Shown: in pieces, positions 1 to 58,066 of the stretch
How the letters are laid out: each line of letters begins with the position of its first letter
How positions within the stretch are numbered: the stretch's first letter is position 1
Source: a virus
Lineage: Duplodnaviria; Caudoviricetes
Length of the DNA: 58,066 nt
Virus record (IMG/VR): IMGVR_UViG_3300044734_000048
Span: 1-58,066 of that record
Direction: 5' to 3' (one strand)
Position numbers and translations under genes: made by a program
The notes under the pieces: model-generated
The model's database searches: none
What the model was told of the DNA's origin: nothing
Seen by the model: the letters and a program-made list of their open reading frames with translations, nothing else

Positions 1-352
1 ATGAGCGAAAACGTCATATACTACATTACGAATTGCCTGGAGAACATCTTAAGCGCGCCATGCGATAACCTCTACATTCGCAGGCGAGCCGAAGATATAG
101 CACGAGCATTTACTAAAGCCGATATGGGAGGGCTTTGCCTATAAAGGGTCAGATTCTTAAGCACTTTATAGGCAGGCAGAAAGGTTTTAGGGCAAGATGC
201 CTGTACAAGAAATAAGTAGAGAGAACAATTCCCTTGATGAAGTGTGCGAGAGGGGCGACAATGCTCTAGAGAACATCAGCCCAGACGAGTACGATCTGAT
301 TAGATTGTTATGCGGCTCGCTGGCTATTCTCTGGAAGGATTGGCCTAGAGAT

Positions 353-1141
353 ATGAAAGTTAGCGTATTAGATAGCAGCAACTTTCTATTTTCCTTAGTT
401 GGAGAATGCCCCCACTGTCGCAGCAATTCGGTATTTATAAGGGTGGCGCAGCATCATGCTGTAGCCGTTGACAGCTATCAGTGGATGGTTTACACCATGA
501 TGCAATGTCAGGGATGCCAGCAGTTCATATTAGGCATTGTATTTAGACATCGAGAGGATTGGCGATATGTAGAGCATTATCCTCTAGGGACGCCCGATGA
601 TTCTGTTCATGAAAAAGTGCCAACACCTATAGCGGAAGATTTTTCCGAGTCCAAGCGTTGCCTATGGGTTAAGGCATACAGAGCATCGGTTGCGATGTGT
701 AGAAGGGCTGTACAATCAAGCTGCGATGATCTAGGCGCACAGGGGGGTAACTTATTTCAGCAGATAGATGATCTAGCTAAAAAAGGCATCATCACCGAAC
801 CGCTCAGGCAACTTGCACACAAGGTCAGGCTTGTCGCAAATAAGGAATTACATGCTAAGCATGATGATCTAGGAACTATCAAGGAAAGGGATGCCAAGTC
901 TATCATCGCTTTTACTCAAGAGTATTTTCACCATGTTTACGTGATGCCAGCGTTGCTTACTCCGGCTGTCCATACCCAACAACTGTCAGTCTTATTCACC
1001 GCAGCCCAAAAGCGGATGGTGGACGGAGGCTGTCGGCAGGCTTTGCTGCAAAAGATGCCTGCTTGTCTTTTGAAGACAGAGGGACTTCTAGAGAAAGTAG
1101 TTCCACATTTTTTACAGGTACGGACGGCTACAGTCTTGTGA
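353..1141 (+). CDS. DUF4145-like domain protein with N-terminal Zn-ribbon; C-terminus runs into an antisense HNH fragment
   Basis: CPHC...CQGC; 'AYRASVAMCRRAVQ...GGNLFQQIDDL...KVRLVANKELH' typical of DUF4145; ATG 353 preferred over 197. Confidence 0.7.
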   Translation: MKVSVLDSSNFLFSLVGECPHCRSNSVFIRVAQHHAVAVDSYQWMVYTMMQCQGCQQFILGIVFRHREDWRYVEHYPLGTPDDSVHEKVPTPIAEDFSESKRCLWVKAYRASVAMCRRAVQSSCDDLGAQGGNLFQQIDDLAKKGIITEPLRQLAHKVRLVANKELHAKHDDLGTIKERDAKSIIAFTQEYFHHVYVMPALLTPAVHTQQLSVLFTAAQKRMVDGGCRQALLQKMPACLLKTEGLLEKVVPHFLQVRTATVL

Positions 1142-1257
1142 GCATAAGCGCACGGTCTAGAGCAGTAACGACCGTTGCCCCGTCTTACATCGTAGGAGCG
1201 CGGGGAAAATTCTTTCTTACAAACTTCGCAGTTGCGTGCTATTTTAGAGGTAGCCAT
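937..1257 (-). pseudogene. Truncated HNH homing endonuclease (N-terminal Zn fingers only)
   Basis: Two CxxC...CSxxC units, then RFWAAVNKTDSCWVWTAG (start of phage HNH domain); stops before the HNH core. Confidence 0.75.
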
Positions 1258-1261
1258 GATG

Positions 1262-1345
1262 TGAATCTCCTAGAAAGATTTGCTGAATGGTTAGGCTCAT
1301 TCGGGTGTATCCGCACTCGTCTGAGCCACATTTATTTTACCATAT
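1262..1345 (-). promoter_or_regulatory. Promoter and hairpin leader of the HNH gene
   Basis: Minus strand TGGTAAAAT extended -10, stem GGCTCA..TGAGCC, RBS AGGAGA inside an AATCT..AGATT stem. Confidence 0.5.
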
Positions 1346-1372
1346 AATCGGAGAATTGAGGCGGATATTTTC

Positions 1373-2155
1373 TTGAGAAGGGGAATGATTATGAGTAGAG
1401 TTTATTTTCACGAGCAGGAAGGTGATTCAGAGGTTAGAGGTTCGGAGCGTGCCTATGCGAGCTATCTCTGCAATGAGGTGTTCCTTGCCGCACTAAACTT
1501 GAATGACTACGATTCATCGGAACGTCCAAGCGTGCTGCGGAACATTATTGCGCCGTCGCATTACGTTGTGAGGTATAAAGGAAGAGAGTTTGCCCAAAGC
1601 CTTAAGACGGCTTTAGTCGTGCCAACGTCCGACGAGTTGTTGGTAGTAGAAGGCAAGCGGGTAGAAGTCTTTAGTGCTGCTCTTAACACCGCTCTTATTA
1701 TGGGTTCTGACCCAATCAAGTTAATGGCACGCTTACACGGTCAATGCGAAATTCATGCTTACATTGAAGGAAAGAATCGTGATTGGGTAGCAGGTATTAT
1801 TGAGAAGGGGCGCGCGTCTGGAATCATGCGTGCCGATGTGGGATGGGAAGAAACTATCACGATGCTGCGGTCTAACTCTGAAAGGCCAGTGGTAACGAGC
1901 TACAGTGTTTGTGAGCAATTCCCGAACGCCGGTGCAGCCAAATGGACGCCGCCCGTCAATGAAGATGGCGAGGATTGGGATACATGGTATGACTTGCCAC
2001 GTGAAGAAAGATGGCGGCTTGGGATGGAAGACCTACGCGCTGAATCTTTACTTGAAATAAAACCTGACGATTGGGACACGTACTACTTCAGGGATGGTGT
2101 AAATGGATTCAAATTACTAGAAGCGGCTTATGCTTTACAGCCCACAAGCGATTGA
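1373..2155 (+). CDS. Hypothetical protein
   Basis: 260-aa ORF, likely start at MSRVYF; no motif recognised. Confidence 0.7.
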   Translation: MRRGMIMSRVYFHEQEGDSEVRGSERAYASYLCNEVFLAALNLNDYDSSERPSVLRNIIAPSHYVVRYKGREFAQSLKTALVVPTSDELLVVEGKRVEVFSAALNTALIMGSDPIKLMARLHGQCEIHAYIEGKNRDWVAGIIEKGRASGIMRADVGWEETITMLRSNSERPVVTSYSVCEQFPNAGAAKWTPPVNEDGEDWDTWYDLPREERWRLGMEDLRAESLLEIKPDDWDTYYFRDGVNGFKLLEAAYALQPTSD

Positions 2156-2314
2156 GCCGTGCTACCTGCGAACACAAGGGAACGAGTAGTGATGAAATAG
2201 GTTCTTTGCAGCATCAAACTTAAATTCTTGATTTAGAGCATCAGGGAAACACGATTAGAGTTATGATTGGCAGGTGTGGAAGCGTTTAGGATGTTGGTTA
2301 AAGGAGAAACGACG

Positions 2315-2668
2315 ATGGTTGACGAACAGAAAAGATTAAACGATGCGATACTGTCGCAGGCTATTCGTGAAGTAAATTCTAATGCCGCCGATACTATACC
2401 ATCAGAGGTGTTAGCTCTTCTTGACCACGAGCAACAACGAAGAAAACCAATTGAGAACTATCGTGAATTACAGGAAGAGGTTCTCAAGGCGCTTCTTTTC
2501 TCACTCGCATTTCAGAGCGAATCTTTCAGGGGCGCAACAGCAGAAGAACTTGAGACGATTAAACAGAGGGCGATTGAAAAGCTTCAGACCGACCCGATGT
2601 TCCGCTATTTCGTAACATCGCAGCTTGCCGCAATCATGCTCGTAATCGAAAGGTATAAGCCGCGATAG
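2315..2668 (+). CDS. Hypothetical protein
   Basis: AAGGAG RBS before MVDEQKR. Confidence 0.6.
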   Translation: MVDEQKRLNDAILSQAIREVNSNAADTIPSEVLALLDHEQQRRKPIENYRELQEEVLKALLFSLAFQSESFRGATAEELETIKQRAIEKLQTDPMFRYFVTSQLAAIMLVIERYKPR

Positions 2669-2820
2669 GCTCTAATGCAACCTAGAGCCGCACGCCAGCG
2701 AACAAAAGGGATTCAGAGGTTAACGGTTAAGTTCTTATGCCTCGCTAAAACTTAATTCCGAAAGGTGCGCTCCCTAGTCGCCAAGCTGAAAAGCGCACCT
2801 TTCTTCTGCCCCTCCCCACC

Positions 2821-5409
2821 TTAGAACGGACATTTCCAACTGCCGCGCGAACGAAAAGCCCACGCGCCTGAGCCACCGCCTGCACACGTCGTCGCAATAG
2901 CGCAGTCCGTACACCAGCTAAAAGTGCCATCCGCCACGCCCCCAGTTAATTGCGAAAAGGGTATCCCCGACTGATTGATGACACCCTGTCCGCTGATCCC
3001 AAGTGTGAGACTGCCTGTGCCGTTGCCGAATGCTGCCCCCCCCGTTCCCTGGTACTGGTTGAAACGCAGCGCACCTGTGCCTTGTGCTTCCATCCTGAGC
3101 GTTCCAAGCTTCGCCGAGATAACAGTTGATGAGTTGTCGTAGCCCACGCGAAGTTTGTCGCCCTGGATAGTGTTGGTGCGCGGTGTTCCCTCGAAATCTG
3201 TATTAGTGCCGCTGACGGGGAAATACTGAAAATTATTGTCGTGCGCCCCGGCTTCAAGATAGACAGTATAGGTCTGATTGCCGTCCAGATTCACGCCGGT
3301 ACTTCCGCATCCCATGACGCCGCTAGAGACGTACATCGCTGTGTCGAAGCCCTCAATCGAGCCGCCGTAGACGTGGTTGCCGTCGCCGTTTGAGAAAACG
3401 AAGCCGATGCTGCCCGCAACGACTGGCCCGCTCCCGGAGACGTTGCTGTTGACTAAATAGTTATCATTTGCCGCATCAGCCGCCGTGCCCGTTGTTTGCA
3501 TCGCGTACTTGAAGCCGGAGATTAAACCGGTGGTGAAGATGTTGTAGGCTGCGTAGGTAGTACCTGTGCCTGTCCCAGCTTCCACTAGGAATCCCTTACC
3601 GGTGGCCGTCGTGAAGTTTTGCTGCCGGAGCGACGTGCGGCTCACCGTGACGTAGACGCCATTTTTCGCATCTATGCCGCCCCCTGCTGGATTCGTGCAG
3701 AAGATCGCAATGTCTTCGATCAGGATGTCTTTTGTCTGCGACGCGAGGGTCGCATCGCCGATCAAGATTGCGTACCCTGTGCCAGTGTAGGTGAAGCCGG
3801 GTTGCGGCAAACTGTAGGTTGCGCTTGGCAGCCCCCTGCCTTGTGGGACTGTTCCCTTCAAAGAGAAGCCGTGCGCGCCTGCTGCGACCACAATCCTATT
3901 CGTCCCCATGTTAATCGCCGTCGTAGGAGAGGAGTCTACGAGGATACTTACACCCTGCTTACTGATGGTCAGGTCGGACGAAAGACTTTGAGAGCCGGTG
4001 AGCATCCGGGCGTCTATGACGCCCCCCGTGACAGGCAGCGCGGTAATTGCCGCCGCGACTTTCGCGCCCCAATCCGCGCCTGAGTAGCGATCTGCGAAAA
4101 CGACAGGAGGTGTGACGGGGAGACGTGTGTCAGTACCTTCAACGAGCGGGCCGCCGCCCGGACCCACGAGCGTCCCGTCGTTGCCGATCACCAACTTGTC
4201 CACGCCCCCTCGCTGAACCCTGAACGCACCAGCGCCGTTTGCATCCGAGTCGAAGTTAATCACCTCGTCGCCGGTCGCCGCGAAAGCTCCCGAAGTGGCC
4301 GAGCCGACATTCGTGCAGTTCGTACAAGTGACGTTCGCGAGCGTGCCGCCTGTGACGTTGACTTGCCCGGTCATCGTGCCGCCGACGCCGAGATTCCCTG
4401 AAACATTCGTGTTGCCCTGAATGTTACCGAGCAGATTGCCGCTGAAAAACGGTGCCGTGACCGTGCCCGCGAAATTAGGCGAGCCTGGCAGCGTGACGGG
4501 GACATGTGTCAGCCCTGACCCGTCGCCCGTCAGAACGCCTGAGACATTGAGATTGCCGCCGACATTCGCAGTCGAGCCGCTCTCAGTAATAATAGAGTTA
4601 GCGAACGTACTTCCGTTCCAGATAATGTGATGGCCTGCGGTCAGCAAAGGAAAAAGCTGCGCCGTTGTAGCTGCTGCGACCGCTGCTGTCAGTGCGTCCA
4701 CTTCAGCCTTTGAAGCGAAAGTAAATTGAGCGTCGAGATTCGCGTCCGTGATGCGGTGGCCGGTTAAGCTGATCGTAGTAGTTGATGCTGGAATATCATA
4801 AATTCCTATCAACTGTGTATTGCCCTTCTGTGCGTCATCAAACCAGACCTGATAATACTGAGCAGGAGAAACAGCGCGTGACGGATAGAGCGACACGTCG
4901 AACTGGCCGCTGCTGTTAAGTGAAGCTGAGACGCTCGCCTTCGCCGGGATAATCCCTGATGGACTAGTCGCCACCTGTGTGAGAAAGAAGCTCACGCGCC
5001 CGACGCGCGGCGCACCGCTTGGATCGAGCAGGCTATCAATGATGCGCGTCTTCGCAGCCGTCACCGTGAGCGTCACAGTGGCCGCAGCCGTCGTATCGCC
5101 TCCACTTGTGACCGTGTACTGAAAGCTATCTGAGCCTGTGTAGCCCACTGTCGGCGTGTAAACAAGCGCGCCCGTCGAGGTATTCAGATTAGAGAGAGCG
5201 CCGTGTGATGGGCTTGTCGTTGTAGCAAATGTCAGAGCCGTGCCGTCTGCATCACTCCCTTGAAGTTGAATTGCCGATTGCGCTGTAACCGGCACAGCGG
5301 TCGAAAAACTGACTGCGACGGGCGCTGCTGCCAGTGCGGTCAGCGGGAAGGCCACGATTAGCAGAGCCGCCACTAAAACAACACTGAGATATTTTCTATA
5401 AGCTCTCAT
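2821..5409 (-). CDS. Tail spike/fibre-like protein with signal peptide, Ig-like domain and pectin-lyase-like beta-helix
   Basis: N-terminal hydrophobic leader ending ALAA; 'GSDADG..LTF..PSHG.L..YTPT..GSDSFQYTVT' Ig/cadherin-like; 'GADWGAKVAAAI..GGVIDAR' beta-helix cap; position at end of tail module. Confidence 0.75.
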   Translation of the reverse strand: MRAYRKYLSVVLVAALLIVAFPLTALAAAPVAVSFSTAVPVTAQSAIQLQGSDADGTALTFATTTSPSHGALSNLNTSTGALVYTPTVGYTGSDSFQYTVTSGGDTTAAATVTLTVTAAKTRIIDSLLDPSGAPRVGRVSFFLTQVATSPSGIIPAKASVSASLNSSGQFDVSLYPSRAVSPAQYYQVWFDDAQKGNTQLIGIYDIPASTTTISLTGHRITDANLDAQFTFASKAEVDALTAAVAAATTAQLFPLLTAGHHIIWNGSTFANSIITESGSTANVGGNLNVSGVLTGDGSGLTHVPVTLPGSPNFAGTVTAPFFSGNLLGNIQGNTNVSGNLGVGGTMTGQVNVTGGTLANVTCTNCTNVGSATSGAFAATGDEVINFDSDANGAGAFRVQRGGVDKLVIGNDGTLVGPGGGPLVEGTDTRLPVTPPVVFADRYSGADWGAKVAAAITALPVTGGVIDARMLTGSQSLSSDLTISKQGVSILVDSSPTTAINMGTNRIVVAAGAHGFSLKGTVPQGRGLPSATYSLPQPGFTYTGTGYAILIGDATLASQTKDILIEDIAIFCTNPAGGGIDAKNGVYVTVSRTSLRQQNFTTATGKGFLVEAGTGTGTTYAAYNIFTTGLISGFKYAMQTTGTAADAANDNYLVNSNVSGSGPVVAGSIGFVFSNGDGNHVYGGSIEGFDTAMYVSSGVMGCGSTGVNLDGNQTYTVYLEAGAHDNNFQYFPVSGTNTDFEGTPRTNTIQGDKLRVGYDNSSTVISAKLGTLRMEAQGTGALRFNQYQGTGGAAFGNGTGSLTLGISGQGVINQSGIPFSQLTGGVADGTFSWCTDCAIATTCAGGGSGAWAFRSRGSWKCPF

Positions 5410-5430
5410 CTTTTTTCCCTCTTCCTTTGT

Positions 5431-6483
5431 TTAATTGCCTATGCAAATAACTACGATCACGTCAGAGCCTGTGCCCGTGACAGTGATTAAAGAACCTGAT
5501 GTTTTATCAATCCTGAATCCGTTTGTGGCGCTGAAATTACTTCCCGTGCATTGATATGTCGTGCTGGAGGTAAAGACCGCGCTGCCTGAAAAAGTGAGTG
5601 TTCCCGTTCCCCCTGACAACCCGACGCCTCCTGTGACGATGTGCGCGCCCGTAACCACTGTTCCGTCCGCTGTGTAAGTCACAGGGGCGCGCGCGTCTGA
5701 GAGGCGCGTATCGTCTCCCTTGACGACTTGAGATGAAGAGGCGTTTCCTGATGCGGCCACGTCCTTTGTCGCTGCCGTGCCTAAGCCCAAGTTGGTGCGC
5801 GCCGACGGCACGCTCGCCACATCACTTAAATTGTTCGCAGGATTTAAGGGAGTGTAGCCGAGCGCATTCTGCTTACCATTGAAGATTGACCAATCCGTCG
5901 AAGTCAGATAGCCGTTGTGCGTTGTGTCCGCCTGCGTAATTGAGATTGAATTAACAGAGCGCGTGAGGGGTGCGTTGAATGTCAGCGGGCTTTCACCTGA
6001 AGCCGGAGTAGCCCAGATGGTTGTCCCGCCCGATTGTTTTGTGAGCACTTGCCCTGTTACTGCGCTCGCCGCATCACTTGAACCGATGCCGAGCTTTGCT
6101 TCTAAGGCGAGCATTGCCCCTCTGAGGCCGTTGACGTGCGCCGAAACAAGAGGGAAGTGCACAGTTGAAAAGACAGTGTGTGCGGCGGCTGTAGTGCCAG
6201 TGAAGGCGCGCGTCACAGTGAAGTGAGTAGAGTCAGAGGTCGTATAGGAAAGTAGTTCTGAGTCAATCTGTAGCACGCCAGATGTGGGCACGCTCGCGGT
6301 GGAGTTGACGGTAATGGTTGTTGCGCCTGATGAGGCGGCGGAGGTGAGATAGGTTATCTTAAAATCCGAAGCTTGGGGTAACGTCGTCGTCGTATCAAGT
6401 GACCCTGGATAATTGGTTGCGCCTTGCCCGAGCGCAGTCACCGACAACAATATGAGGAAGGTAGTCAATATTAAATTTCTCAT
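5431..6483 (-). CDS. Tail fibre-like protein with signal peptide
   Basis: MRNLILTTFLILLSVTALG leader; fibre motifs GYLTSTDWSIFNGKQ, NNLSDVAS..ARTNLGLGTAAT, GDDTRLSDAR. Confidence 0.75.
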   Translation of the reverse strand: MRNLILTTFLILLSVTALGQGATNYPGSLDTTTTLPQASDFKITYLTSAASSGATTITVNSTASVPTSGVLQIDSELLSYTTSDSTHFTVTRAFTGTTAAAHTVFSTVHFPLVSAHVNGLRGAMLALEAKLGIGSSDAASAVTGQVLTKQSGGTTIWATPASGESPLTFNAPLTRSVNSISITQADTTHNGYLTSTDWSIFNGKQNALGYTPLNPANNLSDVASVPSARTNLGLGTAATKDVAASGNASSSQVVKGDDTRLSDARAPVTYTADGTVVTGAHIVTGGVGLSGGTGTLTFSGSAVFTSSTTYQCTGSNFSATNGFRIDKTSGSLITVTGTGSDVIVVICIGN

Positions 6484-6484
6484 C

Positions 6485-6859
6485 TTAGAATTGCTCCCAT
6501 TGAAGTTGGACGGTCGCCTTCAGAGCATGAGGCAGCCATCGAGGACTGCGCCCGTTCTTTACCCAAGCCATGACGCCCATGAACGTCCTCTCCGTATCTG
6601 CGGTCGTGAAAAGATGGCAGTTTGAATGTCTGGCCTTTTGTTGGGCTTCTATCAACTCAGAAACCTCATTCGACGTTGTCTTATGCTCCGTGATTGTCCA
6701 ATAAGGGTGCGATGCGCCTTCCTCAAGAAAGAGCGCATACACGACGCCTTCAGGGTCGTTCGGTAGTGTTAACAAGACAGGCTCTTTAATACGGTCGAAG
6801 TTGGCAGTAGCCCACATAGCGCCTGTGCGGTCAATAACTTGTCGAACAACTTGGTTCAC
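6485..6859 (-). CDS. Hypothetical protein (tail module)
   Basis: Abuts or overlaps neighbouring genes in the operon. Confidence 0.6.
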   Translation of the reverse strand: MNQVVRQVIDRTGAMWATANFDRIKEPVLLTLPNDPEGVVYALFLEEGASHPYWTITEHKTTSNEVSELIEAQQKARHSNCHLFTTADTERTFMGVMAWVKNGRSPRWLPHALKATVQLQWEQF

Positions 6860-7599
6860 TGGCTAACCTCTCTCTCAATGGCTGCGCGCGAATCATGCGC
6901 GTCGTAAGTAAATGTTGAGATGGCTGTCGAGACCGGAGGCGGCGGCACACTTGCTCCAATCTCGGCAGCGCTTGACTGAGGCGACCACGCAGACCATCCC
7001 CGGCCACCTCCAGCATCTTCGGTGCTCTGGTTGCGCCACCTATAACTTATTTTTGAGGCATAGGGCTTCTGGTCTATTTGATGAGTCGGGCTGTCAGAGA
7101 TAGGCTGGACTTCAAAAATGCTCGCATCATCTGCCTTCTCAATTCTGAGCTGGCCGTCCGTGATGGTCGCACCATAAGCGTCAGGCGCAGGCGTTAAGAC
7201 AATCCACGCATCAGTCGCGCTCGCTTTTGCAATTGTCGGTGCGAGCGTGACAGTAGGGACGTGCTCATCAATGCCGCCAACGGAGACGATATTAGGATTG
7301 ACAGTGAGAGGTCGTGTGTAGGCATCTTCGAGACTTGAGACATCCGGGACATTATTTGCGCTCCATGAGCGAGTCGAGAAGATAAGGTCTCCATCTGTGA
7401 GTGGATTGTAGGGGAGCTTGACGGTTGCGCCCGGCGCGAAACTGCCCACGTGCAGAGCCTCGCCGGGCTTCTGGCCGACTTTTCGCCAGTGCAGGTCTAC
7501 TGAGACAGGGTGAGTGGTCGCAGGCGGGTAGTAGCGCGGTATAGCTTCTTCTCGCGCTACTATGTTGATTCCACCGCTATCCTTAGCAACAATATCCAT
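6856..7599 (-). CDS. Putative tail tip accessory protein (FnIII-like C-terminus)
   Basis: 'ISYRWRN...GWSAWS' FnIII-like end; position after tail tip gene. Confidence 0.55.
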   Translation of the reverse strand: MDIVAKDSGGINIVAREEAIPRYYPPATTHPVSVDLHWRKVGQKPGEALHVGSFAPGATVKLPYNPLTDGDLIFSTRSWSANNVPDVSSLEDAYTRPLTVNPNIVSVGGIDEHVPTVTLAPTIAKASATDAWIVLTPAPDAYGATITDGQLRIEKADDASIFEVQPISDSPTHQIDQKPYASKISYRWRNQSTEDAGGGRGWSAWSPQSSAAEIGASVPPPPVSTAISTFTYDAHDSRAAIEREVSQ

Positions 7600-7605
7600 A
7601 AGCCC

Positions 7606-7878
7606 TTATGTCGTCGTCGTTACTGCCGACCCCATTCTTAAATCAACACTCCGAACCCAGCCGAAGCGAACCTTTCTACCTACTGCGATAGGTAGCGTTC
7701 CCCCTACTACGTGTCCGTTTGAGTCTGCTGTAAGGTCAGACAGAGCAGTCCCGCCTGCCCCAGTCGTCTCATCAACCACGTCGGTTATATCGCGTACCAT
7801 GACCGTTGCGCCTGGGATAAGAATTGGCATCCCTGTGCCGTTATCAACCTTGACATCAAATCCACCGAAGTTAGACAT
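7606..7878 (-). CDS. Small tail protein
   Basis: 'IPGATVMVRD...LTADSNG' beta-sandwich-like; context. Confidence 0.55.
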   Translation of the reverse strand: MSNFGGFDVKVDNGTGMPILIPGATVMVRDITDVVDETTGAGGTALSDLTADSNGHVVGGTLPIAVGRKVRFGWVRSVDLRMGSAVTTTT

Positions 7879-10065
7879 CTAGCAATTCCCCAATTCAATT
7901 TCGATAGTGTCAGACGTGTGATTAAGTACAGTGATAGGAATCGAGCAGGGTCTATCCGTTGGCCCGCCGCCCGGATTAACACCACCCGGTGAACCCGTAT
8001 GGTCAATCACCGTTTCCATGTGCTCGTAGTAATTAACCGGATAAGCCTGCACAGTTAATTCGTATTGCAGATTGCCCTTCCTCTTCCTGCTCATCACGCG
8101 AAAATAGTGGAAGCCTTCAATCCCAAGCTTCGCCCAAAGTTCTTCAAGAGCGCGGATGCGGAGTCTCACTAATTTGTACATCCGAACCTCGAAACATTGA
8201 GAGACCCAGGTCGTAAACTTCACCTGGAAATTATTCTTAGTACCACCCTTATCAAGCGGGCCGAGAGTAAGAACACGGTTCACGAGGCGCATCATTTCCT
8301 GAAAGCTCGTAACGCCGAGGGCAGGAAGGTCTTTATTGATTATCCTAATAGTGTTATCACCCCAAGCAAGGCCCGCCGCGAGTTGCTGACGCATATCTCC
8401 AACCGGAACAGGTATTGAGGTAAAACCGTTGCTGGCGTCGTCAAAGGTGGACGTATATTGATTGATTAGTTCATCGTCTCCCACATAAGACCAGCCAACC
8501 ATCGGCTGACCTTTTGAATCAACGCAAATATTTGCGTCAGGGCCGTAGTCTGTGAAGAAGGGAATCACAGAATCGTCTACTACCTCTTTCTTCAAGGCAA
8601 CGACCATCTTCAGACCGTTGTGTTCAAACGGTGGACTAATGCAGTGAGCCGTGCAGAAATCTTCAATCTGCGTTTGAGTAGCTCGCCCCGTTAGTTCCAC
8701 GTTGCACGTTGCGCGCGTGCCGGTGAAGACATTACCGTTTGGATCAGTGACGCTAACCTCTTCATCGCACCATGCTGCGACATCTATGAAACTCTGAATG
8801 TCGTATCTCGCATAGTCTTCACCGTACCCCCAACGCTTATTCGCGAGCATATCTAGAAGACACCATGCCGGGTTCGTTGTGTACTGCTCTACAAATGTGT
8901 TGATGTCGGTATAGACTCTGACATCGTTATGCCCCTGGGCCAGAATGGTTGCGCTCAAATCACTTGCCGTGACGTTTCTGAAATCTCCTTGAATTCTTCC
9001 GAAGAAATGAGCCGTGCCGCTGTACGTTCCGATGTTAGGCTCATAGCCCGTCGGCGATTGTCCTAGTTGTCCATAGCGAAGCTGGAGATGCTGAAAGCCA
9101 ACGTACTGATTATTGATGGCAGCCTGAGAAAGTGCGTTCATCACACCTTCACCGATTTCAACCAGGCATGCCACGAATCCATGATCCGGATGGTTGTTGT
9201 CGTTCTCAGGACGAAAGCTGAGGATGCGCAAGCCCTTCAGAAGACGAAGACCATAGACGGAGCGGATAGGGTCTGTGAGAGAGTTTTCGTTGCCGATAGC
9301 GGTAGCCGGAAGGTTCGGCCCACTGGTCTGATAGTTAATCAGGGTTTGGATGACGGTTTTGAAGCCGGGAAAGAATCTCTTAGTTGCTAAATGAGCAAAG
9401 CAAGTGGCAACGCTGTCACGCGCGCAGTCGGGCAGTCCGGGCACGCCAATAAGAGGCGCGCCGCCCCTGTCTTCGTCGGTCAAATGCGCGTTGTACGGGC
9501 AACCTTTATGCAGGTTAATCTCCGCTTGGGTTGGAAGCAGGCCGCCATAGATGAACATGCAGCCCGGCACTGGCAAGCGATGAGGCAACAACAGTTTCGC
9601 GCTTCTGAACCCACTGGCTGCCTGAACTTTCAAAGTGATGCCGTTCGCATCTTTGGGAGCGCGTAAGTTGCCGACAAATTCGAGTAAAGCCAGGTCAACA
9701 TCCGGGTAGAATGAATATATTTCCGTTCGTAAACCCTGACCATATTGAAAGCAGATGCGCGACATCTCGCCGTCAATATCAGAGAACGTCATGTCAACCG
9801 AATCATCTGAGATGGCGGTCGTTTTAGGGATGTCGAGAAAGGGGCTGCCCTTGCTCGTAATCAATCGAGCGCGCACGTCAGCGAAAGATGAAATACTTTC
9901 AAAACCCCTGACCTCATTTATTTGGGTAAAGGCAAACCACTGTTCTAGCTCAGGTGCGGGTAGGTTGATTTTCACCAATTCCGCAAAGCGCGGCTTTTCG
10001 CCAGAGCGGATTAGCTCTTCTAGTGCGATTAACTTCGCTCTATCTGCTGTGCTTAATTCTGGCAT
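7879..10065 (-). CDS. Tail tip/hub protein (lambda gpL/gpJ-like segments)
   Basis: Cys-rich 'C..C..C..C..RFFPGF' segment, then 'YTTNPAWCLLDML.NKRWGYG..D.QSF...A.WCDE' gpJ-like motif. Confidence 0.85.
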   Translation of the reverse strand: MPELSTADRAKLIALEELIRSGEKPRFAELVKINLPAPELEQWFAFTQINEVRGFESISSFADVRARLITSKGSPFLDIPKTTAISDDSVDMTFSDIDGEMSRICFQYGQGLRTEIYSFYPDVDLALLEFVGNLRAPKDANGITLKVQAASGFRSAKLLLPHRLPVPGCMFIYGGLLPTQAEINLHKGCPYNAHLTDEDRGGAPLIGVPGLPDCARDSVATCFAHLATKRFFPGFKTVIQTLINYQTSGPNLPATAIGNENSLTDPIRSVYGLRLLKGLRILSFRPENDNNHPDHGFVACLVEIGEGVMNALSQAAINNQYVGFQHLQLRYGQLGQSPTGYEPNIGTYSGTAHFFGRIQGDFRNVTASDLSATILAQGHNDVRVYTDINTFVEQYTTNPAWCLLDMLANKRWGYGEDYARYDIQSFIDVAAWCDEEVSVTDPNGNVFTGTRATCNVELTGRATQTQIEDFCTAHCISPPFEHNGLKMVVALKKEVVDDSVIPFFTDYGPDANICVDSKGQPMVGWSYVGDDELINQYTSTFDDASNGFTSIPVPVGDMRQQLAAGLAWGDNTIRIINKDLPALGVTSFQEMMRLVNRVLTLGPLDKGGTKNNFQVKFTTWVSQCFEVRMYKLVRLRIRALEELWAKLGIEGFHYFRVMSRKRKGNLQYELTVQAYPVNYYEHMETVIDHTGSPGGVNPGGGPTDRPCSIPITVLNHTSDTIEIELGNC

Positions 10066-10530
10066 TTATATTTGGTCGGGATTACTTGAGTCGCCTAGTG
10101 AGCCATCTGACAAAGTGTTAGTGCCGCGCACAAAACATTGCTCAATCGTTAATCCGGTCGTTCGTAAAAATTGGTCTATCAGCGTGAATGAGAGCGCGTC
10201 TTCTTTGAAGATTCCTAAATAGTCTTTGCTGTCGCGCGGACACGTAAGAATAAAGGGGAGATTTCCACTGCCCTTGCTATTACAAAAAAACTGCCAAATA
10301 TATTCTTCGCGTGACATTGGCTCGCTGCCCGGAAAGTTCAACAGGACATTTTTATGGAGTGCTGTGTACTTGAGTCTCCAGGTTCGCAAGCCATTGGGTG
10401 AGCCGATCACAGCCGTTTCGTGATAGCCACCTGCATAGCGCGCACTCAAAAGGCTCTCCGAGAAATCAATCTCGCAAACGACTTCAAAATTCCCTCGATA
10501 CAGAAGCTTCTTGTATGATTGGTCAGGCAT
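10066..10530 (-). CDS. Distal/minor tail protein
   Basis: Follows the tape measure; 'GGYHET..NGLRTWRL.Y...WQFF...PF' gpM-like; ATG 10530. Confidence 0.65.
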   Translation of the reverse strand: MPDQSYKKLLYRGNFEVVCEIDFSESLLSARYAGGYHETAVIGSPNGLRTWRLKYTALHKNVLLNFPGSEPMSREEYIWQFFCNSKGSGNLPFILTCPRDSKDYLGIFKEDALSFTLIDQFLRTTGLTIEQCFVRGTNTLSDGSLGDSSNPDQI

Positions 10531-10539
10531 TACTGTCGT

Positions 10540-10578
10540 AAAATAAAATATGCCCAAAGCTCTTTAGCTTTGGGCATA
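10540..10578 (-). terminator. Intrinsic terminator
   Basis: 12-bp stem TATGCCCAAAGC/GCTTTGGGCATA followed by TTTTATTT on the minus strand. Confidence 0.7.
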
Positions 10579-10601
10579 CAATGACGCCAACCGAATTGTT
10601 G

Positions 10602-10678
10602 CAGACCCAAGCTAGTTTTCACTGTAACTTGGGTCCTCTAGGAACCTCTCCGTTAAATTGTCGAGGCGGAGTATAGCA
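10602..10678 (-). promoter_or_regulatory. Extended -10 promoter (TGCTATACT) plus structured leader, copy A
   Basis: TGCTATACT at 10678-10670; leader homologous to 15347-15405. Confidence 0.55.
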
Positions 10679-10777
10679 TAAGATTATTTCTTTGAAGCTT
10701 TTTTTGTTGGTCTGCCAACTTTCGGCTTGCCCCTCTTTTATTTTGTGGTGTAGATTTACGGGCGACTTTGAAAGGAG

Positions 10778-11446
10778 TTGCTCGTGTCCTCTCCATGTTC
10801 CTACTGTGGAAACATAAATTCGCCAAGCGACACAGAATGCTTGAAGTGCGGTGCTCCATTAAGGCCCACCGCCCCCCTTGCGCCGATTCATGCTTCGCCA
10901 TCTTCTCAACCATCTCCAGCCTATCATTATAGATGTCCGTATTGTGGTTCTCCTTTCCCGCCACAGATCGTGCAAAAGATTTCTACCTTTGGCTGGATTG
11001 TTTTTATTATCGGATTATTCTTTTGCTTAATCGGCGCTTTCTTTTCGCTACTCTTCAAAGAAGAGGTGCGGATATGTCCTTCATGTAAAGGGCATATTGA
11101 TGAATTTCGTCCTGTCAAGCTACCGCGCATTGCATCAAATGGAATTTCACGGCACAAGTGGGATACTAAACATATCTACCTCTGGGCAGGAATTATAGCG
11201 GCTGTGATTATACTGGGCGCGTTCTTTGGCACTACAAGAAATTACGACGCGCCCAACTCTTCACCAAATACGCCAGCGATAGATAGCCCAACTGCCTCTC
11301 CAGTGCCGACATCAACGCCGCGAATAGCTAAACGTAAGCGAAAGCAGGATACAGGCCCGCAAATCATTCAGCGAGCTTCACCTAGTCCGATGGAACAAGG
11401 TAATAATGAATCAACGCCTCTGCCAAAAAACAAGGGGAATCCGTGA
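10778..11446 (+). CDS. Moron: zinc-ribbon plus LITAF-like membrane protein
   Basis: CSYC..CLKC, then CPYC-hydrophobic segment-CPSC (LITAF-like), a second TM and a Pro-rich tail; antisense to the tail operon; AAGGAG RBS. Confidence 0.7.
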   Translation: MLVSSPCSYCGNINSPSDTECLKCGAPLRPTAPLAPIHASPSSQPSPAYHYRCPYCGSPFPPQIVQKISTFGWIVFIIGLFFCLIGAFFSLLFKEEVRICPSCKGHIDEFRPVKLPRIASNGISRHKWDTKHIYLWAGIIAAVIILGAFFGTTRNYDAPNSSPNTPAIDSPTASPVPTSTPRIAKRKRKQDTGPQIIQRASPSPMEQGNNESTPLPKNKGNP

Positions 11447-11467
11447 TCTCTTCAAGCAGCGTAACCA

Positions 11468-14400
11468 CTAAGTCCGCCCCGTCGAACCTAAACTAATCGT
11501 ATCCTTAGTTACCTCGTGATAGGTTCTATAATTCTCTTGCATTGCATCGCCGACCGCAGGAGCATTCTGTCTGATTAGATCGCCCGGTGGATAACTTTCA
11601 ATCCCTGCCATCACCTTCGTATTATAGTTAATAGCCGCTGCCACTTGAGCATGTCCATCGGCAACGCGATTGTTTGAAGCTACAACTTCTTTAAGAACGT
11701 CCGATAGAACAGTCCCAGTGCGCGAGCCTGACGAAGCTGCCTGCGATGCGGAAGGAGTTTGCGAATCATAAGTAAACGGTTTGTATTGTGTGCCCCCGCC
11801 CCCGCCGACCACTCCGTTTACCGCGCCTTGCTGTTGCTGGTCTTGCTTAAACGCATCACCTGCGGCAAGGCGACCAATGGGTACAGCCGCCGCCGCGACT
11901 AACCCAAACATCAAAGCTGCCTGCCCGTGCGCTATCGCGGATTTTAAGAAGCTTGCGTTTCCAGTAAAGTAAAATAGGCCATACATGGCTGCGGCCTGAG
12001 CCGCCTCGAAGATAGCCTGAACAACCGCCATCTGTGCGACACTCGCTATCATTTCGGCAGCCCACTTTCTAAACGAGCCGCCTGTAGAGCCAAACAAAAT
12101 AAAAGCCTTCACTGCATTTCCGGCAGCTTGGCCGATAGCATTAAATGTGGATGAAATTATTTGCCCTGCACCGGCAATTATATTTGCGTTATCGGTGAAT
12201 TGACCAACTAAGGCTCCGAAGGGATTACCGTTCGCTCCTGCAAAGGTAACATCATCATTTCCTTTATCCTGTCGCTCTTTGCGCTGATCGGTGTATCCCG
12301 TCTCCTCCTGAGCTTTAAGGGCTTTATAATGACGGATGATTTCAAGTTGTTCCTCTTCACTAGCCTTTAATCGCTTGGCTTGGGCGATGGCCTTAGCTTG
12401 CTCTGCATCTAAGACGGCCTGATTATGTCTATGCTGCTCTTCAAGCTCAATAAGATCAAACTCTGTGATCTTAGCAATTGCCATCTTTCTTTGATTAAGA
12501 GATGAGTAAGGATTATTGAGTGCCCACTCGTAGAGTTGCCGCTCCTGCGCTCGCTGATTTTCGATGTAACGCTTCCCCAGCGCAAGAATGGTATTAACGT
12601 ATTCTTGTTGGCGTAGTATCTCGCGCGCCTCAGCTTCAGCGATCCTGCGCTCTCTTTCTTCACCCGCCGTTTTTTCAATCTCTTCGAGCCTCTTGATTTG
12701 AGCATTAAGAAGGATTACTTCTTTACTGTTTGCCCCTTCCTGTACATTGGCGGCATGGTTGATAATATCTTCACGTTGAGCTACCAAATCTGCCCACCGT
12801 CGTTGATAAGCTTTGCGTTCTATTTCCGCAATTTGCCGCTCGCCTGCTACTTCGGTTTCTTGCTCGATTTTAATTCGGCCCTGAATAGCATTGATGTTTC
12901 GAGTATCAAAGTCCTCTTGTAATTTAAGAATATCCTCTTGAAGTTTACGCCTTGAGTCGCGCAGAGTTTTAGCGGCATCATCGAAAGCTTTTTGAATAGC
13001 ACCCTGACTTTCATCGTCAAGGTTGGTTAATTCATCGCCAAACTTTTCACGCTCAGAGCCTTTCTTTGCAAGAGCCTGTTTTTGAAGTATTACCGCTCTA
13101 CGCTTGTCGTAGTAATCCTTGATTGCGGCGACAATCTCCTCCGTTTTGGTTTCAATTGTGATGCGTTGAAGCTCATACTCGCGGTTAATATCATCAGTCT
13201 CATTCTTATAGTCGCGCTGAATCTGTTTCGACTGTTCTTCAAATACGCGGATTTGATCTTGTCGTGCCTTGTCTGCGCCGCCGCCACCCTTACCGCCTTT
13301 TGGCAACGCAGGTGCATCCTCACCCGGACCCCGTTTCATCAGACGATCCATCTCAGGGTCGTGCGGGACTGTGCCGCCGATCATCTGAAGTCCGGCATCT
13401 CTCATTCCGGCCATCGCAACTTCAGCCCTACTCCCTCGACTCATGTACTGAGAAAACGTCTCACTCAACCATGTTGGAGAAGCGTTCTTGGTAGCGATTG
13501 CATTTCGCTGGAGATAGCCTGATAAACTTTCGCTGGCAAACAACCATGACATGCCCACGCCTATCGCCGCCTTCGCCAAGAGTCCAACAGCGGAAGCAAT
13601 AGCATCTATAGTTGAAACAATTCCTTCCTTATTATCCTTAGCCCAATCACGCAACTCATTCATGGCGGCGAGAATCTTGGGCATTTCCTGTTGCGCGATG
13701 TCACGTGCCAGCGCGCTAAACGTATTCTGTAAATCTACTAACTGTTCCTCGAATTTATGGCCCGATTCCGCAGCCTTGTCGGTCATCAGGATTCCGGCTT
13801 CACGAAGCTTCTCTTTATAGACATCAAGATTGCCCCCGGCTTCCTTCCACAGTTGGTTCGTTACTTTTAAGAACTCTGCACCCGACCTGCCCATTAAGGC
13901 TTGAGCATCGGCTGCTTTATTTCCACCTTTTGAATAATCGGAAAGCCTCTGAGCAATTTGCACCAACGCTTTTTCGTTGTTGCTGAGATCAATATTCCAA
14001 CTGCGAAGGAGTTTAGAGGCTACATCTGTCCCGGTATTGGCTTTAGATAAATTCTTATCAAGAATCACAAGCCCTTGTGCGAGTTTGTCAACGCTTGAGC
14101 CATTCTTTTCTGCGGCAATATCTAGCGCAGATAGAGTCTCAACACTTAGTTGAGTTTTCTGACTTAATGCATACAGTCGGTTCTCGGCCTCTGCTGTATG
14201 CTTAACCAACTCGAACAGACCTATCCCTATTGCGCCTATTGCTAAAGCTGCAAGCCCCGCCGGGCCAGCAAGAGAGGATAATGCGCCTTTGAGTCCGCCT
14301 GTTTCCTGTTCAGCAGCCCTAACTGCGTTTGTAGTAGTTTGAAGGGCTTGAGTCGCCCCTAACGCAGTTTTCTCAGCACTCGCAATGCTCTTTTGGGATT

Positions 14401-14632
14401 CAGCTATCAGAACATCCGTTGCGCTTTTAAGCTCTGCTTTGTATGTGGTACTCGTGCCCTTTAGCGACTCAAACATCTTCGCATGCTCTGCTTTAAGAGC
14501 GGCGGCAGTCGCTTTGCTGTCGAGAAGAATTTTGTCAAGGTCTGCGCCCATAGCTGCGCGCAGTTCTGTACTCTTAATACGGGCGTCCGTATTGTCACCG
14601 AGAAATTTTAATAAAACATCAAGGTTAGCCAT
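11468..14632 (-). CDS. Tail tape measure protein
   Basis: 1054 aa, helical/coiled-coil, 'LSQKTQLSVETLSAL..AA', 'ALMGRSGAEFL'; follows the chaperone genes. Confidence 0.92.
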   Translation of the reverse strand: MANLDVLLKFLGDNTDARIKSTELRAAMGADLDKILLDSKATAAALKAEHAKMFESLKGTSTTYKAELKSATDVLIAESQKSIASAEKTALGATQALQTTTNAVRAAEQETGGLKGALSSLAGPAGLAALAIGAIGIGLFELVKHTAEAENRLYALSQKTQLSVETLSALDIAAEKNGSSVDKLAQGLVILDKNLSKANTGTDVASKLLRSWNIDLSNNEKALVQIAQRLSDYSKGGNKAADAQALMGRSGAEFLKVTNQLWKEAGGNLDVYKEKLREAGILMTDKAAESGHKFEEQLVDLQNTFSALARDIAQQEMPKILAAMNELRDWAKDNKEGIVSTIDAIASAVGLLAKAAIGVGMSWLFASESLSGYLQRNAIATKNASPTWLSETFSQYMSRGSRAEVAMAGMRDAGLQMIGGTVPHDPEMDRLMKRGPGEDAPALPKGGKGGGGADKARQDQIRVFEEQSKQIQRDYKNETDDINREYELQRITIETKTEEIVAAIKDYYDKRRAVILQKQALAKKGSEREKFGDELTNLDDESQGAIQKAFDDAAKTLRDSRRKLQEDILKLQEDFDTRNINAIQGRIKIEQETEVAGERQIAEIERKAYQRRWADLVAQREDIINHAANVQEGANSKEVILLNAQIKRLEEIEKTAGEERERRIAEAEAREILRQQEYVNTILALGKRYIENQRAQERQLYEWALNNPYSSLNQRKMAIAKITEFDLIELEEQHRHNQAVLDAEQAKAIAQAKRLKASEEEQLEIIRHYKALKAQEETGYTDQRKERQDKGNDDVTFAGANGNPFGALVGQFTDNANIIAGAGQIISSTFNAIGQAAGNAVKAFILFGSTGGSFRKWAAEMIASVAQMAVVQAIFEAAQAAAMYGLFYFTGNASFLKSAIAHGQAALMFGLVAAAAVPIGRLAAGDAFKQDQQQQGAVNGVVGGGGGTQYKPFTYDSQTPSASQAASSGSRTGTVLSDVLKEVVASNNRVADGHAQVAAAINYNTKVMAGIESYPPGDLIRQNAPAVGDAMQENYRTYHEVTKDTISLGSTGRT

Positions 14633-14648
14633 GAATCTTTACACTTGA

Positions 14649-14849
14649 CTACTCTTCACCCTCGGCAGCAAACATAGATTTAATCACAAGGGAGATGTGC
14701 GGCGGCTCCGTGAGCTTCAAAGCTACATGAGCAGCCATGTCCAGATTTAGAGCGTCTATCTCATCCTCCATCTGTAGAATCTGGGACGGTCTCTGACCGA
14801 ACCTCTCCGCCGTCTGTGCTATGAGCAGAAACTGTTTCGTCGTTACGAA
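14649..14849 (-). CDS. Frameshift extension of tail assembly chaperone (gpGT-like)
   Basis: +1 frame from TTT-CGT reads FVTTKQFLLIAQTAERFGQRPSQILQMEDEIDALNLD...EE*. Confidence 0.7.
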   Translation of the reverse strand, partial: FVTTKQFLLIAQTAERFGQRPSQILQMEDEIDALNLDMAAHVALKLTEPPHISLVIKSMFAAEGEE

Positions 14850-15312
14850 AGCTTTCCATCTGCTCTGTACTCACCCCCTTTTCGCCTATCCGCATCTCTC
14901 CTTTATTCGCAAGACCCCATTGATAAAGTTCTAACAAATCGTCTCCTGGAATGTCGTGAATTGTAACTTCACCTTCACGAAGAGGTGTATCATCTCCCTC
15001 TTCACGAAAGACCACGCGCGGAGATGTCAGGATGTCGGCAACAAGGGCGTAGATCATCTTAACGAGTCCTACAGCAGCCTCGCCTTCGCTGTCATTATCG
15101 CCTGCGAGGGCTTGTAACTTTTCCGCATCCGAGCCGTTTTGAACGCTTGCCACTTTTGCGACGAGTGAAAGCGGTAAACGGTTGGCATTGATAAGGACGC
15201 CAAGTCCAGGCTTTTTAACTTCGACCTGAGCGCCTGATTTTAATGTTAGGGGGATGTGCGTGCGTGCGCGCCATTGCTCTACTGTTCGACTAGCTATTGC
15301 TGACTCTCCCAT
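14761..15312 (-). CDS. Tail assembly chaperone (gpG-like)
   Basis: Between tail tube and tape measure; ends with ...ESFR plus an acidic tail. Confidence 0.8.
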   Translation of the reverse strand: MGESAIASRTVEQWRARTHIPLTLKSGAQVEVKKPGLGVLINANRLPLSLVAKVASVQNGSDAEKLQALAGDNDSEGEAAVGLVKMIYALVADILTSPRVVFREEGDDTPLREGEVTIHDIPGDDLLELYQWGLANKGEMRIGEKGVSTEQMESFRNDETVSAHSTDGGEVRSETVPDSTDGG

Positions 15313-15346
15313 AACAATCTCTCTTTCTCTCTAAGATTAAATACAA

Positions 15347-15405
15347 CAGACCCGCAAGAATTCACTCTCACGGGTCTTCTAATGAGACCTCTCAGTTGAA
15401 TTGTC
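15347..15405 (-). promoter_or_regulatory. Structured element, copy B
   Basis: Shares CAGACCC..GGGTC stem, TTCACT, ACCTCTC and AATTGTC with 10602-10662. Confidence 0.5.
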
Positions 15406-15429
15406 TCTACCCAAAACATTTTAGGTAGC

Positions 15430-15654
15430 CTACTTCTTTTTCTTCCTTCTCTTCACTTCAGCAATCATGGTCTCTAAAGCTTGAAGTGGGATAATGTGCC
15501 GATCCTTCTCCTTGCCATGCTCTTTTGTGGTCGAGAGGCCGTCTTCATTTAACCAGGCATGAGGCTTACCGCACTTATCGCCGAGAAAGATAATGTCGGT
15601 ATCCGTTACTTGGATTACAGTCCCGAAGCAGTCATGTATCGCTACAACACTCAT
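15430..15654 (-). CDS. Hypothetical protein
   Basis: ATGA overlap with the upstream gene. Confidence 0.55.
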   Translation of the reverse strand: MSVVAIHDCFGTVIQVTDTDIIFLGDKCGKPHAWLNEDGLSTTKEHGKEKDRHIIPLQALETMIAEVKRRKKKK

Positions 15655-16250
15655 GGAGCAACGGGTGTAATAATGCCAGCATAATATGTCTTGCCGTCTG
15701 TCCTGCCCGCATCCTCGCCGACAAAATCAACTGGCATTTTGTGCCAAGCCTTTGAGAGCTTCAAAGCCAGCGCGGCCATGTTCGAGCAAGCGTAAACCGT
15801 CAACTGGTGAAACTTCGTTTTATCGGCTGCCGTCGGCGCGATGGCTGTTATGGAATGGAGCGTGATGGACTGGTCAACCTGGTCTGAAATGCCGGTAGCA
15901 TAAGAATCCGTTTGCACAGACGCGCCTGGAACCAGCTTTGCCAGCGTAGCGAAGTCGTTGACCTGCAAATAGCCGAGCTTCAGATGAGGCTCTTGCTTAT
16001 TGAGAATAGGCAGCACTTCGTGATTACGCTGATCCACTTCTAGCCCCCCGCGCGTTTGATTTAACGTAATCTCTGCACCGTCCTGCGTGAATCCAAGCTC
16101 AACCCCATTGGCGTGATCCGCTGAAACGATAGTGCCGTCAACAGCCAAGTTTTTAACCGTACCATCTGCGTTGAAAGTCAGGTCGAGGAACACGCGAACA
16201 GGAAAGCCGCGCATGATTTTTGTCAGGTCTTGATTACTAATAACTGCCAT
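15651..16250 (-). CDS. Major tail (tube) protein
   Basis: 'ELGFTQDGAEIT...LEVDQ' siphovirus tube motif; context. Confidence 0.8.
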   Translation of the reverse strand: MAVISNQDLTKIMRGFPVRVFLDLTFNADGTVKNLAVDGTIVSADHANGVELGFTQDGAEITLNQTRGGLEVDQRNHEVLPILNKQEPHLKLGYLQVNDFATLAKLVPGASVQTDSYATGISDQVDQSITLHSITAIAPTAADKTKFHQLTVYACSNMAALALKLSKAWHKMPVDFVGEDAGRTDGKTYYAGIITPVAP

Positions 16251-16288
16251 CGGTTTGACTCCTTAAACTGGGATTGATCCTGGATGCG

Positions 16289-16555
16289 CTACTTTGTGAT
16301 AATCTCGGGACGATGATTCGCTTCGCGCAAGCGCGTCACGTCATACTGTTTCGCAGCCGCCTCGAAGTAAGTCTTCTCATCAACTTCCTGACCATTCACG
16401 ACAAGCTTCAAGGTGTCGGGCTGTACCTTTGGCGACTGTGGAGAAGCTTGAATTGCGGCAGCACTTCCACTGCCGGTTTGTTGTGCCGAGTTTCCCGGCG
16501 GAGTTTGACTGCCCCCCGAACCTGATTTATTCATATCTGCTTCTGCCATCTTCAT
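16289..16555 (-). CDS. Hypothetical protein
   Basis: GGAGG RBS; operon position. Confidence 0.55.
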   Translation of the reverse strand: MKMAEADMNKSGSGGSQTPPGNSAQQTGSGSAAAIQASPQSPKVQPDTLKLVVNGQEVDEKTYFEAAAKQYDVTRLREANHRPEIITK

Positions 16556-16562
16556 GCCTCCG

Positions 16563-17060
16563 TTAAAAACTAACGATTAAAGTTCCTGCTCCAACGATGT
16601 AGTGCTTGCCCCCATTATGAACATTATTGCCATTGACCCATTCGCTGATATTAAAGCTGAGCAGTCCCTTGATTTCATCGTCGAAGCCTTCAAGAAGCGC
16701 GCCGGGACTATCTTCAATAGTGCTCAATAGAATTGTGTCAACCGCATCCTGCCTGACTTCGTTCTCTTCTCTCACGCCGTCTTCCGTGTCAGCCGATGAG
16801 CCAATCTCGATAGCGAATTCAGCCGAAAATGTTTTAGGTTCTCCGACTGACTGGTCAAATATCTGCTCGATCTTCGACGTACGCCTGCGGTAGCATGTAA
16901 TAAAAGGCCAGTGCGGCTCTTTTGGCCTCGCCAGATTGAACTCTATGAATGGCGGCATCGCCTGGCCGCCGTTGGCCTCCTGCAAAGCCGACGCCATGTC
17001 CTCCTTTACAAGCTTCAGGACGTTCACAGGTAAGGTCCGGGTGATGCCGATTATCGCCAT
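16563..17060 (-). CDS. Putative tail terminator/completion protein
   Basis: Size and position before the tube gene; 'WPFITC' motif. Confidence 0.55.
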   Translation of the reverse strand: MAIIGITRTLPVNVLKLVKEDMASALQEANGGQAMPPFIEFNLARPKEPHWPFITCYRRRTSKIEQIFDQSVGEPKTFSAEFAIEIGSSADTEDGVREENEVRQDAVDTILLSTIEDSPGALLEGFDDEIKGLLSFNISEWVNGNNVHNGGKHYIVGAGTLIVSF

Positions 17061-17064
17061 ACTC

Positions 17065-17559
17065 TTAGACCACTCTCAAAGAAATGGAGCGCGCATACTC
17101 GGTGAGTTCCCCCACGGCAATCAAGCCCAACTCTTCGGATTTGAACTCATCAATTATCAAATCATCGTAGACGTGTCGCGCGGGCAGATTGCCCTCCCCT
17201 TTCTGGTGGTAACTAGCAATCTGACCACTTCGCCCTGCTACTCCGACCGTCAATTCGTTTTCAGTTACGAGATAAACGGAGTCGGGGGAATCCTTACCTG
17301 TTAAAGCTTCATCCATTGCGCCCGAGGCTTTTAGGATTGGCTGCTCACCGTATTTTTGAGCCTTGGTCTTTGCGTACTCTTCGGTCAGACCGGGAAAGCT
17401 TCCGCGCCCGCCAGAATCAAGCCAACCCTTCTCTTTAACGTACCAGGCTGTTGAGATGGCCGTGGCAAGAGAGCGCATGTCGCCCGCGTGCTGGGCAAGA
17501 CTTTCGACCGCAGCGTCAACCTCGACGAGTCCTTCTACTTTGATAGTCGTCCCTGTCAT
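17065..17559 (-). CDS. Virion morphogenesis protein (Mu gpG-like)
   Basis: 'ILKASGAM..AL...ASYHQKG..NLPARH' typical of the family. Confidence 0.75.
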   Translation of the reverse strand: MTGTTIKVEGLVEVDAAVESLAQHAGDMRSLATAISTAWYVKEKGWLDSGGRGSFPGLTEEYAKTKAQKYGEQPILKASGAMDEALTGKDSPDSVYLVTENELTVGVAGRSGQIASYHQKGEGNLPARHVYDDLIIDEFKSEELGLIAVGELTEYARSISLRVV

Positions 17560-17939
17560 TGATAGAGCTCGTTCTTATCGTAGCCCTGGAATATCCAGAC
17601 TTTAGGCTCGGTAATTGGGCGCGTGATCTTGTCAGGCTCGAGTTTGTAGACACGACCTTCGATCACGTAATCCGTGGCCGCATCATCGCTGTCAAAGAGC
17701 GCTTCAAGAGTAGAGTCAACATCGGCTATTTCGTGAACCGTATAAAACGCTCCGTCAGAGCCTTTGATTCGATTGGCGCGCCAACCCAGATCATATTCTT
17801 TAACGACCTCATAGGAGATAGCGCCTTGAGTATCCTTGCTCAAATATTTCAGCAGGATGAGCTTGCCCACTGGCCCTGCGTATCGGCGCGCCTTATCCAT
17901 CTGCCGTGCTACACTTGCCGTAATTCCTGCACCGTTCAT
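17556..17939 (-). CDS. Putative head-closure protein
   Basis: Position and size; ATGA overlaps. Confidence 0.5.
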   Translation of the reverse strand: MNGAGITASVARQMDKARRYAGPVGKLILLKYLSKDTQGAISYEVVKEYDLGWRANRIKGSDGAFYTVHEIADVDSTLEALFDSDDAATDYVIEGRVYKLEPDKITRPITEPKVWIFQGYDKNELYQ

Positions 17940-18388
17940 GCTGAAATGTCTGTCAAACTCCGATGGCCCACACTTGAATCTTCAAACTTATCCCTTGTGA
18001 AAGCTGGTCGTGTCCTATCCGCATCAATCTCAACGCCCTGCTTATCGCTTTGAGAAATCCCACCGGCGTAGGGCGCAAGACCTGAGAGAGAAGCACGCGC
18101 TAAAAGTTCTGCGGCGCGCTTTGACATCATGTCGAACTGCTCAGTGGCTTTAATGACTCCACCAAGCGATGCCTGTCGTCCTAACTCCGTAGCCGCCTCT
18201 TGTGCGCACCTCGCAGCCTGTCGGTAGATATTCGTGCCGTCTGAAACATTGCCTTCAAGTTCGGCATAAAAGAGAATCTCTTCGTTCGAGAGAATCCAGG
18301 CATTTGAATCAGTGTCACGAATAAGCGCGCGGATTTTGTCTTTCAAAGAGCCAAGCGCGGCATCGTATGTGTACGTTGGAGTAGTCAC
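17936..18388 (-). CDS. Head-tail connector/adaptor
   Basis: 'TYTYD...DKIRALIRDTD...LSNEEI' typical adaptor N-terminus; GTG 18388. Confidence 0.7.
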   Translation of the reverse strand: MTTPTYTYDAALGSLKDKIRALIRDTDSNAWILSNEEILFYAELEGNVSDGTNIYRQAARCAQEAATELGRQASLGGVIKATEQFDMMSKRAAELLARASLSGLAPYAGGISQSDKQGVEIDADRTRPAFTRDKFEDSSVGHRSLTDISA

Positions 18389-18831
18389 TAGACGGTCACG
18401 TATGAAATGTAAGCATTGCCCACTAGCCCTGCGGCTGCGCCGCTCGCTTTTGAGCCTGTAACCCACTTGCCGGAGGCGAGCCGTTGCTGCGCCTTGCCGT
18501 TGGCGTCCGCACCATCGTCCTTGCCAAACACACCGACTGCGGTTCGCACGTCCAAGCCGTCAATCAGGTTATCCGAGAGTGTGGCAGCGCTTGTTGGAGT
18601 CGTACCAACATCAAGCGTGCAGGCGGCATTCGCTACGGTTGTAATATCGAGGATGACACGCAACACAATGATTGCGCCCGACTCCGGGTTCTGCCATGAG
18701 AAAACACCTCCGCCCGTGTCTAAGGCCGCGAGAGCAACCTTAACCATTTTAGGCTGCGCATTGTTTCCGATTTTGATAGCGTTGGCGAGAAGAGTGCCGA
18801 CCTTGAAAGTTCCGCGTGTACCCTGATTCAT
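18388..18831 (-). CDS. Hypothetical structural protein
   Basis: Gly/Ala/Thr-rich beta protein after the capsid genes. Confidence 0.55.
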   Translation of the reverse strand: MNQGTRGTFKVGTLLANAIKIGNNAQPKMVKVALAALDTGGGVFSWQNPESGAIIVLRVILDITTVANAACTLDVGTTPTSAATLSDNLIDGLDVRTAVGVFGKDDGADANGKAQQRLASGKWVTGSKASGAAAGLVGNAYISYVTV

Positions 18832-18874
18832 ATCTCTCCTTCACATGCGCGTGAGCGCCCATCCGGTTTGAGCG

Positions 18875-19060
18875 TTAATCCTGTTTCGGTTTTCTGCCCC
18901 TGCGTTTCGGGGCATCCTGTGACTTGTTCTCAAGAGGCTTGAGGTAACGCTGCTCTTCGAGCTTCGCCGTGTTGCGCCATTTTGAGGCATCAACCTCTGT
19001 GCCTGCCTCAAGAGTCTCTCGACCCATTGGCAGCCGACGGGCTACGACGTGTGTGTTCAT
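18875..19060 (-). CDS. Small hypothetical head-associated protein
   Basis: Basic tail PKRRGRKPK; ATGA overlap. Confidence 0.55.
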   Translation of the reverse strand: MNTHVVARRLPMGRETLEAGTEVDASKWRNTAKLEEQRYLKPLENKSQDAPKRRGRKPKQD

Positions 19061-19527
19061 GCCTCTTCTCCGAGTGCCTCTTTGATCTTCGCGGCAGTCG
19101 CATCACCGATGCCGGGAATTTCAATCAACGTGCCTGCGCTAATACGCTTGCGAAGCTGCGCGTAAGTGGTAACGCCTTCCGCTTCTAATGCGGCGTGGCC
19201 GGGCAGGTCGTCAGGGAGCTTGCCTTGAGGCAGGGACGCGCCTGATTCTTCAGAGTCCACCTCAGCCTCTTCCGAAGGCTTTACCTCATCATCTCCCAGA
19301 CCCTTCGCTATTGCAGTTTCATCCTGGTCAGGAGCGCCCTTTGATTCCTCGTGGCGCGCATCTTCCGCCTTTGGCGTGCCGTCCCCGATATACTTCCCGT
19401 CGTCGCCCACAAAGACGCGGACGCTCTGTGGAAGCTGTGTCGGGTCAACAACGAAAAGGGGCTGTCCGACCGGACTCACAGAGATTCCATTGTTCGCACA
19501 AAAGGCTTGCACTTCTGCTTCAGTCAT
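19057..19527 (-). CDS. Helix-hairpin-helix domain protein
   Basis: 'LIEIPGIGDATAAKI' HhH motif. Confidence 0.7.
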   Translation of the reverse strand: MTEAEVQAFCANNGISVSPVGQPLFVVDPTQLPQSVRVFVGDDGKYIGDGTPKAEDARHEESKGAPDQDETAIAKGLGDDEVKPSEEAEVDSEESGASLPQGKLPDDLPGHAALEAEGVTTYAQLRKRISAGTLIEIPGIGDATAAKIKEALGEEA

Positions 19528-19607
19528 TGTCTTTCTCCTTGTTCAGATAATTCCTTCAGCCTTAAAAATCAGAGGCCATTCTTTCTAACCTACGTCTGTC
19601 CCTAAGA

Positions 19608-20573
19608 TTATGCTACCGCCCCATTAAAGAAGTACCCCAAATCTACCCCTAAAATTTTGTGATCGAACGCGTTTTGCCCTTCGACTCTCACCGCGCCGCC
19701 GGTGAGCGGAACAATCTCCTGCTTGACGCCGATGTTGTTATCGCCCATCCCGTAATCAACGCCGCGCCACACGAGCGTGTAGCCGGATGATGGAGTCAGA
19801 AGACCAGGATTGTCAGCCACGTGCAGAAGCAACGCGCTCTTGCCAAAAACGAAGCTATAAGCGGCAGCCTCACCTTCGACGCCCGTGTTCTTAATCGCTT
19901 TCGCAACATAGACGTTCTTGACATCGAACATCGCTGCCAGGAGAGCTTCATTGACCGTTCGGCCAGTAACAGAAGTGGTGTACTTGATGCGGTCAACGAT
20001 GTCCGGGTGATCTAGGAGTTGGTCGTAAACATCGTAGCCAAGCACCAGCGCGTTGGCGGGTTGACCTGTGATGGAAAGAATGGTTCGTTTAGCTGCTCGC
20101 ACGTCGCTGATGGGGTTGGAATTGCCGTAATCATTCCACAAATTCGCGGGCGTCGCATCCGTACCCCAGATGCCTGTTCCGAAGACATCGGAGACGAATT
20201 GAATCTCGCGCCGGAGAAGCATTCGCTGTGTGATGAAACGGGTGGCGTCTCTCTCAAGATCAACCTGCGGATCGGCGGTTGCCCTGATCTGCGGGCCGAT
20301 GTCCTTATGAAGCGCGAAGACATCGCAGCTATAGCCAACCGTACTCAGCCCGTAGCCGGAACCGGCAGATTCCGTAGCGTCTGCGCGCGGCTTTGCCTCA
20401 TCACGAAACCAATCGGCTTTGTTGTAGGTGAAGATTTTTCCCGTTGGCTTATCCACCGGAACAATCGGAAAAACTTTGGTGGCGATGAACTGGTCATCCG
20501 CTTGTTGATACGCCGTGCTGACATTAGTGAGCGCGGTGTCTATATGAACCTGTTGTAGGGTTGGCTGTGCCAT
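19608..20573 (-). CDS. Major capsid protein
   Basis: 'HIDTALTNVSTAY...FIATKVFPIVPV', 'SNPISDV' typical capsid motifs. Confidence 0.9.
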   Translation of the reverse strand: MAQPTLQQVHIDTALTNVSTAYQQADDQFIATKVFPIVPVDKPTGKIFTYNKADWFRDEAKPRADATESAGSGYGLSTVGYSCDVFALHKDIGPQIRATADPQVDLERDATRFITQRMLLRREIQFVSDVFGTGIWGTDATPANLWNDYGNSNPISDVRAAKRTILSITGQPANALVLGYDVYDQLLDHPDIVDRIKYTTSVTGRTVNEALLAAMFDVKNVYVAKAIKNTGVEGEAAAYSFVFGKSALLLHVADNPGLLTPSSGYTLVWRGVDYGMGDNNIGVKQEIVPLTGGAVRVEGQNAFDHKILGVDLGYFFNGAVA

Positions 20574-20594
20574 TTAGAATTCTCCTTGTTCCGC

Positions 20595-20987
20595 TTACGC
20601 CAGAGTGCGCTGGGAAGCGCAGTTGATGGCAGCAGTGATGAGTCCACCCGCAGCCGTGTTATCAATCAATACCTGGCCGTTAATGTATTTCGTAGTGTCG
20701 GCTGCGGTGTATGCGGCTGCCTGGCCGTCATTCGACGTGCCGATGGAATCGCCTGGCGCTAAGTCAGCATCACCCTCAAGTTTGGTAATCCCAACGATGC
20801 AGACATTGAGTCCGGCGGGCGCTCCGGCTCCGGTTGCCGGGTCTTGTGAAACGCCAATAGCCTTGTCAGTGACAGCCGAACATTCGACAATGGTATTAGC
20901 TGCGGAGAGCTTGACGTACCTGTACTGGCGAATCACGCCGCCGGGAACGAAACTCCAATTAAGTGGTTGTGCGCCTTCGACTGCCAT
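20595..20987 (-). CDS. Capsid decoration/cement protein (DUF2190-like)
   Basis: 'YRYVKL...AIGVSQ...GDSIGTSNDGQA'; immediately before the capsid gene. Confidence 0.7.
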   Translation of the reverse strand: MAVEGAQPLNWSFVPGGVIRQYRYVKLSAANTIVECSAVTDKAIGVSQDPATGAGAPAGLNVCIVGITKLEGDADLAPGDSIGTSNDGQAAAYTAADTTKYINGQVLIDNTAAGGLITAAINCASQRTLA

Positions 20988-22753
20988 TATTTTGCTCCTC
21001 TCGCCTCTTCGCGGTACTGCTGGCGAAGTTCTGTCTCAGTTGTGTAAACGTGGTCATAAGCCAGCGCGTAAGTCGGATAGGTCTGCGGGTCAAAGGCTTG
21101 GAGAGCTTTCGCCTTCGCATCTAACTGTGCCTGTGCGCTGCTACTCGCGCCATCACCGCCACTACGCCCAACCTCATCGAAAAGGCCGCTCTTTCTCACC
21201 TGCTCGGCATGAGCGCGCTGCTGTTCGACGTATTTCGTCATGCGGTCGGATGTTTCGCCGTCGTGCTCCGCGATGAACTCCATAAACGACAGATGATCTT
21301 CTGCTCCGCCGATGAAGCGTTTCGCGCCATTGCCGGTGGCATCATTGATGGTGTCAGAAAAGCGCTTAGTGCGGAGTTCCTTCTCGACTGCCGCCGTGCG
21401 CTCAGAAAGTTTGCGGCTTCCCTCTTCACTGGCCTTGCGCGCGGCGCGCTCTGTCTCAAGCTCGGCCTTTAACTCGGCAAAGCTCTGTGGCTCCGTTGCC
21501 TTCTTAGCCAGTGGGTTGCCGTCCGCATCGAACATGCCCGGACGTTTCTTGCCCTGCGCGTCAAAATGCGAATTATCGGTATCGCCCGTAGCAGTGGTGT
21601 CGTCGTCGCCACCACCATCCGGGTCTTTGGTTGTGGCAGCCTGACGCAAATCTTCCTGTTGTTTCGATGGCATCGAATTTGCTCCTTTTGAAATTGGCGC
21701 AAGCGCCGTGAAGATGACAGTCTGTGAATTAGGTAAATCCTTTGGCTCTGTCTCAGTTGCTTCTAGTCCGCGCTCACTTGCGACAAGTGGTCTTAAGGCT
21801 TTTTCTTTGAAGAAAGGTCGGGTCGTGAGTGCTCCGCCAACTGCGACATCGGAATGTTTTTCTTCAGTAGCGGGGTCAGTCCATTCCTCAAACCATTCAG
21901 GCGAGAAATACTTGAAACGATCATTCTCAATTAACGTCGTGCCTCTATCCGTCCACTCCGCTTTCGCATCCACAGAGCCATCCGTGTTGACTCTCATCTC
22001 AGTAATCCAGCCCAATGCTCCCGATAACTTAGTCTCGTGCTCGGCATCTATCGGCAACTTTTCCTGATAAACCTTGTCATCGAAATTCTTGACGAAGTTC
22101 TGGATGCGATCTTCCGTAATGTTGATTTCACCGTATCGCGGTGAGTTGTACTTTCCGGGTTTAGGCAGATAAGGAATCCAGTCGGGCGGCGTGGCAAATT
22201 CCTGCAACTCGTTGAAGAGACGCACGCCGTGACCATTAGCGCAGAGGTCAATGATGTTGATGCCTTCGCTCGCATTGACGGGCGCAAAGGTCTGCTCGAC
22301 TTCTACGGGGTCGTCAAACTCAACCTCGTCATCGGTAATCGTGTACGCAATCTGGTAATACTTCCCATCATCATTCGAGCAGACAATCACGTAAGCCGGA
22401 TAGATTTCTCGCGCCCAATAAAAATAGGATTCGTTTGAGAAAGGTTTCTTGAAGGATTCGCAAAGCGCAGAGTTGACCATCTCAATCATGCGCGTGTAGC
22501 TCATCTCTGCCATCGCAGGCTTGGCGTTCAAGCCCTTCGTCTTCCCACCCGCATGAGAGCGTGCGTAACGAACTGCTGCGCTGAATTGATCTTGCGTGAA
22601 GGTCTCGCCAGCCGTCTCTTTCATCTTTTCGTAGAGCTTGTTGAGAAACAGGTCGCCCGGCCCCTTGCGCTTCTTCTTGAGCGAAGTCGGTACACTGACC
22701 TCTGCGGATGGTGGCTGTTCAGCGATAAGTGATTCTTTCGCAGTCGGCATCAA
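20987..22753 (-). CDS. Mu-like prohead protease/scaffold
   Basis: 'PIDAEHE..ALGWI..AEWTDRG..FKYFSPE..GGALTTRPF'; coiled-coil C-terminal scaffold. Confidence 0.88.
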   Translation of the reverse strand: MMPTAKESLIAEQPPSAEVSVPTSLKKKRKGPGDLFLNKLYEKMKETAGETFTQDQFSAAVRYARSHAGGKTKGLNAKPAMAEMSYTRMIEMVNSALCESFKKPFSNESYFYWAREIYPAYVIVCSNDDGKYYQIAYTITDDEVEFDDPVEVEQTFAPVNASEGINIIDLCANGHGVRLFNELQEFATPPDWIPYLPKPGKYNSPRYGEINITEDRIQNFVKNFDDKVYQEKLPIDAEHETKLSGALGWITEMRVNTDGSVDAKAEWTDRGTTLIENDRFKYFSPEWFEEWTDPATEEKHSDVAVGGALTTRPFFKEKALRPLVASERGLEATETEPKDLPNSQTVIFTALAPISKGANSMPSKQQEDLRQAATTKDPDGGGDDDTTATGDTDNSHFDAQGKKRPGMFDADGNPLAKKATEPQSFAELKAELETERAARKASEEGSRKLSERTAAVEKELRTKRFSDTINDATGNGAKRFIGGAEDHLSFMEFIAEHDGETSDRMTKYVEQQRAHAEQVRKSGLFDEVGRSGGDGASSSAQAQLDAKAKALQAFDPQTYPTYALAYDHVYTTETELRQQYREEARGAK

Positions 22754-22810
22754 TGGCCTCCATGCGAAAGTATGAATGATGAAAATTGTCTATTTACGGT
22801 GAAGTGGAAG

Positions 22811-22828
22811 TGGTATAATCAGGGCATG
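22811..22828 (+). promoter_or_regulatory. Extended -10 promoter for a leaderless transcript
   Basis: TGGTATAAT (22811-22819), 6 nt before ATG 22826; no RBS. Confidence 0.6.
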
Positions 22829-23098
22829 AGTGTACAACGTGATTTTCTCTTCGTAGGCGGAAGCAAAGACGGCGAGTGGATGCCCCTGCCCGACACACGC
22901 TCGGTGTGGCGCGTTCCTATTGTGGAAAAGCAATCTATTGCCGAGCCTGCCCTAACGACAGGCATCCGCTACGAGCAATATTATTTGGAAAGGCTGCGCG
23001 CGACGCACGACTATCTTATTTACAGACACGAAAGCCTGACAATTGACAACGTAATAATGAGACTTCTTAAACACTACAAATCCGAATTAAGCGAATAG
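22826..23098 (+). CDS. Hypothetical protein
   Basis: 'FLFVGGSKDGEW' start motif common in small phage proteins. Confidence 0.6.
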   Translation: MSVQRDFLFVGGSKDGEWMPLPDTRSVWRVPIVEKQSIAEPALTTGIRYEQYYLERLRATHDYLIYRHESLTIDNVIMRLLKHYKSELSE

Positions 23099-23142
23099 CT
23101 CTTTCAAGCTGTTCCGCACACACCAAAAATTGGGGGTTAAAG

Positions 23143-23454
23143 ATGCCATACGTTATTCCAACATCTAACGGTTACTTTGTCATCAATGATGAGAAACGCC
23201 ACACTCTAGCCATCGCTTATACGAAGGAAGAGGAAGGATTCCTTTTTGAGAAGCGTAGACTAATGGTGAGACAAAACAGTGGTGCACTAGTCGGTCTGGA
23301 AATTGTTTGCGAAGAGGAACGAGAAGAAAAGTCAGGCATTAAGGTGCTAACCATCTACTTCGCACATCCCGGCACGTTTCGATTCGTGTCAGGGGAAAGC
23401 ACTGAAGCGGAACGCTATCGAATAGTCAGGGAGAGATTAGAGGCAATAGGATGA
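23143..23454 (+). CDS. Hypothetical protein
   Basis: GGGGG RBS; ORF. Confidence 0.55.
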   Translation: MPYVIPTSNGYFVINDEKRHTLAIAYTKEEEGFLFEKRRLMVRQNSGALVGLEIVCEEEREEKSGIKVLTIYFAHPGTFRFVSGESTEAERYRIVRERLEAIG

Positions 23455-23657
23455 GTAAAACCTCAACATTCTCCGAAGCCATGAACGACCTTATCATCAA
23501 GGCGATTGAGCTTAACTTTCCAGAAGCAAGGCAAAACAACATAGACATTGTGGACGGGCGTGGCGTGTCTATTTTAAGGCGAGAATACCAGGCACGGATA
23601 ATGCAGCAATGTGTTGATGAGACTCTTGGTTTACATTCAGCTGTAGAAGAGCAATGA
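23451..23657 (+). CDS. Hypothetical protein
   Basis: ATGA overlaps on both sides. Confidence 0.55.
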   Translation: MSKTSTFSEAMNDLIIKAIELNFPEARQNNIDIVDGRGVSILRREYQARIMQQCVDETLGLHSAVEEQ

Positions 23658-23917
23658 GCATTCAAATCAAACTTGAAGGCGGCGCGTTTGACGGACTTAC
23701 TTACACGGCTAAAGCAGGCTGCGCCGAACTACTGCTTGAGACATTAAGTCCCTCGCCATACGGCATACCGTTGCCTGACGATAAAGCCACGCTTAGGCAT
23801 GCAATTCGCAAAGGAACACACCCACTGCACGCGGCAACTTCACGCTACCACACAAGACGAACAGGTAAACAAGAATTATTAACGCGGCCATACGATCAAA
23901 CCACAACCGCTATTTAA
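23654..23917 (+). CDS. Hypothetical protein
   Basis: 'LEGGAFDG' motif like 22826; ATGA overlap. Confidence 0.55.
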   Translation: MSIQIKLEGGAFDGLTYTAKAGCAELLLETLSPSPYGIPLPDDKATLRHAIRKGTHPLHAATSRYHTRRTGKQELLTRPYDQTTTAI

Positions 23918-24164
23918 GAATTGGGTCGCGGCTCATCTCAACATTCTTAATCTCAAAGGCCAGCTTCTCAAGTCCCGCAAGCACCAGGTCAGTGGCGGTG
24001 TCAACTGAACCGGCAATCGTGTACCGAATCTTACTTACTTCAGCTTCACCCTTTGCGGTTTTAGGCACTTCCACGCCTACCAGAACAAAGCCCTGCAACT
24101 TTCCAGAGCGAGCGTCCTTCATTAAACTCTCAAGCTGCTTTGTGACGTTTGCGTTTTTCTTCAT
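23910..24164 (-). CDS. Hypothetical late gene whose start is the IS insertion site
   Basis: ORF; its ATGA is the reverse complement of the IS target TCAT. Confidence 0.65.
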   Translation of the reverse strand: MKKNANVTKQLESLMKDARSGKLQGFVLVGVEVPKTAKGEAEVSKIRYTIAGSVDTATDLVLAGLEKLAFEIKNVEMSRDPILK

Positions 24165-24318
24165 CCGAACCTCGCAGGAGACTGCGCGCCTTCAGGCCGC
24201 AGAGGAATGCGTAGCCCCACGCGCAGGCTTTCAACTGCGCGTTCTACCTCAACTAATTTGCCCGCTACGCCAGCAAAAATGAGGCTAAAAATAATTCGTA
24301 GAAAAGTGAAAATAACTA

Positions 24319-24360
24319 TTGACAGATACAACGTGACGTAGTAATATCTTCTCACGTTAG
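24319..24360 (+). promoter_or_regulatory. Sigma70 promoter with overlapping inverted repeat
   Basis: TTGACA-N17-TAATAT; AACGTGA...TCACGTT flanking the -10. Confidence 0.7.
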
Positions 24361-24394
24361 CAATAACGAATTTGACAGAGAAGAGGAAAAAACA

Positions 24395-24610
24395 ATGACA
24401 TTCACAGACATCAACGACCGAACGGGATTTGCGAACGGCGACAAGTTCACGAGCGACGAGCAGGTGAGAGAATATTTTACGCAACAGAACATCCGCGACA
24501 TGATTGGTAGCACCTATGACGATGAGGGCACGATGCCGAGTCAGGATGAACTTGACCAAATGGCCGAGACGGTGATTGAGAATCGTTGGCACTATGCGGA
24601 GAGCAAATAA
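24395..24610 (+). CDS. Small acidic hypothetical protein (IS cargo)
   Basis: AGAGG RBS; TAATG overlap with next gene. Confidence 0.65.
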   Translation: MTFTDINDRTGFANGDKFTSDEQVREYFTQQNIRDMIGSTYDDEGTMPSQDELDQMAETVIENRWHYAESK

Positions 24611-24810
24611 TGACGGGCGCGGAACTGAAAGCGCGACGCGAAAGGTTAGGGCTGAGCCAAACAGCCCTAGCCAATCTTTTAGGAACGACTCAAAACACGA
24701 TTTCTCGTTGGGAGCTTGGCACACTTCAAATCGAGAAATCACAGATGCTGGAATTGGCTTTGGAGGCACTAGAAAAACGTGGGACTCGCAACACAAAGCG
24801 GCGCGCATAG
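24610..24810 (+). CDS. XRE-family HTH regulator (IS cargo)
   Basis: 'MTGAELKARRERLGLSQTALANLLGTTQNTISRWELG'. Confidence 0.9.
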   Translation: MTGAELKARRERLGLSQTALANLLGTTQNTISRWELGTLQIEKSQMLELALEALEKRGTRNTKRRA

Positions 24811-25186
24811 CATTCACGCTCTCGCGTATCACTTGGTTTGGTGTGTCAAGTATCGCCACTCGATTCTGACTCACGAAATCGGAGATAGAGTCAAGGCGAT
24901 TATTGAAGACCTTGCCCTTGAACTCGGTTGCGAGATAATTGCTATCGAGACAGACGTTGACCACGTTCACATCGTTGTCAGGCTCAAGCACACGCACACG
25001 CTCTCGAAAATCGCCCACAGGTTCAAAGGCAGAACCGCTTACATGATTTTCAGAGAGTATCCGCAACTTAGAAATAGACTGTGGGGCGGCCATCTCTGGT
25101 CGCCCTCTTACTACGCTGCGACTGTAGGAGGCGCACCGCTTGAGACGATTAAGAAATATGTTGAAAGTCAACGTGAACATGAATAA
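24779..25186 (+). CDS. tnpA: IS200/IS605 Y1 transposase
   Basis: YHLVWCVKYR, HUH 'DHVH', LWSPSYY, 'IKKYVESQ' catalytic Tyr. Confidence 0.95.
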   Translation: MGLATQSGAHSIHALAYHLVWCVKYRHSILTHEIGDRVKAIIEDLALELGCEIIAIETDVDHVHIVVRLKHTHTLSKIAHRFKGRTAYMIFREYPQLRNRLWGGHLWSPSYYAATVGGAPLETIKKYVESQREHE

Positions 25187-25270
25187 TGTCTAACCCTTAC
25201 CTCGCACGGTTTGTAATAGAAGCCACTTCTTTGAAAGTGGTGGAGCATTCACACTTACCCTACCTTTCAA

Positions 25271-26638
25271 TCACGCTTCATTAGGATTAGACGGCACAGG
25301 CTGTACAAGCGGCTTTGCTTGCGGTGCTGTTGGCTGGCTAACAATTTCGTTCACGGGAAAACTATCATCCACCTGTTGCAAGATATAATTGACCTGCTCA
25401 TCCGTGAACACGATTCCAGCTTGCGCCGCATTAACGATGAAAGTTCCGAATGATGCCAAATCAATCTGGTCAATCTTGCCATGCTCTAGCGTTGGCACTC
25501 GCTCTGTAGAATAACCGTTGAGTTTTAAGAGTCGGGGAATCGCGTGACGATTTACCACGCCACAAATCGAATCCATCCAAGCGCCGATTACGGTAGAAAA
25601 CAGTTCGGTCTTATCGGCTGAGAGCGCGTAAGAGCCTCGCCCGGATGAGCCTGCGCCTAAAATCAGAAAGTCAGAAAGCGTGGTAATCAAAAGATCGTGC
25701 TTGTAGCGGTCAATGACTGTGCTCGTGTCAATCAGCCTTCGGCTGTTCGTGCCGGAGAGTTTAAAGTCATACAGCTTGTTATGATTGTTGTCATAGACAA
25801 GTGGGAACATTAAACACGCTTGCTCATCGTTCCGAACATTTTGACCCACCTTTATCCAAGCTGCTTTTGCTGCTCTGTCATCATCCGTCTTCGGATTGGC
25901 GATATTTGGCGGAACCCACAGTTCGGGTATTCCCGCTAAATCCCGCTCAATGCCTATCGCTTCTATACGAGCGATATTCTTCATGTAGTAATAGGCTTCG
26001 TATCCGCGCCTGAAAATACTCTCGCCCTCTGGATTGCCCTTGTGAACAGTCGTTCTAAACAGTAAAGATTTCTCTATTGGTATCACACGAGTCTTGAAAT
26101 CAGGCGGCGGCAGTTGGACAAGCGCAGAGATTCCCCCTTCATCATCAAACTGCCAGCGCAACAAACTCTCTTGGGAGCGAATCGCCCACTTGCGCCAGCC
26201 GATCTTTCCATCATTGAAATTGCTTTGCGGTAGTTGTTTCTCAACGCCTGAGCTATCCTTATAAGTTCCGGGATTATCGCCACGCCGTTCTTTGTAGCAC
26301 TCCTCGAACCAACTCCAACCCCAGGGCAGCATGGTCAGGATTTCCGCCACGAGGTCAGGCCAGGCCGTTGACATGTCGCTATGGCAGCTATCTATAAAGT
26401 CTGCCGCTTCCTTGTCTTTATTTTCTTCACTTGCTGACTTAACCGTAAATTCTGTTTGTCTAATCAACATCTCGACAGCAAAGAGGATGGCCCCGCAAAT
26501 GGCGTTGGTGAGCATCCGGCGAATAGTGCGGGTCTTAAAGAGTCCTTTCCATTCCGGCGTGTTGTCTTCATAGATATATCCGCCGGACTGGTTAAGTCCG
26601 GTGCGTCCGATTTCTTCGAGAATGATAGGTTCAGCCAT
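25271..26638 (-). CDS. Portal protein (Mu gp29/DUF935-like)
   Basis: 'GWSWFE', 'GNPEGESIFR', 'AIGIERDLAGIP', 'GSYALS'. Confidence 0.9.
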   Translation of the reverse strand: MAEPIILEEIGRTGLNQSGGYIYEDNTPEWKGLFKTRTIRRMLTNAICGAILFAVEMLIRQTEFTVKSASEENKDKEAADFIDSCHSDMSTAWPDLVAEILTMLPWGWSWFEECYKERRGDNPGTYKDSSGVEKQLPQSNFNDGKIGWRKWAIRSQESLLRWQFDDEGGISALVQLPPPDFKTRVIPIEKSLLFRTTVHKGNPEGESIFRRGYEAYYYMKNIARIEAIGIERDLAGIPELWVPPNIANPKTDDDRAAKAAWIKVGQNVRNDEQACLMFPLVYDNNHNKLYDFKLSGTNSRRLIDTSTVIDRYKHDLLITTLSDFLILGAGSSGRGSYALSADKTELFSTVIGAWMDSICGVVNRHAIPRLLKLNGYSTERVPTLEHGKIDQIDLASFGTFIVNAAQAGIVFTDEQVNYILQQVDDSFPVNEIVSQPTAPQAKPLVQPVPSNPNEA

Positions 26639-26689
26639 TTTGTTAGATTATGCTTTCAGAGGTTTGCTATTTACGGATTCAATACACGT

Positions 26690-26947
26690 TTAACTGTCAG
26701 TGCTATCCAAATCTGGTAATTTAGACCACTCCGCACCGCCACCATTGATCGCTTTCAGAGCATCTTCAAGCGTGGTTGTGATGAAAATATCTTCGTCATA
26801 ATGCTGTACGGGAATGGATAGTTTCGGTGCGCGATGCTCGCTGCACATCTTACCTATCATGGAACGCGCCTGCTTTAGCCGCTCAGTTAAAGGTGTCTCC
26901 CTGATTCGCGCCTGTAATTTCCTATAACCCTCAAGTCCATCGTTCAT
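26690..26947 (-). CDS. Hypothetical protein
   Basis: ATGA overlap with the upstream gene. Confidence 0.55.
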   Translation of the reverse strand: MNDGLEGYRKLQARIRETPLTERLKQARSMIGKMCSEHRAPKLSIPVQHYDEDIFITTTLEDALKAINGGGAEWSKLPDLDSTDS

Positions 26948-27717
26948 ACTAAGTAATACTCTCTCTCTTTATTATGCCGATTCCCTTCTCGAACCATTGG
27001 CGCGCGTTCACAAATAACCTTCTCAGCAATCAAGTAATCAATCGCATGGTGAATTCTTGAGACCGAGAGCATATTGTCGGTGTATTCCTGAATCTCATAC
27101 ACCTTGCTGCAACCGTTTTTAATTGCTGTTACAACACGCTCACGGTCAGTTGCAGGCGTGGAGTTAGCATCCCTCGCAATAATCGAAATAATAGGCGATT
27201 GATGGTGTGCGAATTCGGGAAACACCTCGCACCACTGTTGGAGCTTTTCAACGGCTTCGTCTGCGCGGTGCTGGCGCTTACTGTTGATGGAGACAACCGA
27301 TGTGCCCTTACTTTTTTGAACGGAAATCCACAATTTCAAGTCGCGGGATGCGAGGTTGTCTTTAACCGCGCGGCGAATGGCCTCATGCGGCTCAGGCGCG
27401 CAAGCAGCAATGGCATAGTGTTCAAACGAGAGATTGTCAAAGCGCTTTGACTTTCCAAAAATACGGTAAGTTGAGGCAAGGCGGTAGATGCGCCACCGCG
27501 CGCAACTGACCTGCGCCGCAAAGTCTGCCACGTCGCCCGCGCCATACTGCGCCTCGTCACAGATAGATGCGGCAATGGATGCCAACCGCCACAGATCGCC
27601 CTCAATGCCGGATTCAACTTCACGCCACGCCTCAACGTGGTCATCAATAGATTGGCCTCTGAATACTGGCAATCGCTCTTCCATGATTGTTATTGGATTC
27701 ACGCTCATAGATTCCAC
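26944..27717 (-). CDS. Putative DNA-binding protein inserted between terminase and portal
   Basis: HTH-like middle, 'NLSFEHYAIAA', winged-helix-like C-terminus. Confidence 0.5.
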   Translation of the reverse strand: MESMSVNPITIMEERLPVFRGQSIDDHVEAWREVESGIEGDLWRLASIAASICDEAQYGAGDVADFAAQVSCARWRIYRLASTYRIFGKSKRFDNLSFEHYAIAACAPEPHEAIRRAVKDNLASRDLKLWISVQKSKGTSVVSINSKRQHRADEAVEKLQQWCEVFPEFAHHQSPIISIIARDANSTPATDRERVVTAIKNGCSKVYEIQEYTDNMLSVSRIHHAIDYLIAEKVICERAPMVREGNRHNKEREYYLV

Positions 27718-29291
27718 GTGCTCGCTTGCTCTGTCCCGTCCGGCGTGGCAGTACCTACATCAAACATCAAAACCTCTGATGCGCGCTTGGCCGCCATGCT
27801 TAAAGCTACCGCTAAGTCAATCTTTAATGAATATGACCGCTTCACAATTCTCAGCTTCCGGCTCTCTACGTCCAACTTCCTGTCCGCATTCGCCAGATGT
27901 TGCTTCAAGTCTGCGTTGCCATCGTGCGCAACCTGGCGTTGGGTGATTAAATCAAACAACCCCTTGTCGGCTTCCAACCTGGCAGCACCTTGTGGGAATG
28001 GCACATAATTAGTCACTGGCTTTTGCTTCAGCCTTCTAATCATCTGACCTAACAACATTGGATCATAGGCCAATTCCTGCACGGCGTATTGCTTACACAA
28101 ATCTCTAATGTCCTGCTCGATTGAATCAAAGTCTAAAGGTTGGCCCGCAATCGGAACGTATGGACGAACGTAGCGCACAGCAAGCGCGTTTTGTCTTTGT
28201 GGGTGACGGCTGACAACCACAGTGGCAAAGGTGTCGTTACTTTCTCCGGCATCAACACCTAAGACACAGGGAGTGTGAGCGTCAAGAGTAGGCAACTTCT
28301 CTTCGCACGCATCCCACAATGCAATGGAAGGTAGAAACTTTTCTATACCTCCCTCAGACCAAATGTTTCGATGAACGCGATCAAACTCTTCCGGCATCGT
28401 GGCTAAGGCAGAGCGCTCCTGTGCATAATATTCTTCGCTTTGCCAGGAGAGGCGGGGCTGGGTATTCCAGAGCGCAAACAGCCTTGCGGGTCGGTTGGCG
28501 TACATCTCCACATCTTCGTCAAGCCTCAACTCAGGCATGACAGCCTGCTCGTATAAACTCCACAACAGTTCAGACGTATCACGATAACCAGCGTAAGTTT
28601 CAATCCAGCGAAAAGACTTACCAAATTTAGTCGGGCTAAGAGTCATCTCAGCCCACATTTGCATCATGGATTTACCGTGCGCGCCCCACAGTTCCGAGAA
28701 GATTATGCCGTCGGCATTGCTTCCGGCTTCACCCGATGGGTCTATCGGGATGGCTTCAATAAAAGTCTGATTAGGCAGCGTAATTTTATAAGAGCCTGTG
28801 CGAACATGGCAGACTGCTCGGAGTTCAGGGTTAAGCGAGATAGCGCGTCTCAGGTAATAGGCGACGCGAGAATCAGCCTGCTTCAAATCGTTGGCGATAA
28901 TGTAAAACGATCCCCAGCCCGTCTCGGCATCCACCTGAAAGGCGCTCCAAAGAACAACCGCAGCGGCAATGCAGGATTTGAGAGATTTCTTGATGTCGCC
29001 CCAGACGATGATTGAGAAGTTGAACAACCCGTTTTCATCTCTGGATAAAGCTTCTCTTAAAGCTTTCTTCTGATACTGGTCTAATTGAATTGGGCCTTTG
29101 AGTTCCGGCACGTAGAAATATTTCTCTATCCAAGCGATGGGGTCGGGGTCAATAAATCCCTGAACTTTTTCGGTCTGGCTATCTTCCTTTTCCTGCATAC
29201 TGAATTTGAGGCGGACAGCTTCTATCCGATCTGCTACAGGCCAGAGATGTTTCAGTTCCTGTGACAGGGGAAGATTAAGATTGCTACTCAC
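27705..29291 (-). CDS. terL: Terminase large subunit
   Basis: Atypical Walker A IKKSLKS and B IIFSE; nuclease 'LGVDAG..DTFA', 'YDP', 'KIDLAVALSMA'. Confidence 0.9.
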   Translation of the reverse strand: MSSNLNLPLSQELKHLWPVADRIEAVRLKFSMQEKEDSQTEKVQGFIDPDPIAWIEKYFYVPELKGPIQLDQYQKKALREALSRDENGLFNFSIIVWGDIKKSLKSCIAAAVVLWSAFQVDAETGWGSFYIIANDLKQADSRVAYYLRRAISLNPELRAVCHVRTGSYKITLPNQTFIEAIPIDPSGEAGSNADGIIFSELWGAHGKSMMQMWAEMTLSPTKFGKSFRWIETYAGYRDTSELLWSLYEQAVMPELRLDEDVEMYANRPARLFALWNTQPRLSWQSEEYYAQERSALATMPEEFDRVHRNIWSEGGIEKFLPSIALWDACEEKLPTLDAHTPCVLGVDAGESNDTFATVVVSRHPQRQNALAVRYVRPYVPIAGQPLDFDSIEQDIRDLCKQYAVQELAYDPMLLGQMIRRLKQKPVTNYVPFPQGAARLEADKGLFDLITQRQVAHDGNADLKQHLANADRKLDVESRKLRIVKRSYSLKIDLAVALSMAAKRASEVLMFDVGTATPDGTEQASTWNL

Positions 29292-29691
29292 GAATATTCA
29301 AAGCCTCTGCGAATTTTGCCAAGTCAAGTTTGACGCCATCCGTTTCACTCTGCGCGTATTTCAGCCAGTCAAGTAAATCCTTTTCCGTGATGGCGATTTT
29401 AGTTTTCGTCATCTGCCTCACAACCCGCATGGCGATGCGAAGACGTTCTGCTCGACTGGAGATGCCGATCATGTTCGAGAGCGTGTCAACTTCAGCAGAG
29501 AATTCGTCCGCCGCCAAATAATCTCTGATAGTTCTTTCCGCAACTCCGGTCTCGCGCCTAATTTCTTGTTGCGTCTTGCCTTGCGCGAGAGCGAGCGCAA
29601 CCTCTTTCTTTTTAGGCGTCCACTGAAAAACGGCGGATAAGCGGCGGGCGCGGGCGACCTTGATGTCCTTTTTAACTGGCATTTTGCTCAT
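29284..29691 (-). CDS. terS: Terminase small subunit (HTH)
   Basis: HTH 'ALAQGKTQQEIRRETGVAERTI'; overlaps terL. Confidence 0.75.
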   Translation of the reverse strand: MSKMPVKKDIKVARARRLSAVFQWTPKKKEVALALAQGKTQQEIRRETGVAERTIRDYLAADEFSAEVDTLSNMIGISSRAERLRIAMRVVRQMTKTKIAITEKDLLDWLKYAQSETDGVKLDLAKFAEALNIRE

Positions 29692-29840
29692 TCGCCAACA
29701 ATCTCTCCAAAAAGCTCAAGCATCTTCTTGTCCTCTTCGCCACACAACTGCTCGAATGTTTGATGAAGTCCTTAGTGACTTCTATTCCAAACCAGACTAT
29801 CAGGGAGTCGTTCCCCTTCTTTCGAGTGAGCGTGTTGAAA

Positions 29841-30257
29841 TTAGGGATAGACAATGATAGTAATTAACTGTCCCGTTAAAACATCATCTTGCGGAAAATC
29901 CCCCATCGCGCCCGTCATCAGCGTCCACGTATTGTTGTCGGTGCGCGAGCCAAAATAAGCAAAGTTGTTGCCCAGGTTCACAACGCCGCTACATGGCGTT
30001 GTCTTGTTGGCCGGGAAAGCACCTGACAGGGTAGCTGTGTAAATACCCCCATCTGTGCGCGTCCACACAATCGCCCCTACGCTATTCTCTAAAACTGCCG
30101 CTGTCGGCGCATCAGTCCCACTCTGACTAAGTAGCGCAACATATCGTTTGACACCATGCAGACGATTTACTTCTGCCGCCGTCGCCGTGACATCTGTTAC
30201 TTGAGAGAGAGTGGTTGAGCCGCCGCCACCCGAACTTCCACCTGATGTGCTAATCAT
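29841..30257 (-). CDS. Hypothetical structural-like protein
   Basis: 'TATAAEVNRL', 'YVALLSQSGTDAPTA.VLENS' fibre-like motifs. Confidence 0.55.
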   Translation of the reverse strand: MISTSGGSSGGGGSTTLSQVTDVTATAAEVNRLHGVKRYVALLSQSGTDAPTAAVLENSVGAIVWTRTDGGIYTATLSGAFPANKTTPCSGVVNLGNNFAYFGSRTDNNTWTLMTGAMGDFPQDDVLTGQLITIIVYP

Positions 30258-30907
30258 TTAATCACCCCCGTAAAGAAGCAATCCGCACTCCCAATAGTCT
30301 TGCTTGCCGCCGTCGAGCTATTGCACACAACTATTCCAGCGGTGAACGGAAGGCCAGTGATAGGCACGTCCACAGAAAAGTTGCTCGATGCCGGAACGGT
30401 AAACACCAGTGCGGGTACTGCTGCATCAGCGGGCAAAGTAGCCGAATCAAGTAGTTGGATGAACTGAGCAGAGCCTTTGGAGTTATAGCCCATCAATGAG
30501 ATTAGAGTGCCAGGAGATGCTTTCAGAATATGACTTGCTTCTAGTGCAGAGGAGTTGACGCGGGACGCCCCTGCCGCTGCTCCACCTGAAAGTAAAGCTT
30601 CTATCCCATCAGTGAAGCCTTCCAAGCCATCCGTCTGAGCAAGCAAAGCAGTTAATTGTGAAATAAGAGTATCTTGCTTGGCAGAGGTAGCTGCACCTGT
30701 AGGCAGAGGAGAGGTATTTTGAGTGACAACTAAAGCGTTATCAGTGCCATCAGTTTTGACTTTTACTCGTGTATCGGTAGCAGCGTCTTTAATCTCTGCC
30801 GCGCCTATCTCAAAATCCCCGGGACTAACCGTTACCGAGATACTTGCATTTTGGATGGCAGTAAGAATTGCTTGTAACTGTTCCGGGTCTAGTTGCGCTT
30901 TTGACAT
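30254..30907 (-). CDS. Hypothetical structural-like protein
   Basis: 'PLPTGAATSAKQ' motif; beta-rich C-terminus. Confidence 0.55.
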   Translation of the reverse strand: MSKAQLDPEQLQAILTAIQNASISVTVSPGDFEIGAAEIKDAATDTRVKVKTDGTDNALVVTQNTSPLPTGAATSAKQDTLISQLTALLAQTDGLEGFTDGIEALLSGGAAAGASRVNSSALEASHILKASPGTLISLMGYNSKGSAQFIQLLDSATLPADAAVPALVFTVPASSNFSVDVPITGLPFTAGIVVCNSSTAASKTIGSADCFFTGVIK

Positions 30908-30981
30908 CTCGTCTTCTCCTTATTCCCGCTCAAAACTTATTTTGGATAATCCGCTCTCACTCGCTACCTGCTCTAATAATT

Positions 30982-31569
30982 CTAAGTGCGCTCGTGCGGT
31001 CTCCTGTTCAATCTACCCTCAATACCCTTGAGTTGTCCGACCACATTTTTAACCATCGTGGCAGCTTCCGCGCGATGGCCTGTGATTTCATCCTTTAGCT
31101 CTTTGAGCGTTGCTGTGGTCTCTTTCAAAGACTCGTCTATACTTCTGAAAATCTCTTTATCGCTCTCGCCGTGCTTCTGAATTAAATTCGCTATCGAGAG
31201 ATTGGTCTGTGAGTTTTCACGGTCAAACTTTCTTGATAGCTCAACACTCTCCCTTGTCAAAGAAATAGTATCGGAAAGCATGGTCAGCACTGCCGAGAGG
31301 TCAGTCTTAGAAGTCAATTCGCCGATCCTCTGATTCGCCTCTGCCAATTCTTTAGACTGCCGCTCGGCGCGCTGGCGGTAGACGTTCATCTCCGTTTCGG
31401 TCGTGTGCAGTGCCTGATCGAGACGCTCTACGTTTTTGGCTTTGTAGAATTGGTAAGTATTGAGTGCGGCCAGAACAAGGAGGATTACACCTAAGATAAT
31501 CGTCCCTGTCTGGCCTAGCACCACAGGAGTTTGCTGCAATTCGACTTGCAGGAAAATAAGTAGCCACAC
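30982..31569 (-). CDS. Membrane-anchored coiled-coil protein (holin/spanin-like)
   Basis: N-terminal TM then long coiled coil. Confidence 0.5.
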   Translation of the reverse strand: MWLLIFLQVELQQTPVVLGQTGTIILGVILLVLAALNTYQFYKAKNVERLDQALHTTETEMNVYRQRAERQSKELAEANQRIGELTSKTDLSAVLTMLSDTISLTRESVELSRKFDRENSQTNLSIANLIQKHGESDKEIFRSIDESLKETTATLKELKDEITGHRAEAATMVKNVVGQLKGIEGRLNRRPHERT

Positions 31570-31711
31570 TCGCCATCACCCGTTTACCTACCCGTTCTAC
31601 TTCTTCACCGATGCCTTAAGCGCATCAACCTTCGCCTTCAAATCATCAACTTTCCCACTCGGTAAATCCTTGACATTGATAATCGTATTAGGCGACATAT
31701 CTTCCGCCCCA

Positions 31712-32161
31712 TCACTTGCTCAACTTATCAACCTTTTTTTCAAGTCGTCTGAACTTGTCTTCAAGCTCTTGTTTCGCTGCCGCCGTCAGAGGCTCATCCG
31801 ACATAGCGCCTTCGGCACGGCCTACCGTCAGGCGCGCGAATATGTCTCTCCCAAGCTGCGCGACTTCAAGAACGCCAGGTGAAAGAGTTGTATGACGCGC
31901 TAAGACGGCATCAAAAGAGGCAAGCGCCTTCTGGTAATTATCGGCAGATGGATTGCTCTGAAAAGCTGAGACGCCAGCAAGGATGTCATTGAGAGTAGAA
32001 TTATTTGCACGGGTCAGAATCCGTGTCAGGCTGGCGAGCGAGATGTCAACAACTGCCTTTTGTGTTGGTGAGCATTTCGCTCCCGTAAAGCCGCTGGTGA
32101 CTATAGCGAGAGTGAGAATAAGTGAGAGAAGTGTGGTTGTGCGAATCTGATGTCGTTTCAT
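31712..32161 (-). CDS. Putative lipoprotein/secreted protein
   Basis: MKRHQIR-hydrophobic stretch-...AKC leader; AAGGA RBS. Confidence 0.55.
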   Translation of the reverse strand: MKRHQIRTTTLLSLILTLAIVTSGFTGAKCSPTQKAVVDISLASLTRILTRANNSTLNDILAGVSAFQSNPSADNYQKALASFDAVLARHTTLSPGVLEVAQLGRDIFARLTVGRAEGAMSDEPLTAAAKQELEDKFRRLEKKVDKLSK

Positions 32162-33052
32162 ATATTCCTTCCGTCTGCACACTAGGGGCATTCCCTTCTG
32201 CGTGCGTGATAAAGTACGCCTCAAAAGCGGCAAACCGTAATATTAGCCAGAGCCGATATTATTTATGATTCAAGGAGTTGGCTTATACTTTGCCGTGACC
32301 TGCAATCACGGTTGACTTCTATCTCTCACTAAGAGAGCGCAAGCTGCGACCAGGACGTATGCCCCGTTGCTACATCTAGTAGTAGCCCGTTGCCTGGTAA
32401 GACCCGCTGTGGCTTTTGGCTCACAATCGGTAGAAGCAATTTCGCCATCCTTCGTCCATCCCCTTCAAGAGCGGTGTGTCTATTCCACTCTCTACTCATA
32501 CATGGAACACTTGAATCGGTTGCCGTCTTCAACCTTAGCGGTGATTTTTAGGTACTCGCCGCTGCCACATGAACCCTGTGTTACTTTTGGTGACATTAAA
32601 TAATTTGCCACTTTTGGTAACACTGTGCTAGAATCCATTTGTCCAATAAATCCTAGCCTCTGGCTGACGGTTTGGGCGGTTCTTAACTGAGCCGCCCTTT
32701 CCTTTGTCAAATTGAAACGTCTTGCGCTTCAATGCGCCGATAACGCCGCACCCTTGCGTATTACTACACCCCACGCCGCTTTCACTTTATGTCGTAGCTG
32801 GCACGGAAAGCAGAACCAGATAAACCACTGCCCTACAGGAACTAGAGCCACGCGCCGTTGCTTGCCGCAATTTTCACAAAACGTGCAAACCGAAACTTTA
32901 ATAACTGGCATTTTCTTAGCCTTTCTAAAATCTTCTCCACAAAAAATACTAAGGTCGAACCTTATCTCCACTGCGCCGCTGCCGTGAAATCTTGGCTATC
33001 CGAACTCCATAAATGGAATCCAGATGCCAGATACCTTTTCGTTTGCCTATTT

Positions 33053-33337
33053 TCATTTGCTCGAATCCTTTTCTTCAGTAACCTGCTTGTTCTGTAAAAT
33101 CATCTGAGGCTGTGCCACTGCTGCCGCTTTAATCAGACTCCGACCCTTCGCATAGGCCGCTGGTAGATAAGTCCAGCACGCGCCCGCAAACGCGAAGATG
33201 GCTATCTTCTGCAACTCTGTTAGAGTGAGAACATTGAACGCGGCGAGTAGAGCCAGAAGAGCCGATAGAGTCATACCGGCTCCGGTCAGCATAAACTCTG
33301 AAGTCGAAGTACCTGTTTTGATTTCTTCTGCCATCAT
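33053..33337 (-). CDS. Putative holin
   Basis: 'TSTSEFMLT', two TM helices, 'AYAKGRSLIK', charged C-terminus. Confidence 0.65.
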   Translation of the reverse strand: MMAEEIKTGTSTSEFMLTGAGMTLSALLALLAAFNVLTLTELQKIAIFAFAGACWTYLPAAYAKGRSLIKAAAVAQPQMILQNKQVTEEKDSSK

Positions 33338-33499
33338 TTTCCTTTCAACTTCTCGTAATCTTCCCCGACTCGCTGAGCCTCTTCTGCAATCCGCACTGCC
33401 CGTTTATTCAGTGAGTCCAGATCGTTTTTAAGTTCTTCTATAACGATGAAGAGCTTTGCTTGACGCTCGAAGATGTCTGTTTCTGTTTCGGGCATAGGA

Positions 33500-33580
33500 C
33501 AAATAAAAAGCCCGCCGATGGACTCTAATTAAGAATCCACCAACGGGCTGGAACGATCCTGCAATGTCGTTCTTGACCTG
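33500..33580 (-). promoter_or_regulatory. Late-operon leader with two hairpins and a U-tract
   Basis: GAACGA..TCGTTC stem, then GCCCG..CGGGC long stem followed by TTTTTATTT on the minus strand. Confidence 0.5.
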
Positions 33581-33583
33581 TTA

Positions 33584-33823
33584 TTAGTTAATTATCAATT
33601 CCAAGACACGCTGCGCGAGGACAAAGTGTTTTTGACGATTTTCGTAAAGTAGCTTTCTCAGCTTATCGTCTGCCTGTGCCAGGGCTAATAGCTCTAGCCT
33701 GATAGCTGTTAATTCTTCCTGACGAGCAAGGGCACGCTCTCCCGTTTCGCGCAAGGATATATTACCACGATTGTTAGCCTGTGGCTCAATAGAATTTTGT
33801 AGGGTTTCTTCTGCCACGCTCAT
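33584..33823 (-). CDS. Hypothetical coiled-coil protein
   Basis: ORF at the end of the early/middle operon. Confidence 0.5.
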   Translation of the reverse strand: MSVAEETLQNSIEPQANNRGNISLRETGERALARQEELTAIRLELLALAQADDKLRKLLYENRQKHFVLAQRVLELIIN

Positions 33824-34060
33824 CTAATCCCTGATAGCCTGATAGGGCGTCTAATATGTGTTAGACCGCTACAGGTATCCGTTTCTGCGTCCAACAGCCT
33901 TGATTGCAATAGTACATATCAACGTCGCGTCCGAAGTCTTGGGAATACCCACGCCCCTTGTAGTCCATTGGCTGCTTGCAAATTGGACACGCCTCGCGCG
34001 GTCTAACAACCACATCAACCTGACCCGCAATAACATCCTTGCCATCATTCTTTTCTGCGC

Positions 34061-34345
34061 TCATATTGTCCTTTCTCGCTCGGCGCGGGTTAATTCCAGC
34101 GTTATGTCGCTTTGCTGGCGATTCCATTCACTAATCGCCACTTCTAAATGTGGGTAGTGCGCCCCGCGTTGAGCTTGGCCGTCTGGACATCTGTGGCCGA
34201 TGTCATAGTTGTCAACTATGCCCCTCTCAACAGCAATCACAGGTTGAGCGCCACATCGTTTGCAGGGCTTGAGTTTTTTCGACGCGCTGTCTAGCGACTC
34301 ATTCAACTCACTCCGCAATTCCTCTATAGTTTCGGCTCTTATCAT
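34061..34345 (-). CDS. Lar-like Zn-finger protein
   Basis: 'LKPCKRCG...AISEWNR'. Confidence 0.55.
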   Translation of the reverse strand: MIRAETIEELRSELNESLDSASKKLKPCKRCGAQPVIAVERGIVDNYDIGHRCPDGQAQRGAHYPHLEVAISEWNRQQSDITLELTRAERERTI

Positions 34346-34744
34346 CTATCGCGATCCCTTCACTAAACTTTGAATCTCAATTTTCACTCGATACTGTCTT
34401 TTACCCATCGCCTCTTGTTTATATTCAAACTGCGCGGGGCTTGACGGGCTATCATCTACACCTAAGAGGGCTGCAATCTCGTCAACAATTCCCTTCATCG
34501 CGCTTCTGAGATTGTCGCCCTCGTCAAGCAACTTGGGGCCAATGCGGGTAAGAATCACACGACAAGGCAGGGCAATCTTGTTCACGCCTAAAGCGTTTCG
34601 CCATTCCATGCAGACCTCAAGCCGTTGCGCTGCGCGGCGTTTATGAACTGTTCGCCAGTGGTCGCGTCTATTAAGTTCGCTCACCGTCCTAATCGGTAAA
34701 TCAAGAAATAATGTTTTGATTGTCTTGCTCAAACTTTCGCTCAA
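34346..34744 (-). CDS. RusA-like Holliday junction resolvase
   Basis: 'SELNRRDHW', 'LDEGDNL..AMKGIVDEIA..LGVDDS'. Confidence 0.7.
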   Translation of the reverse strand: MSESLSKTIKTLFLDLPIRTVSELNRRDHWRTVHKRRAAQRLEVCMEWRNALGVNKIALPCRVILTRIGPKLLDEGDNLRSAMKGIVDEIAALLGVDDSPSSPAQFEYKQEAMGKRQYRVKIEIQSLVKGSR

Positions 34745-36147
34745 TGCAAAAATGTTTTAGGTTCAGCCTGCACATAGCTTTGATGGCCTTGCCACTCGTC
34801 TCTCCACATGTTTTCAAAGCGCGTAAACTCACGAATGAACGACAATTTAATTGTTCCGGTCGCGCCGTTGCGTTGCTTGCCAACAATAATCTCCGCAATG
34901 CCCGCGTTCTCTTCCGTGCGACTGTACATCTCTTCCCTGTAGATAAAAGCCACCACATCGGCATCGTTTTCAATCGTGCCGGATTCTCTTAAATCGGAAA
35001 GCTGTGGCCGCTTGTCGGCTCGCTGCTCGGTGGCGCGCGAGAGTTGAGCCAAAGCCAGAAGCGGCACGTCAAACTCTTTCGCCAATCCTTTCAGTTCCCT
35101 GGAAATCTGCGAGACTTCCTGCAACCTGTTTTCCGCTTTGGGAACTCGCATCAGTTGAAGATAGTCAACGATGATGAGGTCAAGCCGCTTCTGAGAAGAG
35201 AGAAGCCTGCGACACTTGGCGCGGAGTTGCATCACGGTTAGCCCCGGCGTGTCGTCAATGAAAAGTGGATAGTTGCTCAAGGCTCCGCGCGCACCCGCGA
35301 TCCGTGCCCATTCGTCGCGGTTGAGCATCCCCAGACGGAGCCGGTGGGCGTCCACCCGCGCCATGCTCGAAATCAATCTATCGGTTAGCTGCCCCTTGCC
35401 CATCTCCAAAGAAAAAAGTCCAACGCAAGCGCCGCCGCTCGCGGCGTTCTCCGCGATGTTCAGCGCAAGGCCGGACTTGCCCATTGACGGGCGCGCGGCA
35501 ACAACAATCAAGTCAGTTTTTTGCAATCCCGCCGTGATGTGGTCGAGGTCAATGTAGCCGGTCGTTAAGCCAGTGATTGATTTGCCGCTCTCCCGGCGAG
35601 CTTGTGCGGCCTCGATTCGTTCATCCGCAAGCTGTGAGATTTTGGAGAGACAATCTTTCGCTCCCGCGTCACGAATGGAAAAGATTGCGCTCTCCGCACG
35701 ATCAAGCAAAACATCCGCTTCATCCTCGGCGTCCAATGCCTCGCTCGTGATCTGGCTCGCTGCGCGGATTAGTTGACGAAGTTTCGCCGTCTCCGTCAAA
35801 CGATCCGCAAAGTTTTGAATGTTGACGAAGTGTGGAAGGCCAACCACCAAGCTGGTGATAAACGAGAGTCCGCCAACCGACTCAACCTCACCTTGTTTTT
35901 CGAGTTCCGCACGAATTAAGACCTGGTTAATTTCAGAGCCTTTCTCGAACAGCGCGCACATGGCAAGATAAATTTTGCGGTGCGAAGGGACGTAGAAATG
36001 CCCTGGTAGCAAACGCTCTACAGCCTCGGCTATAAGGGCGTTGTCGAGCAAGATTGCGCCAAGAGTCGCGCGCTCGGCTTCTGCGTCGTTAGGCAGCGGT
36101 CGTTCCAACATTTGATCTCTGTCTACGTTCATCTTCAGCCCCTTCAT
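34741..36147 (-). CDS. dnaB: Replicative DNA helicase
   Basis: AARPSMGKS, FSLEM, IIVDYLQLM, QLSR, DLRESGTIENDAD, KQRNG. Confidence 0.97.
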   Translation of the reverse strand: MKGLKMNVDRDQMLERPLPNDAEAERATLGAILLDNALIAEAVERLLPGHFYVPSHRKIYLAMCALFEKGSEINQVLIRAELEKQGEVESVGGLSFITSLVVGLPHFVNIQNFADRLTETAKLRQLIRAASQITSEALDAEDEADVLLDRAESAIFSIRDAGAKDCLSKISQLADERIEAAQARRESGKSITGLTTGYIDLDHITAGLQKTDLIVVAARPSMGKSGLALNIAENAASGGACVGLFSLEMGKGQLTDRLISSMARVDAHRLRLGMLNRDEWARIAGARGALSNYPLFIDDTPGLTVMQLRAKCRRLLSSQKRLDLIIVDYLQLMRVPKAENRLQEVSQISRELKGLAKEFDVPLLALAQLSRATEQRADKRPQLSDLRESGTIENDADVVAFIYREEMYSRTEENAGIAEIIVGKQRNGATGTIKLSFIREFTRFENMWRDEWQGHQSYVQAEPKTFLH

Positions 36148-37057
36148 GGTTACATTTCGCTAGAAATCGCTTGCCGTCTTTCCAAACTTCCCTTTGACCG
36201 CTGGAGTCGCAGAGCGCACAGGCGTCAATGTGGGTGAGTTTTGCTGGTGGTGAGTTTACGGACGGCGATCCGCGCGCGGCGCGGCTGCGCTGCTCCGCGT
36301 ACATTCGGCAGATAGTCCCGACGTTTTTCGCAGGCGTGAGGTTGGCGTGGCACTGTTTGACGACGCTGCGGAAGAGTACAAGATCGTCAACGTCCGTCGC
36401 CTCAATCTCCGTCTGACCGGGAATGTGGGGAGGGTGTCCGTAGATTTCAGAAAAAACCGCAATGGCGGCGCATGCGCGTTGTTCTCTCTCTGAGGTAGTT
36501 TCTGAAGTAGTCTCTGAATCCTTATATTCGGGATTGAGATTGTGCATCTCCGTAGATTGAGATTCTTCATTTACGTAGATAGAGGTTGTTGATTTACGTA
36601 TATTAGATTTCTTAATCTCTGGAAGCTGAAGTTTATCGAGTTCGGCATCAACTAATTCATGGTTGCGGAAGTAGAGCGTAATGCCTTTTATCTTGTCGTG
36701 GTAGCTGCAATAGAATTTCTGCTTTACCTCTCCCAACTCGTTGACTTCAAAAAGTACGTTGCTGGCTAGCGCCTCATCGTATTGCTTTTTTGAAGTGTAA
36801 CGAACGCCAATAGAATCAAAGGCTGTGCGAAACTCTGCTGTGCTAAATCCTATTTCTTCAGTCCACGAATCGCCCTCTTTGTAGTGTGGTGAGTTCGGGC
36901 AAGGCTCCAAGAATTTGAAGAATCCCTCTGGATGCTTGGCAAACCAATAATCTAGTTGTTGCATGAGAATGCAGCCCGTCACGCTGCCCGCAAGTGCGCG
37001 TAGCGACTTGACGTAAGGGATAGAGTCTCGCGTGATCTGTAGTATCTTATTTTTCAT
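36089..37057 (-). CDS. Replication initiator protein
   Basis: Upstream of dnaB; N-terminal wHTH-like 'ILMQQLDYW'; internal iteron array. Confidence 0.75.
   Translation of the reverse strand: MKNKILQITRDSIPYVKSLRALAGSVTGCILMQQLDYWFAKHPEGFFKFLEPCPNSPHYKEGDSWTEEIGFSTAEFRTAFDSIGVRYTSKKQYDEALASNVLFEVNELGEVKQKFYCSYHDKIKGITLYFRNHELVDAELDKLQLPEIKKSNIRKSTTSIYVNEESQSTEMHNLNPEYKDSETTSETTSEREQRACAAIAVFSEIYGHPPHIPGQTEIEATDVDDLVLFRSVVKQCHANLTPAKNVGTICRMYAEQRSRAARGSPSVNSPPAKLTHIDACALCDSSGQREVWKDGKRFLAKCNHEGAEDERRQRSNVGTTAA
36532..36623. repeat. Four 23-bp iteron-like repeats (putative phage origin)
   Basis: gattgagattgtgcatctccgta / gattgagattcttcatttacgta / gatagaggttgttgatttacgta / tattagatttcttaatctctgga. 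Confidence 0.75.
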
Positions 37058-37740
37058 CAGATAAGATGTCTGCCTGTATATCGTCTGTAATTCGCACCCG
37101 CAACCTTCTTGTTGCGCCTCATTGCATAGAAGCGTAGTCTGCCCCTGATAACTTCCCTGCCTTCAAAATCATTGATAGCCACTACAGAAAGACATTTAAT
37201 GCGCTCGTTTGACAACTCAAGATCGAAAACATGCTTCTTTAGGTATCGGTTAAGCTGTTTGATTTGCTTCTCGTCGGATGTCAGAGTGAGGGCTTCGCGG
37301 ATTTTAGCAACCTTTTGTTGCACGCCACCATTGCAAATAAATTCTTGGGCGACTCTACGTAAAATGTGATTTTCTAGTTCATGTTTGTGAAAGTCGTCTA
37401 TAATTTTTACAAGCTTCTCGTCAAGTGCGTAATACTCGTCTAATGTAGAGACTTCAAATAAAGTAATGCGCTGCTCTACACACAGTTTTCGCTTGCAAGC
37501 GTCTCGGCGTACTTGGTCTCGAAAAGCGAAGGTTGTTCTGTGAAAGTGTGGGACATAGCGGTAGTGTTGCGCGCCCTGTATTTCAAAGGCGATTCGTAAT
37601 TCAGGAAGGTAGAAATCTAGCTCTAGCCGCTCGCCTTCTGGCGACGTTAACCATGCTGGCCTAATGTTCCGCTTAATACTAAACCCGCCAAATTGTTCTA
37701 AGATTACTTTACCGACATTGCTCTCAAGTTTTGATGGCAT
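37057..37740 (-). CDS. PD-(D/E)xK (DUF559/Vsr-like) endonuclease
   Basis: 'RLELDFYLPELRIAFEIQGAQHY...QVRRD..KRKLC'; likely start MPSKLE. Confidence 0.75.
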   Translation of the reverse strand: MPSKLESNVGKVILEQFGGFSIKRNIRPAWLTSPEGERLELDFYLPELRIAFEIQGAQHYRYVPHFHRTTFAFRDQVRRDACKRKLCVEQRITLFEVSTLDEYYALDEKLVKIIDDFHKHELENHILRRVAQEFICNGGVQQKVAKIREALTLTSDEKQIKQLNRYLKKHVFDLELSNERIKCLSVVAINDFEGREVIRGRLRFYAMRRNKKVAGANYRRYTGRHLI

Positions 37741-37783
37741 AAAAGAGTCAACCCCCCGCATCAACCATTCCGCGTATCGCGTG

Positions 37784-37918
37784 CCTGCCAAGGTCACACG
37801 GTCGTTTGAAAACGTTGATGCGGAGGGTTCGCCCCTCAGATAAAAGCCATCTGACTGACACGCTCCGCTAAAAACGGAAAACGCCGTGTCGTGACCTTGG
37901 CAGGTAACTCCGATTATA
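37784..37918 (-). ncRNA. Putative structured 5' leader RNA
   Basis: TATAAT at 37918-13; 14-bp perfect inverted repeat enclosing three short hairpins. Confidence 0.45.
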
Positions 37919-37955
37919 CTCTTTCTGAGGGAAGTTTCAATCACAGTCTACCTTT

Positions 37956-38642
37956 TCAAAAGGGAATTTCATCGTCTTCAATCCCCTCGTCTTTTGTGTC
38001 GAGTTGCTTGAAGTCTTTACGCATCCGTGCTAGTTCCGCGTCGGCAGGCGCGCCTTCAAGTTGTGGCATTAAATTTCCGGCTTCTTGTACGGCTGGGATA
38101 ACGACATTCTCCATGCGCTCAAGTAGAAACTCTTCCTGAGCATCGAAATTCCACTTACCTAGTTTGTTTTGCGTGGGAGGTGGACATTCGCCCGGATCAT
38201 CTCGCGTATAGACCTGTCGAACGCTTTCACCACCTTGCTTGACATTGAAGGCTGTCGCGTCGCCTTTCGCGTCGTACCACGCGGAGAACTCTATGGGTTG
38301 TGTGAAATCAAGATTCTCCGCTAACTTCATAAAGCGGTTCCCGGCGCGCGAGTTAAATGGAAGATCAAGCACGCACGGCACGCCAGCCGCATCAAGGTAG
38401 AGCTTCCAACCCTTGTAATGCGTGCCCTCATGTTCGCGTGCGTACCATTCGATTTTGCAAACGAGTGCTTCTACGCTTTTGTATCGCTTGATAAATTTGG
38501 CGATCTTCTCTTTTGAGCGCGGATGTTCAACCGTGATGGGTTGATAACCTTCGCGCTCTGTTTTTGATTCCGTGCAAATTGAGTTATGTTTGACTACTAG
38601 GAAAGTGGTTCCTGCGCTTGTCTGCTCTTGTAAGCCTTTCAT
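37956..38642 (-). CDS. Putative ssDNA-binding protein
   Basis: Acidic C-terminus EDDEIPF; replication module. Confidence 0.6.
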   Translation of the reverse strand: MKGLQEQTSAGTTFLVVKHNSICTESKTEREGYQPITVEHPRSKEKIAKFIKRYKSVEALVCKIEWYAREHEGTHYKGWKLYLDAAGVPCVLDLPFNSRAGNRFMKLAENLDFTQPIEFSAWYDAKGDATAFNVKQGGESVRQVYTRDDPGECPPPTQNKLGKWNFDAQEEFLLERMENVVIPAVQEAGNLMPQLEGAPADAELARMRKDFKQLDTKDEGIEDDEIPF

Positions 38643-38711
38643 AGATGAACCTTTCTTTTGTTGTTGGGTTGATTGAAACTCGCACGAGCTTCGCTTCATA
38701 AAATATTCAAC

Positions 38712-39119
38712 TCTTATTTCGTCTCTGCAAACATCCCACTTTCAAGAACTACAATCCCGCAAAATTCAGCCAAGAATTTAGCTGCCAAGTCCTAGCTCCA
38801 AAGCCTGCCCGGCCTGCTCGTTGACTTTCGTTCGCGGGTCTAGCACGGCACACTTCAAAGTGATGTGGGCTTGCTCGTGCGTAATAGATGGATCGCCGTA
38901 CTCAGCTTTAAGCCACTGATGAAATGGCACGACAAACGCCACATGGTAATAACCGTTTTGGCCAAGACTTCGCGTTCGTTTCCGCGCCTTCATCTTGACT
39001 TCCCACAACCCCGACAGCGTGCCGATGTGGGTCATTAGCTTTCGCTTCTCTTCCACAATGGAGAGATTTATGACCATCGGTGACTCACGATCAATGTTTT
39101 GTTTTCTAGCCTCGCTCAT
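38712..39119 (-). pseudogene. NinB-like protein, frameshifted or internally deleted
   Basis: 'KRTRSLGQNGYYH'; plausible C-terminus AAKFLAEFCGIVV lies in another frame. Confidence 0.5.
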
Positions 39120-39321
39120 TACGTCTCAGTTGCGCTCCCCCTTTGGAGATGTTGTGGAAAGTTGAAAGCTGAGAACGAATCATCCAGCGGACTCGCTCCC
39201 AGGAAAGAAAATTCAAGACGGTAGTTGCGGCTACCGCGACCCTCCGAAACGTTCAAACTTCCAGCGGCTTGCTTCGTCGCTTTAGGTCAGCTAAGTGTGC
39301 GTCGTTTATAGGATACGAACT

Positions 39322-39681
39322 TCAAAAATCGTCGTGGTCGGTATAACCATCCGACTCGTCGGGAATGTGCGCCTCCGATTCTGCGTCTGCTTCTGGTAGA
39401 GCTTTCGGCATCTCCCACGATCTGGCCGGTGGAGTGTCGTTGTATCTGGCAACGCCAAAAGCTACGGCCTGGGAAACGGGAGTGATGCCGTACAAAGCAT
39501 TGAGATGGAAGTAGCGAGTATTGAACTCCTTCCATTCAACGTCTTTCGGAATGTCTATGCGAATCATTGGCACGCCGAAAACCTGTTCCTCTCTCACACG
39601 ACCGCCCAAGCGGACTTTGCCCATCAGTTCAAGAATGGCGAACTGATCGAATGACGATTTAGCTTCTGCTGTCTCTGGCAT
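39322..39681 (-). CDS. Phage hypothetical protein
   Basis: 'AILELMGKVRLGGRVREE..IRIDIP..LYGITP'; AGGAG RBS. Confidence 0.6.
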   Translation of the reverse strand: MPETAEAKSSFDQFAILELMGKVRLGGRVREEQVFGVPMIRIDIPKDVEWKEFNTRYFHLNALYGITPVSQAVAFGVARYNDTPPARSWEMPKALPEADAESEAHIPDESDGYTDHDDF

Positions 39682-39804
39682 ATTTTCTCCTTGCTCTGTT
39701 GCTCCCTTTGGAGATGGAAAGATTTTCAAAATAGATAACGAGAGCTTTTATGAGGCGGATATTTTCTATGCCGCTTCGCTCGTCTGCTCTAATCCAATGC
39801 GCCG

Positions 39805-40086
39805 TCAATCCTGTCCGATGCTGGCGTCAAACTTCTTTAGAGCGCGACGTGCCGCTAGAAAAGCATCGTGACCAACGGGATGACTGCCCTCTATTTGGCG
39901 CACGACAGTGCGAAGAGCATTAACCGGCTCAACTAACAATGCGACAAGTTTCTCCCGCGCATGACACCGGGCGCAGTTTTCAGGGTGTCCGCCATGTGGG
40001 TGCGGGTGCGGCACTGAAATCAACGCGCGGTCAACCGCTGCCTCTATCGCTATTCTCCGCTGTTCTTCCAAAGTTGGTTTAGCCAT
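39805..40086 (-). CDS. Hypothetical protein
   Basis: GAGG RBS; His/Cys cluster. Confidence 0.5.
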   Translation of the reverse strand: MAKPTLEEQRRIAIEAAVDRALISVPHPHPHGGHPENCARCHAREKLVALLVEPVNALRTVVRQIEGSHPVGHDAFLAARRALKKFDASIGQD

Positions 40087-40357
40087 TGTTACCTCGCTCC
40101 AGCGCGGAGCATGACTACCGCCATCCGTGCAAATCTCCGAATGGGCGACAGCCGTTTACAGGGAGCAGCCACCGCCCTTATTGACCCAGGAAGCGTTTCC
40201 CTGCCCGCATCCCCAGGCTGAAGCTACTTAATCCCTCAAAAGGCGTATGGTCATAGATGCTTTCGTACCCTTGCGGGCAGTGGAGTCAACACGCATGACC
40301 ACCGTAGCCTTGAGCCGGGTGTTTCGCTTCCGTGAATATCAATTCGTGCCAATACAG

Positions 40358-40756
40358 TCAGCGGTCTTTGTCGTCGTCGCTCAGTTTGCGGAGAGCGTCG
40401 TTAACGAGCGGCAACATGCCTTGCAGTTCTTCGTTAGTCATGCGCCGACGGTCGCACTCGGTATTGTTGTCGAGTCGGATTGTTACCATCACACCCTGCT
40501 CGTAGTCCGGGTGGAGGTAACACTCAATCTCACGCCTCTCGCGCTTCTCAAGGACGATCTGCTTGAGTTCGCTAACGACATTGCTCGCTCCTTCGAGCCT
40601 GCCCTTGTAATCCTTCTTGGCGGCCTCAAACTCGCTCTCGATTTTTTCGCGTTCCTCCATTTTGGTCGCCAGTTCCGAGCCTCGCGCCTGAATCTCCGGT
40701 GCGGTTAGGTCACAGTAGAGCGACCTCATAAATGTTTCACCCGTTGCTGTACTCAT
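40358..40756 (-). CDS. Hypothetical protein
   Basis: AGGAG RBS; 'IRLDN....RRMTNEELQ' phage motif. Confidence 0.6.
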   Translation of the reverse strand: MSTATGETFMRSLYCDLTAPEIQARGSELATKMEEREKIESEFEAAKKDYKGRLEGASNVVSELKQIVLEKRERREIECYLHPDYEQGVMVTIRLDNNTECDRRRMTNEELQGMLPLVNDALRKLSDDDKDR

Positions 40757-40889
40757 ATATGCTCCTTTCAAAGTCCGCCGAGAGGCGGCTCTCACACCTA
40801 CTTAAAATAGAAGGTTCTACGGCCTCGCTTCCCCTTCCAAAATGTTTACTGAGCAATCGCTTTCATCCGCTTCACATGCTCCACCAAAA

Positions 40890-41441
40890 CTACTTCGGCT
40901 TACTCGTTACATCGGCGTACATCTCGTCCAGGGTCTTGAGGTATGCCGCCACACGTCCGCGCTCCGTCTCATCTGGAAATTCAGGCAGGAGTTTACGCAG
41001 GCTGGAAATCTGTTCGCGGATAGAGAAGCGGAGTCTTTGCTCTCGCGTCATAGAGTCTCTGTTACCATCTCCGCATTGGTCATGTATTGCCAATCCAGCG
41101 ACTTGCTCCGGTGTCGGGTGAAGCAGCTTATCTTTTTCGTTGATCTCGCGCAGAGCATTAAAAATCCGGTCGGCGACTTCGCGGGTGATGCTCTGAGGGT
41201 GACTTTCTATCTCGTCATACAAATCATTTAAGACTTTGACGGCGGCTCTTACTTCCTTCTCTGGCGCATCAAGGGCATAATTGACCGCGTTGTCTAGTGA
41301 GGCTTTACATTGAGGCGAGTGAAAGTTTTCGACTGCACATGAGCGACTCACTAATATGCAGACCGAAGTGGATTGTTGAGCGTAGCCGGTTAAGGTCAAT
41401 GCAAAAAGTGTTAAGAGGAATGTTATTTGAAATTGCTTCAT
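40890..41441 (-). CDS. Secreted hypothetical protein
   Basis: Signal peptide ending GYA; four Cys. Confidence 0.6.
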   Translation of the reverse strand: MKQFQITFLLTLFALTLTGYAQQSTSVCILVSRSCAVENFHSPQCKASLDNAVNYALDAPEKEVRAAVKVLNDLYDEIESHPQSITREVADRIFNALREINEKDKLLHPTPEQVAGLAIHDQCGDGNRDSMTREQRLRFSIREQISSLRKLLPEFPDETERGRVAAYLKTLDEMYADVTSKPK

Positions 41442-41524
41442 TGAAATGTTCCTTTCATTAGTTTGAGCGAGGTGTTAGAACCTCACCTGTTAGCGTTTGA
41501 ATCCCTTGTGTTCGCAGTAGTGAC

Positions 41525-42772
41525 TCACAGATTTGCCTCTACTATCCTCTGCATTAAGAGAGGACAAACTGCGTTTCCTATCACCCTGCATGCCAGACTG
41601 TTCTTAATCGGTAGAGCGTAAGAGTCCGGGATAGATTGAAAGCGTGCGAGAGCGCGGGGTGTCATTGAAACAACTCTGCCCTGCGAGAGCCATGCTCTGA
41701 ACGGATGCCTTGTCTGGCTCGCGGTGGTAGTCACAACGGGACTATCACCATCCATCACTGCCAACTCGCCTTCGTAGTTCGCAGGCTTGCCATCCACGAT
41801 GAACGCTCTAACCTTGCGCGCGTCTCTAGTGTCCACCGTGAAGCACGGGCTTTTGTCTTCGCGTTGTGTCACCTTTGCGCCTTCGCTGTTTGTCTGGTCT
41901 GAAAGAATGAAAGCTCTTGGTATGCCGTTACCGTTGACCTTGATAGTGAATACCGGCTCGGCTTCGCCTCTGACAACGAACCTGTCATTGTCGGCATTGG
42001 GATGAGCGATGAAGGCGCGGGGCATGTGCGCCGGTCGCGTTATACTTGTAACCGTAAAGGCTGGCTCGCTTCGCGGTCGCCGAAGTTGAGCTTTTTGGAC
42101 ATTCTGGCTATCGTAAATTCCTTCCGCGTTCGTAATGCTTTCCGGCAGTCTCTTTAGTTGCCACTCCGCAAATTTCGATTCAGGCAGTGTGTGAATCAAA
42201 TCCTCAATAGCCGCATACCAGCCATTCCACGCAGGCAAAAACATGTCGCCATGCTGCCTGTGTGTGGCCTGTGGCTTCTCTACTTTGCGAATACGAGAGG
42301 CGACAAGGATTAAGCGTTTACGAGTCTGAGGCACGCCGTAATCGGCGCTGTTGAGATGCCAGAAGCGGAAGTTATACCCCTGAGATTCAAGCGCAGCGCA
42401 GATGATGCGGAATGACTCAAACTCACGATATTTCCAGACGTTTTCCAGGGAGAACACCGGAGACTGTAGGGCAGTAATCGCTCTTGCTGTGGCCTTCGCA
42501 GTTTCAATATCTGTGAACTCTTCTCTGGCATCCGATTTAGCGACAGAGGCATTGACACAGACAGGCGAGGCATGAAGCCAGTAGGGTGATTGAAGACGAG
42601 AGTAGTCAACGTCGCAGACGCTTTTGACGATGACATTTTCAAGACCGTTCATCTCTGCGACCGCCGCTATCTCAGCACCAATCTCAACTCCCCAGATTGG
42701 CTCAAGGCCAGCCATCTGCGCGCCCGTGCCCGCTAAGTCTCCACCTGTAAAAAGAGATGCAAAAGTCTTCAT
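41525..42772 (-). CDS. C5 cytosine DNA methyltransferase with repeated variable region
   Basis: FTGG motif I, SPVC motif IV, ENV, QTRKR, 'RFQSIPD', 'IGNAV'. Confidence 0.9.
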   Translation of the reverse strand: MKTFASLFTGGDLAGTGAQMAGLEPIWGVEIGAEIAAVAEMNGLENVIVKSVCDVDYSRLQSPYWLHASPVCVNASVAKSDAREEFTDIETAKATARAITALQSPVFSLENVWKYREFESFRIICAALESQGYNFRFWHLNSADYGVPQTRKRLILVASRIRKVEKPQATHRQHGDMFLPAWNGWYAAIEDLIHTLPESKFAEWQLKRLPESITNAEGIYDSQNVQKAQLRRPRSEPAFTVTSITRPAHMPRAFIAHPNADNDRFVVRGEAEPVFTIKVNGNGIPRAFILSDQTNSEGAKVTQREDKSPCFTVDTRDARKVRAFIVDGKPANYEGELAVMDGDSPVVTTTASQTRHPFRAWLSQGRVVSMTPRALARFQSIPDSYALPIKNSLACRVIGNAVCPLLMQRIVEANL

Positions 42773-42827
42773 AATTCCACTTGCTTGGTTTGTTATCTCC
42801 GCGTACCCGCTTCCTTAAGAGGTGCGG

Positions 42828-43613
42828 TTATGCCGCTTGGCACATTGGCCCACACTCAATATCTTCATCTGGAATTTCTAGCCCGACATCTGGCGGCAAC
42901 TCGTCAAGAAAGGTTCGCTCACCCTTCAGTTGAACCAAGCGCACGCCCAATTTACGACTCTGCTCACAACGCCTTTGAAATACATCTGGAAAATGAATGC
43001 GCGTTCGATTCCAGTAGCCAGGAGACTTAGATTTCACGCAGCCTTTACAATTCGCATTGTCGAATCCAAGCGAGTACATAGCAGAAGGGGCAATGCCCGC
43101 CTTCGCCAGCACGTCAAAGCAAATCTGCTTAGTAACTCCCAAGTCAATCAATATCCACTCAACAAACAATTCTGGATTTTGCTGCTCAAACCTCCTTGCC
43201 CTGGCAATCTCTTTAGGGTCTGCCGTGTAGCCAAAGATGTGAACGTCTGCCACATCTTGAAAGTCAAATCGAGGAATCTTTTTCATCTCAACCGTGCAAC
43301 GCGCGCCGCCTATGCCTGCCATGTAGCGGGTCTCTTCAAATACTTCGTCAATGTCCTGGTAGAGTTTTGAGCGAATCTGTTTGATGGGTCGTCCATACCA
43401 GCGTTCACAGTCCTTTAAGAATCTGGCGTTGTCCTCGTGTTCTGTTGAAAGCGTGTCACAGTTGACCACTTCGCAGCGGTCGCCGTACTTCTCAATAGTC
43501 AGCTTCGCAGCCACAGCACTTGCCTTGCCACAAGAAAACCATGCGACAATCCGACCTTCCCACAACGCGGTTTGTTTTGCTGTCTTGTTAACCATTTTTC
43601 TACGTCGGCGCAT
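42828..43613 (-). CDS. PAPS-reductase-family protein
   Basis: PP-loop-like 'WFSCGKASAV', 'CTVEMK', 'NANCKGCVK'. Confidence 0.8.
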   Translation of the reverse strand: MRRRRKMVNKTAKQTALWEGRIVAWFSCGKASAVAAKLTIEKYGDRCEVVNCDTLSTEHEDNARFLKDCERWYGRPIKQIRSKLYQDIDEVFEETRYMAGIGGARCTVEMKKIPRFDFQDVADVHIFGYTADPKEIARARRFEQQNPELFVEWILIDLGVTKQICFDVLAKAGIAPSAMYSLGFDNANCKGCVKSKSPGYWNRTRIHFPDVFQRRCEQSRKLGVRLVQLKGERTFLDELPPDVGLEIPDEDIECGPMCQAA

Positions 43614-43620
43614 TCCCCAC

Positions 43621-44244
43621 TCATGACCCTCTGCTTGCCTGCCAGCACCTCATCAGAGTTTCAACTGCTCTATCCTTCGCGCCCGAATCGAAGTAAAACC
43701 ACAACAGGGTCAGGGCTGAATAGGCCGCACCGCATGCCTCGGTAAACTTGCCTTGCATGAAATAGACATCGGCTCTGGTCAGACGAGTCTCGCCTAAATT
43801 CGCATCATCGTTTGTCTGGCTGAAATACTCTTCGGCGTGGTCAAGAAATGCGTGAGCCTCTTCAAGCTGATTAAGGTCAACCAAGGCGTAAGCGATGTTG
43901 CACTCGATTGAAGCGCAGACTTGCCGCCCTTCCTCATCCGTTGGCTCTAGGCGCAACGCGGTCTCGTATTGCCTAATAGCCTCTACATTCCTTCCCAAAA
44001 GCCTGTACGTGCGCCCCAGGCCGCAATAGAAGTGCCTTCTGTACTTCGGCTCTGCTTTATCAAAGACGGGCTGTAGCCGTAAGTGTCTCCGTAGTGCCAG
44101 CTCATATTTGCCTTCGGCGCGAGCGGTGATGCACCGTCTGACAGAGCGGTTGAGCTTTAGCTCGACTTTGGTTTGGTTAATTACGTGCATACGGATTTCA
44201 GACCATGTAAACTCTGCGCGCCGGAATTGCCCGGCCAATTTCAA
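43621..44244 (-). CDS. TPR-repeat protein
   Basis: About four TPR-like units (e.g. LGRTYRLLGRNVEAIRQYETAL); alternative start ATG 44190. Confidence 0.8.
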   Translation of the reverse strand: MKLAGQFRRAEFTWSEIRMHVINQTKVELKLNRSVRRCITARAEGKYELALRRHLRLQPVFDKAEPKYRRHFYCGLGRTYRLLGRNVEAIRQYETALRLEPTDEEGRQVCASIECNIAYALVDLNQLEEAHAFLDHAEEYFSQTNDDANLGETRLTRADVYFMQGKFTEACGAAYSALTLLWFYFDSGAKDRAVETLMRCWQASRGS

Positions 44245-44255
44245 GGAGATTAACG

Positions 44256-44444
44256 ATGAGAAGAGTCAAGCATCTTGTAATCGCTCTAGCCCTCGCACTG
44301 AGCGTGGTTTCGTCTGTGAAAGCAGGAGAGATAGAAGTTGGCGGCTTCTGTGATTCGCCGGAATGCGCCCAAGCTAATCCTGCCCCACAGGGATACTCGT
44401 GGACGTTTGTTGATGGCCTGTATTGGTTAATGTCCATCGTGTAA
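44256..44444 (+). CDS. Small secreted peptide
   Basis: AAGGAG RBS; signal peptide ending VKA; 39-aa mature part; stem TAGCGGG..CCCGCTA downstream. Confidence 0.7.
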   Translation: MRRVKHLVIALALALSVVSSVKAGEIEVGGFCDSPECAQANPAPQGYSWTFVDGLYWLMSIV

Positions 44445-44535
44445 CTTTCAGTAGCGGGCAGAGCCTTCAAAATGTCCACCCGCTACCTTCCTCGCGCGAG
44501 TGCTTTCAAAATCGCGCATTACCTCTGACTGCCGC

Positions 44536-44976
44536 TTAGGTACAATTACAAAAGGTGCGCTCTAACACAATGAGTTTTGAGAGCGGATTCTCAGCGAGCC
44601 ATAAGCCGCGATTCTCACAAGGTTCTAGGTAAGAAAGCCGCAAGAGCATTGCTATACCGAACCTTGCATGTGCAAGCGCATGAGGCACTATTTGAGCCGC
44701 AACATTGAAAGGCGGATTCGTCACAATCCACTCAACACTAGGAAGCCGCGCCCATGAAGAACTTAAAGAAACATCTTCGGAATAATCACACTGTCGCAAA
44801 GGGTCAATGTCGTTAGTTTGGACTCGCACCACGCGGGGAGATTCAATCAAAGCAGGGAGCAGCGCGCCGCTGCCCGCGCAACATTCAAGTACGCGCCCGC
44901 TAATGGGTACGCGAGAACAGAGCGCGCGAGATGCCCATTCAGGAGTAGCGTAAAAATCGTTAGGGCGTCTTGCCAT
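44536..44976 (-). CDS. Amino-(N6A/N4C) DNA methyltransferase, probably C-terminally truncated
   Basis: 'DFYATP', 'LECCAGSG', 'VTNPPF', 'LLRLSYLE'; ends abruptly after LIVL. Confidence 0.75.
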   Translation of the reverse strand: MARRPNDFYATPEWASRALCSRVPISGRVLECCAGSGALLPALIESPRVVRVQTNDIDPLRQCDYSEDVSLSSSWARLPSVEWIVTNPPFNVAAQIVPHALAHARFGIAMLLRLSYLEPCENRGLWLAENPLSKLIVLERTFCNCT

Positions 44977-45014
44977 AGTTCAAAAGGAATCTGCGCTTTT
45001 CAAAGCGCGAGACT

Positions 45015-45521
45015 TTATTCGTTGACCGCTTTTCGTAAACCCTGACCGCCAATCTCATAGCCGCGCGGCTTATTAGCTTTTCTCGCATCAACCGCTGTTT
45101 TACTGATTCGTTCGGTTTCACTTTCTATTTCTGCAACACAGGCGAGTGCTTCGGTCTTGCCGTCTGCGCTCATTTTGCCGATAGCTTCCGGTGTGATTCT
45201 GCGAAGTCTGTCTCTAGCCATCTGTAAAATGCTGACAGGCTCTTCGTCGAGAAGTTCCAATTCCAGAGCGTGTCTCCAAATGATTCTGAATATCTTTTTG
45301 GCAATCTTTTTCTTGTGGCGTCTTGCGCCGTACATCAAAGCTACCGTCTCGCTCACGGTGTTGGTGGTAGGGTCGTCAACTCTGAGCATGGCCGTGAGTC
45401 TGGAATATTTGATTCCGCTGAACCTTGCCACTGGCCCCGCATCGCCATGTTGAAAAAGGTCGTCAACCTCTTTATCAATCGCGTATTCGTCCGGCGGCAG
45501 GATTTCTTTTGAATTTTCCAT
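45015..45521 (-). CDS. Putative CII-like regulator
   Basis: HTH-like 'VARFSGIKYSRLTAML'; early-operon position; weak. Confidence 0.35.
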   Translation of the reverse strand: MENSKEILPPDEYAIDKEVDDLFQHGDAGPVARFSGIKYSRLTAMLRVDDPTTNTVSETVALMYGARRHKKKIAKKIFRIIWRHALELELLDEEPVSILQMARDRLRRITPEAIGKMSADGKTEALACVAEIESETERISKTAVDARKANKPRGYEIGGQGLRKAVNE

Positions 45522-45656
45522 ATAGCGAAAACTTTCTTTCAAATTTCCTTCTCATCACTACCCGCTGCTGCTACTCTTCTCACTGTCGGTAATCACTACC
45601 GATTAAGGCGAACAGTTCGCTGATGCGCGGCTCTAAAAGCCAAAGATTTTTGATAG

Positions 45657-45941
45657 TTAAATAACGAGAGATTCATTAGCTGTGGAATCCCCGCTTCCCA
45701 CGCTGGCAAGCCGCTCTTCAGTTCCTAGCCGGATGGTGACTTTCAACTTGTCATCATCAATCCACTCAAACACCCGAACCTTCACGGCATCTGTTGTAGC
45801 AACTTCTGCCGCAATATCTTTCACGAATCGAGCGGTATAAAGCATGATGCCGAACTCTTTCAGACACCGCTCCACCCTGTCCGCTGGCACTTGAAAGAAG
45901 TCCTCGACTGTCTTGATAAGGTAATGCTTTGGCTGTTCCAT
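45657..45941 (-). CDS. Hypothetical protein
   Basis: AAGG RBS; 'FEWIDD'. Confidence 0.5.
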   Translation of the reverse strand: MEQPKHYLIKTVEDFFQVPADRVERCLKEFGIMLYTARFVKDIAAEVATTDAVKVRVFEWIDDDKLKVTIRLGTEERLASVGSGDSTANESLVI

Positions 45942-46378
45942 CTTTACCTTTCCAGCGCGTTTAAGCGGGGAACTCTGCCGTTAATGAATCTCTTCGTTAT
46001 TACCAAAACCGTTCCTTGAAAACTGAAATAATTGCTTGCGGCTAGTCAGGAGTTAGAGGCACGGCACTAGCCGCTTTGTATTAGCCGTGCGAGCAAATCG
46101 AACTGGACTGTAGAGCTATGACCGATCCCTACTATCAATTTCGGGCACTGGCTTTCCATAGCTGCCCAAGCCTCCGAGCCGATACTTTGCTACAGCCCAT
46201 AAATTGTCAAACTTACTCAGGGTCAGAAGTCTCAGGACGTAATACCCACCGCTTCAACCTTAGCTTTATCGTGGTTCCGACCCTGAAAATTAAAAGAACT
46301 TTGTGAGAGCGAAGCGAAAGAAACTTGCTTGTTATCGCTTAAGTGGTTGCCCGCTAAAGCGAGGCTGAAAGTTTCGCT

Positions 46379-46642
46379 CTAACCGCACCCATGGTCGCCT
46401 TCTTCGGTATTGCAGCCGTGTTGTGCTGCACGCCTTTTCCATGAAGCGGCTTCGCTGGCACTTAATGCCGCGCTGGTGTAGTCAGCCTGCATTTGGATAT
46501 AGGTTTTGTAGTTGATAACCACGCTGACGGGTTTATCGCCGTCAAGTAAAATCGTAACTGGCGAAAGCTGTTCTATCTTCTCTACGCTTAGTCGGGTGAA
46601 CTTACTCGCACTGAGATAGCCAACATCTTTTAGGTCAATCAT
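46379..46642 (-). CDS. Phd/YefM-like antitoxin-fold protein
   Basis: 'LSASKFTR...PVTILLDGDKPVSVVINYKTY'. Confidence 0.5.
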   Translation of the reverse strand: MIDLKDVGYLSASKFTRLSVEKIEQLSPVTILLDGDKPVSVVINYKTYIQMQADYTSAALSASEAASWKRRAAQHGCNTEEGDHGCG

Positions 46643-46807
46643 CTTTTACCTCGTGGAAGCGATTAAACGGAGACCTAAGATTTAATCGGCACGGTCAGTC
46701 GTCTCTCCTTAAAATCAAATTCCTAAACACTTGTTTCCCTATCCAATACAGACCATAGCCTGCTAAGAGAGGGACAATGACAGCAGTAAAAATGAGTGCC
46801 AGTTGAA

Positions 46808-47029
46808 TCATTGATTCTTCATTAGCCCATTGATAAGTTCTAGCTTTTCAAGTGTAGTTAAGTATGCTTCTTCGTAGCCTTCGCCAAAGTTTTTACCGAG
46901 AGCATTTCTGACCGAGGGTGTTAAGGAGCGATAGCACCAACGGCAAAATGATTGCCGACTTAACTTTGACTTTCCGCACTTGCAGATCGTTGAATTAAAT
47001 TCACTCCATATATCGCTTAATTGAGACAT
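46808..47029 (-). CDS. Zn-finger hypothetical protein
   Basis: CKCG..FCRWCYRSL. Confidence 0.5.
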   Translation of the reverse strand: MSQLSDIWSEFNSTICKCGKSKLSRQSFCRWCYRSLTPSVRNALGKNFGEGYEEAYLTTLEKLELINGLMKNQ

Positions 47030-47948
47030 TGATTTTCACCCAAACAGATAATGAAACACCCTTTTCCATCGAGGCATCCGGCATTCTCTGCAATCACAAA
47101 CAGGATCGAAGTTATATGTAGAATGCAGAGATGAATTTAACTGCGCCAAATTGATGTAGCCTCCGCGACGGTGGTTTGAGCCGTTGATTGTTTGTTGAGT
47201 CAACATGAGATTTATTAACCTACAAGGCTCAAAGTCAGTGGCTCATTCAAACATTGAAATTCACGCTCAAATTTCTCACGAACCTCAATGCCTCGCTTTT
47301 GTGTGCGGAGGTCTTCTATCTCTCCCGCTAAACGATCACGGTCAGTATCCAGGCGTGATAGCTCGTCTATTCGAGAGGAGATGATTTGTGATAGCTGTTG
47401 AGAGTTCATAGAAAGTTCCTGTTTTGCGCTGTCAAGCCATGTGCTATTGACCGGAAACGCTCACCCAAGCAATCGGCTTCCATTGCATTGGTTCAATGAG
47501 TCCCTTTTTAACAAGATCGTGAAAAGTGATAACTCGAACCTCTTGTTGATTGTCGGACATGCGTAATTTGCCGCTTGCATCACGATAGATAGTTGCGCCG
47601 CTTCTCAAGCGTCTGAGTAATGCCTTTTTATGAGAGTTCAGTTTCATCAAAGCTTCGGCGGAGACTCCTGCTTTTAAGCGCCCGCTCTTTTCGTTGGCAT
47701 CGAGTGGACATGATCTATAAATGCGCTCGTGTCTGCCGTGCGACACCATCTATAACCAGCCCCGTTGCCGGGCCGAGACGAACCGAGCTTTACGCCGCAC
47801 GTCTCGCACCACGTTTGTTTCCTGCCGCCCGCGACTTTACGCACCATGCGGCACCCGTTCGGCGCGGTGTACTCGTCAAGGTAGTAAAGGTCTGTTTGGT
47901 TTAAGTCAGCCATTTTGATTTCACTGTTTCCAGAGATGGAGAGAGCTT

Positions 47949-48779
47949 TTATGCCGTCTCTCTTAAATCATCGAAGAAATCCGTTAGCTCGTTGACGAAC
48001 CTTTCTAGCTCGTCTCGACAAGACGCAAGATCGTCTCTGAAATTAAATTGCTCTTGTTGAGTCATTCCAGCGGAGAATGAAACGGCTCCGCCTTTTGTTT
48101 TAATTTGATAAATAACTTCCTGGATAGGTGATAGTTGGCTACGTTTACTAGGCTTTGGTAGTGGAGCTTTCTTAATTGATGAAATGTTTGAGCGTACTGT
48201 TTCTCTTTTCTTCTCAGGAAGAGAGTTGAGAGTCTTGGCTGTTTCGATAGCTTGCTTTTGTGGAGCGTCTTTTAGTTCTGGATAAGTTTCTACTGCTTTG
48301 ACGTGGGCTTTAGCGTTGTGAACAGTGGAGCGCGGGATGCCTACTCGCTCGGCTACCTTTTCCTCGCTGATGGCCTTCTCAGGTCTGCCGATTTTAGGGG
48401 TATCCGACTTTTCGTCAGACTTTGACGGAAATTCACTTTGGATAATCTTTTCAGCAACTTGCGTTAATCGGACTAAATTTTTAGAGACTTCAAAAGGTGT
48501 TAAATCTTTGCGCTGTAAATTCTCTTCTAATTCAATCTCGTGTCGCTCATCTTCGGTCAGATCGGAGTACGGGCGACAATCTATTTCAGTCCATCCGAGA
48601 CTTGTACAAGCGACTAGTCTTCTCTCACCTGCTACTAGATTATTTTTATCATCCACTATCAGGGGATGGAATAATCCGTACTTGGCGATGCTGGCGGCCA
48701 GAGCTTCGATATTGCCGAAGTCTTCTCTGCGGCGAGTGCCTACGTTTATATCGGAGACTGCGATTGATTGGACGTTCAC
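47949..48779 (-). CDS. ParB/Srx N-terminal domain plus HTH protein
   Basis: 'LAASIAKYGLFHPLIV..LVAGERRL..A...ELEENLQRKDL'. Confidence 0.88.
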   Translation of the reverse strand: MNVQSIAVSDINVGTRRREDFGNIEALAASIAKYGLFHPLIVDDKNNLVAGERRLVACTSLGWTEIDCRPYSDLTEDERHEIELEENLQRKDLTPFEVSKNLVRLTQVAEKIIQSEFPSKSDEKSDTPKIGRPEKAISEEKVAERVGIPRSTVHNAKAHVKAVETYPELKDAPQKQAIETAKTLNSLPEKKRETVRSNISSIKKAPLPKPSKRSQLSPIQEVIYQIKTKGGAVSFSAGMTQQEQFNFRDDLASCRDELERFVNELTDFFDDLRETA

Positions 48780-49012
48780 GCTGTTAGCCTTTCCTCGTCT
48801 TCAATGCTGGCAAAAGGGCGTCCGACCTCCGATACAGAAACGTCCAAGTATTTAGCTAACTTGATTCTGACTTCTGGATAGACGAATGGCTCACGGCGAT
48901 TAACAACTCGGCTTATGACGCCGGGCGTTGTTTTCCACTTGCGCGCCAGTTTCACAAAGTTGTCGCCGTTCTTCATTACAGAAATCTTGATGTCTAGCGG
49001 TGAAAGTGGCAT
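48776..49012 (-). CDS. Cro-like HTH protein
   Basis: AGGAG RBS; divergent from the repressor; 'LARKWKTTPGVISRVV'. Confidence 0.75.
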   Translation of the reverse strand: MPLSPLDIKISVMKNGDNFVKLARKWKTTPGVISRVVNRREPFVYPEVRIKLAKYLDVSVSEVGRPFASIEDEERLTA

Positions 49013-49053
49013 AGTCACTCCTTTATCTAGCCTGCTCTTGCAGGTGTAATCTA

Positions 49054-49083
49054 AGGATAATGCAACTAGGTTGCAATTGTCAA
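49054..49083 (-). promoter_or_regulatory. Leftward early promoter with operator
   Basis: TTGACA-N18-TATCCT; spacer holds the TGCAAC-N3-GTTGCA palindrome. Confidence 0.8.
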
Positions 49084-49095
49084 GAAGAAAATATT

Positions 49096-49938
49096 GTGTC
49101 TGAGAATTTGCCTCACAAATCAGGTAGGAAACGGCAACACAAGCCCGTATCGGAAGAGGCTGCACGGGTAGGCGCACGGATTACTCAAGCGCGCGGCAAA
49201 ACACCGCTCACGAAAGTAGAGCAGGACTTATCTATTTCGCACCAAGCTTTGTCGAAGATAGAAAGCGGTAGGTCTAACCCTAGCGATCCTAGAACCAAGC
49301 GAACGCTGATGCGTTTGGCAGAATATTATAGAGACGATTTTGATCTTGACTGGCTAACGCCCTACGCAAGCGGCAAAAAGCCAGCGCAAGATAAAAGACC
49401 AAAGGACAATCTTCTAAAGTTCCCTGACGCACAGCAGGTCAAGGCACTTCCTATTCCTATCATCGGACGGATCGCAGCCGGAGAGCCGATTGAAGCCATA
49501 GAGGAAGATAAAGATAAGGTTGTCTATATAGCCGAAACAGAGCTAGAAGGTATTAACAATCCTCGCGCGTTGCGCGTTGTAGGCGATAGCATGAAAGGTC
49601 TGTATATTTTGCACAATGACCTAGTTATCATCGGAGATAGCTCTATCTATCAAAATCGTATTGTTGCTGTGTATGTAATTGAGAACGGCAATTATTCCGG
49701 CACACTCAAGAGATGGAAGCGGAGAGGCAGAAAAGTTGAATTGCAGCCTGCTAATCCTAAATATAAATCCAAAACATTCACCTCACAGTCAAAGATAACA
49801 CTTGAGGTCTTTGGAGTAGTGTTCAAGCTACTGCGAAATTATGACTACTCAAGACCTTTAGACAGCGAGGCGTTTGGGGCGGCAGTTGGAGTACCGGGCG
49901 CAGAGGGAGCAAACGAGGATGACCTGTTTGTGGTGTAA
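49096..49938 (+). CDS. CI/LexA-type repressor (XRE HTH plus S24 peptidase)
   Basis: 'ISHQALSKIESG', Ala-Gly site 'IAAGEP', Ser 'GDSM', Lys 'TLKR'. Confidence 0.92.
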   Translation: MSENLPHKSGRKRQHKPVSEEAARVGARITQARGKTPLTKVEQDLSISHQALSKIESGRSNPSDPRTKRTLMRLAEYYRDDFDLDWLTPYASGKKPAQDKRPKDNLLKFPDAQQVKALPIPIIGRIAAGEPIEAIEEDKDKVVYIAETELEGINNPRALRVVGDSMKGLYILHNDLVIIGDSSIYQNRIVAVYVIENGNYSGTLKRWKRRGRKVELQPANPKYKSKTFTSQSKITLEVFGVVFKLLRNYDYSRPLDSEAFGAAVGVPGAEGANEDDLFVV

Positions 49939-50347
49939 TAAAGAATTAAAAGTCGGAGAGTTTGAGCGGGGGAATCTTTGTTCGGAATGTGAGCAGGTTT
50001 CTACAGGGATACCGAATTTATCAAGTGAACAGCTTGACTTGCTGCCCTTTGGGTTAATCGAACTTGATAAGACCGGAACTATTGTTGCATTCAACGAATC
50101 CGAAGAAAGGTTATCGCTCCGATCTAAAGATGAGGTTATCGGAAAGAACTTCTTTGCCGACGTAGCACCGTGCGCGGATGTGCAAGACTACAAAGGTCGG
50201 TTTGATGAATTTCTGAGAGGGTCAAAGCTATCGGAACAGTTCGATTATATTTATTACTTTGGCGCTCGTGCTGTGAAGGTTCAGCTTACTTTCCTGCGCG
50301 TCAATCAACGCCTTGCTCTTGTTTTAAGTAAAAGAAATGAACGATAA
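49919..50347 (+). CDS. pyp: Photoactive yellow protein-like PAS protein with N-terminal Cys4 motif
   Basis: 'QLDLLPFGLIELDKTGTIVAFNESE...VIGKNFFADVAPC' aligns ungapped to PYP residues 22-69. Confidence 0.88.
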   Translation: MTCLWCNKELKVGEFERGNLCSECEQVSTGIPNLSSEQLDLLPFGLIELDKTGTIVAFNESEERLSLRSKDEVIGKNFFADVAPCADVQDYKGRFDEFLRGSKLSEQFDYIYYFGARAVKVQLTFLRVNQRLALVLSKRNER

Positions 50348-50360
50348 AGGAGTCCTCACA

Positions 50361-51107
50361 ATGAAGAGATTGGTAACGCTATTTATAGCAATCTCAATCT
50401 GTAGCTTGTTCGTCTTTGCTCAAGAGCAGGAACATCCGGCAGTTGCCATTAACTTTAAGGACTTCAATAAAAAGCCGATCAACGGCACGCTTGTCAGTTT
50501 GGACTTGACGCAAATTTCAGTTGAGACGGATGATATTCACCACCTCGGACTAAAGATTGATTTACGACAAGTGGCAAGTATCATCTTCTTCGATATTCCT
50601 CTTACTCTCAAAACTGATAAGCCAATTTCCGATAGCAACTCGAAAATGGTTACTTGCGGTGCAACATCTGTAAAGAGGCCGGAACTGCGCGGGCTTAGGC
50701 TGGGGATGAGCATCAGCGACGTGAAGACGGCAAAGCCCGAACTGCGCCTCGTCATTGATGCCCCTGATAGCGTAGGCCAGCAGACCGCTTTCGTTGTAGG
50801 CGCGGAAGAAGGAGTCCGTTCACTTGATTTAGAGTTTTTAGATGGTAGCCTTACATCCATCAAAGTAACCTATGACCATTCTGTTTCGTGGAATAATGAG
50901 CAAGAATTTCTTTCACGATTAGCAGACGCTTTCGGATTGCCTACGCCCTGGAATGGCTATTTGAAGTGTGAGGGCTTGAACTTAGTTGCTGACTATAGCT
51001 ACGGGATTGCGCCGAAAATCCGCTTGTACGACCCAAACTCTAGCCAAATAATTAAGAAGCGGCGCGCGGATACTGAAGAGAAGAAACGGCGGGAATTTAA
51101 GCCTTAG
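50361..51107 (+). CDS. Secreted/periplasmic protein (possible superinfection exclusion)
   Basis: AAGGAG RBS; signal peptide ending VFA; 'LRGLRLGMSISDVK'. Confidence 0.65.
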   Translation: MKRLVTLFIAISICSLFVFAQEQEHPAVAINFKDFNKKPINGTLVSLDLTQISVETDDIHHLGLKIDLRQVASIIFFDIPLTLKTDKPISDSNSKMVTCGATSVKRPELRGLRLGMSISDVKTAKPELRLVIDAPDSVGQQTAFVVGAEEGVRSLDLEFLDGSLTSIKVTYDHSVSWNNEQEFLSRLADAFGLPTPWNGYLKCEGLNLVADYSYGIAPKIRLYDPNSSQIIKKRRADTEEKKRREFKP

Positions 51108-51199
51108 CCGCCAGCGGTTGGATTATATAAGAGAGATGCGTTCTCTAATCTTTTCTAAACCAATTCCAGATAGATAAAATCCAGAGGAAGCCTAATACA

Positions 51200-51673
51200 A
51201 TGCAAGTACTGATGTTGATCGCCGCAGTGCTTGGGCCATTGCCATCGTTAATTAAAGTGGTAAGAAGCTGGCGTGCAGAGAAGCCACTTAGAAAAGAGAA
51301 GGCAACTGTTAGGAAAACTGGTAAACGAACTTTCTTCCAAGCATACTGGTTGCAACTATTATTCATTGCCTTATCTGCCTCTTTGTTGATTTGGGAACTT
51401 TCCAGACCCGGCCTGCCTGATAAGTTCTCTGTTCTAGTCATAGTCATTAGCGTGGCCTCCATACTCTTTCAATGTGTAATTATCTTGATCTTCCAAGCGG
51501 TCGCTGCTATCCGACGCGCGCTCATTAGACAATTAGACGTAAACGATACTGTACTTATAGCCTTCAAATCAGTCTCAACAGCGATAGAAGAAATTGTTAC
51601 TCATATTCCCGATGAGCCTCAAGGCATAACCAGCAAGCTCCGATCCACTCTAAAGAATTTGCTTGGTGACTAA
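51200..51673 (+). CDS. Membrane protein
   Basis: Two to three hydrophobic segments. Confidence 0.55.
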   Translation: MQVLMLIAAVLGPLPSLIKVVRSWRAEKPLRKEKATVRKTGKRTFFQAYWLQLLFIALSASLLIWELSRPGLPDKFSVLVIVISVASILFQCVIILIFQAVAAIRRALIRQLDVNDTVLIAFKSVSTAIEEIVTHIPDEPQGITSKLRSTLKNLLGD

Positions 51674-51808
51674 AGCCCTTTCTCGCTGAATTAAAAGTTC
51701 CTCTATAGTCCGCTTCGGACTCCACATCTGCCGCGTTAGAGTTCTCGTCTTTCAAAAGCTCAATAAATCTGAGCCTCCTAATTATTTTCGCATTTTATAA
51801 AATAGTGC

Positions 51809-51837
51809 TTGCTATTGCAACCTAGTTGCATTATACT
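51809..51837 (+). promoter_or_regulatory. Rightward early promoter with operator
   Basis: TTGCTA-N17-TATACT; same 21-nt operator as 49057-49077. Confidence 0.8.
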
Positions 51838-51908
51838 GCCTTTGCACTTGCAAGAGAAAGACAGCCACTAGCAAGTAATGTTTCGCAAAAGTCTTTGCAA
51901 GAGGCCAT

Positions 51909-52151
51909 ATGACCAACATTCCACAAGAGCATCAAGGAGATGGCACCGTGACAATTATTAAGACAGATAGTCAGGATGGCACCACGCAGGAAGTTGATGT
52001 TCACCGCTTCAAAGATTCTGTCAGACCCTACTACGCCGACCCCGAGAAGGCGTTGTCAGCGTTAATGGACGGACAGACGGTGCCAACGCCCTTTGCCTAC
52101 TTTGAGATTGCCAACCACCCTGTAGTTCCCTGCAAAAGAGGCCAACAATGA
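51909..52151 (+). CDS. Early hypothetical protein
   Basis: First ORF after the promoter. Confidence 0.55.
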   Translation: MTNIPQEHQGDGTVTIIKTDSQDGTTQEVDVHRFKDSVRPYYADPEKALSALMDGQTVPTPFAYFEIANHPVVPCKRGQQ

Positions 52152-52348
52152 GCGCGAATCAACAGATAACAAAGACGGTGAAGAATGATGGCAGCGTAGC
52201 GACTATAGAAATGCGTCAGGCTGTCCGTGAACTTGAGTCTGAGCCGGGCTACTCAACCGACTTGGTCAAGACGTGGCTTAAACAGGGAATGGTACTGAGG
52301 ACAAAGGATGCAACTTATCAGCTTCAGTCTGATGAAGAAACGTTCTGA
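52148..52348 (+). CDS. Early hypothetical protein
   Basis: ATGA overlap. Confidence 0.55.
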   Translation: MSANQQITKTVKNDGSVATIEMRQAVRELESEPGYSTDLVKTWLKQGMVLRTKDATYQLQSDEETF

Positions 52349-52371
52349 AAATAACCTTTGGAGAATAAGTT

Positions 52372-52614
52372 ATGAGAGCCACTCGCCACTTACCAATCGC
52401 AACCGAGCAGAGACTTTCTGACCGCTACGCTGATCGTCGTATCTGGAACATTGATGAAGTAGGGATAGGGCAGAAGGTGGAGCAAATTGCGACGGGGCGC
52501 ATCGTGACAGTCCTGGATAAGCGACATGATTGGTTGGAAGTTAGAAGGGCAAGGGGTCAAGCGTTCATCAGAAAAGTCTCCTGCTTTGCGCGATTAGAGG
52601 CGGTGGCGGCATGA
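52372..52614 (+). CDS. Early hypothetical protein
   Basis: GGAG RBS. Confidence 0.5.
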   Translation: MRATRHLPIATEQRLSDRYADRRIWNIDEVGIGQKVEQIATGRIVTVLDKRHDWLEVRRARGQAFIRKVSCFARLEAVAA

Positions 52615-52850
52615 CGACATTAAGCCAGGCGCATTACGTCGAAATTAAATGTCCACGCTGCGAAGCATGGCTCAATTTCCTTGTCGGCGTCGAACATGAC
52701 GGAGACGAGAACGGCGTCTATTCAAACCTTGCGGCTGAGTTAGAAGCTCAGAGTTGCAACTGTGATTTAGACGACGAAGAGATCGAAGAAGCAGGGCGGA
52801 TTGCAAAGGACGAGTACGAAACACCTGAACGTCCCGCCTTTCCCGTGTAA
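52611..52850 (+). CDS. Acidic Zn-ribbon protein
   Basis: CPRC..CNC; ATGA overlap. Confidence 0.5.
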   Translation: MTTLSQAHYVEIKCPRCEAWLNFLVGVEHDGDENGVYSNLAAELEAQSCNCDLDDEEIEEAGRIAKDEYETPERPAFPV

Positions 52851-52899
52851 CGCTGGCGCGCGGCAAACGCCCTTTTCACCTGCGGAGGACTGTATAGCA

Positions 52900-53766
52900 A
52901 TGAAAACAATCACAATTAAAAATCAATCCGAACTTGATGCCCTGCCAGATCGCTTTGAAGAGTACACCGTAATTCATATTAAGGGTACACAGAGGGTGAT
53001 TGTCCGACGGGCATGGGAGAACTCGTCTGTCGTGGCACGGGGGAACTCGTCTGTCGTGGCACGGGAGAACTCGTCTGTCGAGGCATGGGAGAACTCGTCT
53101 GTCGTGGCATGGGGGAACTCGTCTGTCGTGGCATGGGGGAACTCGTCTGTCGTGGCATGGGGGAACTCGTCTGTCGTGGCACGGGGGAACTCGTCTGTCG
53201 AGGCATGGGAGAACTCGTCTGTCGAGGCATGGGGGGACTCGTCTGTCGAGGCACGGGGGAACGTTTGCGTTCGTCTCTATTCCGACGCCGCTACTGTTTT
53301 ATTGTTCGCCTTCGCCGTTTGCTTTGCGATGGTCAAAGCGAAGATTCAAAAGAAATCAAAGACCTGCACTGTGATCGTTCCCACCATCGCAGAAGGGCTA
53401 GAGGGTTGGCTAGAAAACAACGCTGTAGCACCGAGCGGTAAATCTATAATCCTCTACAAACGAGTTTCCAAAGATTTCAAAACCCAAGAAGGGGCTGAAA
53501 GAGAAACCCTGTGGGCGATTGGCGCAACACTAAAGCACCACAGCCCTGATCTTGAAAGCGCAGAATGTGGTGGCGGTAAATTTCACTTCTGCTCACGTCC
53601 CTACTTCTGCGATGAGTTTCGCTCAACCGCTGGCGATAAACACATAGCCTGCCAAGTGCCACTCAAGGCGTTGTACGCATGGCCGCGCCCGACCTATCCG
53701 CACAAGATCGGCGGCACAGAGGCGAAGGTCTTATATGTGTGTGATCGCTTCGGAAAGAAAAACTAA
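52900..53766 (+). CDS. Octapeptide-repeat phage protein
   Basis: GGAGG RBS; A(W/R)(E/G)NSSV(V/E) repeats; C-terminal 'LYKRV...ECGGGKFHFC' domain. Confidence 0.8.
   Translation: MKTITIKNQSELDALPDRFEEYTVIHIKGTQRVIVRRAWENSSVVARGNSSVVARENSSVEAWENSSVVAWGNSSVVAWGNSSVVAWGNSSVVARGNSSVEAWENSSVEAWGDSSVEARGNVCVRLYSDAATVLLFAFAVCFAMVKAKIQKKSKTCTVIVPTIAEGLEGWLENNAVAPSGKSIILYKRVSKDFKTQEGAERETLWAIGATLKHHSPDLESAECGGGKFHFCSRPYFCDEFRSTAGDKHIACQVPLKALYAWPRPTYPHKIGGTEAKVLYVCDRFGKKN
53011..53262 (+). repeat. 10.5 x 24-bp tandem repeat
   Basis: Consensus GCAYGGGRGAACTCGTCTGTCGWG. Confidence 0.97.
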
Positions 53767-53807
53767 GCCCGTACTTTTCTCCCACACTCTAAAGGAACGC
53801 TAAACAA

Positions 53808-54179
53808 ATGAGTTCTCTTTTCATCCACAAATCAGACGAGAGACTTTTCAAACTCTGGAAAGAGAGTGAACGCCGGAATCTACAATCTCGGCAAGTAGAA
53901 GAGAATACTTTTGAAGTCTCATCTTTCACAAGGAAAAGTCTCTGGCATCGTGTGGAAGTAGTAGGCGATGAAGCACGATGCTCATGTGAATCAACCGTTC
54001 CACAATGCACTCATATCTCATTAGTATTTTCTATTCTCTTCCCTGCCACTTGTTATCTAGCTTGGGTAAATCAGGAGCATGCGGAGTGGGCAGAGAAAGA
54101 GTTTAAGAAGAGGATGAAATTAACTTCCAGGCTTCGCGGGCAGTGGAAAACTTTTGGACTAGAAAAGGTAGTAGCGTAA
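53808..54179 (+). CDS. SWIM Zn-finger protein
   Basis: 'CSCESTVPQCTH'. Confidence 0.65.
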   Translation: MSSLFIHKSDERLFKLWKESERRNLQSRQVEENTFEVSSFTRKSLWHRVEVVGDEARCSCESTVPQCTHISLVFSILFPATCYLAWVNQEHAEWAEKEFKKRMKLTSRLRGQWKTFGLEKVVA

Positions 54180-54199
54180 GGGAGCAATCCGAATCTAAA

Positions 54200-54313
54200 A
54201 TGATTGAACCAACAATTAAAACAGAATCTTTGACGGTCTATCACGGCGACGCTTTTGAGGTCATACAACAACTCAGAGGTGGTCATGTAGATTGCATTAT
54301 CACAGGCCCGCCC
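54200..54313 (+). pseudogene. N-terminal fragment of an N4/N6 DNA methyltransferase
   Basis: 'VYHGDAFEVIQQL...VDCIITGPP', broken at the (D/S)PPY motif. Confidence 0.65.
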
Positions 54314-54541
54314 TTAACTCTGCTTTCCATAGTTAAGCGATTTGCAGGCAAGATAAAGCCTTTCACATTCGGCAACGTAGTCGTCCGAAAGGCAATGGAT
54401 CGGCGTGATTATTTTAGTGCCGTGCGGATTGGTAATTGTCTTGAATCCTGTTTCCTTAGTCTTATACTTTCGCCACTGAGACTTCAAAAAGCGAACCTCT
54501 TTAATTATTTCAGCCTGCCTTTTCTTTACACGCAAGAAAGG
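54314..54541 (-). pseudogene. C-terminal fragment of a LAGLIDADG-like homing endonuclease
   Basis: 'PFLRVKKRQAEI...ERLYLACKSLN' resembles LAGLIDADG C-termini. Confidence 0.5.
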
Positions 54542-55021
54542 CTATGCAGAACGTGAAGGCGCAAGAAGATTCTTTGAAGGTGGCTATTCAGATGTTTTTC
54601 CATCTCTCATTGAAATGGTGAAAGCGCGTGATCCTGAAACTTTAGCAACAGAGTTTTTTACTCAGCTTGAACGGCTGATGCCGCAGGAGTTTTGAATCTG
54701 GAACTGCGAACCGTTGAATTATTTGAAATGTTAGTTGACGCTCTCAAGTCTGATGTGGAGTGTGTGGTATGAGATGTTTTATCGGCTGGCATAAGTGGGA
54801 TTACTTCATAGCTAACGGGAATAGCGGTCTTGAGGTCGTTCGCGTCTGCTCTCGCTGCCAAGATACCCAGGCATGGTTTGCTGGAAGAAAGCGATGGAGT
54901 TTCACACTTGAGTGCGGCGACATCGTAGCTCAGTCAATCGCAAAACGGATTCTGACAAGTGGAGTACGGAAATTTTAACCATCGTAACGTCGCGTCCACC
55001 CCTACTACTTAAGGAGCAGTA

Positions 55022-55306
55022 ATGAGCGAACTATTAAATGAAAAGTTACTTGAACAGAAGATGCGGGCTATCGCAGAAGAGGTTTATCGTGAGAGCGCGT
55101 TTATACATCCGCCAGCGCCCGTTGCGAAGAAACTTCTGACGGCTCAAGAGGTCAGCGAAATCACGGGCTGGCACATCAATCACATCTACAGACTTATTCG
55201 ACAGAACCGACTACCCAAAGTGCCTAACCTGGGGCGGGTTGTTCGCTTTGACCCGGAAGTAATTGAGAAAATCAAGGAAAATGGTTTGCAAGACTTGGCG
55301 GCATGA
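55022..55306 (+). CDS. xis: Excisionase-like HTH protein
   Basis: 'LLTAQEVSEITG...IYRLI...LP...VRFDP'; directly before the integrase. Confidence 0.85.
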   Translation: MSELLNEKLLEQKMRAIAEEVYRESAFIHPPAPVAKKLLTAQEVSEITGWHINHIYRLIRQNRLPKVPNLGRVVRFDPEVIEKIKENGLQDLAA

Positions 55307-55322
55307 AAGATAATCCACGCTC

Positions 55323-56456
55323 ATGATAAAGCGTCTTGGAAAAGAGAAATACCTGGTCAGAGTGTCGCTTGGCACGATCAATGGCAAGGTCAAACTCCAC
55401 AATCGAACCATCTATGGCAAGCGCGAGGAAGCCGAATCCTATGAGCGCAAGATTATCTCCCAACGTAAACAAGGACTGCCGATCACACCAACCAAGCTAA
55501 CTCTTGAGGTTTATCTAAAAAGGTGGCTTGATAATCGCATCTCCAAGAAAGTGATTCGCCCGAACACGGCAGAAGAGTACGAGAATGTTCTAACACGTTA
55601 TGTCATTCCGCGATGCGGCTCAACTAAATTAGCTGACATCCGTTCTTCTCATGTAGAAGACGTGATGGAATCCATGACCGAGAAAGGCTTAAGTCCTAAT
55701 ACGATTCGCCATTGCGTCACGGTCTGGCACTCAGCCTTGAAACGAGCTATCAAGCAGGGATTGATTCACGCCAATCCGATAGACGCGGTAGAACTTCCGG
55801 CCAAACAGCGACCACAGGTTCGAGCGTTTAATCGAGATGAAGCATTGAAGTTTTTAGATAGCTCGCGGGAAGACCGCTACCATGTTCTTTTTAACCTTGC
55901 CCTCTATGCCGGGATGAGGCCGGAGGAATTGGTAGGACTTCAGAGAGCGAATGTTGATCTCAAGGCTTCTATTATTAAAGTCAGAACCGTTATTGTTTGG
56001 CTCAAAGGCTCTCGCTGGGAATTTTCGACACCTAAAACCAAGCGAGGCTATAGAGATATTCCCATTCCGAGATTCGTCTCTAATCTATTAAAGGAACACA
56101 TGCGCCAGCAATCGGAGCAGAGCATGAAGGTCAGGCGGTTCTACCGGGACGATCTTGACTTGGTTTTCGCAGACCGTCTTGGGCTTCCCCTCAGATATGA
56201 GCATATCAATGAAGACCACATTAACCCGATCTGCGCTCTTGCGGAACTAGGGCACGCCAGCCTCTACACCTTTCGTCACACGTTTGCCTCCCTACTGTTA
56301 GAAGCCGGAGAGAATGTCAAGGTAGTAAGTGAAATGTTGGGACATGCCAGCGTCGTTATCACAATGGATGTATATCAGCATGTCTTACCTTCTATCAGCG
56401 AAGGCGCTAGTCGTAAGCTCGAAAAACTGTTGGAAGTCTCAGCACCTTTGCACTAA
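55323..56456 (+). CDS. int: Tyrosine integrase
   Basis: GMRPEEL, K(T)K, YTFRHT, LGHAS, DVYQH. Confidence 0.96.
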   Translation: MIKRLGKEKYLVRVSLGTINGKVKLHNRTIYGKREEAESYERKIISQRKQGLPITPTKLTLEVYLKRWLDNRISKKVIRPNTAEEYENVLTRYVIPRCGSTKLADIRSSHVEDVMESMTEKGLSPNTIRHCVTVWHSALKRAIKQGLIHANPIDAVELPAKQRPQVRAFNRDEALKFLDSSREDRYHVLFNLALYAGMRPEELVGLQRANVDLKASIIKVRTVIVWLKGSRWEFSTPKTKRGYRDIPIPRFVSNLLKEHMRQQSEQSMKVRRFYRDDLDLVFADRLGLPLRYEHINEDHINPICALAELGHASLYTFRHTFASLLLEAGENVKVVSEMLGHASVVITMDVYQHVLPSISEGASRKLEKLLEVSAPLH

Positions 56457-56465
56457 TTTTGCACT
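56447..56465 (+). other. Putative integrase arm-type sites (right att region)
   Basis: TTTGCACT direct repeat with 11-bp period at the end of int. Confidence 0.45.
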
Positions 56466-56845
56466 TTCAGCAATGGGCAGCGATTAAAGAGTAATGAAAC
56501 ACAGGTTGACAACAAGGGGGCGCGCAATATTTATACTTTTCCCTGCCACACTGCTATAATGCGAGCCAGCTAAGGCCAGCCCCGCTTAAAGCCAGAATTT
56601 GATTGCAAGGAGTTTCGACCGGAGGCGCAACCCTCCCGGCGCGAGCAGGCATCAAAGCCTTGCCGCCGAAAAGATAGCCTGAAGCAATCTGCTTTGACCA
56701 AACGGCGTGCGCGCCCCTCTTGATCATTTGAAGATTTCCAGCCTTGCTCGATGCGCGGCAACGAGTAAGAGCACAAACTCCTCTTAGCGAGCGGCAACTT
56801 CTCAACCGCCCAAGTATTAACGTAAGTTTTTGGAGGCTTTTCACC

Positions 56846-58066
56846 ATGAATAATCGCTTCTCCCGCTTTATGACAGCCCTTGTCCTGGCCCTTAGTCTGT
56901 GGACGAGCGCTATCAACGCCGTTGCTGTTCCGGCTCGTAGTCAGCAACAGGATCAGCAGACGACCGCAGCGCAACAGGATTCTAAAAATAAGCAAGACAA
57001 CAAGACGACGCAGACTGCCGCTCCTGCTCCGCCGAGCAACGGCAACGGCAAGCCGCTCGCACCCGATGAAGACCCCGCGCTCATAGGCAAGCGCAAGATC
57101 AACGGCGGCTTCTTCTCGTGGATGGCAGGCGGGATGGAGAAAGAGGTCGCGCTGGGTCGCTACCTGGCAGCAGAGATAGACAGAGAGGCGAAGTTCATAG
57201 ACGACCCTGTGATTACGGAGTATGTCAACCGTGTAGGCCAGAACATCGTTCTACATTCGGACGCCAAAGTGCCTTTCACCATCAAGGTGATTGACACCGA
57301 TGAAGTCAACGCCTTTGCGCTGCCGGGCGGATTCTTCTACGTCAACAAGGGATTGATTCTGGCCGCAGACAACGAGGCGGAACTCGCGGGCGTGATGGCG
57401 CACGAGATTGCCCACGTCGCTGCGCGCCACGCTATGGAGAACCAGGCCAAGGCCACGCTCGCACAGTATGGACTGCTTGCCGGTTCGATCTTCCTGGGCG
57501 GCATTCCCGGACTAATCGTCAACAACGCGGGGCCTTTCGCCGCGCTGCTGGGCTTTATGAAGTTTAGCCGGAGTGCGGAGTCTGAGGCAGATAAGCTGGG
57601 CGTGCAGTATCTCTACGCAGCCGGTTACGACCCGAACGCGCTGGCGACGATGTTTGAGAAGCTATCGGCGCAGAATAAGAAGAAGCCCGGCACTATGTCC
57701 AAGCTCTTCGCCTCGCACCCGCAGCCACCGGAGCGGCGCGCTGCTTCGCTCTCGCTCGTGGCGCGTTTCCCGGAGCGCGATGAGTACATGATTAGCACTT
57801 CCGAGTTTCAGAAGGTCAAGGCTCGATTGATGAGACTGTCTAACGCGCGTGCCACGACAGCCGGTAATATCGCATCCGACGATGATGGGACGCCCGGACG
57901 CCCGACGCTCAAGCGCCGCCAGCCGCCTGCGCCTGACTCAACCGGAACTTCCGACAGCGGCGAGACTCCATCCGAGCAGAAGCCGTCGGACCCGCCGAAG
58001 CTGAAGCACAACACGAGTGATGCGCCGACGACCCAACCTTCGACGCAGCCTAAGTCAACGCCTTAA
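56846..58066 (+). CDS. Host M48-family metalloprotease (BepA-like)
   Basis: Signal peptide; 'VNAFALPGG', HEIAH, 'ESEADKLG', 'ASHP'; GGAGG RBS. Confidence 0.93.
   Translation: MNNRFSRFMTALVLALSLWTSAINAVAVPARSQQQDQQTTAAQQDSKNKQDNKTTQTAAPAPPSNGNGKPLAPDEDPALIGKRKINGGFFSWMAGGMEKEVALGRYLAAEIDREAKFIDDPVITEYVNRVGQNIVLHSDAKVPFTIKVIDTDEVNAFALPGGFFYVNKGLILAADNEAELAGVMAHEIAHVAARHAMENQAKATLAQYGLLAGSIFLGGIPGLIVNNAGPFAALLGFMKFSRSAESEADKLGVQYLYAAGYDPNALATMFEKLSAQNKKKPGTMSKLFASHPQPPERRAASLSLVARFPERDEYMISTSEFQKVKARLMRLSNARATTAGNIASDDDGTPGRPTLKRRQPPAPDSTGTSDSGETPSEQKPSDPPKLKHNTSDAPTTQPSTQPKSTP

Follow-up and report, generated by a model that had tools for sequence, protein, structure and literature searches.

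An IS200/IS605-family element in a Mu-like prophage carries a long open antisense frame that closes on the start codon at its target

Introduction

The insertion sequences IS608 of Helicobacter pylori and ISDra2 of Deinococcus radiodurans encode a Y1 transposase of the HUH type, carry subterminal hairpins without inverted repeats, and insert 3′ of a fixed tetra- or pentanucleotide without duplicating the target. Their cleavage sites are recognized by pairing with 4-nt guides, and the scheme outlined for IS608 joins c2 to g1, c1 to g2, and c4 to g4 (PMC3201880). IStrons combine an IS605-type element with a group I intron. They insert in the sense direction and are spliced out of the RNA, with the apparent aim of sparing the interrupted transcription unit (PMC4227781). 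A role is also known for antisense expression in IS200-type elements (PMC4513863); the RNA concerned, art200, is short and non-coding and lies opposite the 5′UTR of tnpA.

Insertions into operons are normally polar, and this polarity determines what a transposon costs its host. In an ATGA overlap, the stop codon of one gene overlaps the start codon of the next, and terminating ribosomes can re-initiate there. Engineered non-polar cassettes end with a start signal that keeps the downstream gene translated.

Here we describe an element that shares the transposase type, the hairpins, the mode of insertion and the guide pairing of IS608 and ISDra2 but differs from them in several respects: its target and right end are TTCAT and TCAC, a small gene of no known family and a helix-turn-helix (HTH) gene upstream of tnpA replace tnpB, a stop-free antisense frame runs over the element, and its relatives reside mainly in phage DNA. 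It has the transposase family and the apparent aim of the IStrons, as these are outlined in PMC4227781; in contrast to them it contains no group I intron, and the remedy proposed below is translation of the antisense strand. Unlike art200, the antisense feature is a reading frame, of 340 to >600 codons among the elements, with no Rfam match.

Results

An intact IS200/IS605-family element

The window analyzed is the whole 58,066 nt stretch of the viral record IMGVR_UViG_3300044734_000048 (Caudoviricetes), and the host of the element is a Mu-like prophage of an Acidobacteriota MAG. The segment 24165-25252 is an intact insertion sequence of the IS200/IS605 family encoding the Y1 transposase TnpA and two small cargo genes:

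24165..25252, plus strand: IS200/IS605-family element, 1088 bp, the ends set by comparing relatives with unrelated flanks
24160..24164, plus strand: target pentanucleotide TTCAT, outside the element; on the opposite strand it reads ATGAA, the start codon and next two bases of an 84-aa gene
24178..24202, plus strand: left end, with guide GAGA (24178-24181) followed by an imperfect hairpin (24182-24202) identified by folding
24319..24347, plus strand: promoter-like TTGACA-17-TAATAT, 5′ of the three sense genes (10/12 matches, by consensus scan only)
24395..24610, plus strand: cargo gene g1, 71 aa, no known family (no match in Pfam, PHROGs or NCBIfam)
24610..24810, plus strand: cargo gene g2, 66 aa, XRE-type HTH protein (HTH_31, E = 3.6e-10; HTH_3, E = 5.2e-10)
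24779..25186, plus strand: tnpA, Y1 (HUH) transposase, 135 aa, GTG start (Pfam Y1_Tnp, NF033573, PDB)
25219..25252, plus strand: right end, with guide GAAG (25219-25222), hairpin (about 25223-25240) and cleavage tetranucleotide TCAC (25249-25252)

TnpA aligned to positions 2-121 of the 121-position Pfam profile Y1_Tnp (E = 3.7e-42), scored 143.8 bits against the NCBIfam equivalog NF033573 (cut-off 55), and matched the PDB entries 2xm3 (E = 4.8e-33) and 2a6m of ISHp608 (E = 3.5e-26). We defined a clade of 15 loci whose TnpA is at least 53% identical and compared it with 135 more distant loci; H62, H64 and Y127 are invariant in an alignment of six clade proteins.

The pentanucleotide TTCAT lies to the left of the element at six sites with unrelated flanks (the window, L003, L109, L008, L229 and L232), and TTCAC takes its place in L004. 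No terminal inverted repeat joins the two ends of the window element, and no direct repeat flanks it. Because MAFFT alignments of the ends left the hairpin arms out of register, formal pair counting was dropped and every end was folded singly. The hairpin begins directly after GAGA in all six left ends folded and directly after the guide in six of the eight right ends folded, while the stem sequences vary at both. The right-end motif GAAGCC-hairpin-GGAG-N2-3-TCAC is present in 10 clade loci. The left cleavage site is located 17 nt 5′ of the hairpin foot, compared with 19 nt in the known systems, and the corresponding distance on the right is 8 nt instead of 10 nt (PMC3201880). Under the scheme given for IS608 in that paper, TCAT and GAGA form three canonical pairs (C:G, T:A and T:A), as do TCAC and GAAG (C:G, T:A and C:G). 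The sole difference between the two cleavage sites, T versus C at the fourth position, is thus mirrored by the guides (T:A versus C:G). Both ends fit the guide-cleavage rule as the earlier note had read it, and relatives with unrelated flanks share these ends. With TTCAT as target and TCAC as right end, both junctions read NTGA on the other strand.

Insertion between a ribosome-binding site and its start codon

The flanks of the element belong to the late (minus) strand of the prophage:

25271..26638, minus strand: portal gene (Pfam Portal_Mu, E = 1.2e-22), stop codon at 25273-25271
25253..25273, minus strand: portal TGA (25273-25271) and 18-nt spacer (25270-25253) with the Shine-Dalgarno-like AAGGTAGGG at 25266-25258, which now faces the GTG of the element
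23910..24164, minus strand: interrupted prophage gene, 84 aa, an ORFan (from the ORF list)

TCAT at 24161-24164 is the reverse complement of the ATGA that opens the 84-aa gene, and excision of 24165-25252 in silico places the 18-nt spacer directly against the ATG at 24164. The element hence sits exactly between a ribosome-binding site and its start codon, as the earlier note had it, and its removal computationally restores the order portal TGA, 18 nt, ATG; all coordinates of that note agreed with the sequence and the ORF list. Its statement that head genes follow downstream did not hold, as only the 84-aa ORFan follows, then four plus-strand ORFs (22772-23917) and, beyond these, a Mu-like protease gene.

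An empty site was sought in viral contigs. The portal protein retrieved only two relatives with 48-49% identity (L227 and L228), and the 84-aa protein retrieved no match there. Among 5.8 billion proteins, the latter found only itself within the near-length range, and it has no PHROG. Two soil-metagenome DNA runs contain the stretch and may be its source, whereas no RNA run is listed as containing it. No joint was seen in the contigs of the stretch, which by themselves are uninformative on excision or expression. The virus record and the host MAG (G001) contain one copy of the element each. Single full copies occur in the genomes of L003, L004, L008 and L005 and in the viral record of L057, and L229 and L232 are two related elements in different contexts of one genome. 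Such occurrence of related elements in differing contexts suggests that they may be mobile.

Further copies were searched for in several collections. The element had no blastn match in phage and plasmid collections. The 401 genomes sampled from the phylum yielded only distant TnpA genes, and the 401 sampled from the class yielded four new loci. A DNA pattern of the left end, which proved too loose, matched 118 stretches of viral contigs, none beside a clade tnpA; two of the 118 had any TnpA match, at 34-38% identity.

An open antisense frame over the window element

Two ORFs in one minus-strand frame lie between the host ribosome-binding site and the interrupted gene:

25190..25252, minus strand: antisense leader, GTG from the element end, 20 codons and then TAG; it replaces the original ATG behind the host ribosome-binding site
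24161..25180, minus strand: 339-codon antisense ORF in the frame of the leader, ATG at 25180; it ends at a TGA that shares the ATGA with the start of the 84-aa gene

The frame set by the terminal GTG (25252-25250) contains only two stops in 1094 nt, the TAG at offset 60 (25192-25190) and the TGA of the target ATGA at offset 1089, while the remaining two minus-strand frames contain 22 stops each. GAGG is found at offset 49 from the right end on the same strand. We thus recovered the arrangement in the earlier note: a 20-codon GTG ORF running to TAG with an adjoining GAGG, then the 339-codon ORF that ends in the ATGA overlap. This ORF matched no Pfam family, and Rfam returned no match at E values up to 1 over 23800-25500 on both strands.

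In the 52 other window ORFs of at least 120 aa, TTA, CTA and TCA together make up 3.48% of 14418 codons, and the longest codon-aligned antisense open run is 180 codons, compared with 342 in the element. When synonymous codons were resampled by the codon usage of the window, the frame stayed open in 0.07% of 20000 trials, and it stayed open in 0/20000 when the non-coding parts were shuffled as well.

Antisense stop depletion among the relatives

The antisense frame aligned with tnpA is open for at least 187 codons in 13/15 clade loci, which are not fully independent because relatives share ancestry, versus 7/135 of the distant family loci sampled. Among distant loci with matching GC, 6/39 are open to this extent, with a median of 81 codons. 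L229 and L232, additional to the clade counts, have open runs of 397 and 356 codons. Synonymous resampling, in which the codon usage of the window was applied to all elements, gave P ≤ 0.001 for each of 10 elements. Much greater openness in homologues than in resampled controls and in distant relatives is thus what we observed in the test that the earlier note had set. Three intact clade members lack the open frame (L112, L005 and L230).

The trinucleotides TTA, CTA and TCA occur 1, 109 and 70 times at codon phases 0, 1 and 2 of 12 clade tnpA genes (1610 codons), and 11, 100 and 76 times at those of five tnpB genes (1825 codons); these counts take in genes with a GC3 of 0.38. In the tnpB genes of distant IS605 elements, the codons TTA, CTA and TCA are roughly as frequent as in the host genes. 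Avoidance of a cleavage motif was considered as the cause of the shortage and rejected, since the same trinucleotides are common at the other two codon phases.

The depletion extends beyond tnpA. Over the left end and cargo of six elements, tnpA excluded, we observed 3 stops where 37.9 were expected; the first cargo genes of these elements are non-homologous and their HTH genes come from two families. The antisense frames other than the open one contain 15-24 stops per element. In five elements tnpA lies 614, 653, 728, 953 and 176 nt from the left end, in all cases 2 modulo 3, the exception being L004 with 847 nt. In 5/6 independent elements the open frame is in register with the TGA contained in the target ATGA; L003 and L008 carry extra stops at most 30 nt from the left end. 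The antisense openness of the element and its relatives is not due to chance, and its phase with the target TGA is non-random.

The entry side is less regular. In 3/5 elements the long ORF shares its frame with the terminal GTG, and the right ends contain 1-4 stops inside the first 17-130 nt; the first start codons are mostly TTG, with no well-spaced GAGG.

Contexts of the relatives

Most relatives lie in phage DNA, and phage-like flanks were recognized for the window, L057, L109, L111, L003, L229 and L008. L109 is a second, independent element that sits in the ATGA junction before a phage endolysin gene. Both of its neighbours are intact, the stop of the upstream gene is retained through the GTGA of the element with the meaning of the last codon unchanged, and the antisense ORF terminates in the ATGA overlapping the endolysin start. 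An insertion bias toward start codons, as proposed from the window, was not borne out, as 2/6 TTCAT sites lie at antisense start codons against a background of 12-19/140 ATGAA sites (P ~0.1, binomial estimate). At least L008, L229, L232, L111 and L116 are oriented in the same direction as their neighbours, and an antisense relay would be useless there. The left-end boundaries of the tnpB-bearing relatives L110, L111, L115 and L116 are uncertain, with flanks ending in TCAA in three of them.

Discussion

The element probably entered the prophage by the single-strand mechanism of its family, 3′ of TTCAT; that its antisense frame is in addition translated and polarity thereby avoided is a reading to which we give slightly less than an even chance. 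On this account, the mostly phage-resident clade would maintain its bottom strand in translatable form. Because the right end finishes in TCAC, the upstream junction becomes GTGA in place of ATGA, so that either a start-like codon is supplied or the stop of the upstream gene is retained. The host operon would be transcribed through the element from the right end, and ribosomes would load near that end. In the window, entry could proceed from the orphaned ribosome-binding site to the GTG leader of 20 codons and its TAG, followed by re-initiation 9 nt further on at the ATG at 25180. Over tnpA, cargo and left end, a single stop-free frame closing on the TGA of the target ATGA would let ribosomes traverse the whole element, shielding the RNA against Rho-type polarity, and then terminate at ATGA and re-initiate on the host gene. 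Such a relay would make the insertion cheap for the phage. The non-polar relay proposed in the earlier note is favoured by the phase-locking of the frame to the target TGA and by the parallel of L109, while its entry step is not conserved; we hold it to be plausible, a little short of evenly balanced.

Several other explanations of the open frame were weighed. The element may keep it for its own benefit, the overlap with the host start being incidental; for example, translation might keep an antisense read-through RNA from pairing with the tnpA mRNA and silencing it, or might stabilize a regulatory antisense RNA. This would suit an open frame that is present whatever the orientation of the element to its neighbours and that also spans tnpB in relatives with a seemingly different left-end target, and IS200 is under known antisense RNA control, as described in PMC4513863. 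However, it leaves unexplained why five of six independent elements hold the frame in register with the target TGA and why the clade is concentrated in phage operons, and a consensus scan found no antisense promoter-like site inside the element, so that we consider it unlikely. It is less likely still that the frame has no function and merely reflects codon usage handed down from a GC-rich ancestor, combined with the common descent of the elements. An antisense frame in register with the codons opens more easily than the other two, some unrelated GC-rich tnpA or tnpB genes are open too (L130 for 478 codons at a GC of 0.66; L135-137, L164 and L185 at a GC3 of 0.76-0.80), and kinship of the clade members inflates the counts. 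Yet L115 and L116, with a GC3 of 0.38-0.46, contain only 0-1 TTA and 0-1 CTA codons, and openness reaches into cargo genes in other frames and into AT-rich non-coding left ends, where the observed stops fall far short of expectation. The stops crowding the two other antisense frames and the survival of the phase through indels of very different length also speak against this explanation.

The remaining two explanations concern a translated product. Palindromic elements in Rickettsia genes (RPE type) are translated in frame within the host protein, and the open frame might likewise allow the element to sit inside a host coding region and contribute to a host protein or a fusion. The antisense frame of L110 is stop-free for 1136 codons, past the left end and about 240 codons into an apparent minus-strand host gene, and this is the only case of a run-on into a host frame. 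In the window, the element is not read in frame with a host protein: the TAG (25192-25190) and the target TGA bound the frame, and the flanking host genes are separate. Moreover, all three frames are stopped inside the first 17-130 nt at the right end, which bars a host frame from reading in; with a TTCAT target, the frame stops at the junction; and a host protein would hardly tolerate 340-1100 inserted residues. We regard this explanation as very unlikely. That the antisense ORF is a true overlapping gene with a functional protein seems hardly credible: its length of 339 aa and its ATG start speak for it, and the tnpB-bearing relatives have an antisense start of the type MNTNGQIF in common, but no Pfam family matches it, and the shared start faces a part of TnpB that is itself conserved, so that separate selection on it need not be assumed. 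Nor is the antisense sequence conserved where it crosses the cargo, given that the cargo begins with unrelated genes and carries HTH genes of two families.

Returning to translational relay as the preferred reading, we propose, tentatively and as somewhat less probable than the reading given first, that a lineage of the IS200/IS605 family has adapted to phage operons by translational transparency. It would target ATGAA, a motif of start codons and of start/stop overlaps, on the strand opposite the transposase gene, swap in its own GTGA upstream, and hand ribosomes back at ATGA through an antisense frame of its whole length. An antisense frame that returns ribosomes at the ATGA overlap would turn the element's own target into a translational coupling signal; if the relay is true, an arrangement known from ATGA coupling and non-polar cassettes would here be found in a natural transposon.

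Our full-text searches turned up no description of antisense stop depletion in such elements. Whatever its function, this strong depletion over tnpA, tnpB, varied cargo and non-coding ends calls for explanation. IStrons are the known self-neutralizing insertion of the family, and a relay at the level of translation, if true, would be a second solution. It would provide a functional reason for the target-site preference, and selection would act on the openness of the frame, not on the encoded product. It would also explain how insertion sequences persist in phage genomes, where nearly every base belongs to a coupled operon.

An IS200/IS605 element within a prophage head module

The window is a 58-kb IMG/VR provirus record and is 100% identical to L002, a contig of an Acidobacteriota MAG, over the 5501 nt (5.5 kb) compared. 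A Mu-like head module on the minus strand surrounds an insertion that separates the portal gene from an 84-aa ORF. The features of this region are as follows.

19608-20573, minus strand: major head protein gene (phrog_1005, E 5.2e-83)
20987-22753, minus strand: Mu-like protease/scaffold gene (E 1.3e-11)
23910-24164, minus strand: 84-aa ORF behind the insertion, an ORFan
24165-25252, plus strand: IS200/IS605 element, 1088 bp, three genes, ends placed by relatives with unrelated flanks
24319-24347, plus strand: promoter-like site TTGACA-17-TAATAT upstream of the three genes (sequence match)
within 24165-25252, plus strand: first cargo gene, 71 aa, no known family
within 24165-25252, plus strand: second cargo gene, 66 aa, XRE-type HTH (HTH_31, E 3.6e-10)
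within 24165-25252, plus strand: tnpA, Y1 transposase, 135 aa (Y1_Tnp, E 3.7e-42; NCBIfam equivalog NF033573)
25271-26638, minus strand: portal gene (Portal_Mu, E 1.2e-22)

The insertion is a bona fide IS200/IS605 element, present once in the virus record and once in the host MAG. The best solved relatives of its TnpA are 2xm3 (E 4.8e-33) and 2a6m of ISHp608 (E 3.5e-26), and the element has no match in Rfam, including its group I introns. Queries with the portal and 84-aa proteins retrieved no empty-site allele from viral contigs. One copy of a 12-nt direct repeat (11/12 identical) that contains TTCAC lies in the 5′ region of tnpA (24809-24820) and the other at the right-end junction (25244-25255), probably by chance.

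Four tightly packed ORFs with overlapping stops and starts (22772-23917, plus strand; 108, 103, 68 and 87 aa) separate the 84-aa gene from the Mu-like protease gene and are convergent to the head module. None of the four has a PHROG match, and they look like a cassette inserted in the opposite direction.

Guides, cleavage sites and targets

All coordinates of the earlier note were correct, as judged from sequence reading, the ORF list and the minus-strand frame count. According to PMC3201880, bases 2, 1 and 4 of the IS608 cleavage tetranucleotide pair with guide bases 1, 2 and 4, and the guide sits immediately 5′ of the foot of the hairpin. Under this scheme the pairing claimed for both ends of the window element fits: TCAT and GAGA form C:G, T:A and T:A at the left end, and TCAC and GAAG form C:G, T:A and C:G at the right end. 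Thus, the guides compensate for the lone difference between the two cleavage sites. The left- and right-end distances, 17 and 8 nt, are similar to the 19 and 10 nt of IS608. The window element has neither terminal inverted repeats nor a target duplication.

TTCAT immediately precedes the left end in the window and in the related loci L003, L109, L008, L229 and L232, while L004 has TTCAC at this position. The right-end motif GAAGCC-hairpin-GGAG-N2-3-TCAC is found in the window, L003, L008, L057 and L109, and also in the tnpB-bearing L110, L111, L112, L113 and L116. When the ends were folded individually, a hairpin directly followed the guide at 6/6 left and 6/8 right ends, with stems differing in sequence. 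These relatives, whose flanking sequences are unrelated, confirm the element ends.

The two loci of genome G479, L229 and L232, share the left end and tnpA and carry different genes 3′ of tnpA (261 and 143 aa, neither with an NCBIfam match); each is inserted behind TTCAT, close to the 3′ end of a host gene with the same orientation. In the viral-contig relative L057 the HTH gene upstream of tnpA is reduced to its 3′ part (2700-3010) and no left end was found; this is probably a 5′-truncated copy.

The proposed targeting of start codons holds for the window site, but a bias is not established, since 2/6 TTCAT sites are antisense start codons against a background of 12 to 19 of 140 ATGAA sites at ORF starts in the window.

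A stop-free antisense frame in the clade

Read on the minus strand from the right end, one frame of the window element is interrupted only once before the target TGA (TAG at offset 60), and the other two have 22 stops each. The open frame is codon-aligned with tnpA and the 71-aa gene, not with the HTH gene. Its longest aligned run is 342 codons, compared with 180 in the 52 other window ORFs, in which TTA, CTA and TCA make up 3.48% of codons.

We compared 150 loci whose TnpA match spans at least 100 aa; 15 of them, with at least 53% TnpA identity, form a clade. An open frame of at least 187 codons is present in 13/15 clade loci (at least 290 in 11/15) and in 7/135 others. Among three extra intact clade members from genomes, the open runs are 397 (L229), 356 (L232) and 18 codons (L230); L112 and L005 are likewise intact and lack the open frame. 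In synonymous resampling, with one table of window codon usage applied to all elements, no more than 0.1% of 20000 trials kept the frame open for any of the 10 elements. The openness of the frame is not due to chance, and the frame stays open in homologues more often than in resampled controls, a comparison that the earlier note had suggested as a check.

More distant tnpA-tnpB elements (L146, L121, L122 and L128; TnpA 40-46% identical, GC 0.36-0.38) have tnpB-aligned antisense ORFs of 260 to >398 codons running across tnpA, and the open frame may reach beyond the clade. In tnpB-bearing relatives, antisense stops cluster only in the first stretch at the right end. The antisense ORF of L110, L111, L115, L116 and L231 starts at a common ATG (MNTNGQIF or similar) opposite the 3′ part of tnpB, ~120-130 nt from the right end and downstream of the region expected to contain the guide RNA scaffold. 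In L110 (1009-4416, minus strand) the frame is open for 1136 codons, spans tnpB, tnpA, the left end and ~1.3 kb of cargo, and continues without a shift for ~240 codons of what looks like a genuine host gene on the minus strand.

Phase with the target and the junctions

Measured from the left end, tnpA starts after 614 nt in the window, 653 in L003, 728 in L109, 953 in L008 and 176 in L229 and L232. These values are all 2 mod 3 and put the open frame in register with the TGA within the target ATGA; L004, with 847 nt, does not keep this phase. The frame is stop-free right up to this TGA in the window, L109, L229 and L232, and extra stops occur in L003 and L008 in the final 30 nt at the left end.

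The TCAC at the right end gives GTGA at the upstream junction. The orphaned Shine-Dalgarno-like sequence of the window now stands at the original ATG spacing from the element GTG. Without the element, L109 is predicted to have an ATGA overlap joining a ~150-aa gene to a phage endolysin gene (phrog_181, E 2.9e-18). With the element in place (606-1775) both genes are intact: the upstream stop position is unchanged, its TGA now coming from the terminal GTGA, the last codon is altered only synonymously, and the ATGA that closes the 374-codon antisense ORF overlaps the endolysin start codon. Among five elements, three have the terminal GTG in the reading frame of the long ORF. The entry side is not conserved among elements, with 1-4 stops within the first 17-130 nt and first start codons that are mostly TTG.

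Possible roles of the antisense frame

An artefact of composition and ancestry would explain the open frame with little probability. The loci counted are related by descent, and among the seven long-frame non-clade loci the tnpA GC is 0.66 in L130 and 0.62 in L124, and L135-137 are three near-identical copies with tnpB GC3 near 0.8; L167 (GC 0.54) and L174 (0.49) are not GC-rich. GC-matched others (n=39) have a median open run of 81 codons. In 12 clade tnpA genes, TTA, CTA and TCA together appear once in phase, and 109 and 70 times in the other two phases; the figures for five tnpB genes are 11 versus 100 and 76. The counts include genes with GC3 of 0.38 that use TTG and CTT commonly and TTA and CTA hardly at all, and in distant IS605 elements the three triplets are as frequent in tnpB as in flanking host genes. 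Most tellingly, when tnpA is excluded, the non-coding DNA and cargo between it and the left end have 3 antisense stops versus 37.9 expected in six elements. The first cargo genes share no homology, two HTH families are represented, and several cargo genes lie in other frames, so the constraint acts on the antisense frame rather than on sense codon choice.

Antisense translation could instead serve the element's own control, which we regard as unlikely. Tolerance of in-frame read-through, as L110 suggests, is less probable than even the artefact, and a true antisense protein is the least credible of these readings. Full-text searches of the openly available literature gave no description of such a frame in IS200/IS605 elements.

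The comparisons confirm the original observation, make it stronger than one sequence could show, and indicate that the absence of stops from this frame is under selection throughout the clade and linked in phase to the target. The further proposal that ribosomes are handed over to the head genes was overstated: the next gene is the 84-aa ORFan, followed by the four convergent ORFs and then by the head genes.

Some findings do not fit an antisense relay: the elements of L008, L229, L232, L111 and L116 are co-oriented with their neighbors, three intact members lack the open frame, and the entry side varies. Phage-like flanks surround those of the window, L057 (viral contig), L109 (endolysin), L008, L111 (phrog_2045 and minor head protein), L003 (replication initiator) and L229 (DnaC-like loader), and residence in phage operons would make selection against polarity plausible. 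We tentatively favor, from sequence evidence, an element built to be translated under operon read-through: host transcription would enter from the right end, translation of the antisense strand would avoid polarity, and the downstream host gene may be re-coupled at ATGA.

What the first reader, a model, noticed from the sequence alone, without database searches (positions are those of the whole stretch)
49096..51673. Photoactive-yellow-protein homologue overlapping the prophage repressor gene: candidate light/ligand-sensing lysogeny switch
Seen: ORF 49919-50347 overlaps the CI/LexA repressor stop by 20 nt and aligns without gaps to Halorhodospira PYP residues 22-69 (recalled from memory). It keeps E46, R52, GKNFF and the chromophore-binding C69 (VAPC), with Y42->F and T50->S, and has an N-terminal CxxC-x14-CxxC motif in place of the PYP cap. 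It lies in the cassette between the two operator-bearing early promoters, so it should be expressed in the lysogen. Known: PYP binds p-coumaric acid as a thioester at C69 and signals by N-terminal unfolding; chromophore supply needs TAL and pCA ligase, neither seen in this window. Inference: the phage may couple blue light, or plant-derived p-coumarate in soil, to repressor stability or induction, or may alter host signalling. I know of no described phage PYP-repressor module.
Basis: partly seen in the sequence, partly recalled or inferred. Interest (0 to 1): 0.92.

Follow-up and report, generated by a model that had tools for sequence, protein, structure and literature searches.

The report
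Photoreceptor gene in phage lysogeny switch

Summary
ORF 49919-50347 encodes a 142-aa protein with an N-terminal four-Cys zinc ribbon followed by a PYP-type PAS domain. It matches solved PYPs at E 2e-19, and the AF2 model superposes on PYP at TM 0.84. It keeps Cys69, Glu46 and 16 of 17 family-conserved residues, with Tyr42 changed to Phe. It overlaps the stop of an HTH+S24 (LexA/CI-type) repressor by 20 nt. It lies inside a lambda-like immunity cassette bounded by two copies of the palindrome TGCAAC-N3-GTTGCA. New evidence: all 6 viral records that carry a ZnR-PYP (the window plus 5 IMG/VR contigs) place it directly 3' of a regulator gene on the same strand, although these regulators are of at least four different types. 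Among more distant relatives, at least 12 protein clusters fuse a DNA-binding domain to ZnR-PYP, and 8 of these N-domains resemble those phage regulators. Viral and fused forms share one tree clade, separate from cellular ZnR-PYPs. Best reading (about 0.45): a lysogen-expressed sensor that works with the repressor. Chromophore binding, light response and any effect on induction are untested. No TAL or pCL gene is in any of the phages, and the host is unknown. I found no published phage PYP.

The parts
48776..49012 (-). cro-like small HTH gene, first gene of the leftward early/lytic operon. The ORF is listed as 48776-49177; the start at 49012 is inferred from homologues.
   Evidence: 64% identical to an ORF in L081 and 59% to one in L090, both in the same divergent position. 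The L090 homologue matches Pfam HTH_35 at E 7e-5, below cut-off. Followed by a ParB-like gene at 47949-48779.
49035..49077 (.). OR-like operator region: one arm of a 43-nt inverted repeat, holding the palindrome TGCAACTAGGTTGCA (49061-49075) in the spacer of a minus-strand promoter-like site (TTGACA-18-TATCCT, 49083..49054).
49096..49938 (+). cI/LexA-type repressor: weak HTH at the N-terminus plus an S24 autopeptidase domain. An alternative ATG start at 49060 gives 292 aa.
   Evidence: Pfam Peptidase_S24 E 2e-17; HTH_3 E 8.7e-4, below cut-off. NCBIfam lexA E 2.3e-19, below cut-off. PHROG 4 'transcriptional repressor' E 1.8e-21. In the 26-row alignment A4, numbered on the 292-aa form, Ser177, Lys217 and Gly141 are invariant and Ala140 is nearly invariant.
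49919..50347 (+). ZnR-PYP gene (142 aa): four-Cys zinc ribbon at residues 3-24 (49925-49990), cap helices plus PYP-type PAS core at residues 25-139.
50361..51107 (+). Cassette gene of unknown function with an N-terminal signal-peptide-like hydrophobic segment. The ORF is listed from 50337; ATG 50361 is preceded by AAGGAG.
   Evidence: Sequence read. No Pfam, NCBIfam, PHROG or PADLOC family. Not conserved in the other viral loci.
51200..51673 (+). Cassette gene for a small hydrophobic (membrane-like) protein of unknown function.
   Evidence: Translation. No family hit. Not conserved in the other viral loci.
51809..51856 (+). OL-like operator/promoter: second arm of the inverted repeat (51814-51856), with the palindrome TGCAACCTAGTTGCA (51816-51830) between TTGCTA and TATACT (51809..51837). 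It faces the rightward genes that end with xis and int.
55022..56456 (+). Excisionase-like gene (55022-55306) and tyrosine integrase (55323-56456), which mark the right end of the prophage. A host M48 peptidase gene starts at 56744.
   Evidence: HTH_17 E 1.1e-8. PHROG 1 integrase E 3e-74. Peptidase_M48 E 3.5e-32.

Best explanation
The gene encodes a genuine PYP-family sensor preceded by a zinc ribbon (ZnR-PYP). It is a built-in, lysogen-expressed component of the phage immunity cassette and works together with the repressor.

Shown: the fold and pocket residues, the position between OR-like and OL-like operators, the overlap with the repressor stop, the recurrence of that position in 6 of 6 viral records, and the existence of DNA-binding-domain + ZnR-PYP fusions in the same clade.

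Inferred: it is co-transcribed and translationally coupled with cI from a PRM-like promoter. It carries p-coumaric acid on Cys85 when the host supplies p-coumaroyl-CoA. Blue light, acting through Glu62 protonation and release of the N-terminal cap that carries the zinc ribbon, changes its association with the repressor (or its oligomeric state). This adds a light or chromophore input to a switch that already has an SOS input through the S24 domain. In fused relatives, ZnR-PYP takes the place of the S24 domain as the signal-responsive C-terminal domain of the repressor. The direction of the effect (light favouring induction or favouring lysogeny) cannot be told from sequence.
For: (1) PYP identity.
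- TIGR02373 E 1.4e-26; solved PYPs E 1.9e-19, ungapped over PYP residues 9-107.
- AF2 model pLDDT 81; Foldseek top hits are all PYP, TM 0.83-0.88 normalised to the target.
- 7 of 9 pocket residues and 16 of 17 family-conserved residues listed in PMC12826048 are identical.
- In 29 ZnR-PYPs the four Cys, N43, E46, F62, F63, A67, P68 and C69 are invariant.
- Natural Phe42 occurs in about 9% of PYPs. In Y42F the chromophore hydrogen bond shifts to residue 50 (PMC9664959 passages). Residue 50 is Ser in 5 of the 6 viral proteins.

(2) Immunity cassette.
- Operator palindrome exactly twice, flanking cI, ZnR-PYP and two further ORFs.
- Equivalent inverted-repeat pairs flank the regulator+PYP cassettes of L081, L090 and L091.

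(3) Conserved linkage. In 6 of 6 viral ZnR-PYP records the gene is directly 3' of a regulator gene.
- Window, L089, L091: an S24 repressor (Pfam 2e-17, 1.4e-16, 1.9e-12).
- L081: an XRE HTH protein plus an M78/ImmA-type peptidase.
- L090: a 237-aa protein opposite cro and ParB homologues.
- L082: a 95-aa RHH-like protein.
- 4 of 6 start codons overlap the upstream stop; the other two gaps are 9 and 25 nt.
- PYP is the only window gene shared by all 5 loci. The window's TerL and major capsid protein found nothing in the 5 records.

(4) Fusions.
- 13 of the 150 best representative clusters have an N-extension of at least 59 aa before ZnR-PYP.
- P0037 has HTH_3/HTH_31 at E 3e-9.
- The N-extensions of 8 of the 13 match the regulators found next to viral PYPs. 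Examples: P0026 to the L089 repressor, 48%, E 2e-11; P0041 to L091, 42%, E 2e-10; P0103 to the L082 protein, 42%, E 6e-11; P0037 to the L081 XRE, 31%, E 8e-5. The database held only 11 sequences.
- The AF2 model of P0033 shows strand-helix-helix, a disordered linker, then ZnR and PYP.

(5) Tree. One branch (support 93/95) unites all 6 viral proteins, the window's close relatives and 12 of 13 fusions, apart from cellular Geothrix-type ZnR-PYPs and 12 of the 13 non-ZnR PYPs (the 13th, P0018, is a 120-aa sequence inside the clade).
Against: - No chromophore, spectrum, binding or expression data exist.
- No TAL (PF00221), pCL (TIGR02372) or AMP-binding gene is in the window or in the 5 viral records, two of which are rated 100% complete.
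- The host genome is not available.
- Among 5 genomes with cellular ZnR-PYP, only one has an adjacent lyase+ligase pair.
- 5 acidobacterial genomes with the closest M48 flank homologues have no pCL-type hit at E<=1e-20. That search's controls did not ring, so this is weak.
- Tyr42 is Phe, Phe96 is Tyr, and the TIGR02373 score (93) is below the equivalog cut-off (143.05).
- The window's CI is complete with a Ser-Lys dyad and needs no extra sensor.
- The regulators next to PYP belong to different families, so one conserved PYP-repressor interface is not obvious.
- The slot just after a repressor gene is a classic place for lysogen-expressed accessory genes (lambda rexAB, recalled).
- The genomic context of the fusions could not be fetched, so they are not shown to be phage repressors. 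Three IMG/VR scans for them found none.
- The tree clade falls short of the tool's star threshold, and the root is midpoint only.
- Cellular ZnR-PYPs work without phage repressors.
Confidence: 0.45

Rival explanations
1. Lysogenic-conversion gene (moron). ZnR-PYP is a functional photoreceptor that is only expressed from the repressor transcript. It acts on host pathways such as biofilm, motility or stress signalling, giving the lysogen a light response without touching the phage switch.
For: - The slot after cI is where lambda keeps rexAB (recalled).
- The window cassette also holds two unrelated accessory ORFs.
- Cellular ZnR-PYPs exist in Acidobacteriota and Gemmatimonadota. In 7 of 8 such loci they lie near a SpoIIE/PP2C phosphatase gene, so a host partner may exist.
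- Known PYPs regulate host behaviour (PMC12826048 abstract).
- The repressor types vary while PYP stays.
Against: - An ordinary moron would be expected in varied positions. Here 6 of 6 lie directly after the regulator gene, usually with overlapping stop and start codons.
- The same clade contains fusions to DNA-binding domains that resemble those regulators.
- The viral clade is separate from the cellular ZnR-PYPs. In 401 Acidobacteriota genomes the best match was only 42% identical.
Confidence: 0.28
2. The protein is coupled to the repressor but is not a light sensor. The PYP-like pocket and Cys report a chemical signal, such as availability of p-coumaroyl-CoA or hydroxycinnamates from plant litter, or thiol/redox state. 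Light plays no role.
For: - The source is a soil metagenome, where light is limited.
- No TAL or pCL gene is in any phage record, so loading would depend on host hydroxycinnamate metabolism (inference).
- Tyr42 is lost in all six viral proteins: Phe in five, Val in L082.
- PMC9664959 proposes neofunctionalisation towards redox sensing for some PYP variants (abstract passage).
Against: - That proposal concerns variants with changed key residues. Here Glu46, Cys69 and 16 of 17 conserved residues are kept.
- PMC9664959 states that PYPs with a single Y42F change still bind pCA and function (passage).
- Surface soils and crusts do receive light (general knowledge).
Confidence: 0.15
3. Decoy or anti-repressor aimed at other phages. 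A ZnR-PYP lacking a DNA-binding domain forms mixed oligomers with the DBD-ZnR-PYP repressors of competing prophages. It poisons them, or confers cross-immunity, in phage-phage competition.
For: Standalone and DBD-fused forms coexist in one clade. The window's own repressor uses an S24 domain, not a PYP domain.
Against: This is pure inference. There is no evidence that PYP domains of this clade oligomerise. The fusions are only 34-47% identical to the window protein. The co-occurrence of the two kinds of phage in one host is unknown.
Confidence: 0.07
4. A decaying or non-functional hitch-hiker: a PAS remnant with no role.
For: One further viral hit, L083, is a ZnR-less relative in which Cys69 is replaced by Phe.
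Against: There are 35 invariant columns among 9 close homologues of 50-72% identity, including all key residues. Intact ORFs occur in 6 viral records from different metagenome ids. The fold is predicted with confidence.
Confidence: 0.02

Closest known systems
Photoactive yellow protein family (Halorhodospira halophila PYP; Ppr-PYP of Rhodospirillum centenum)
   Same: PAS fold; ungapped alignment over PYP residues 9-107; Cys69, Glu46, Asn43, Phe62/63 and Ala67-Pro68 are kept; single-domain size.
   Different: - An N-terminal four-Cys zinc ribbon is added.
- Tyr42 is Phe, Thr50 is Ser and Phe96 is Tyr.
- The score is below the TIGR02373 equivalog cut-off.
- It is encoded by a phage next to its repressor. 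[quoted passage not shown]
Lambda immunity region (OL/PL - rexB - rexA - cI - PRM/OR/PR - cro), recalled from textbook knowledge
   Same: Divergent cro-like and cI-like genes. Duplicated operators bound a cassette whose first gene is the repressor, followed by accessory genes on the same strand. int and xis lie at the far end.
   Different: The gene in the rexA position is a PAS/PYP sensor, not an exclusion system. The operators are a different palindrome. No PADLOC defence family matches any cassette gene.
VqmA(Phage) of vibriophage VP882: a phage-encoded PAS-domain receptor that controls the lysis-lysogeny decision (seen only as search listing and abstract starts; mechanism recalled)
   Same: A phage-encoded PAS sensor positioned to feed an environmental signal into the switch. 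The fused relatives (DBD+ZnR+PYP) have the same one-component logic.
   Different: VqmA binds a quorum-sensing autoinducer and has its own HTH. The window protein has no DNA-binding domain, has a covalent-chromophore-type pocket, and sits beside the repressor rather than driving an antirepressor gene.
ImmR/ImmA-type repressor plus metalloprotease modules (ICEBs1 and many phages; recalled)
   Same: In L081 the ZnR-PYP gene directly follows an XRE HTH gene and a Peptidase_M78 (IrrE/ImmA-like) gene.
   Different: The window uses an S24 self-cleaving repressor instead. No third sensor component is known for ImmR/ImmA modules.
Light-regulated one-component DNA-binding photoreceptors (EL222 LOV-HTH, CarH/LitR B12-MerR; recalled) and a MerR+PAS (PYP-like) cluster of Myxococcota seen in the ESM Atlas
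   Same: A photosensory domain is coupled to a DNA-binding domain. The Atlas lists a 187-aa cluster with MerR_1 in 97% and PAS in 82% of members, whose model matches the window protein's at TM 0.77.
   Different: The chromophore, DNA-binding folds (RHH or XRE) and domain order differ. The zinc-ribbon linker and the phage immunity context are not described for those systems.

Membership tests
PYP family (PAS_PYP as defined in PMC9664959: PYP homologues that keep Cys69) | PAS fold closest to PYP by sequence and structure | tested here: met
   33 of the 36 PDB sequences at E<=1 are PYP or PYP-derived, best 1.9e-19. Foldseek top hits are all PYP, TM 0.83-0.88 normalised to the target.
PYP family | Cys69, the thioester attachment site | tested here: met
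   C85 aligns with Cys69. It is invariant in 29 ZnR-PYPs.
PYP family | Glu46, the proton donor | tested here: met
   E62 aligns with Glu46 and is invariant in A1 and A2.
PYP family | Tyr42 hydrogen bond to the chromophore | tested here: not met
   F58 occupies this position. Phe42 occurs naturally in 8.9% of 984 homologues (PMC12826048 section 5). PMC9664959 passages say a single Y42F change retains pCA binding.
PYP family | The set of 17 residues conserved in more than 70% of members (PMC12826048) | tested here: met
   16 of 17 are identical; 7 of 9 pocket residues are identical.
PYP family | NCBIfam TIGR02373 equivalog cut-off | tested here: not met
   93 bits against a cut-off of 143.05. 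According to PMC9664959 this model recovers only about 20% of PYP homologues.
PYP family | Covalent p-coumaric acid, blue absorbance and a photocycle | not testable with these tools
   Needs expression with TAL and pCL, followed by spectroscopy.
PYP family | Chromophore supply (TAL and pCL) in the same organism | tested here: inconclusive
   None is in the window or in the 5 viral records. The host genome is not held. Only 5% of pyp operons carry TAL, and pCA uptake has been proposed (PMC12826048 section 8).
LexA/CI-type S24 self-cleaving repressor (upstream gene 49096-49938) | S24 domain with a Ser-Lys dyad and an Ala-Gly cleavage site, plus an N-terminal DNA-binding domain | tested here: met
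   Peptidase_S24 E 2e-17. Ser177, Lys217 and Gly141 are invariant and Ala140 nearly invariant in 26 rows. The HTH match is weak: HTH_3 at 19.7 bits, below the cut-off of 23. RecA-stimulated cleavage is not testable here.
Lambda-like immunity cassette | Divergent repressor and cro genes, with repeated operators bounding the cassette | tested here: met
   Similar inverted pairs occur in L081, L090 and L091. None was found in L089 or L082.
Known anti-phage defence systems (PADLOC) | Match to any defence-system protein model | tested here: not met
   No family at E<=0.01 for ZnR-PYP, the two window cassette ORFs or 5 cassette ORFs of L081, L090 and L091.
One-component PAS transcription factor (VqmA-like logic) | Sensor and DNA-binding domain in one polypeptide | tested here: not met
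   The window protein has only ZnR+PAS. Relatives P0037 (HTH_3 E 4e-9) and 11 others do carry an N-terminal strand-helix-helix or HTH extension.

The most novel reading that the evidence does not exclude
A lineage of temperate soil phages uses a p-coumaric-acid photoreceptor as an input to the lysis-lysogeny switch. ZnR-PYP would be a light-gated partner of the repressor and, in fused relatives, its light-gated C-terminal domain in place of the SOS-sensing S24 domain. Daylight at the soil surface, or the supply of p-coumaroyl-CoA from plant litter, would then set repression against induction. This would be the first virus-encoded PYP, the first photoreceptor-controlled prophage switch, and the first defined output partner for a single-domain PYP.
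Probability: 0.35. Interest if true: 0.93.

Novelty: new variant of a known kind. Interest (0 to 1): 0.85.

Why it matters
- The downstream partner of single-domain PYP has been an open question. The 2025 survey calls the signal transduction chain 'an important gap in knowledge' (abstract). A PYP that is translationally coupled to a phage repressor, or fused to a repressor's DNA-binding domain, offers a concrete output that can be tested by EMSA and reporter assays.
- For phage biology it would add light to the short list of signals (SOS, arbitrium, host autoinducers) that prophages read. Sunlight is a major killer of free virions, so the link is ecologically plausible (general knowledge).
- The fused forms would be compact natural light-switchable repressors of possible use in optogenetics.
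- If the protein instead acts only on the host, it is still the first PYP reported on a virus.

Tried and rejected
- Complex prediction of CI (A4) with ZnR-PYP (A2): no verdict, score 0.00 in two runs, controls not run. I count it as no evidence either way.
- The look-up of sequencing runs: two soil-metagenome DNA holders that may be the source of this DNA; no RNA holder listed.
- INPHARED phages, tblastn with P0001: no match.
- The search for homologous proteins 'longer' (250-2000 aa) for P0001: none scored. The fused forms came only from the exhaustive representative search.
- Metagenome scan with A1: 4 loci (L085-L088), all matching only residues 31-126, so without the zinc ribbon. Their contexts were not examined.
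- IMG/VR scans for the fused forms (A3, P0033, P0026): none found.
- RHH assignment of the N-extensions: the profile A5 against the PDB gave only weak hits (CdbA E 0.26, ORF56 E 0.97). Pfam found nothing for the L082 95-aa, L089 60-aa or L091 66-aa proteins. I therefore write 'RHH-like', based on the sequence pattern and the strand-helix-helix of the P0033 model.
- A CI-PYP fusion by ribosomal frameshift was considered. The PYP frame is +1 relative to cI and open from 49874, but I saw no canonical slippery site in 49861-49938. Homologues start two residues before the first Cys. Overlapping stop and start codons (translational coupling) are the simpler reading.
- Host identification:
  - In 401 Acidobacteriota genomes the PYP best hit was 42% identical and of the cellular type. 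Two long open frames there (L104, L105) proved to be cellular-type ZnR-PYPs, not fusions.
  - The host-flank M48 peptidase finds full-length matches of 58-68% in that phylum. No other phylum was compared, so 'acidobacterial host' is only a lead.
  - The ESM Atlas names Gemmatimonadota and Acidobacteriota for the nearest clusters.
- L083 (viral hit, 31% over residues 43-139) has no zinc ribbon and has Phe in place of Cys69. It was left out of the 6-of-6 count.
They might list S24/LexA neighbours or zinc-ribbon forms that the main texts do not mention.

Full report
**What the window is.** The window is an IMG/VR provirus record of 58,066 bases. Its minus strand carries a siphovirus-like set of genes: tape measure, major head protein (PHROG 1005, E 5e-83), portal, large terminase, DnaB-like helicase and a DNA methyltransferase. 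The plus strand at the right end carries the region in question. That region is followed by an excisionase-like gene (HTH_17, E 1e-8) and a tyrosine integrase (PHROG 1, E 3e-74). A host-like M48 peptidase gene starts at 56744. No tRNA gene is present.

**Check of the observation.**
- The repressor ORF (49096 or 49060 to 49938) has a Peptidase_S24 domain (E 2e-17). Its HTH match is weak (HTH_3, 19.7 bits, below cut-off). It also matches PHROG 4 'transcriptional repressor' (E 1.8e-21).
- In a 26-row alignment with its homologues, numbered on the 292-aa form, Ser177, Lys217 and Gly141 are invariant and Ala140 is nearly invariant. These are the LexA-type catalytic dyad and cleavage site as I recall them.
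- The next ORF starts at ATG 49919, 20 nt before the repressor's stop. Its 142-aa product has C3-x2-C6-x14-C21-x2-C24 followed by a PAS domain.
- It matches NCBIfam TIGR02373 'photoactive yellow protein' at E 1.4e-26. The score of 93 bits is below the equivalog cut-off of 143.05.
- Against the PDB, 33 of the 36 sequences at E<=1 are PYP, Ppr-PYP or PYP-derived (best 1.9e-19). The alignment is ungapped from PYP residue 9 to 107.
- Of the residues that PMC12826048 (section 5) lists as the pCA pocket, 7 of 9 are identical. Of its 17 residues conserved in more than 70% of 984 PYPs, 16 are identical; only Tyr42 differs.
- An AF2 model built on 29 relatives has mean pLDDT 81. Its best Foldseek matches in the PDB are all PYP, with TM 0.83-0.88 normalised to the target.
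- One correction: the cap helices are still present, because PYP residues 9-25 align. The zinc ribbon is an N-terminal addition rather than a replacement of the cap.

**The cassette.**
- A 43-nt inverted repeat has arms at 49035-49077 and 51814-51856.
- The perfect palindrome TGCAAC-N3-GTTGCA occurs only at 49061-49075 and 51816-51830 in the whole window. With one mismatch allowed, 0.19 matches are expected; 2 of 100 shuffles reach two.
- The first copy lies in the spacer of a minus-strand promoter-like site that faces the cro-like gene. The second lies in the spacer of a plus-strand site that faces the genes leading to xis and int.
- Between the two copies lie cI, ZnR-PYP and two ORFs with no family match. 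One has a signal-peptide-like N-terminus and the other is hydrophobic.
- This is the layout of the lambda immunity region, recalled from textbook knowledge, with ZnR-PYP in the rexA position. Expression in the lysogen follows from that analogy and is not shown. No RNA run holds the region (listed under tried and rejected).

**Relatives.**
- The word-indexed search found 8 homologues of 50-72% identity and similar length. All carry the four Cys, Phe42, Glu46, Ser50 and Cys69.
- The exhaustive search of 1.84 billion representatives found 1,211 proteins at E<=1e-3 and 407 at E<=1e-10.
- In GTDB species genomes, 8 of the 80 loci kept (L001-L008: Holophagaceae, Geothrix, other Acidobacteriota and a Gemmatimonadaceae MAG) have a zinc ribbon before the PYP domain. 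These keep Tyr42.
- Seven of those eight loci hold a gene for an approximately 850-aa SpoIIE/PP2C phosphatase with a PDZ domain close to the PYP gene. None showed phage genes among the neighbours I scanned.

**Phage relatives.** Two pattern scans of IMG/VR gave five contigs with a ZnR-PYP, from five different metagenome ids: L081 (59% identity), L089 (43%), L090 (39%), L091 (38%) and L082 (29%). Two of the records have terminal repeats and are rated 100% complete. A further hit, L083, lacks the ribbon and has Phe for Cys69, so it was left out. In all six records, counting the window, the gene lies directly 3' of a regulator gene on the same strand.

| Record | Upstream gene(s) | Evidence | Junction with PYP start |
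|---|---|---|---|
| Window | HTH + S24 repressor | Pfam S24 E 2e-17 | overlap 20 nt |
| L089 | RHH-like + S24 repressor | Pfam S24 E 1.4e-16 | overlap 11 nt |
| L091 | S24 repressor | Pfam S24 E 1.9e-12 | overlap 4 nt |
| L081 | XRE HTH protein, then Peptidase_M78/ImmA-like protein | HTH_3 E 4e-8; M78 E 3e-12 | gap 25 nt |
| L090 | 237-aa protein with no Pfam family, divergent from homologues of the window's cro (59%) and ParB (38%) | | gap 9 nt |
| L082 | 95-aa protein with no Pfam family, RHH-like sequence pattern | | overlap 4 nt |

- Inverted-repeat pairs like the window's OR/OL flank the regulator+PYP cassette in L081, L090 and L091. None was found in L089 or L082.
- Genes downstream of PYP differ in every record.
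- Within 8 kb on either side, PYP is the only window gene shared by all five loci. The S24 domain is shared with two, cro with two and ParB with one.
- The window's terminase and major head protein found nothing in the five records, although that tool warns that an empty answer is weak.
- The association therefore survives replacement of the repressor and of most of the rest of the genome.

**Fusions.**
- Among the 150 best representative clusters, 13 have an N-terminal extension of 59-172 aa in front of the zinc ribbon and PYP domain.
- P0037's extension is an XRE-type HTH (HTH_3 E 4e-9, HTH_31 E 3e-9).
- I compared the 13 extensions by BLASTP with the 11 regulator and cro proteins of the viral loci. 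This is a tiny database, so the E-values flatter. Eight of the 13 gave hits at E<1e-3:
  - P0026 to the N-terminus of the L089 repressor: 48% over 50 aa, E 2e-11.
  - P0041, P0033 and P0042 to the N-terminus of the L091 repressor: 42%, 38% and 31%.
  - P0103 and P0067 to the L082 95-aa protein: 42% and 32%.
  - P0037 to the L081 XRE protein: 31%, E 8e-5.
- The AF2 model of P0033 shows strand 22-24, helices 27-42 and 49-56, a disordered linker at 77-110, then the ribbon and the PYP fold.
- All 12 fusions in alignment A3 keep Glu46 and Cys69.
- In these proteins the ZnR-PYP module thus occupies the place that the S24 domain occupies in the L089 and L091 repressors. L082 looks like the same protein split in two.
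- By the usual gene-fusion argument, this suggests that the separate proteins work together.
- The contexts of the fusions could not be fetched, so I cannot say that they are phage repressors.

**Tree.** In an IQ-TREE analysis of 66 ZnR-PYP and PYP sequences, one branch (ultrafast bootstrap 93, SH-aLRT 95) groups several sets together. These are all six viral proteins, the window's close relatives, P0015, P0030, 12 of the 13 fusions and one 120-aa sequence without the ribbon. The Geothrix-type cellular ZnR-PYPs and the other non-ribbon PYPs lie on the other side. The root is at the midpoint only, and the support is just under the tool's star threshold.

**Chromophore.**
- Neither an aromatic ammonia-lyase nor a pCL-type or any AMP-binding ligase is encoded in the window or in the five viral records.
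- Of five genomes with cellular ZnR-PYP, one (G003) has a second lyase next to a TIGR02372-like ligase (131 bits). The others show only one lyase of about 610 bits, which I take to be histidase.
- PMC12826048 (section 8) reports TAL in only 5% and pCL in 32% of 113 predicted pyp operons. It raises the possibility of pCA uptake from the environment.
- The two runs that hold this DNA are soil metagenomes.
- The loading route is therefore open. Host hydroxycinnamate-CoA ligases are a plausible source, but that is inference.

**Literature.**
- Full-text searches gave no paper describing a phage PYP among those listed:
  - 'photoactive yellow protein' with 'prophage': 2 papers.
  - 'photoactive yellow protein' with 'bacteriophage': 31 papers, 15 listed.
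  - 'phage-encoded' + 'photoreceptor' + 'lysogeny': 3 papers.
  - 'prophage induction' + 'blue light' + 'photoreceptor': 3 papers.
  - 'temperate phage' + 'light-sensing' + 'repressor' + 'PAS': 1 paper.
- PMC12826048 has no occurrence of phage, zinc, LexA, SpoIIE or repressor in its science text. Its only 'bacteriophage' is in an author biography. [quoted passage not shown] I read its abstract and sections 4, 5, 6 and 8.
- PMC9664959 has no occurrence of phage, virus or zinc (passages only).
- Supplements could not be opened.

**Reading.**
- The most economical account is that ZnR-PYP is a sensor module belonging to the immunity switch of a group of temperate soil phages. In some it is a separate protein made with the repressor; in others it is the repressor's own C-terminal domain.
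- How the window's standalone protein acts on a CI that already has an S24 domain is not known. It could bind CI, bind DNA through the ribbon, or change oligomerisation. A co-fold gave no verdict (listed under tried and rejected).
- The main rival is a lysogenic-conversion photoreceptor that merely rides on the repressor transcript.
- I put about 0.45 on the switch-coupled light or chromophore sensor, 0.28 on the host-directed moron, and 0.15 on a repressor-coupled sensor that is not photic. The rest goes to an anti-rival decoy or to decay.

Noticed in passing
L001, L002, L004-L008 (e.g. L006:9723-12272, minus strand): Cellular zinc-ribbon PYPs of Holophagae-like Acidobacteriota lie close to a conserved gene of about 850 aa for a SpoIIE/PP2C phosphatase with a PDZ domain (7 of 8 loci; 68-89% identity to the L006 copy). 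This is a candidate partner-switching output for these PYPs. The word 'SpoIIE' does not occur in PMC12826048.
   Followed up: partly
G003 contig C84:117-2571 (genome of L005): A second aromatic ammonia-lyase (524 bits) lies directly beside a TIGR02372-like CoA ligase (131 bits, E 2.5e-38). This is a candidate tal-pcl pair in one of five genomes with a cellular ZnR-PYP.
   Followed up: no
window 52801-53766 (+): A 321-aa ORF (PHROG 15773, unknown function, E 1.2e-19) contains about a dozen tandem 8-residue repeats of the type ENSSV(V/E)A(R/W/W)G. All three forward frames and one reverse frame stay open across the repeat.
   Followed up: no
L083:7764-8258 (+): A viral contig encodes a PYP-like PAS protein without a zinc ribbon and with Phe in place of Cys69 (DVAPF). 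This is a Cys-less 'PYP-like' form on a phage.
   Followed up: partly
window 47949-48779 (-) and L090:6089-6973 (-): A ParB-like gene (ParB_N E 5e-7; PHROG 12047 E 9e-25) directly follows the cro-like gene in both phages (38% identity). This is an unusual second gene for an early lytic operon.
   Followed up: no
ESM Atlas cluster (structure row 3): A 72-member cluster of 187-aa proteins, commonest in Myxococcota, combines MerR_1/HTH_17 with a PAS domain. Its model matches the window protein's at TM 0.77. This is another DNA-binding + PYP-like architecture.
   Followed up: no
window 37057-37944 (-) and 41525-42772 (-): An HNH/homing-endonuclease-like gene sits between replication genes, and a DNA methyltransferase lies in the early region.
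   Followed up: no
window 197-1141 (+) and 2821-5409 (-): The left end holds a DUF4145 protein. It also holds an 862-aa protein with Big_9 and cadherin-like Ig domains next to the tail genes, possibly a receptor-binding or decoration protein.
   Followed up: no
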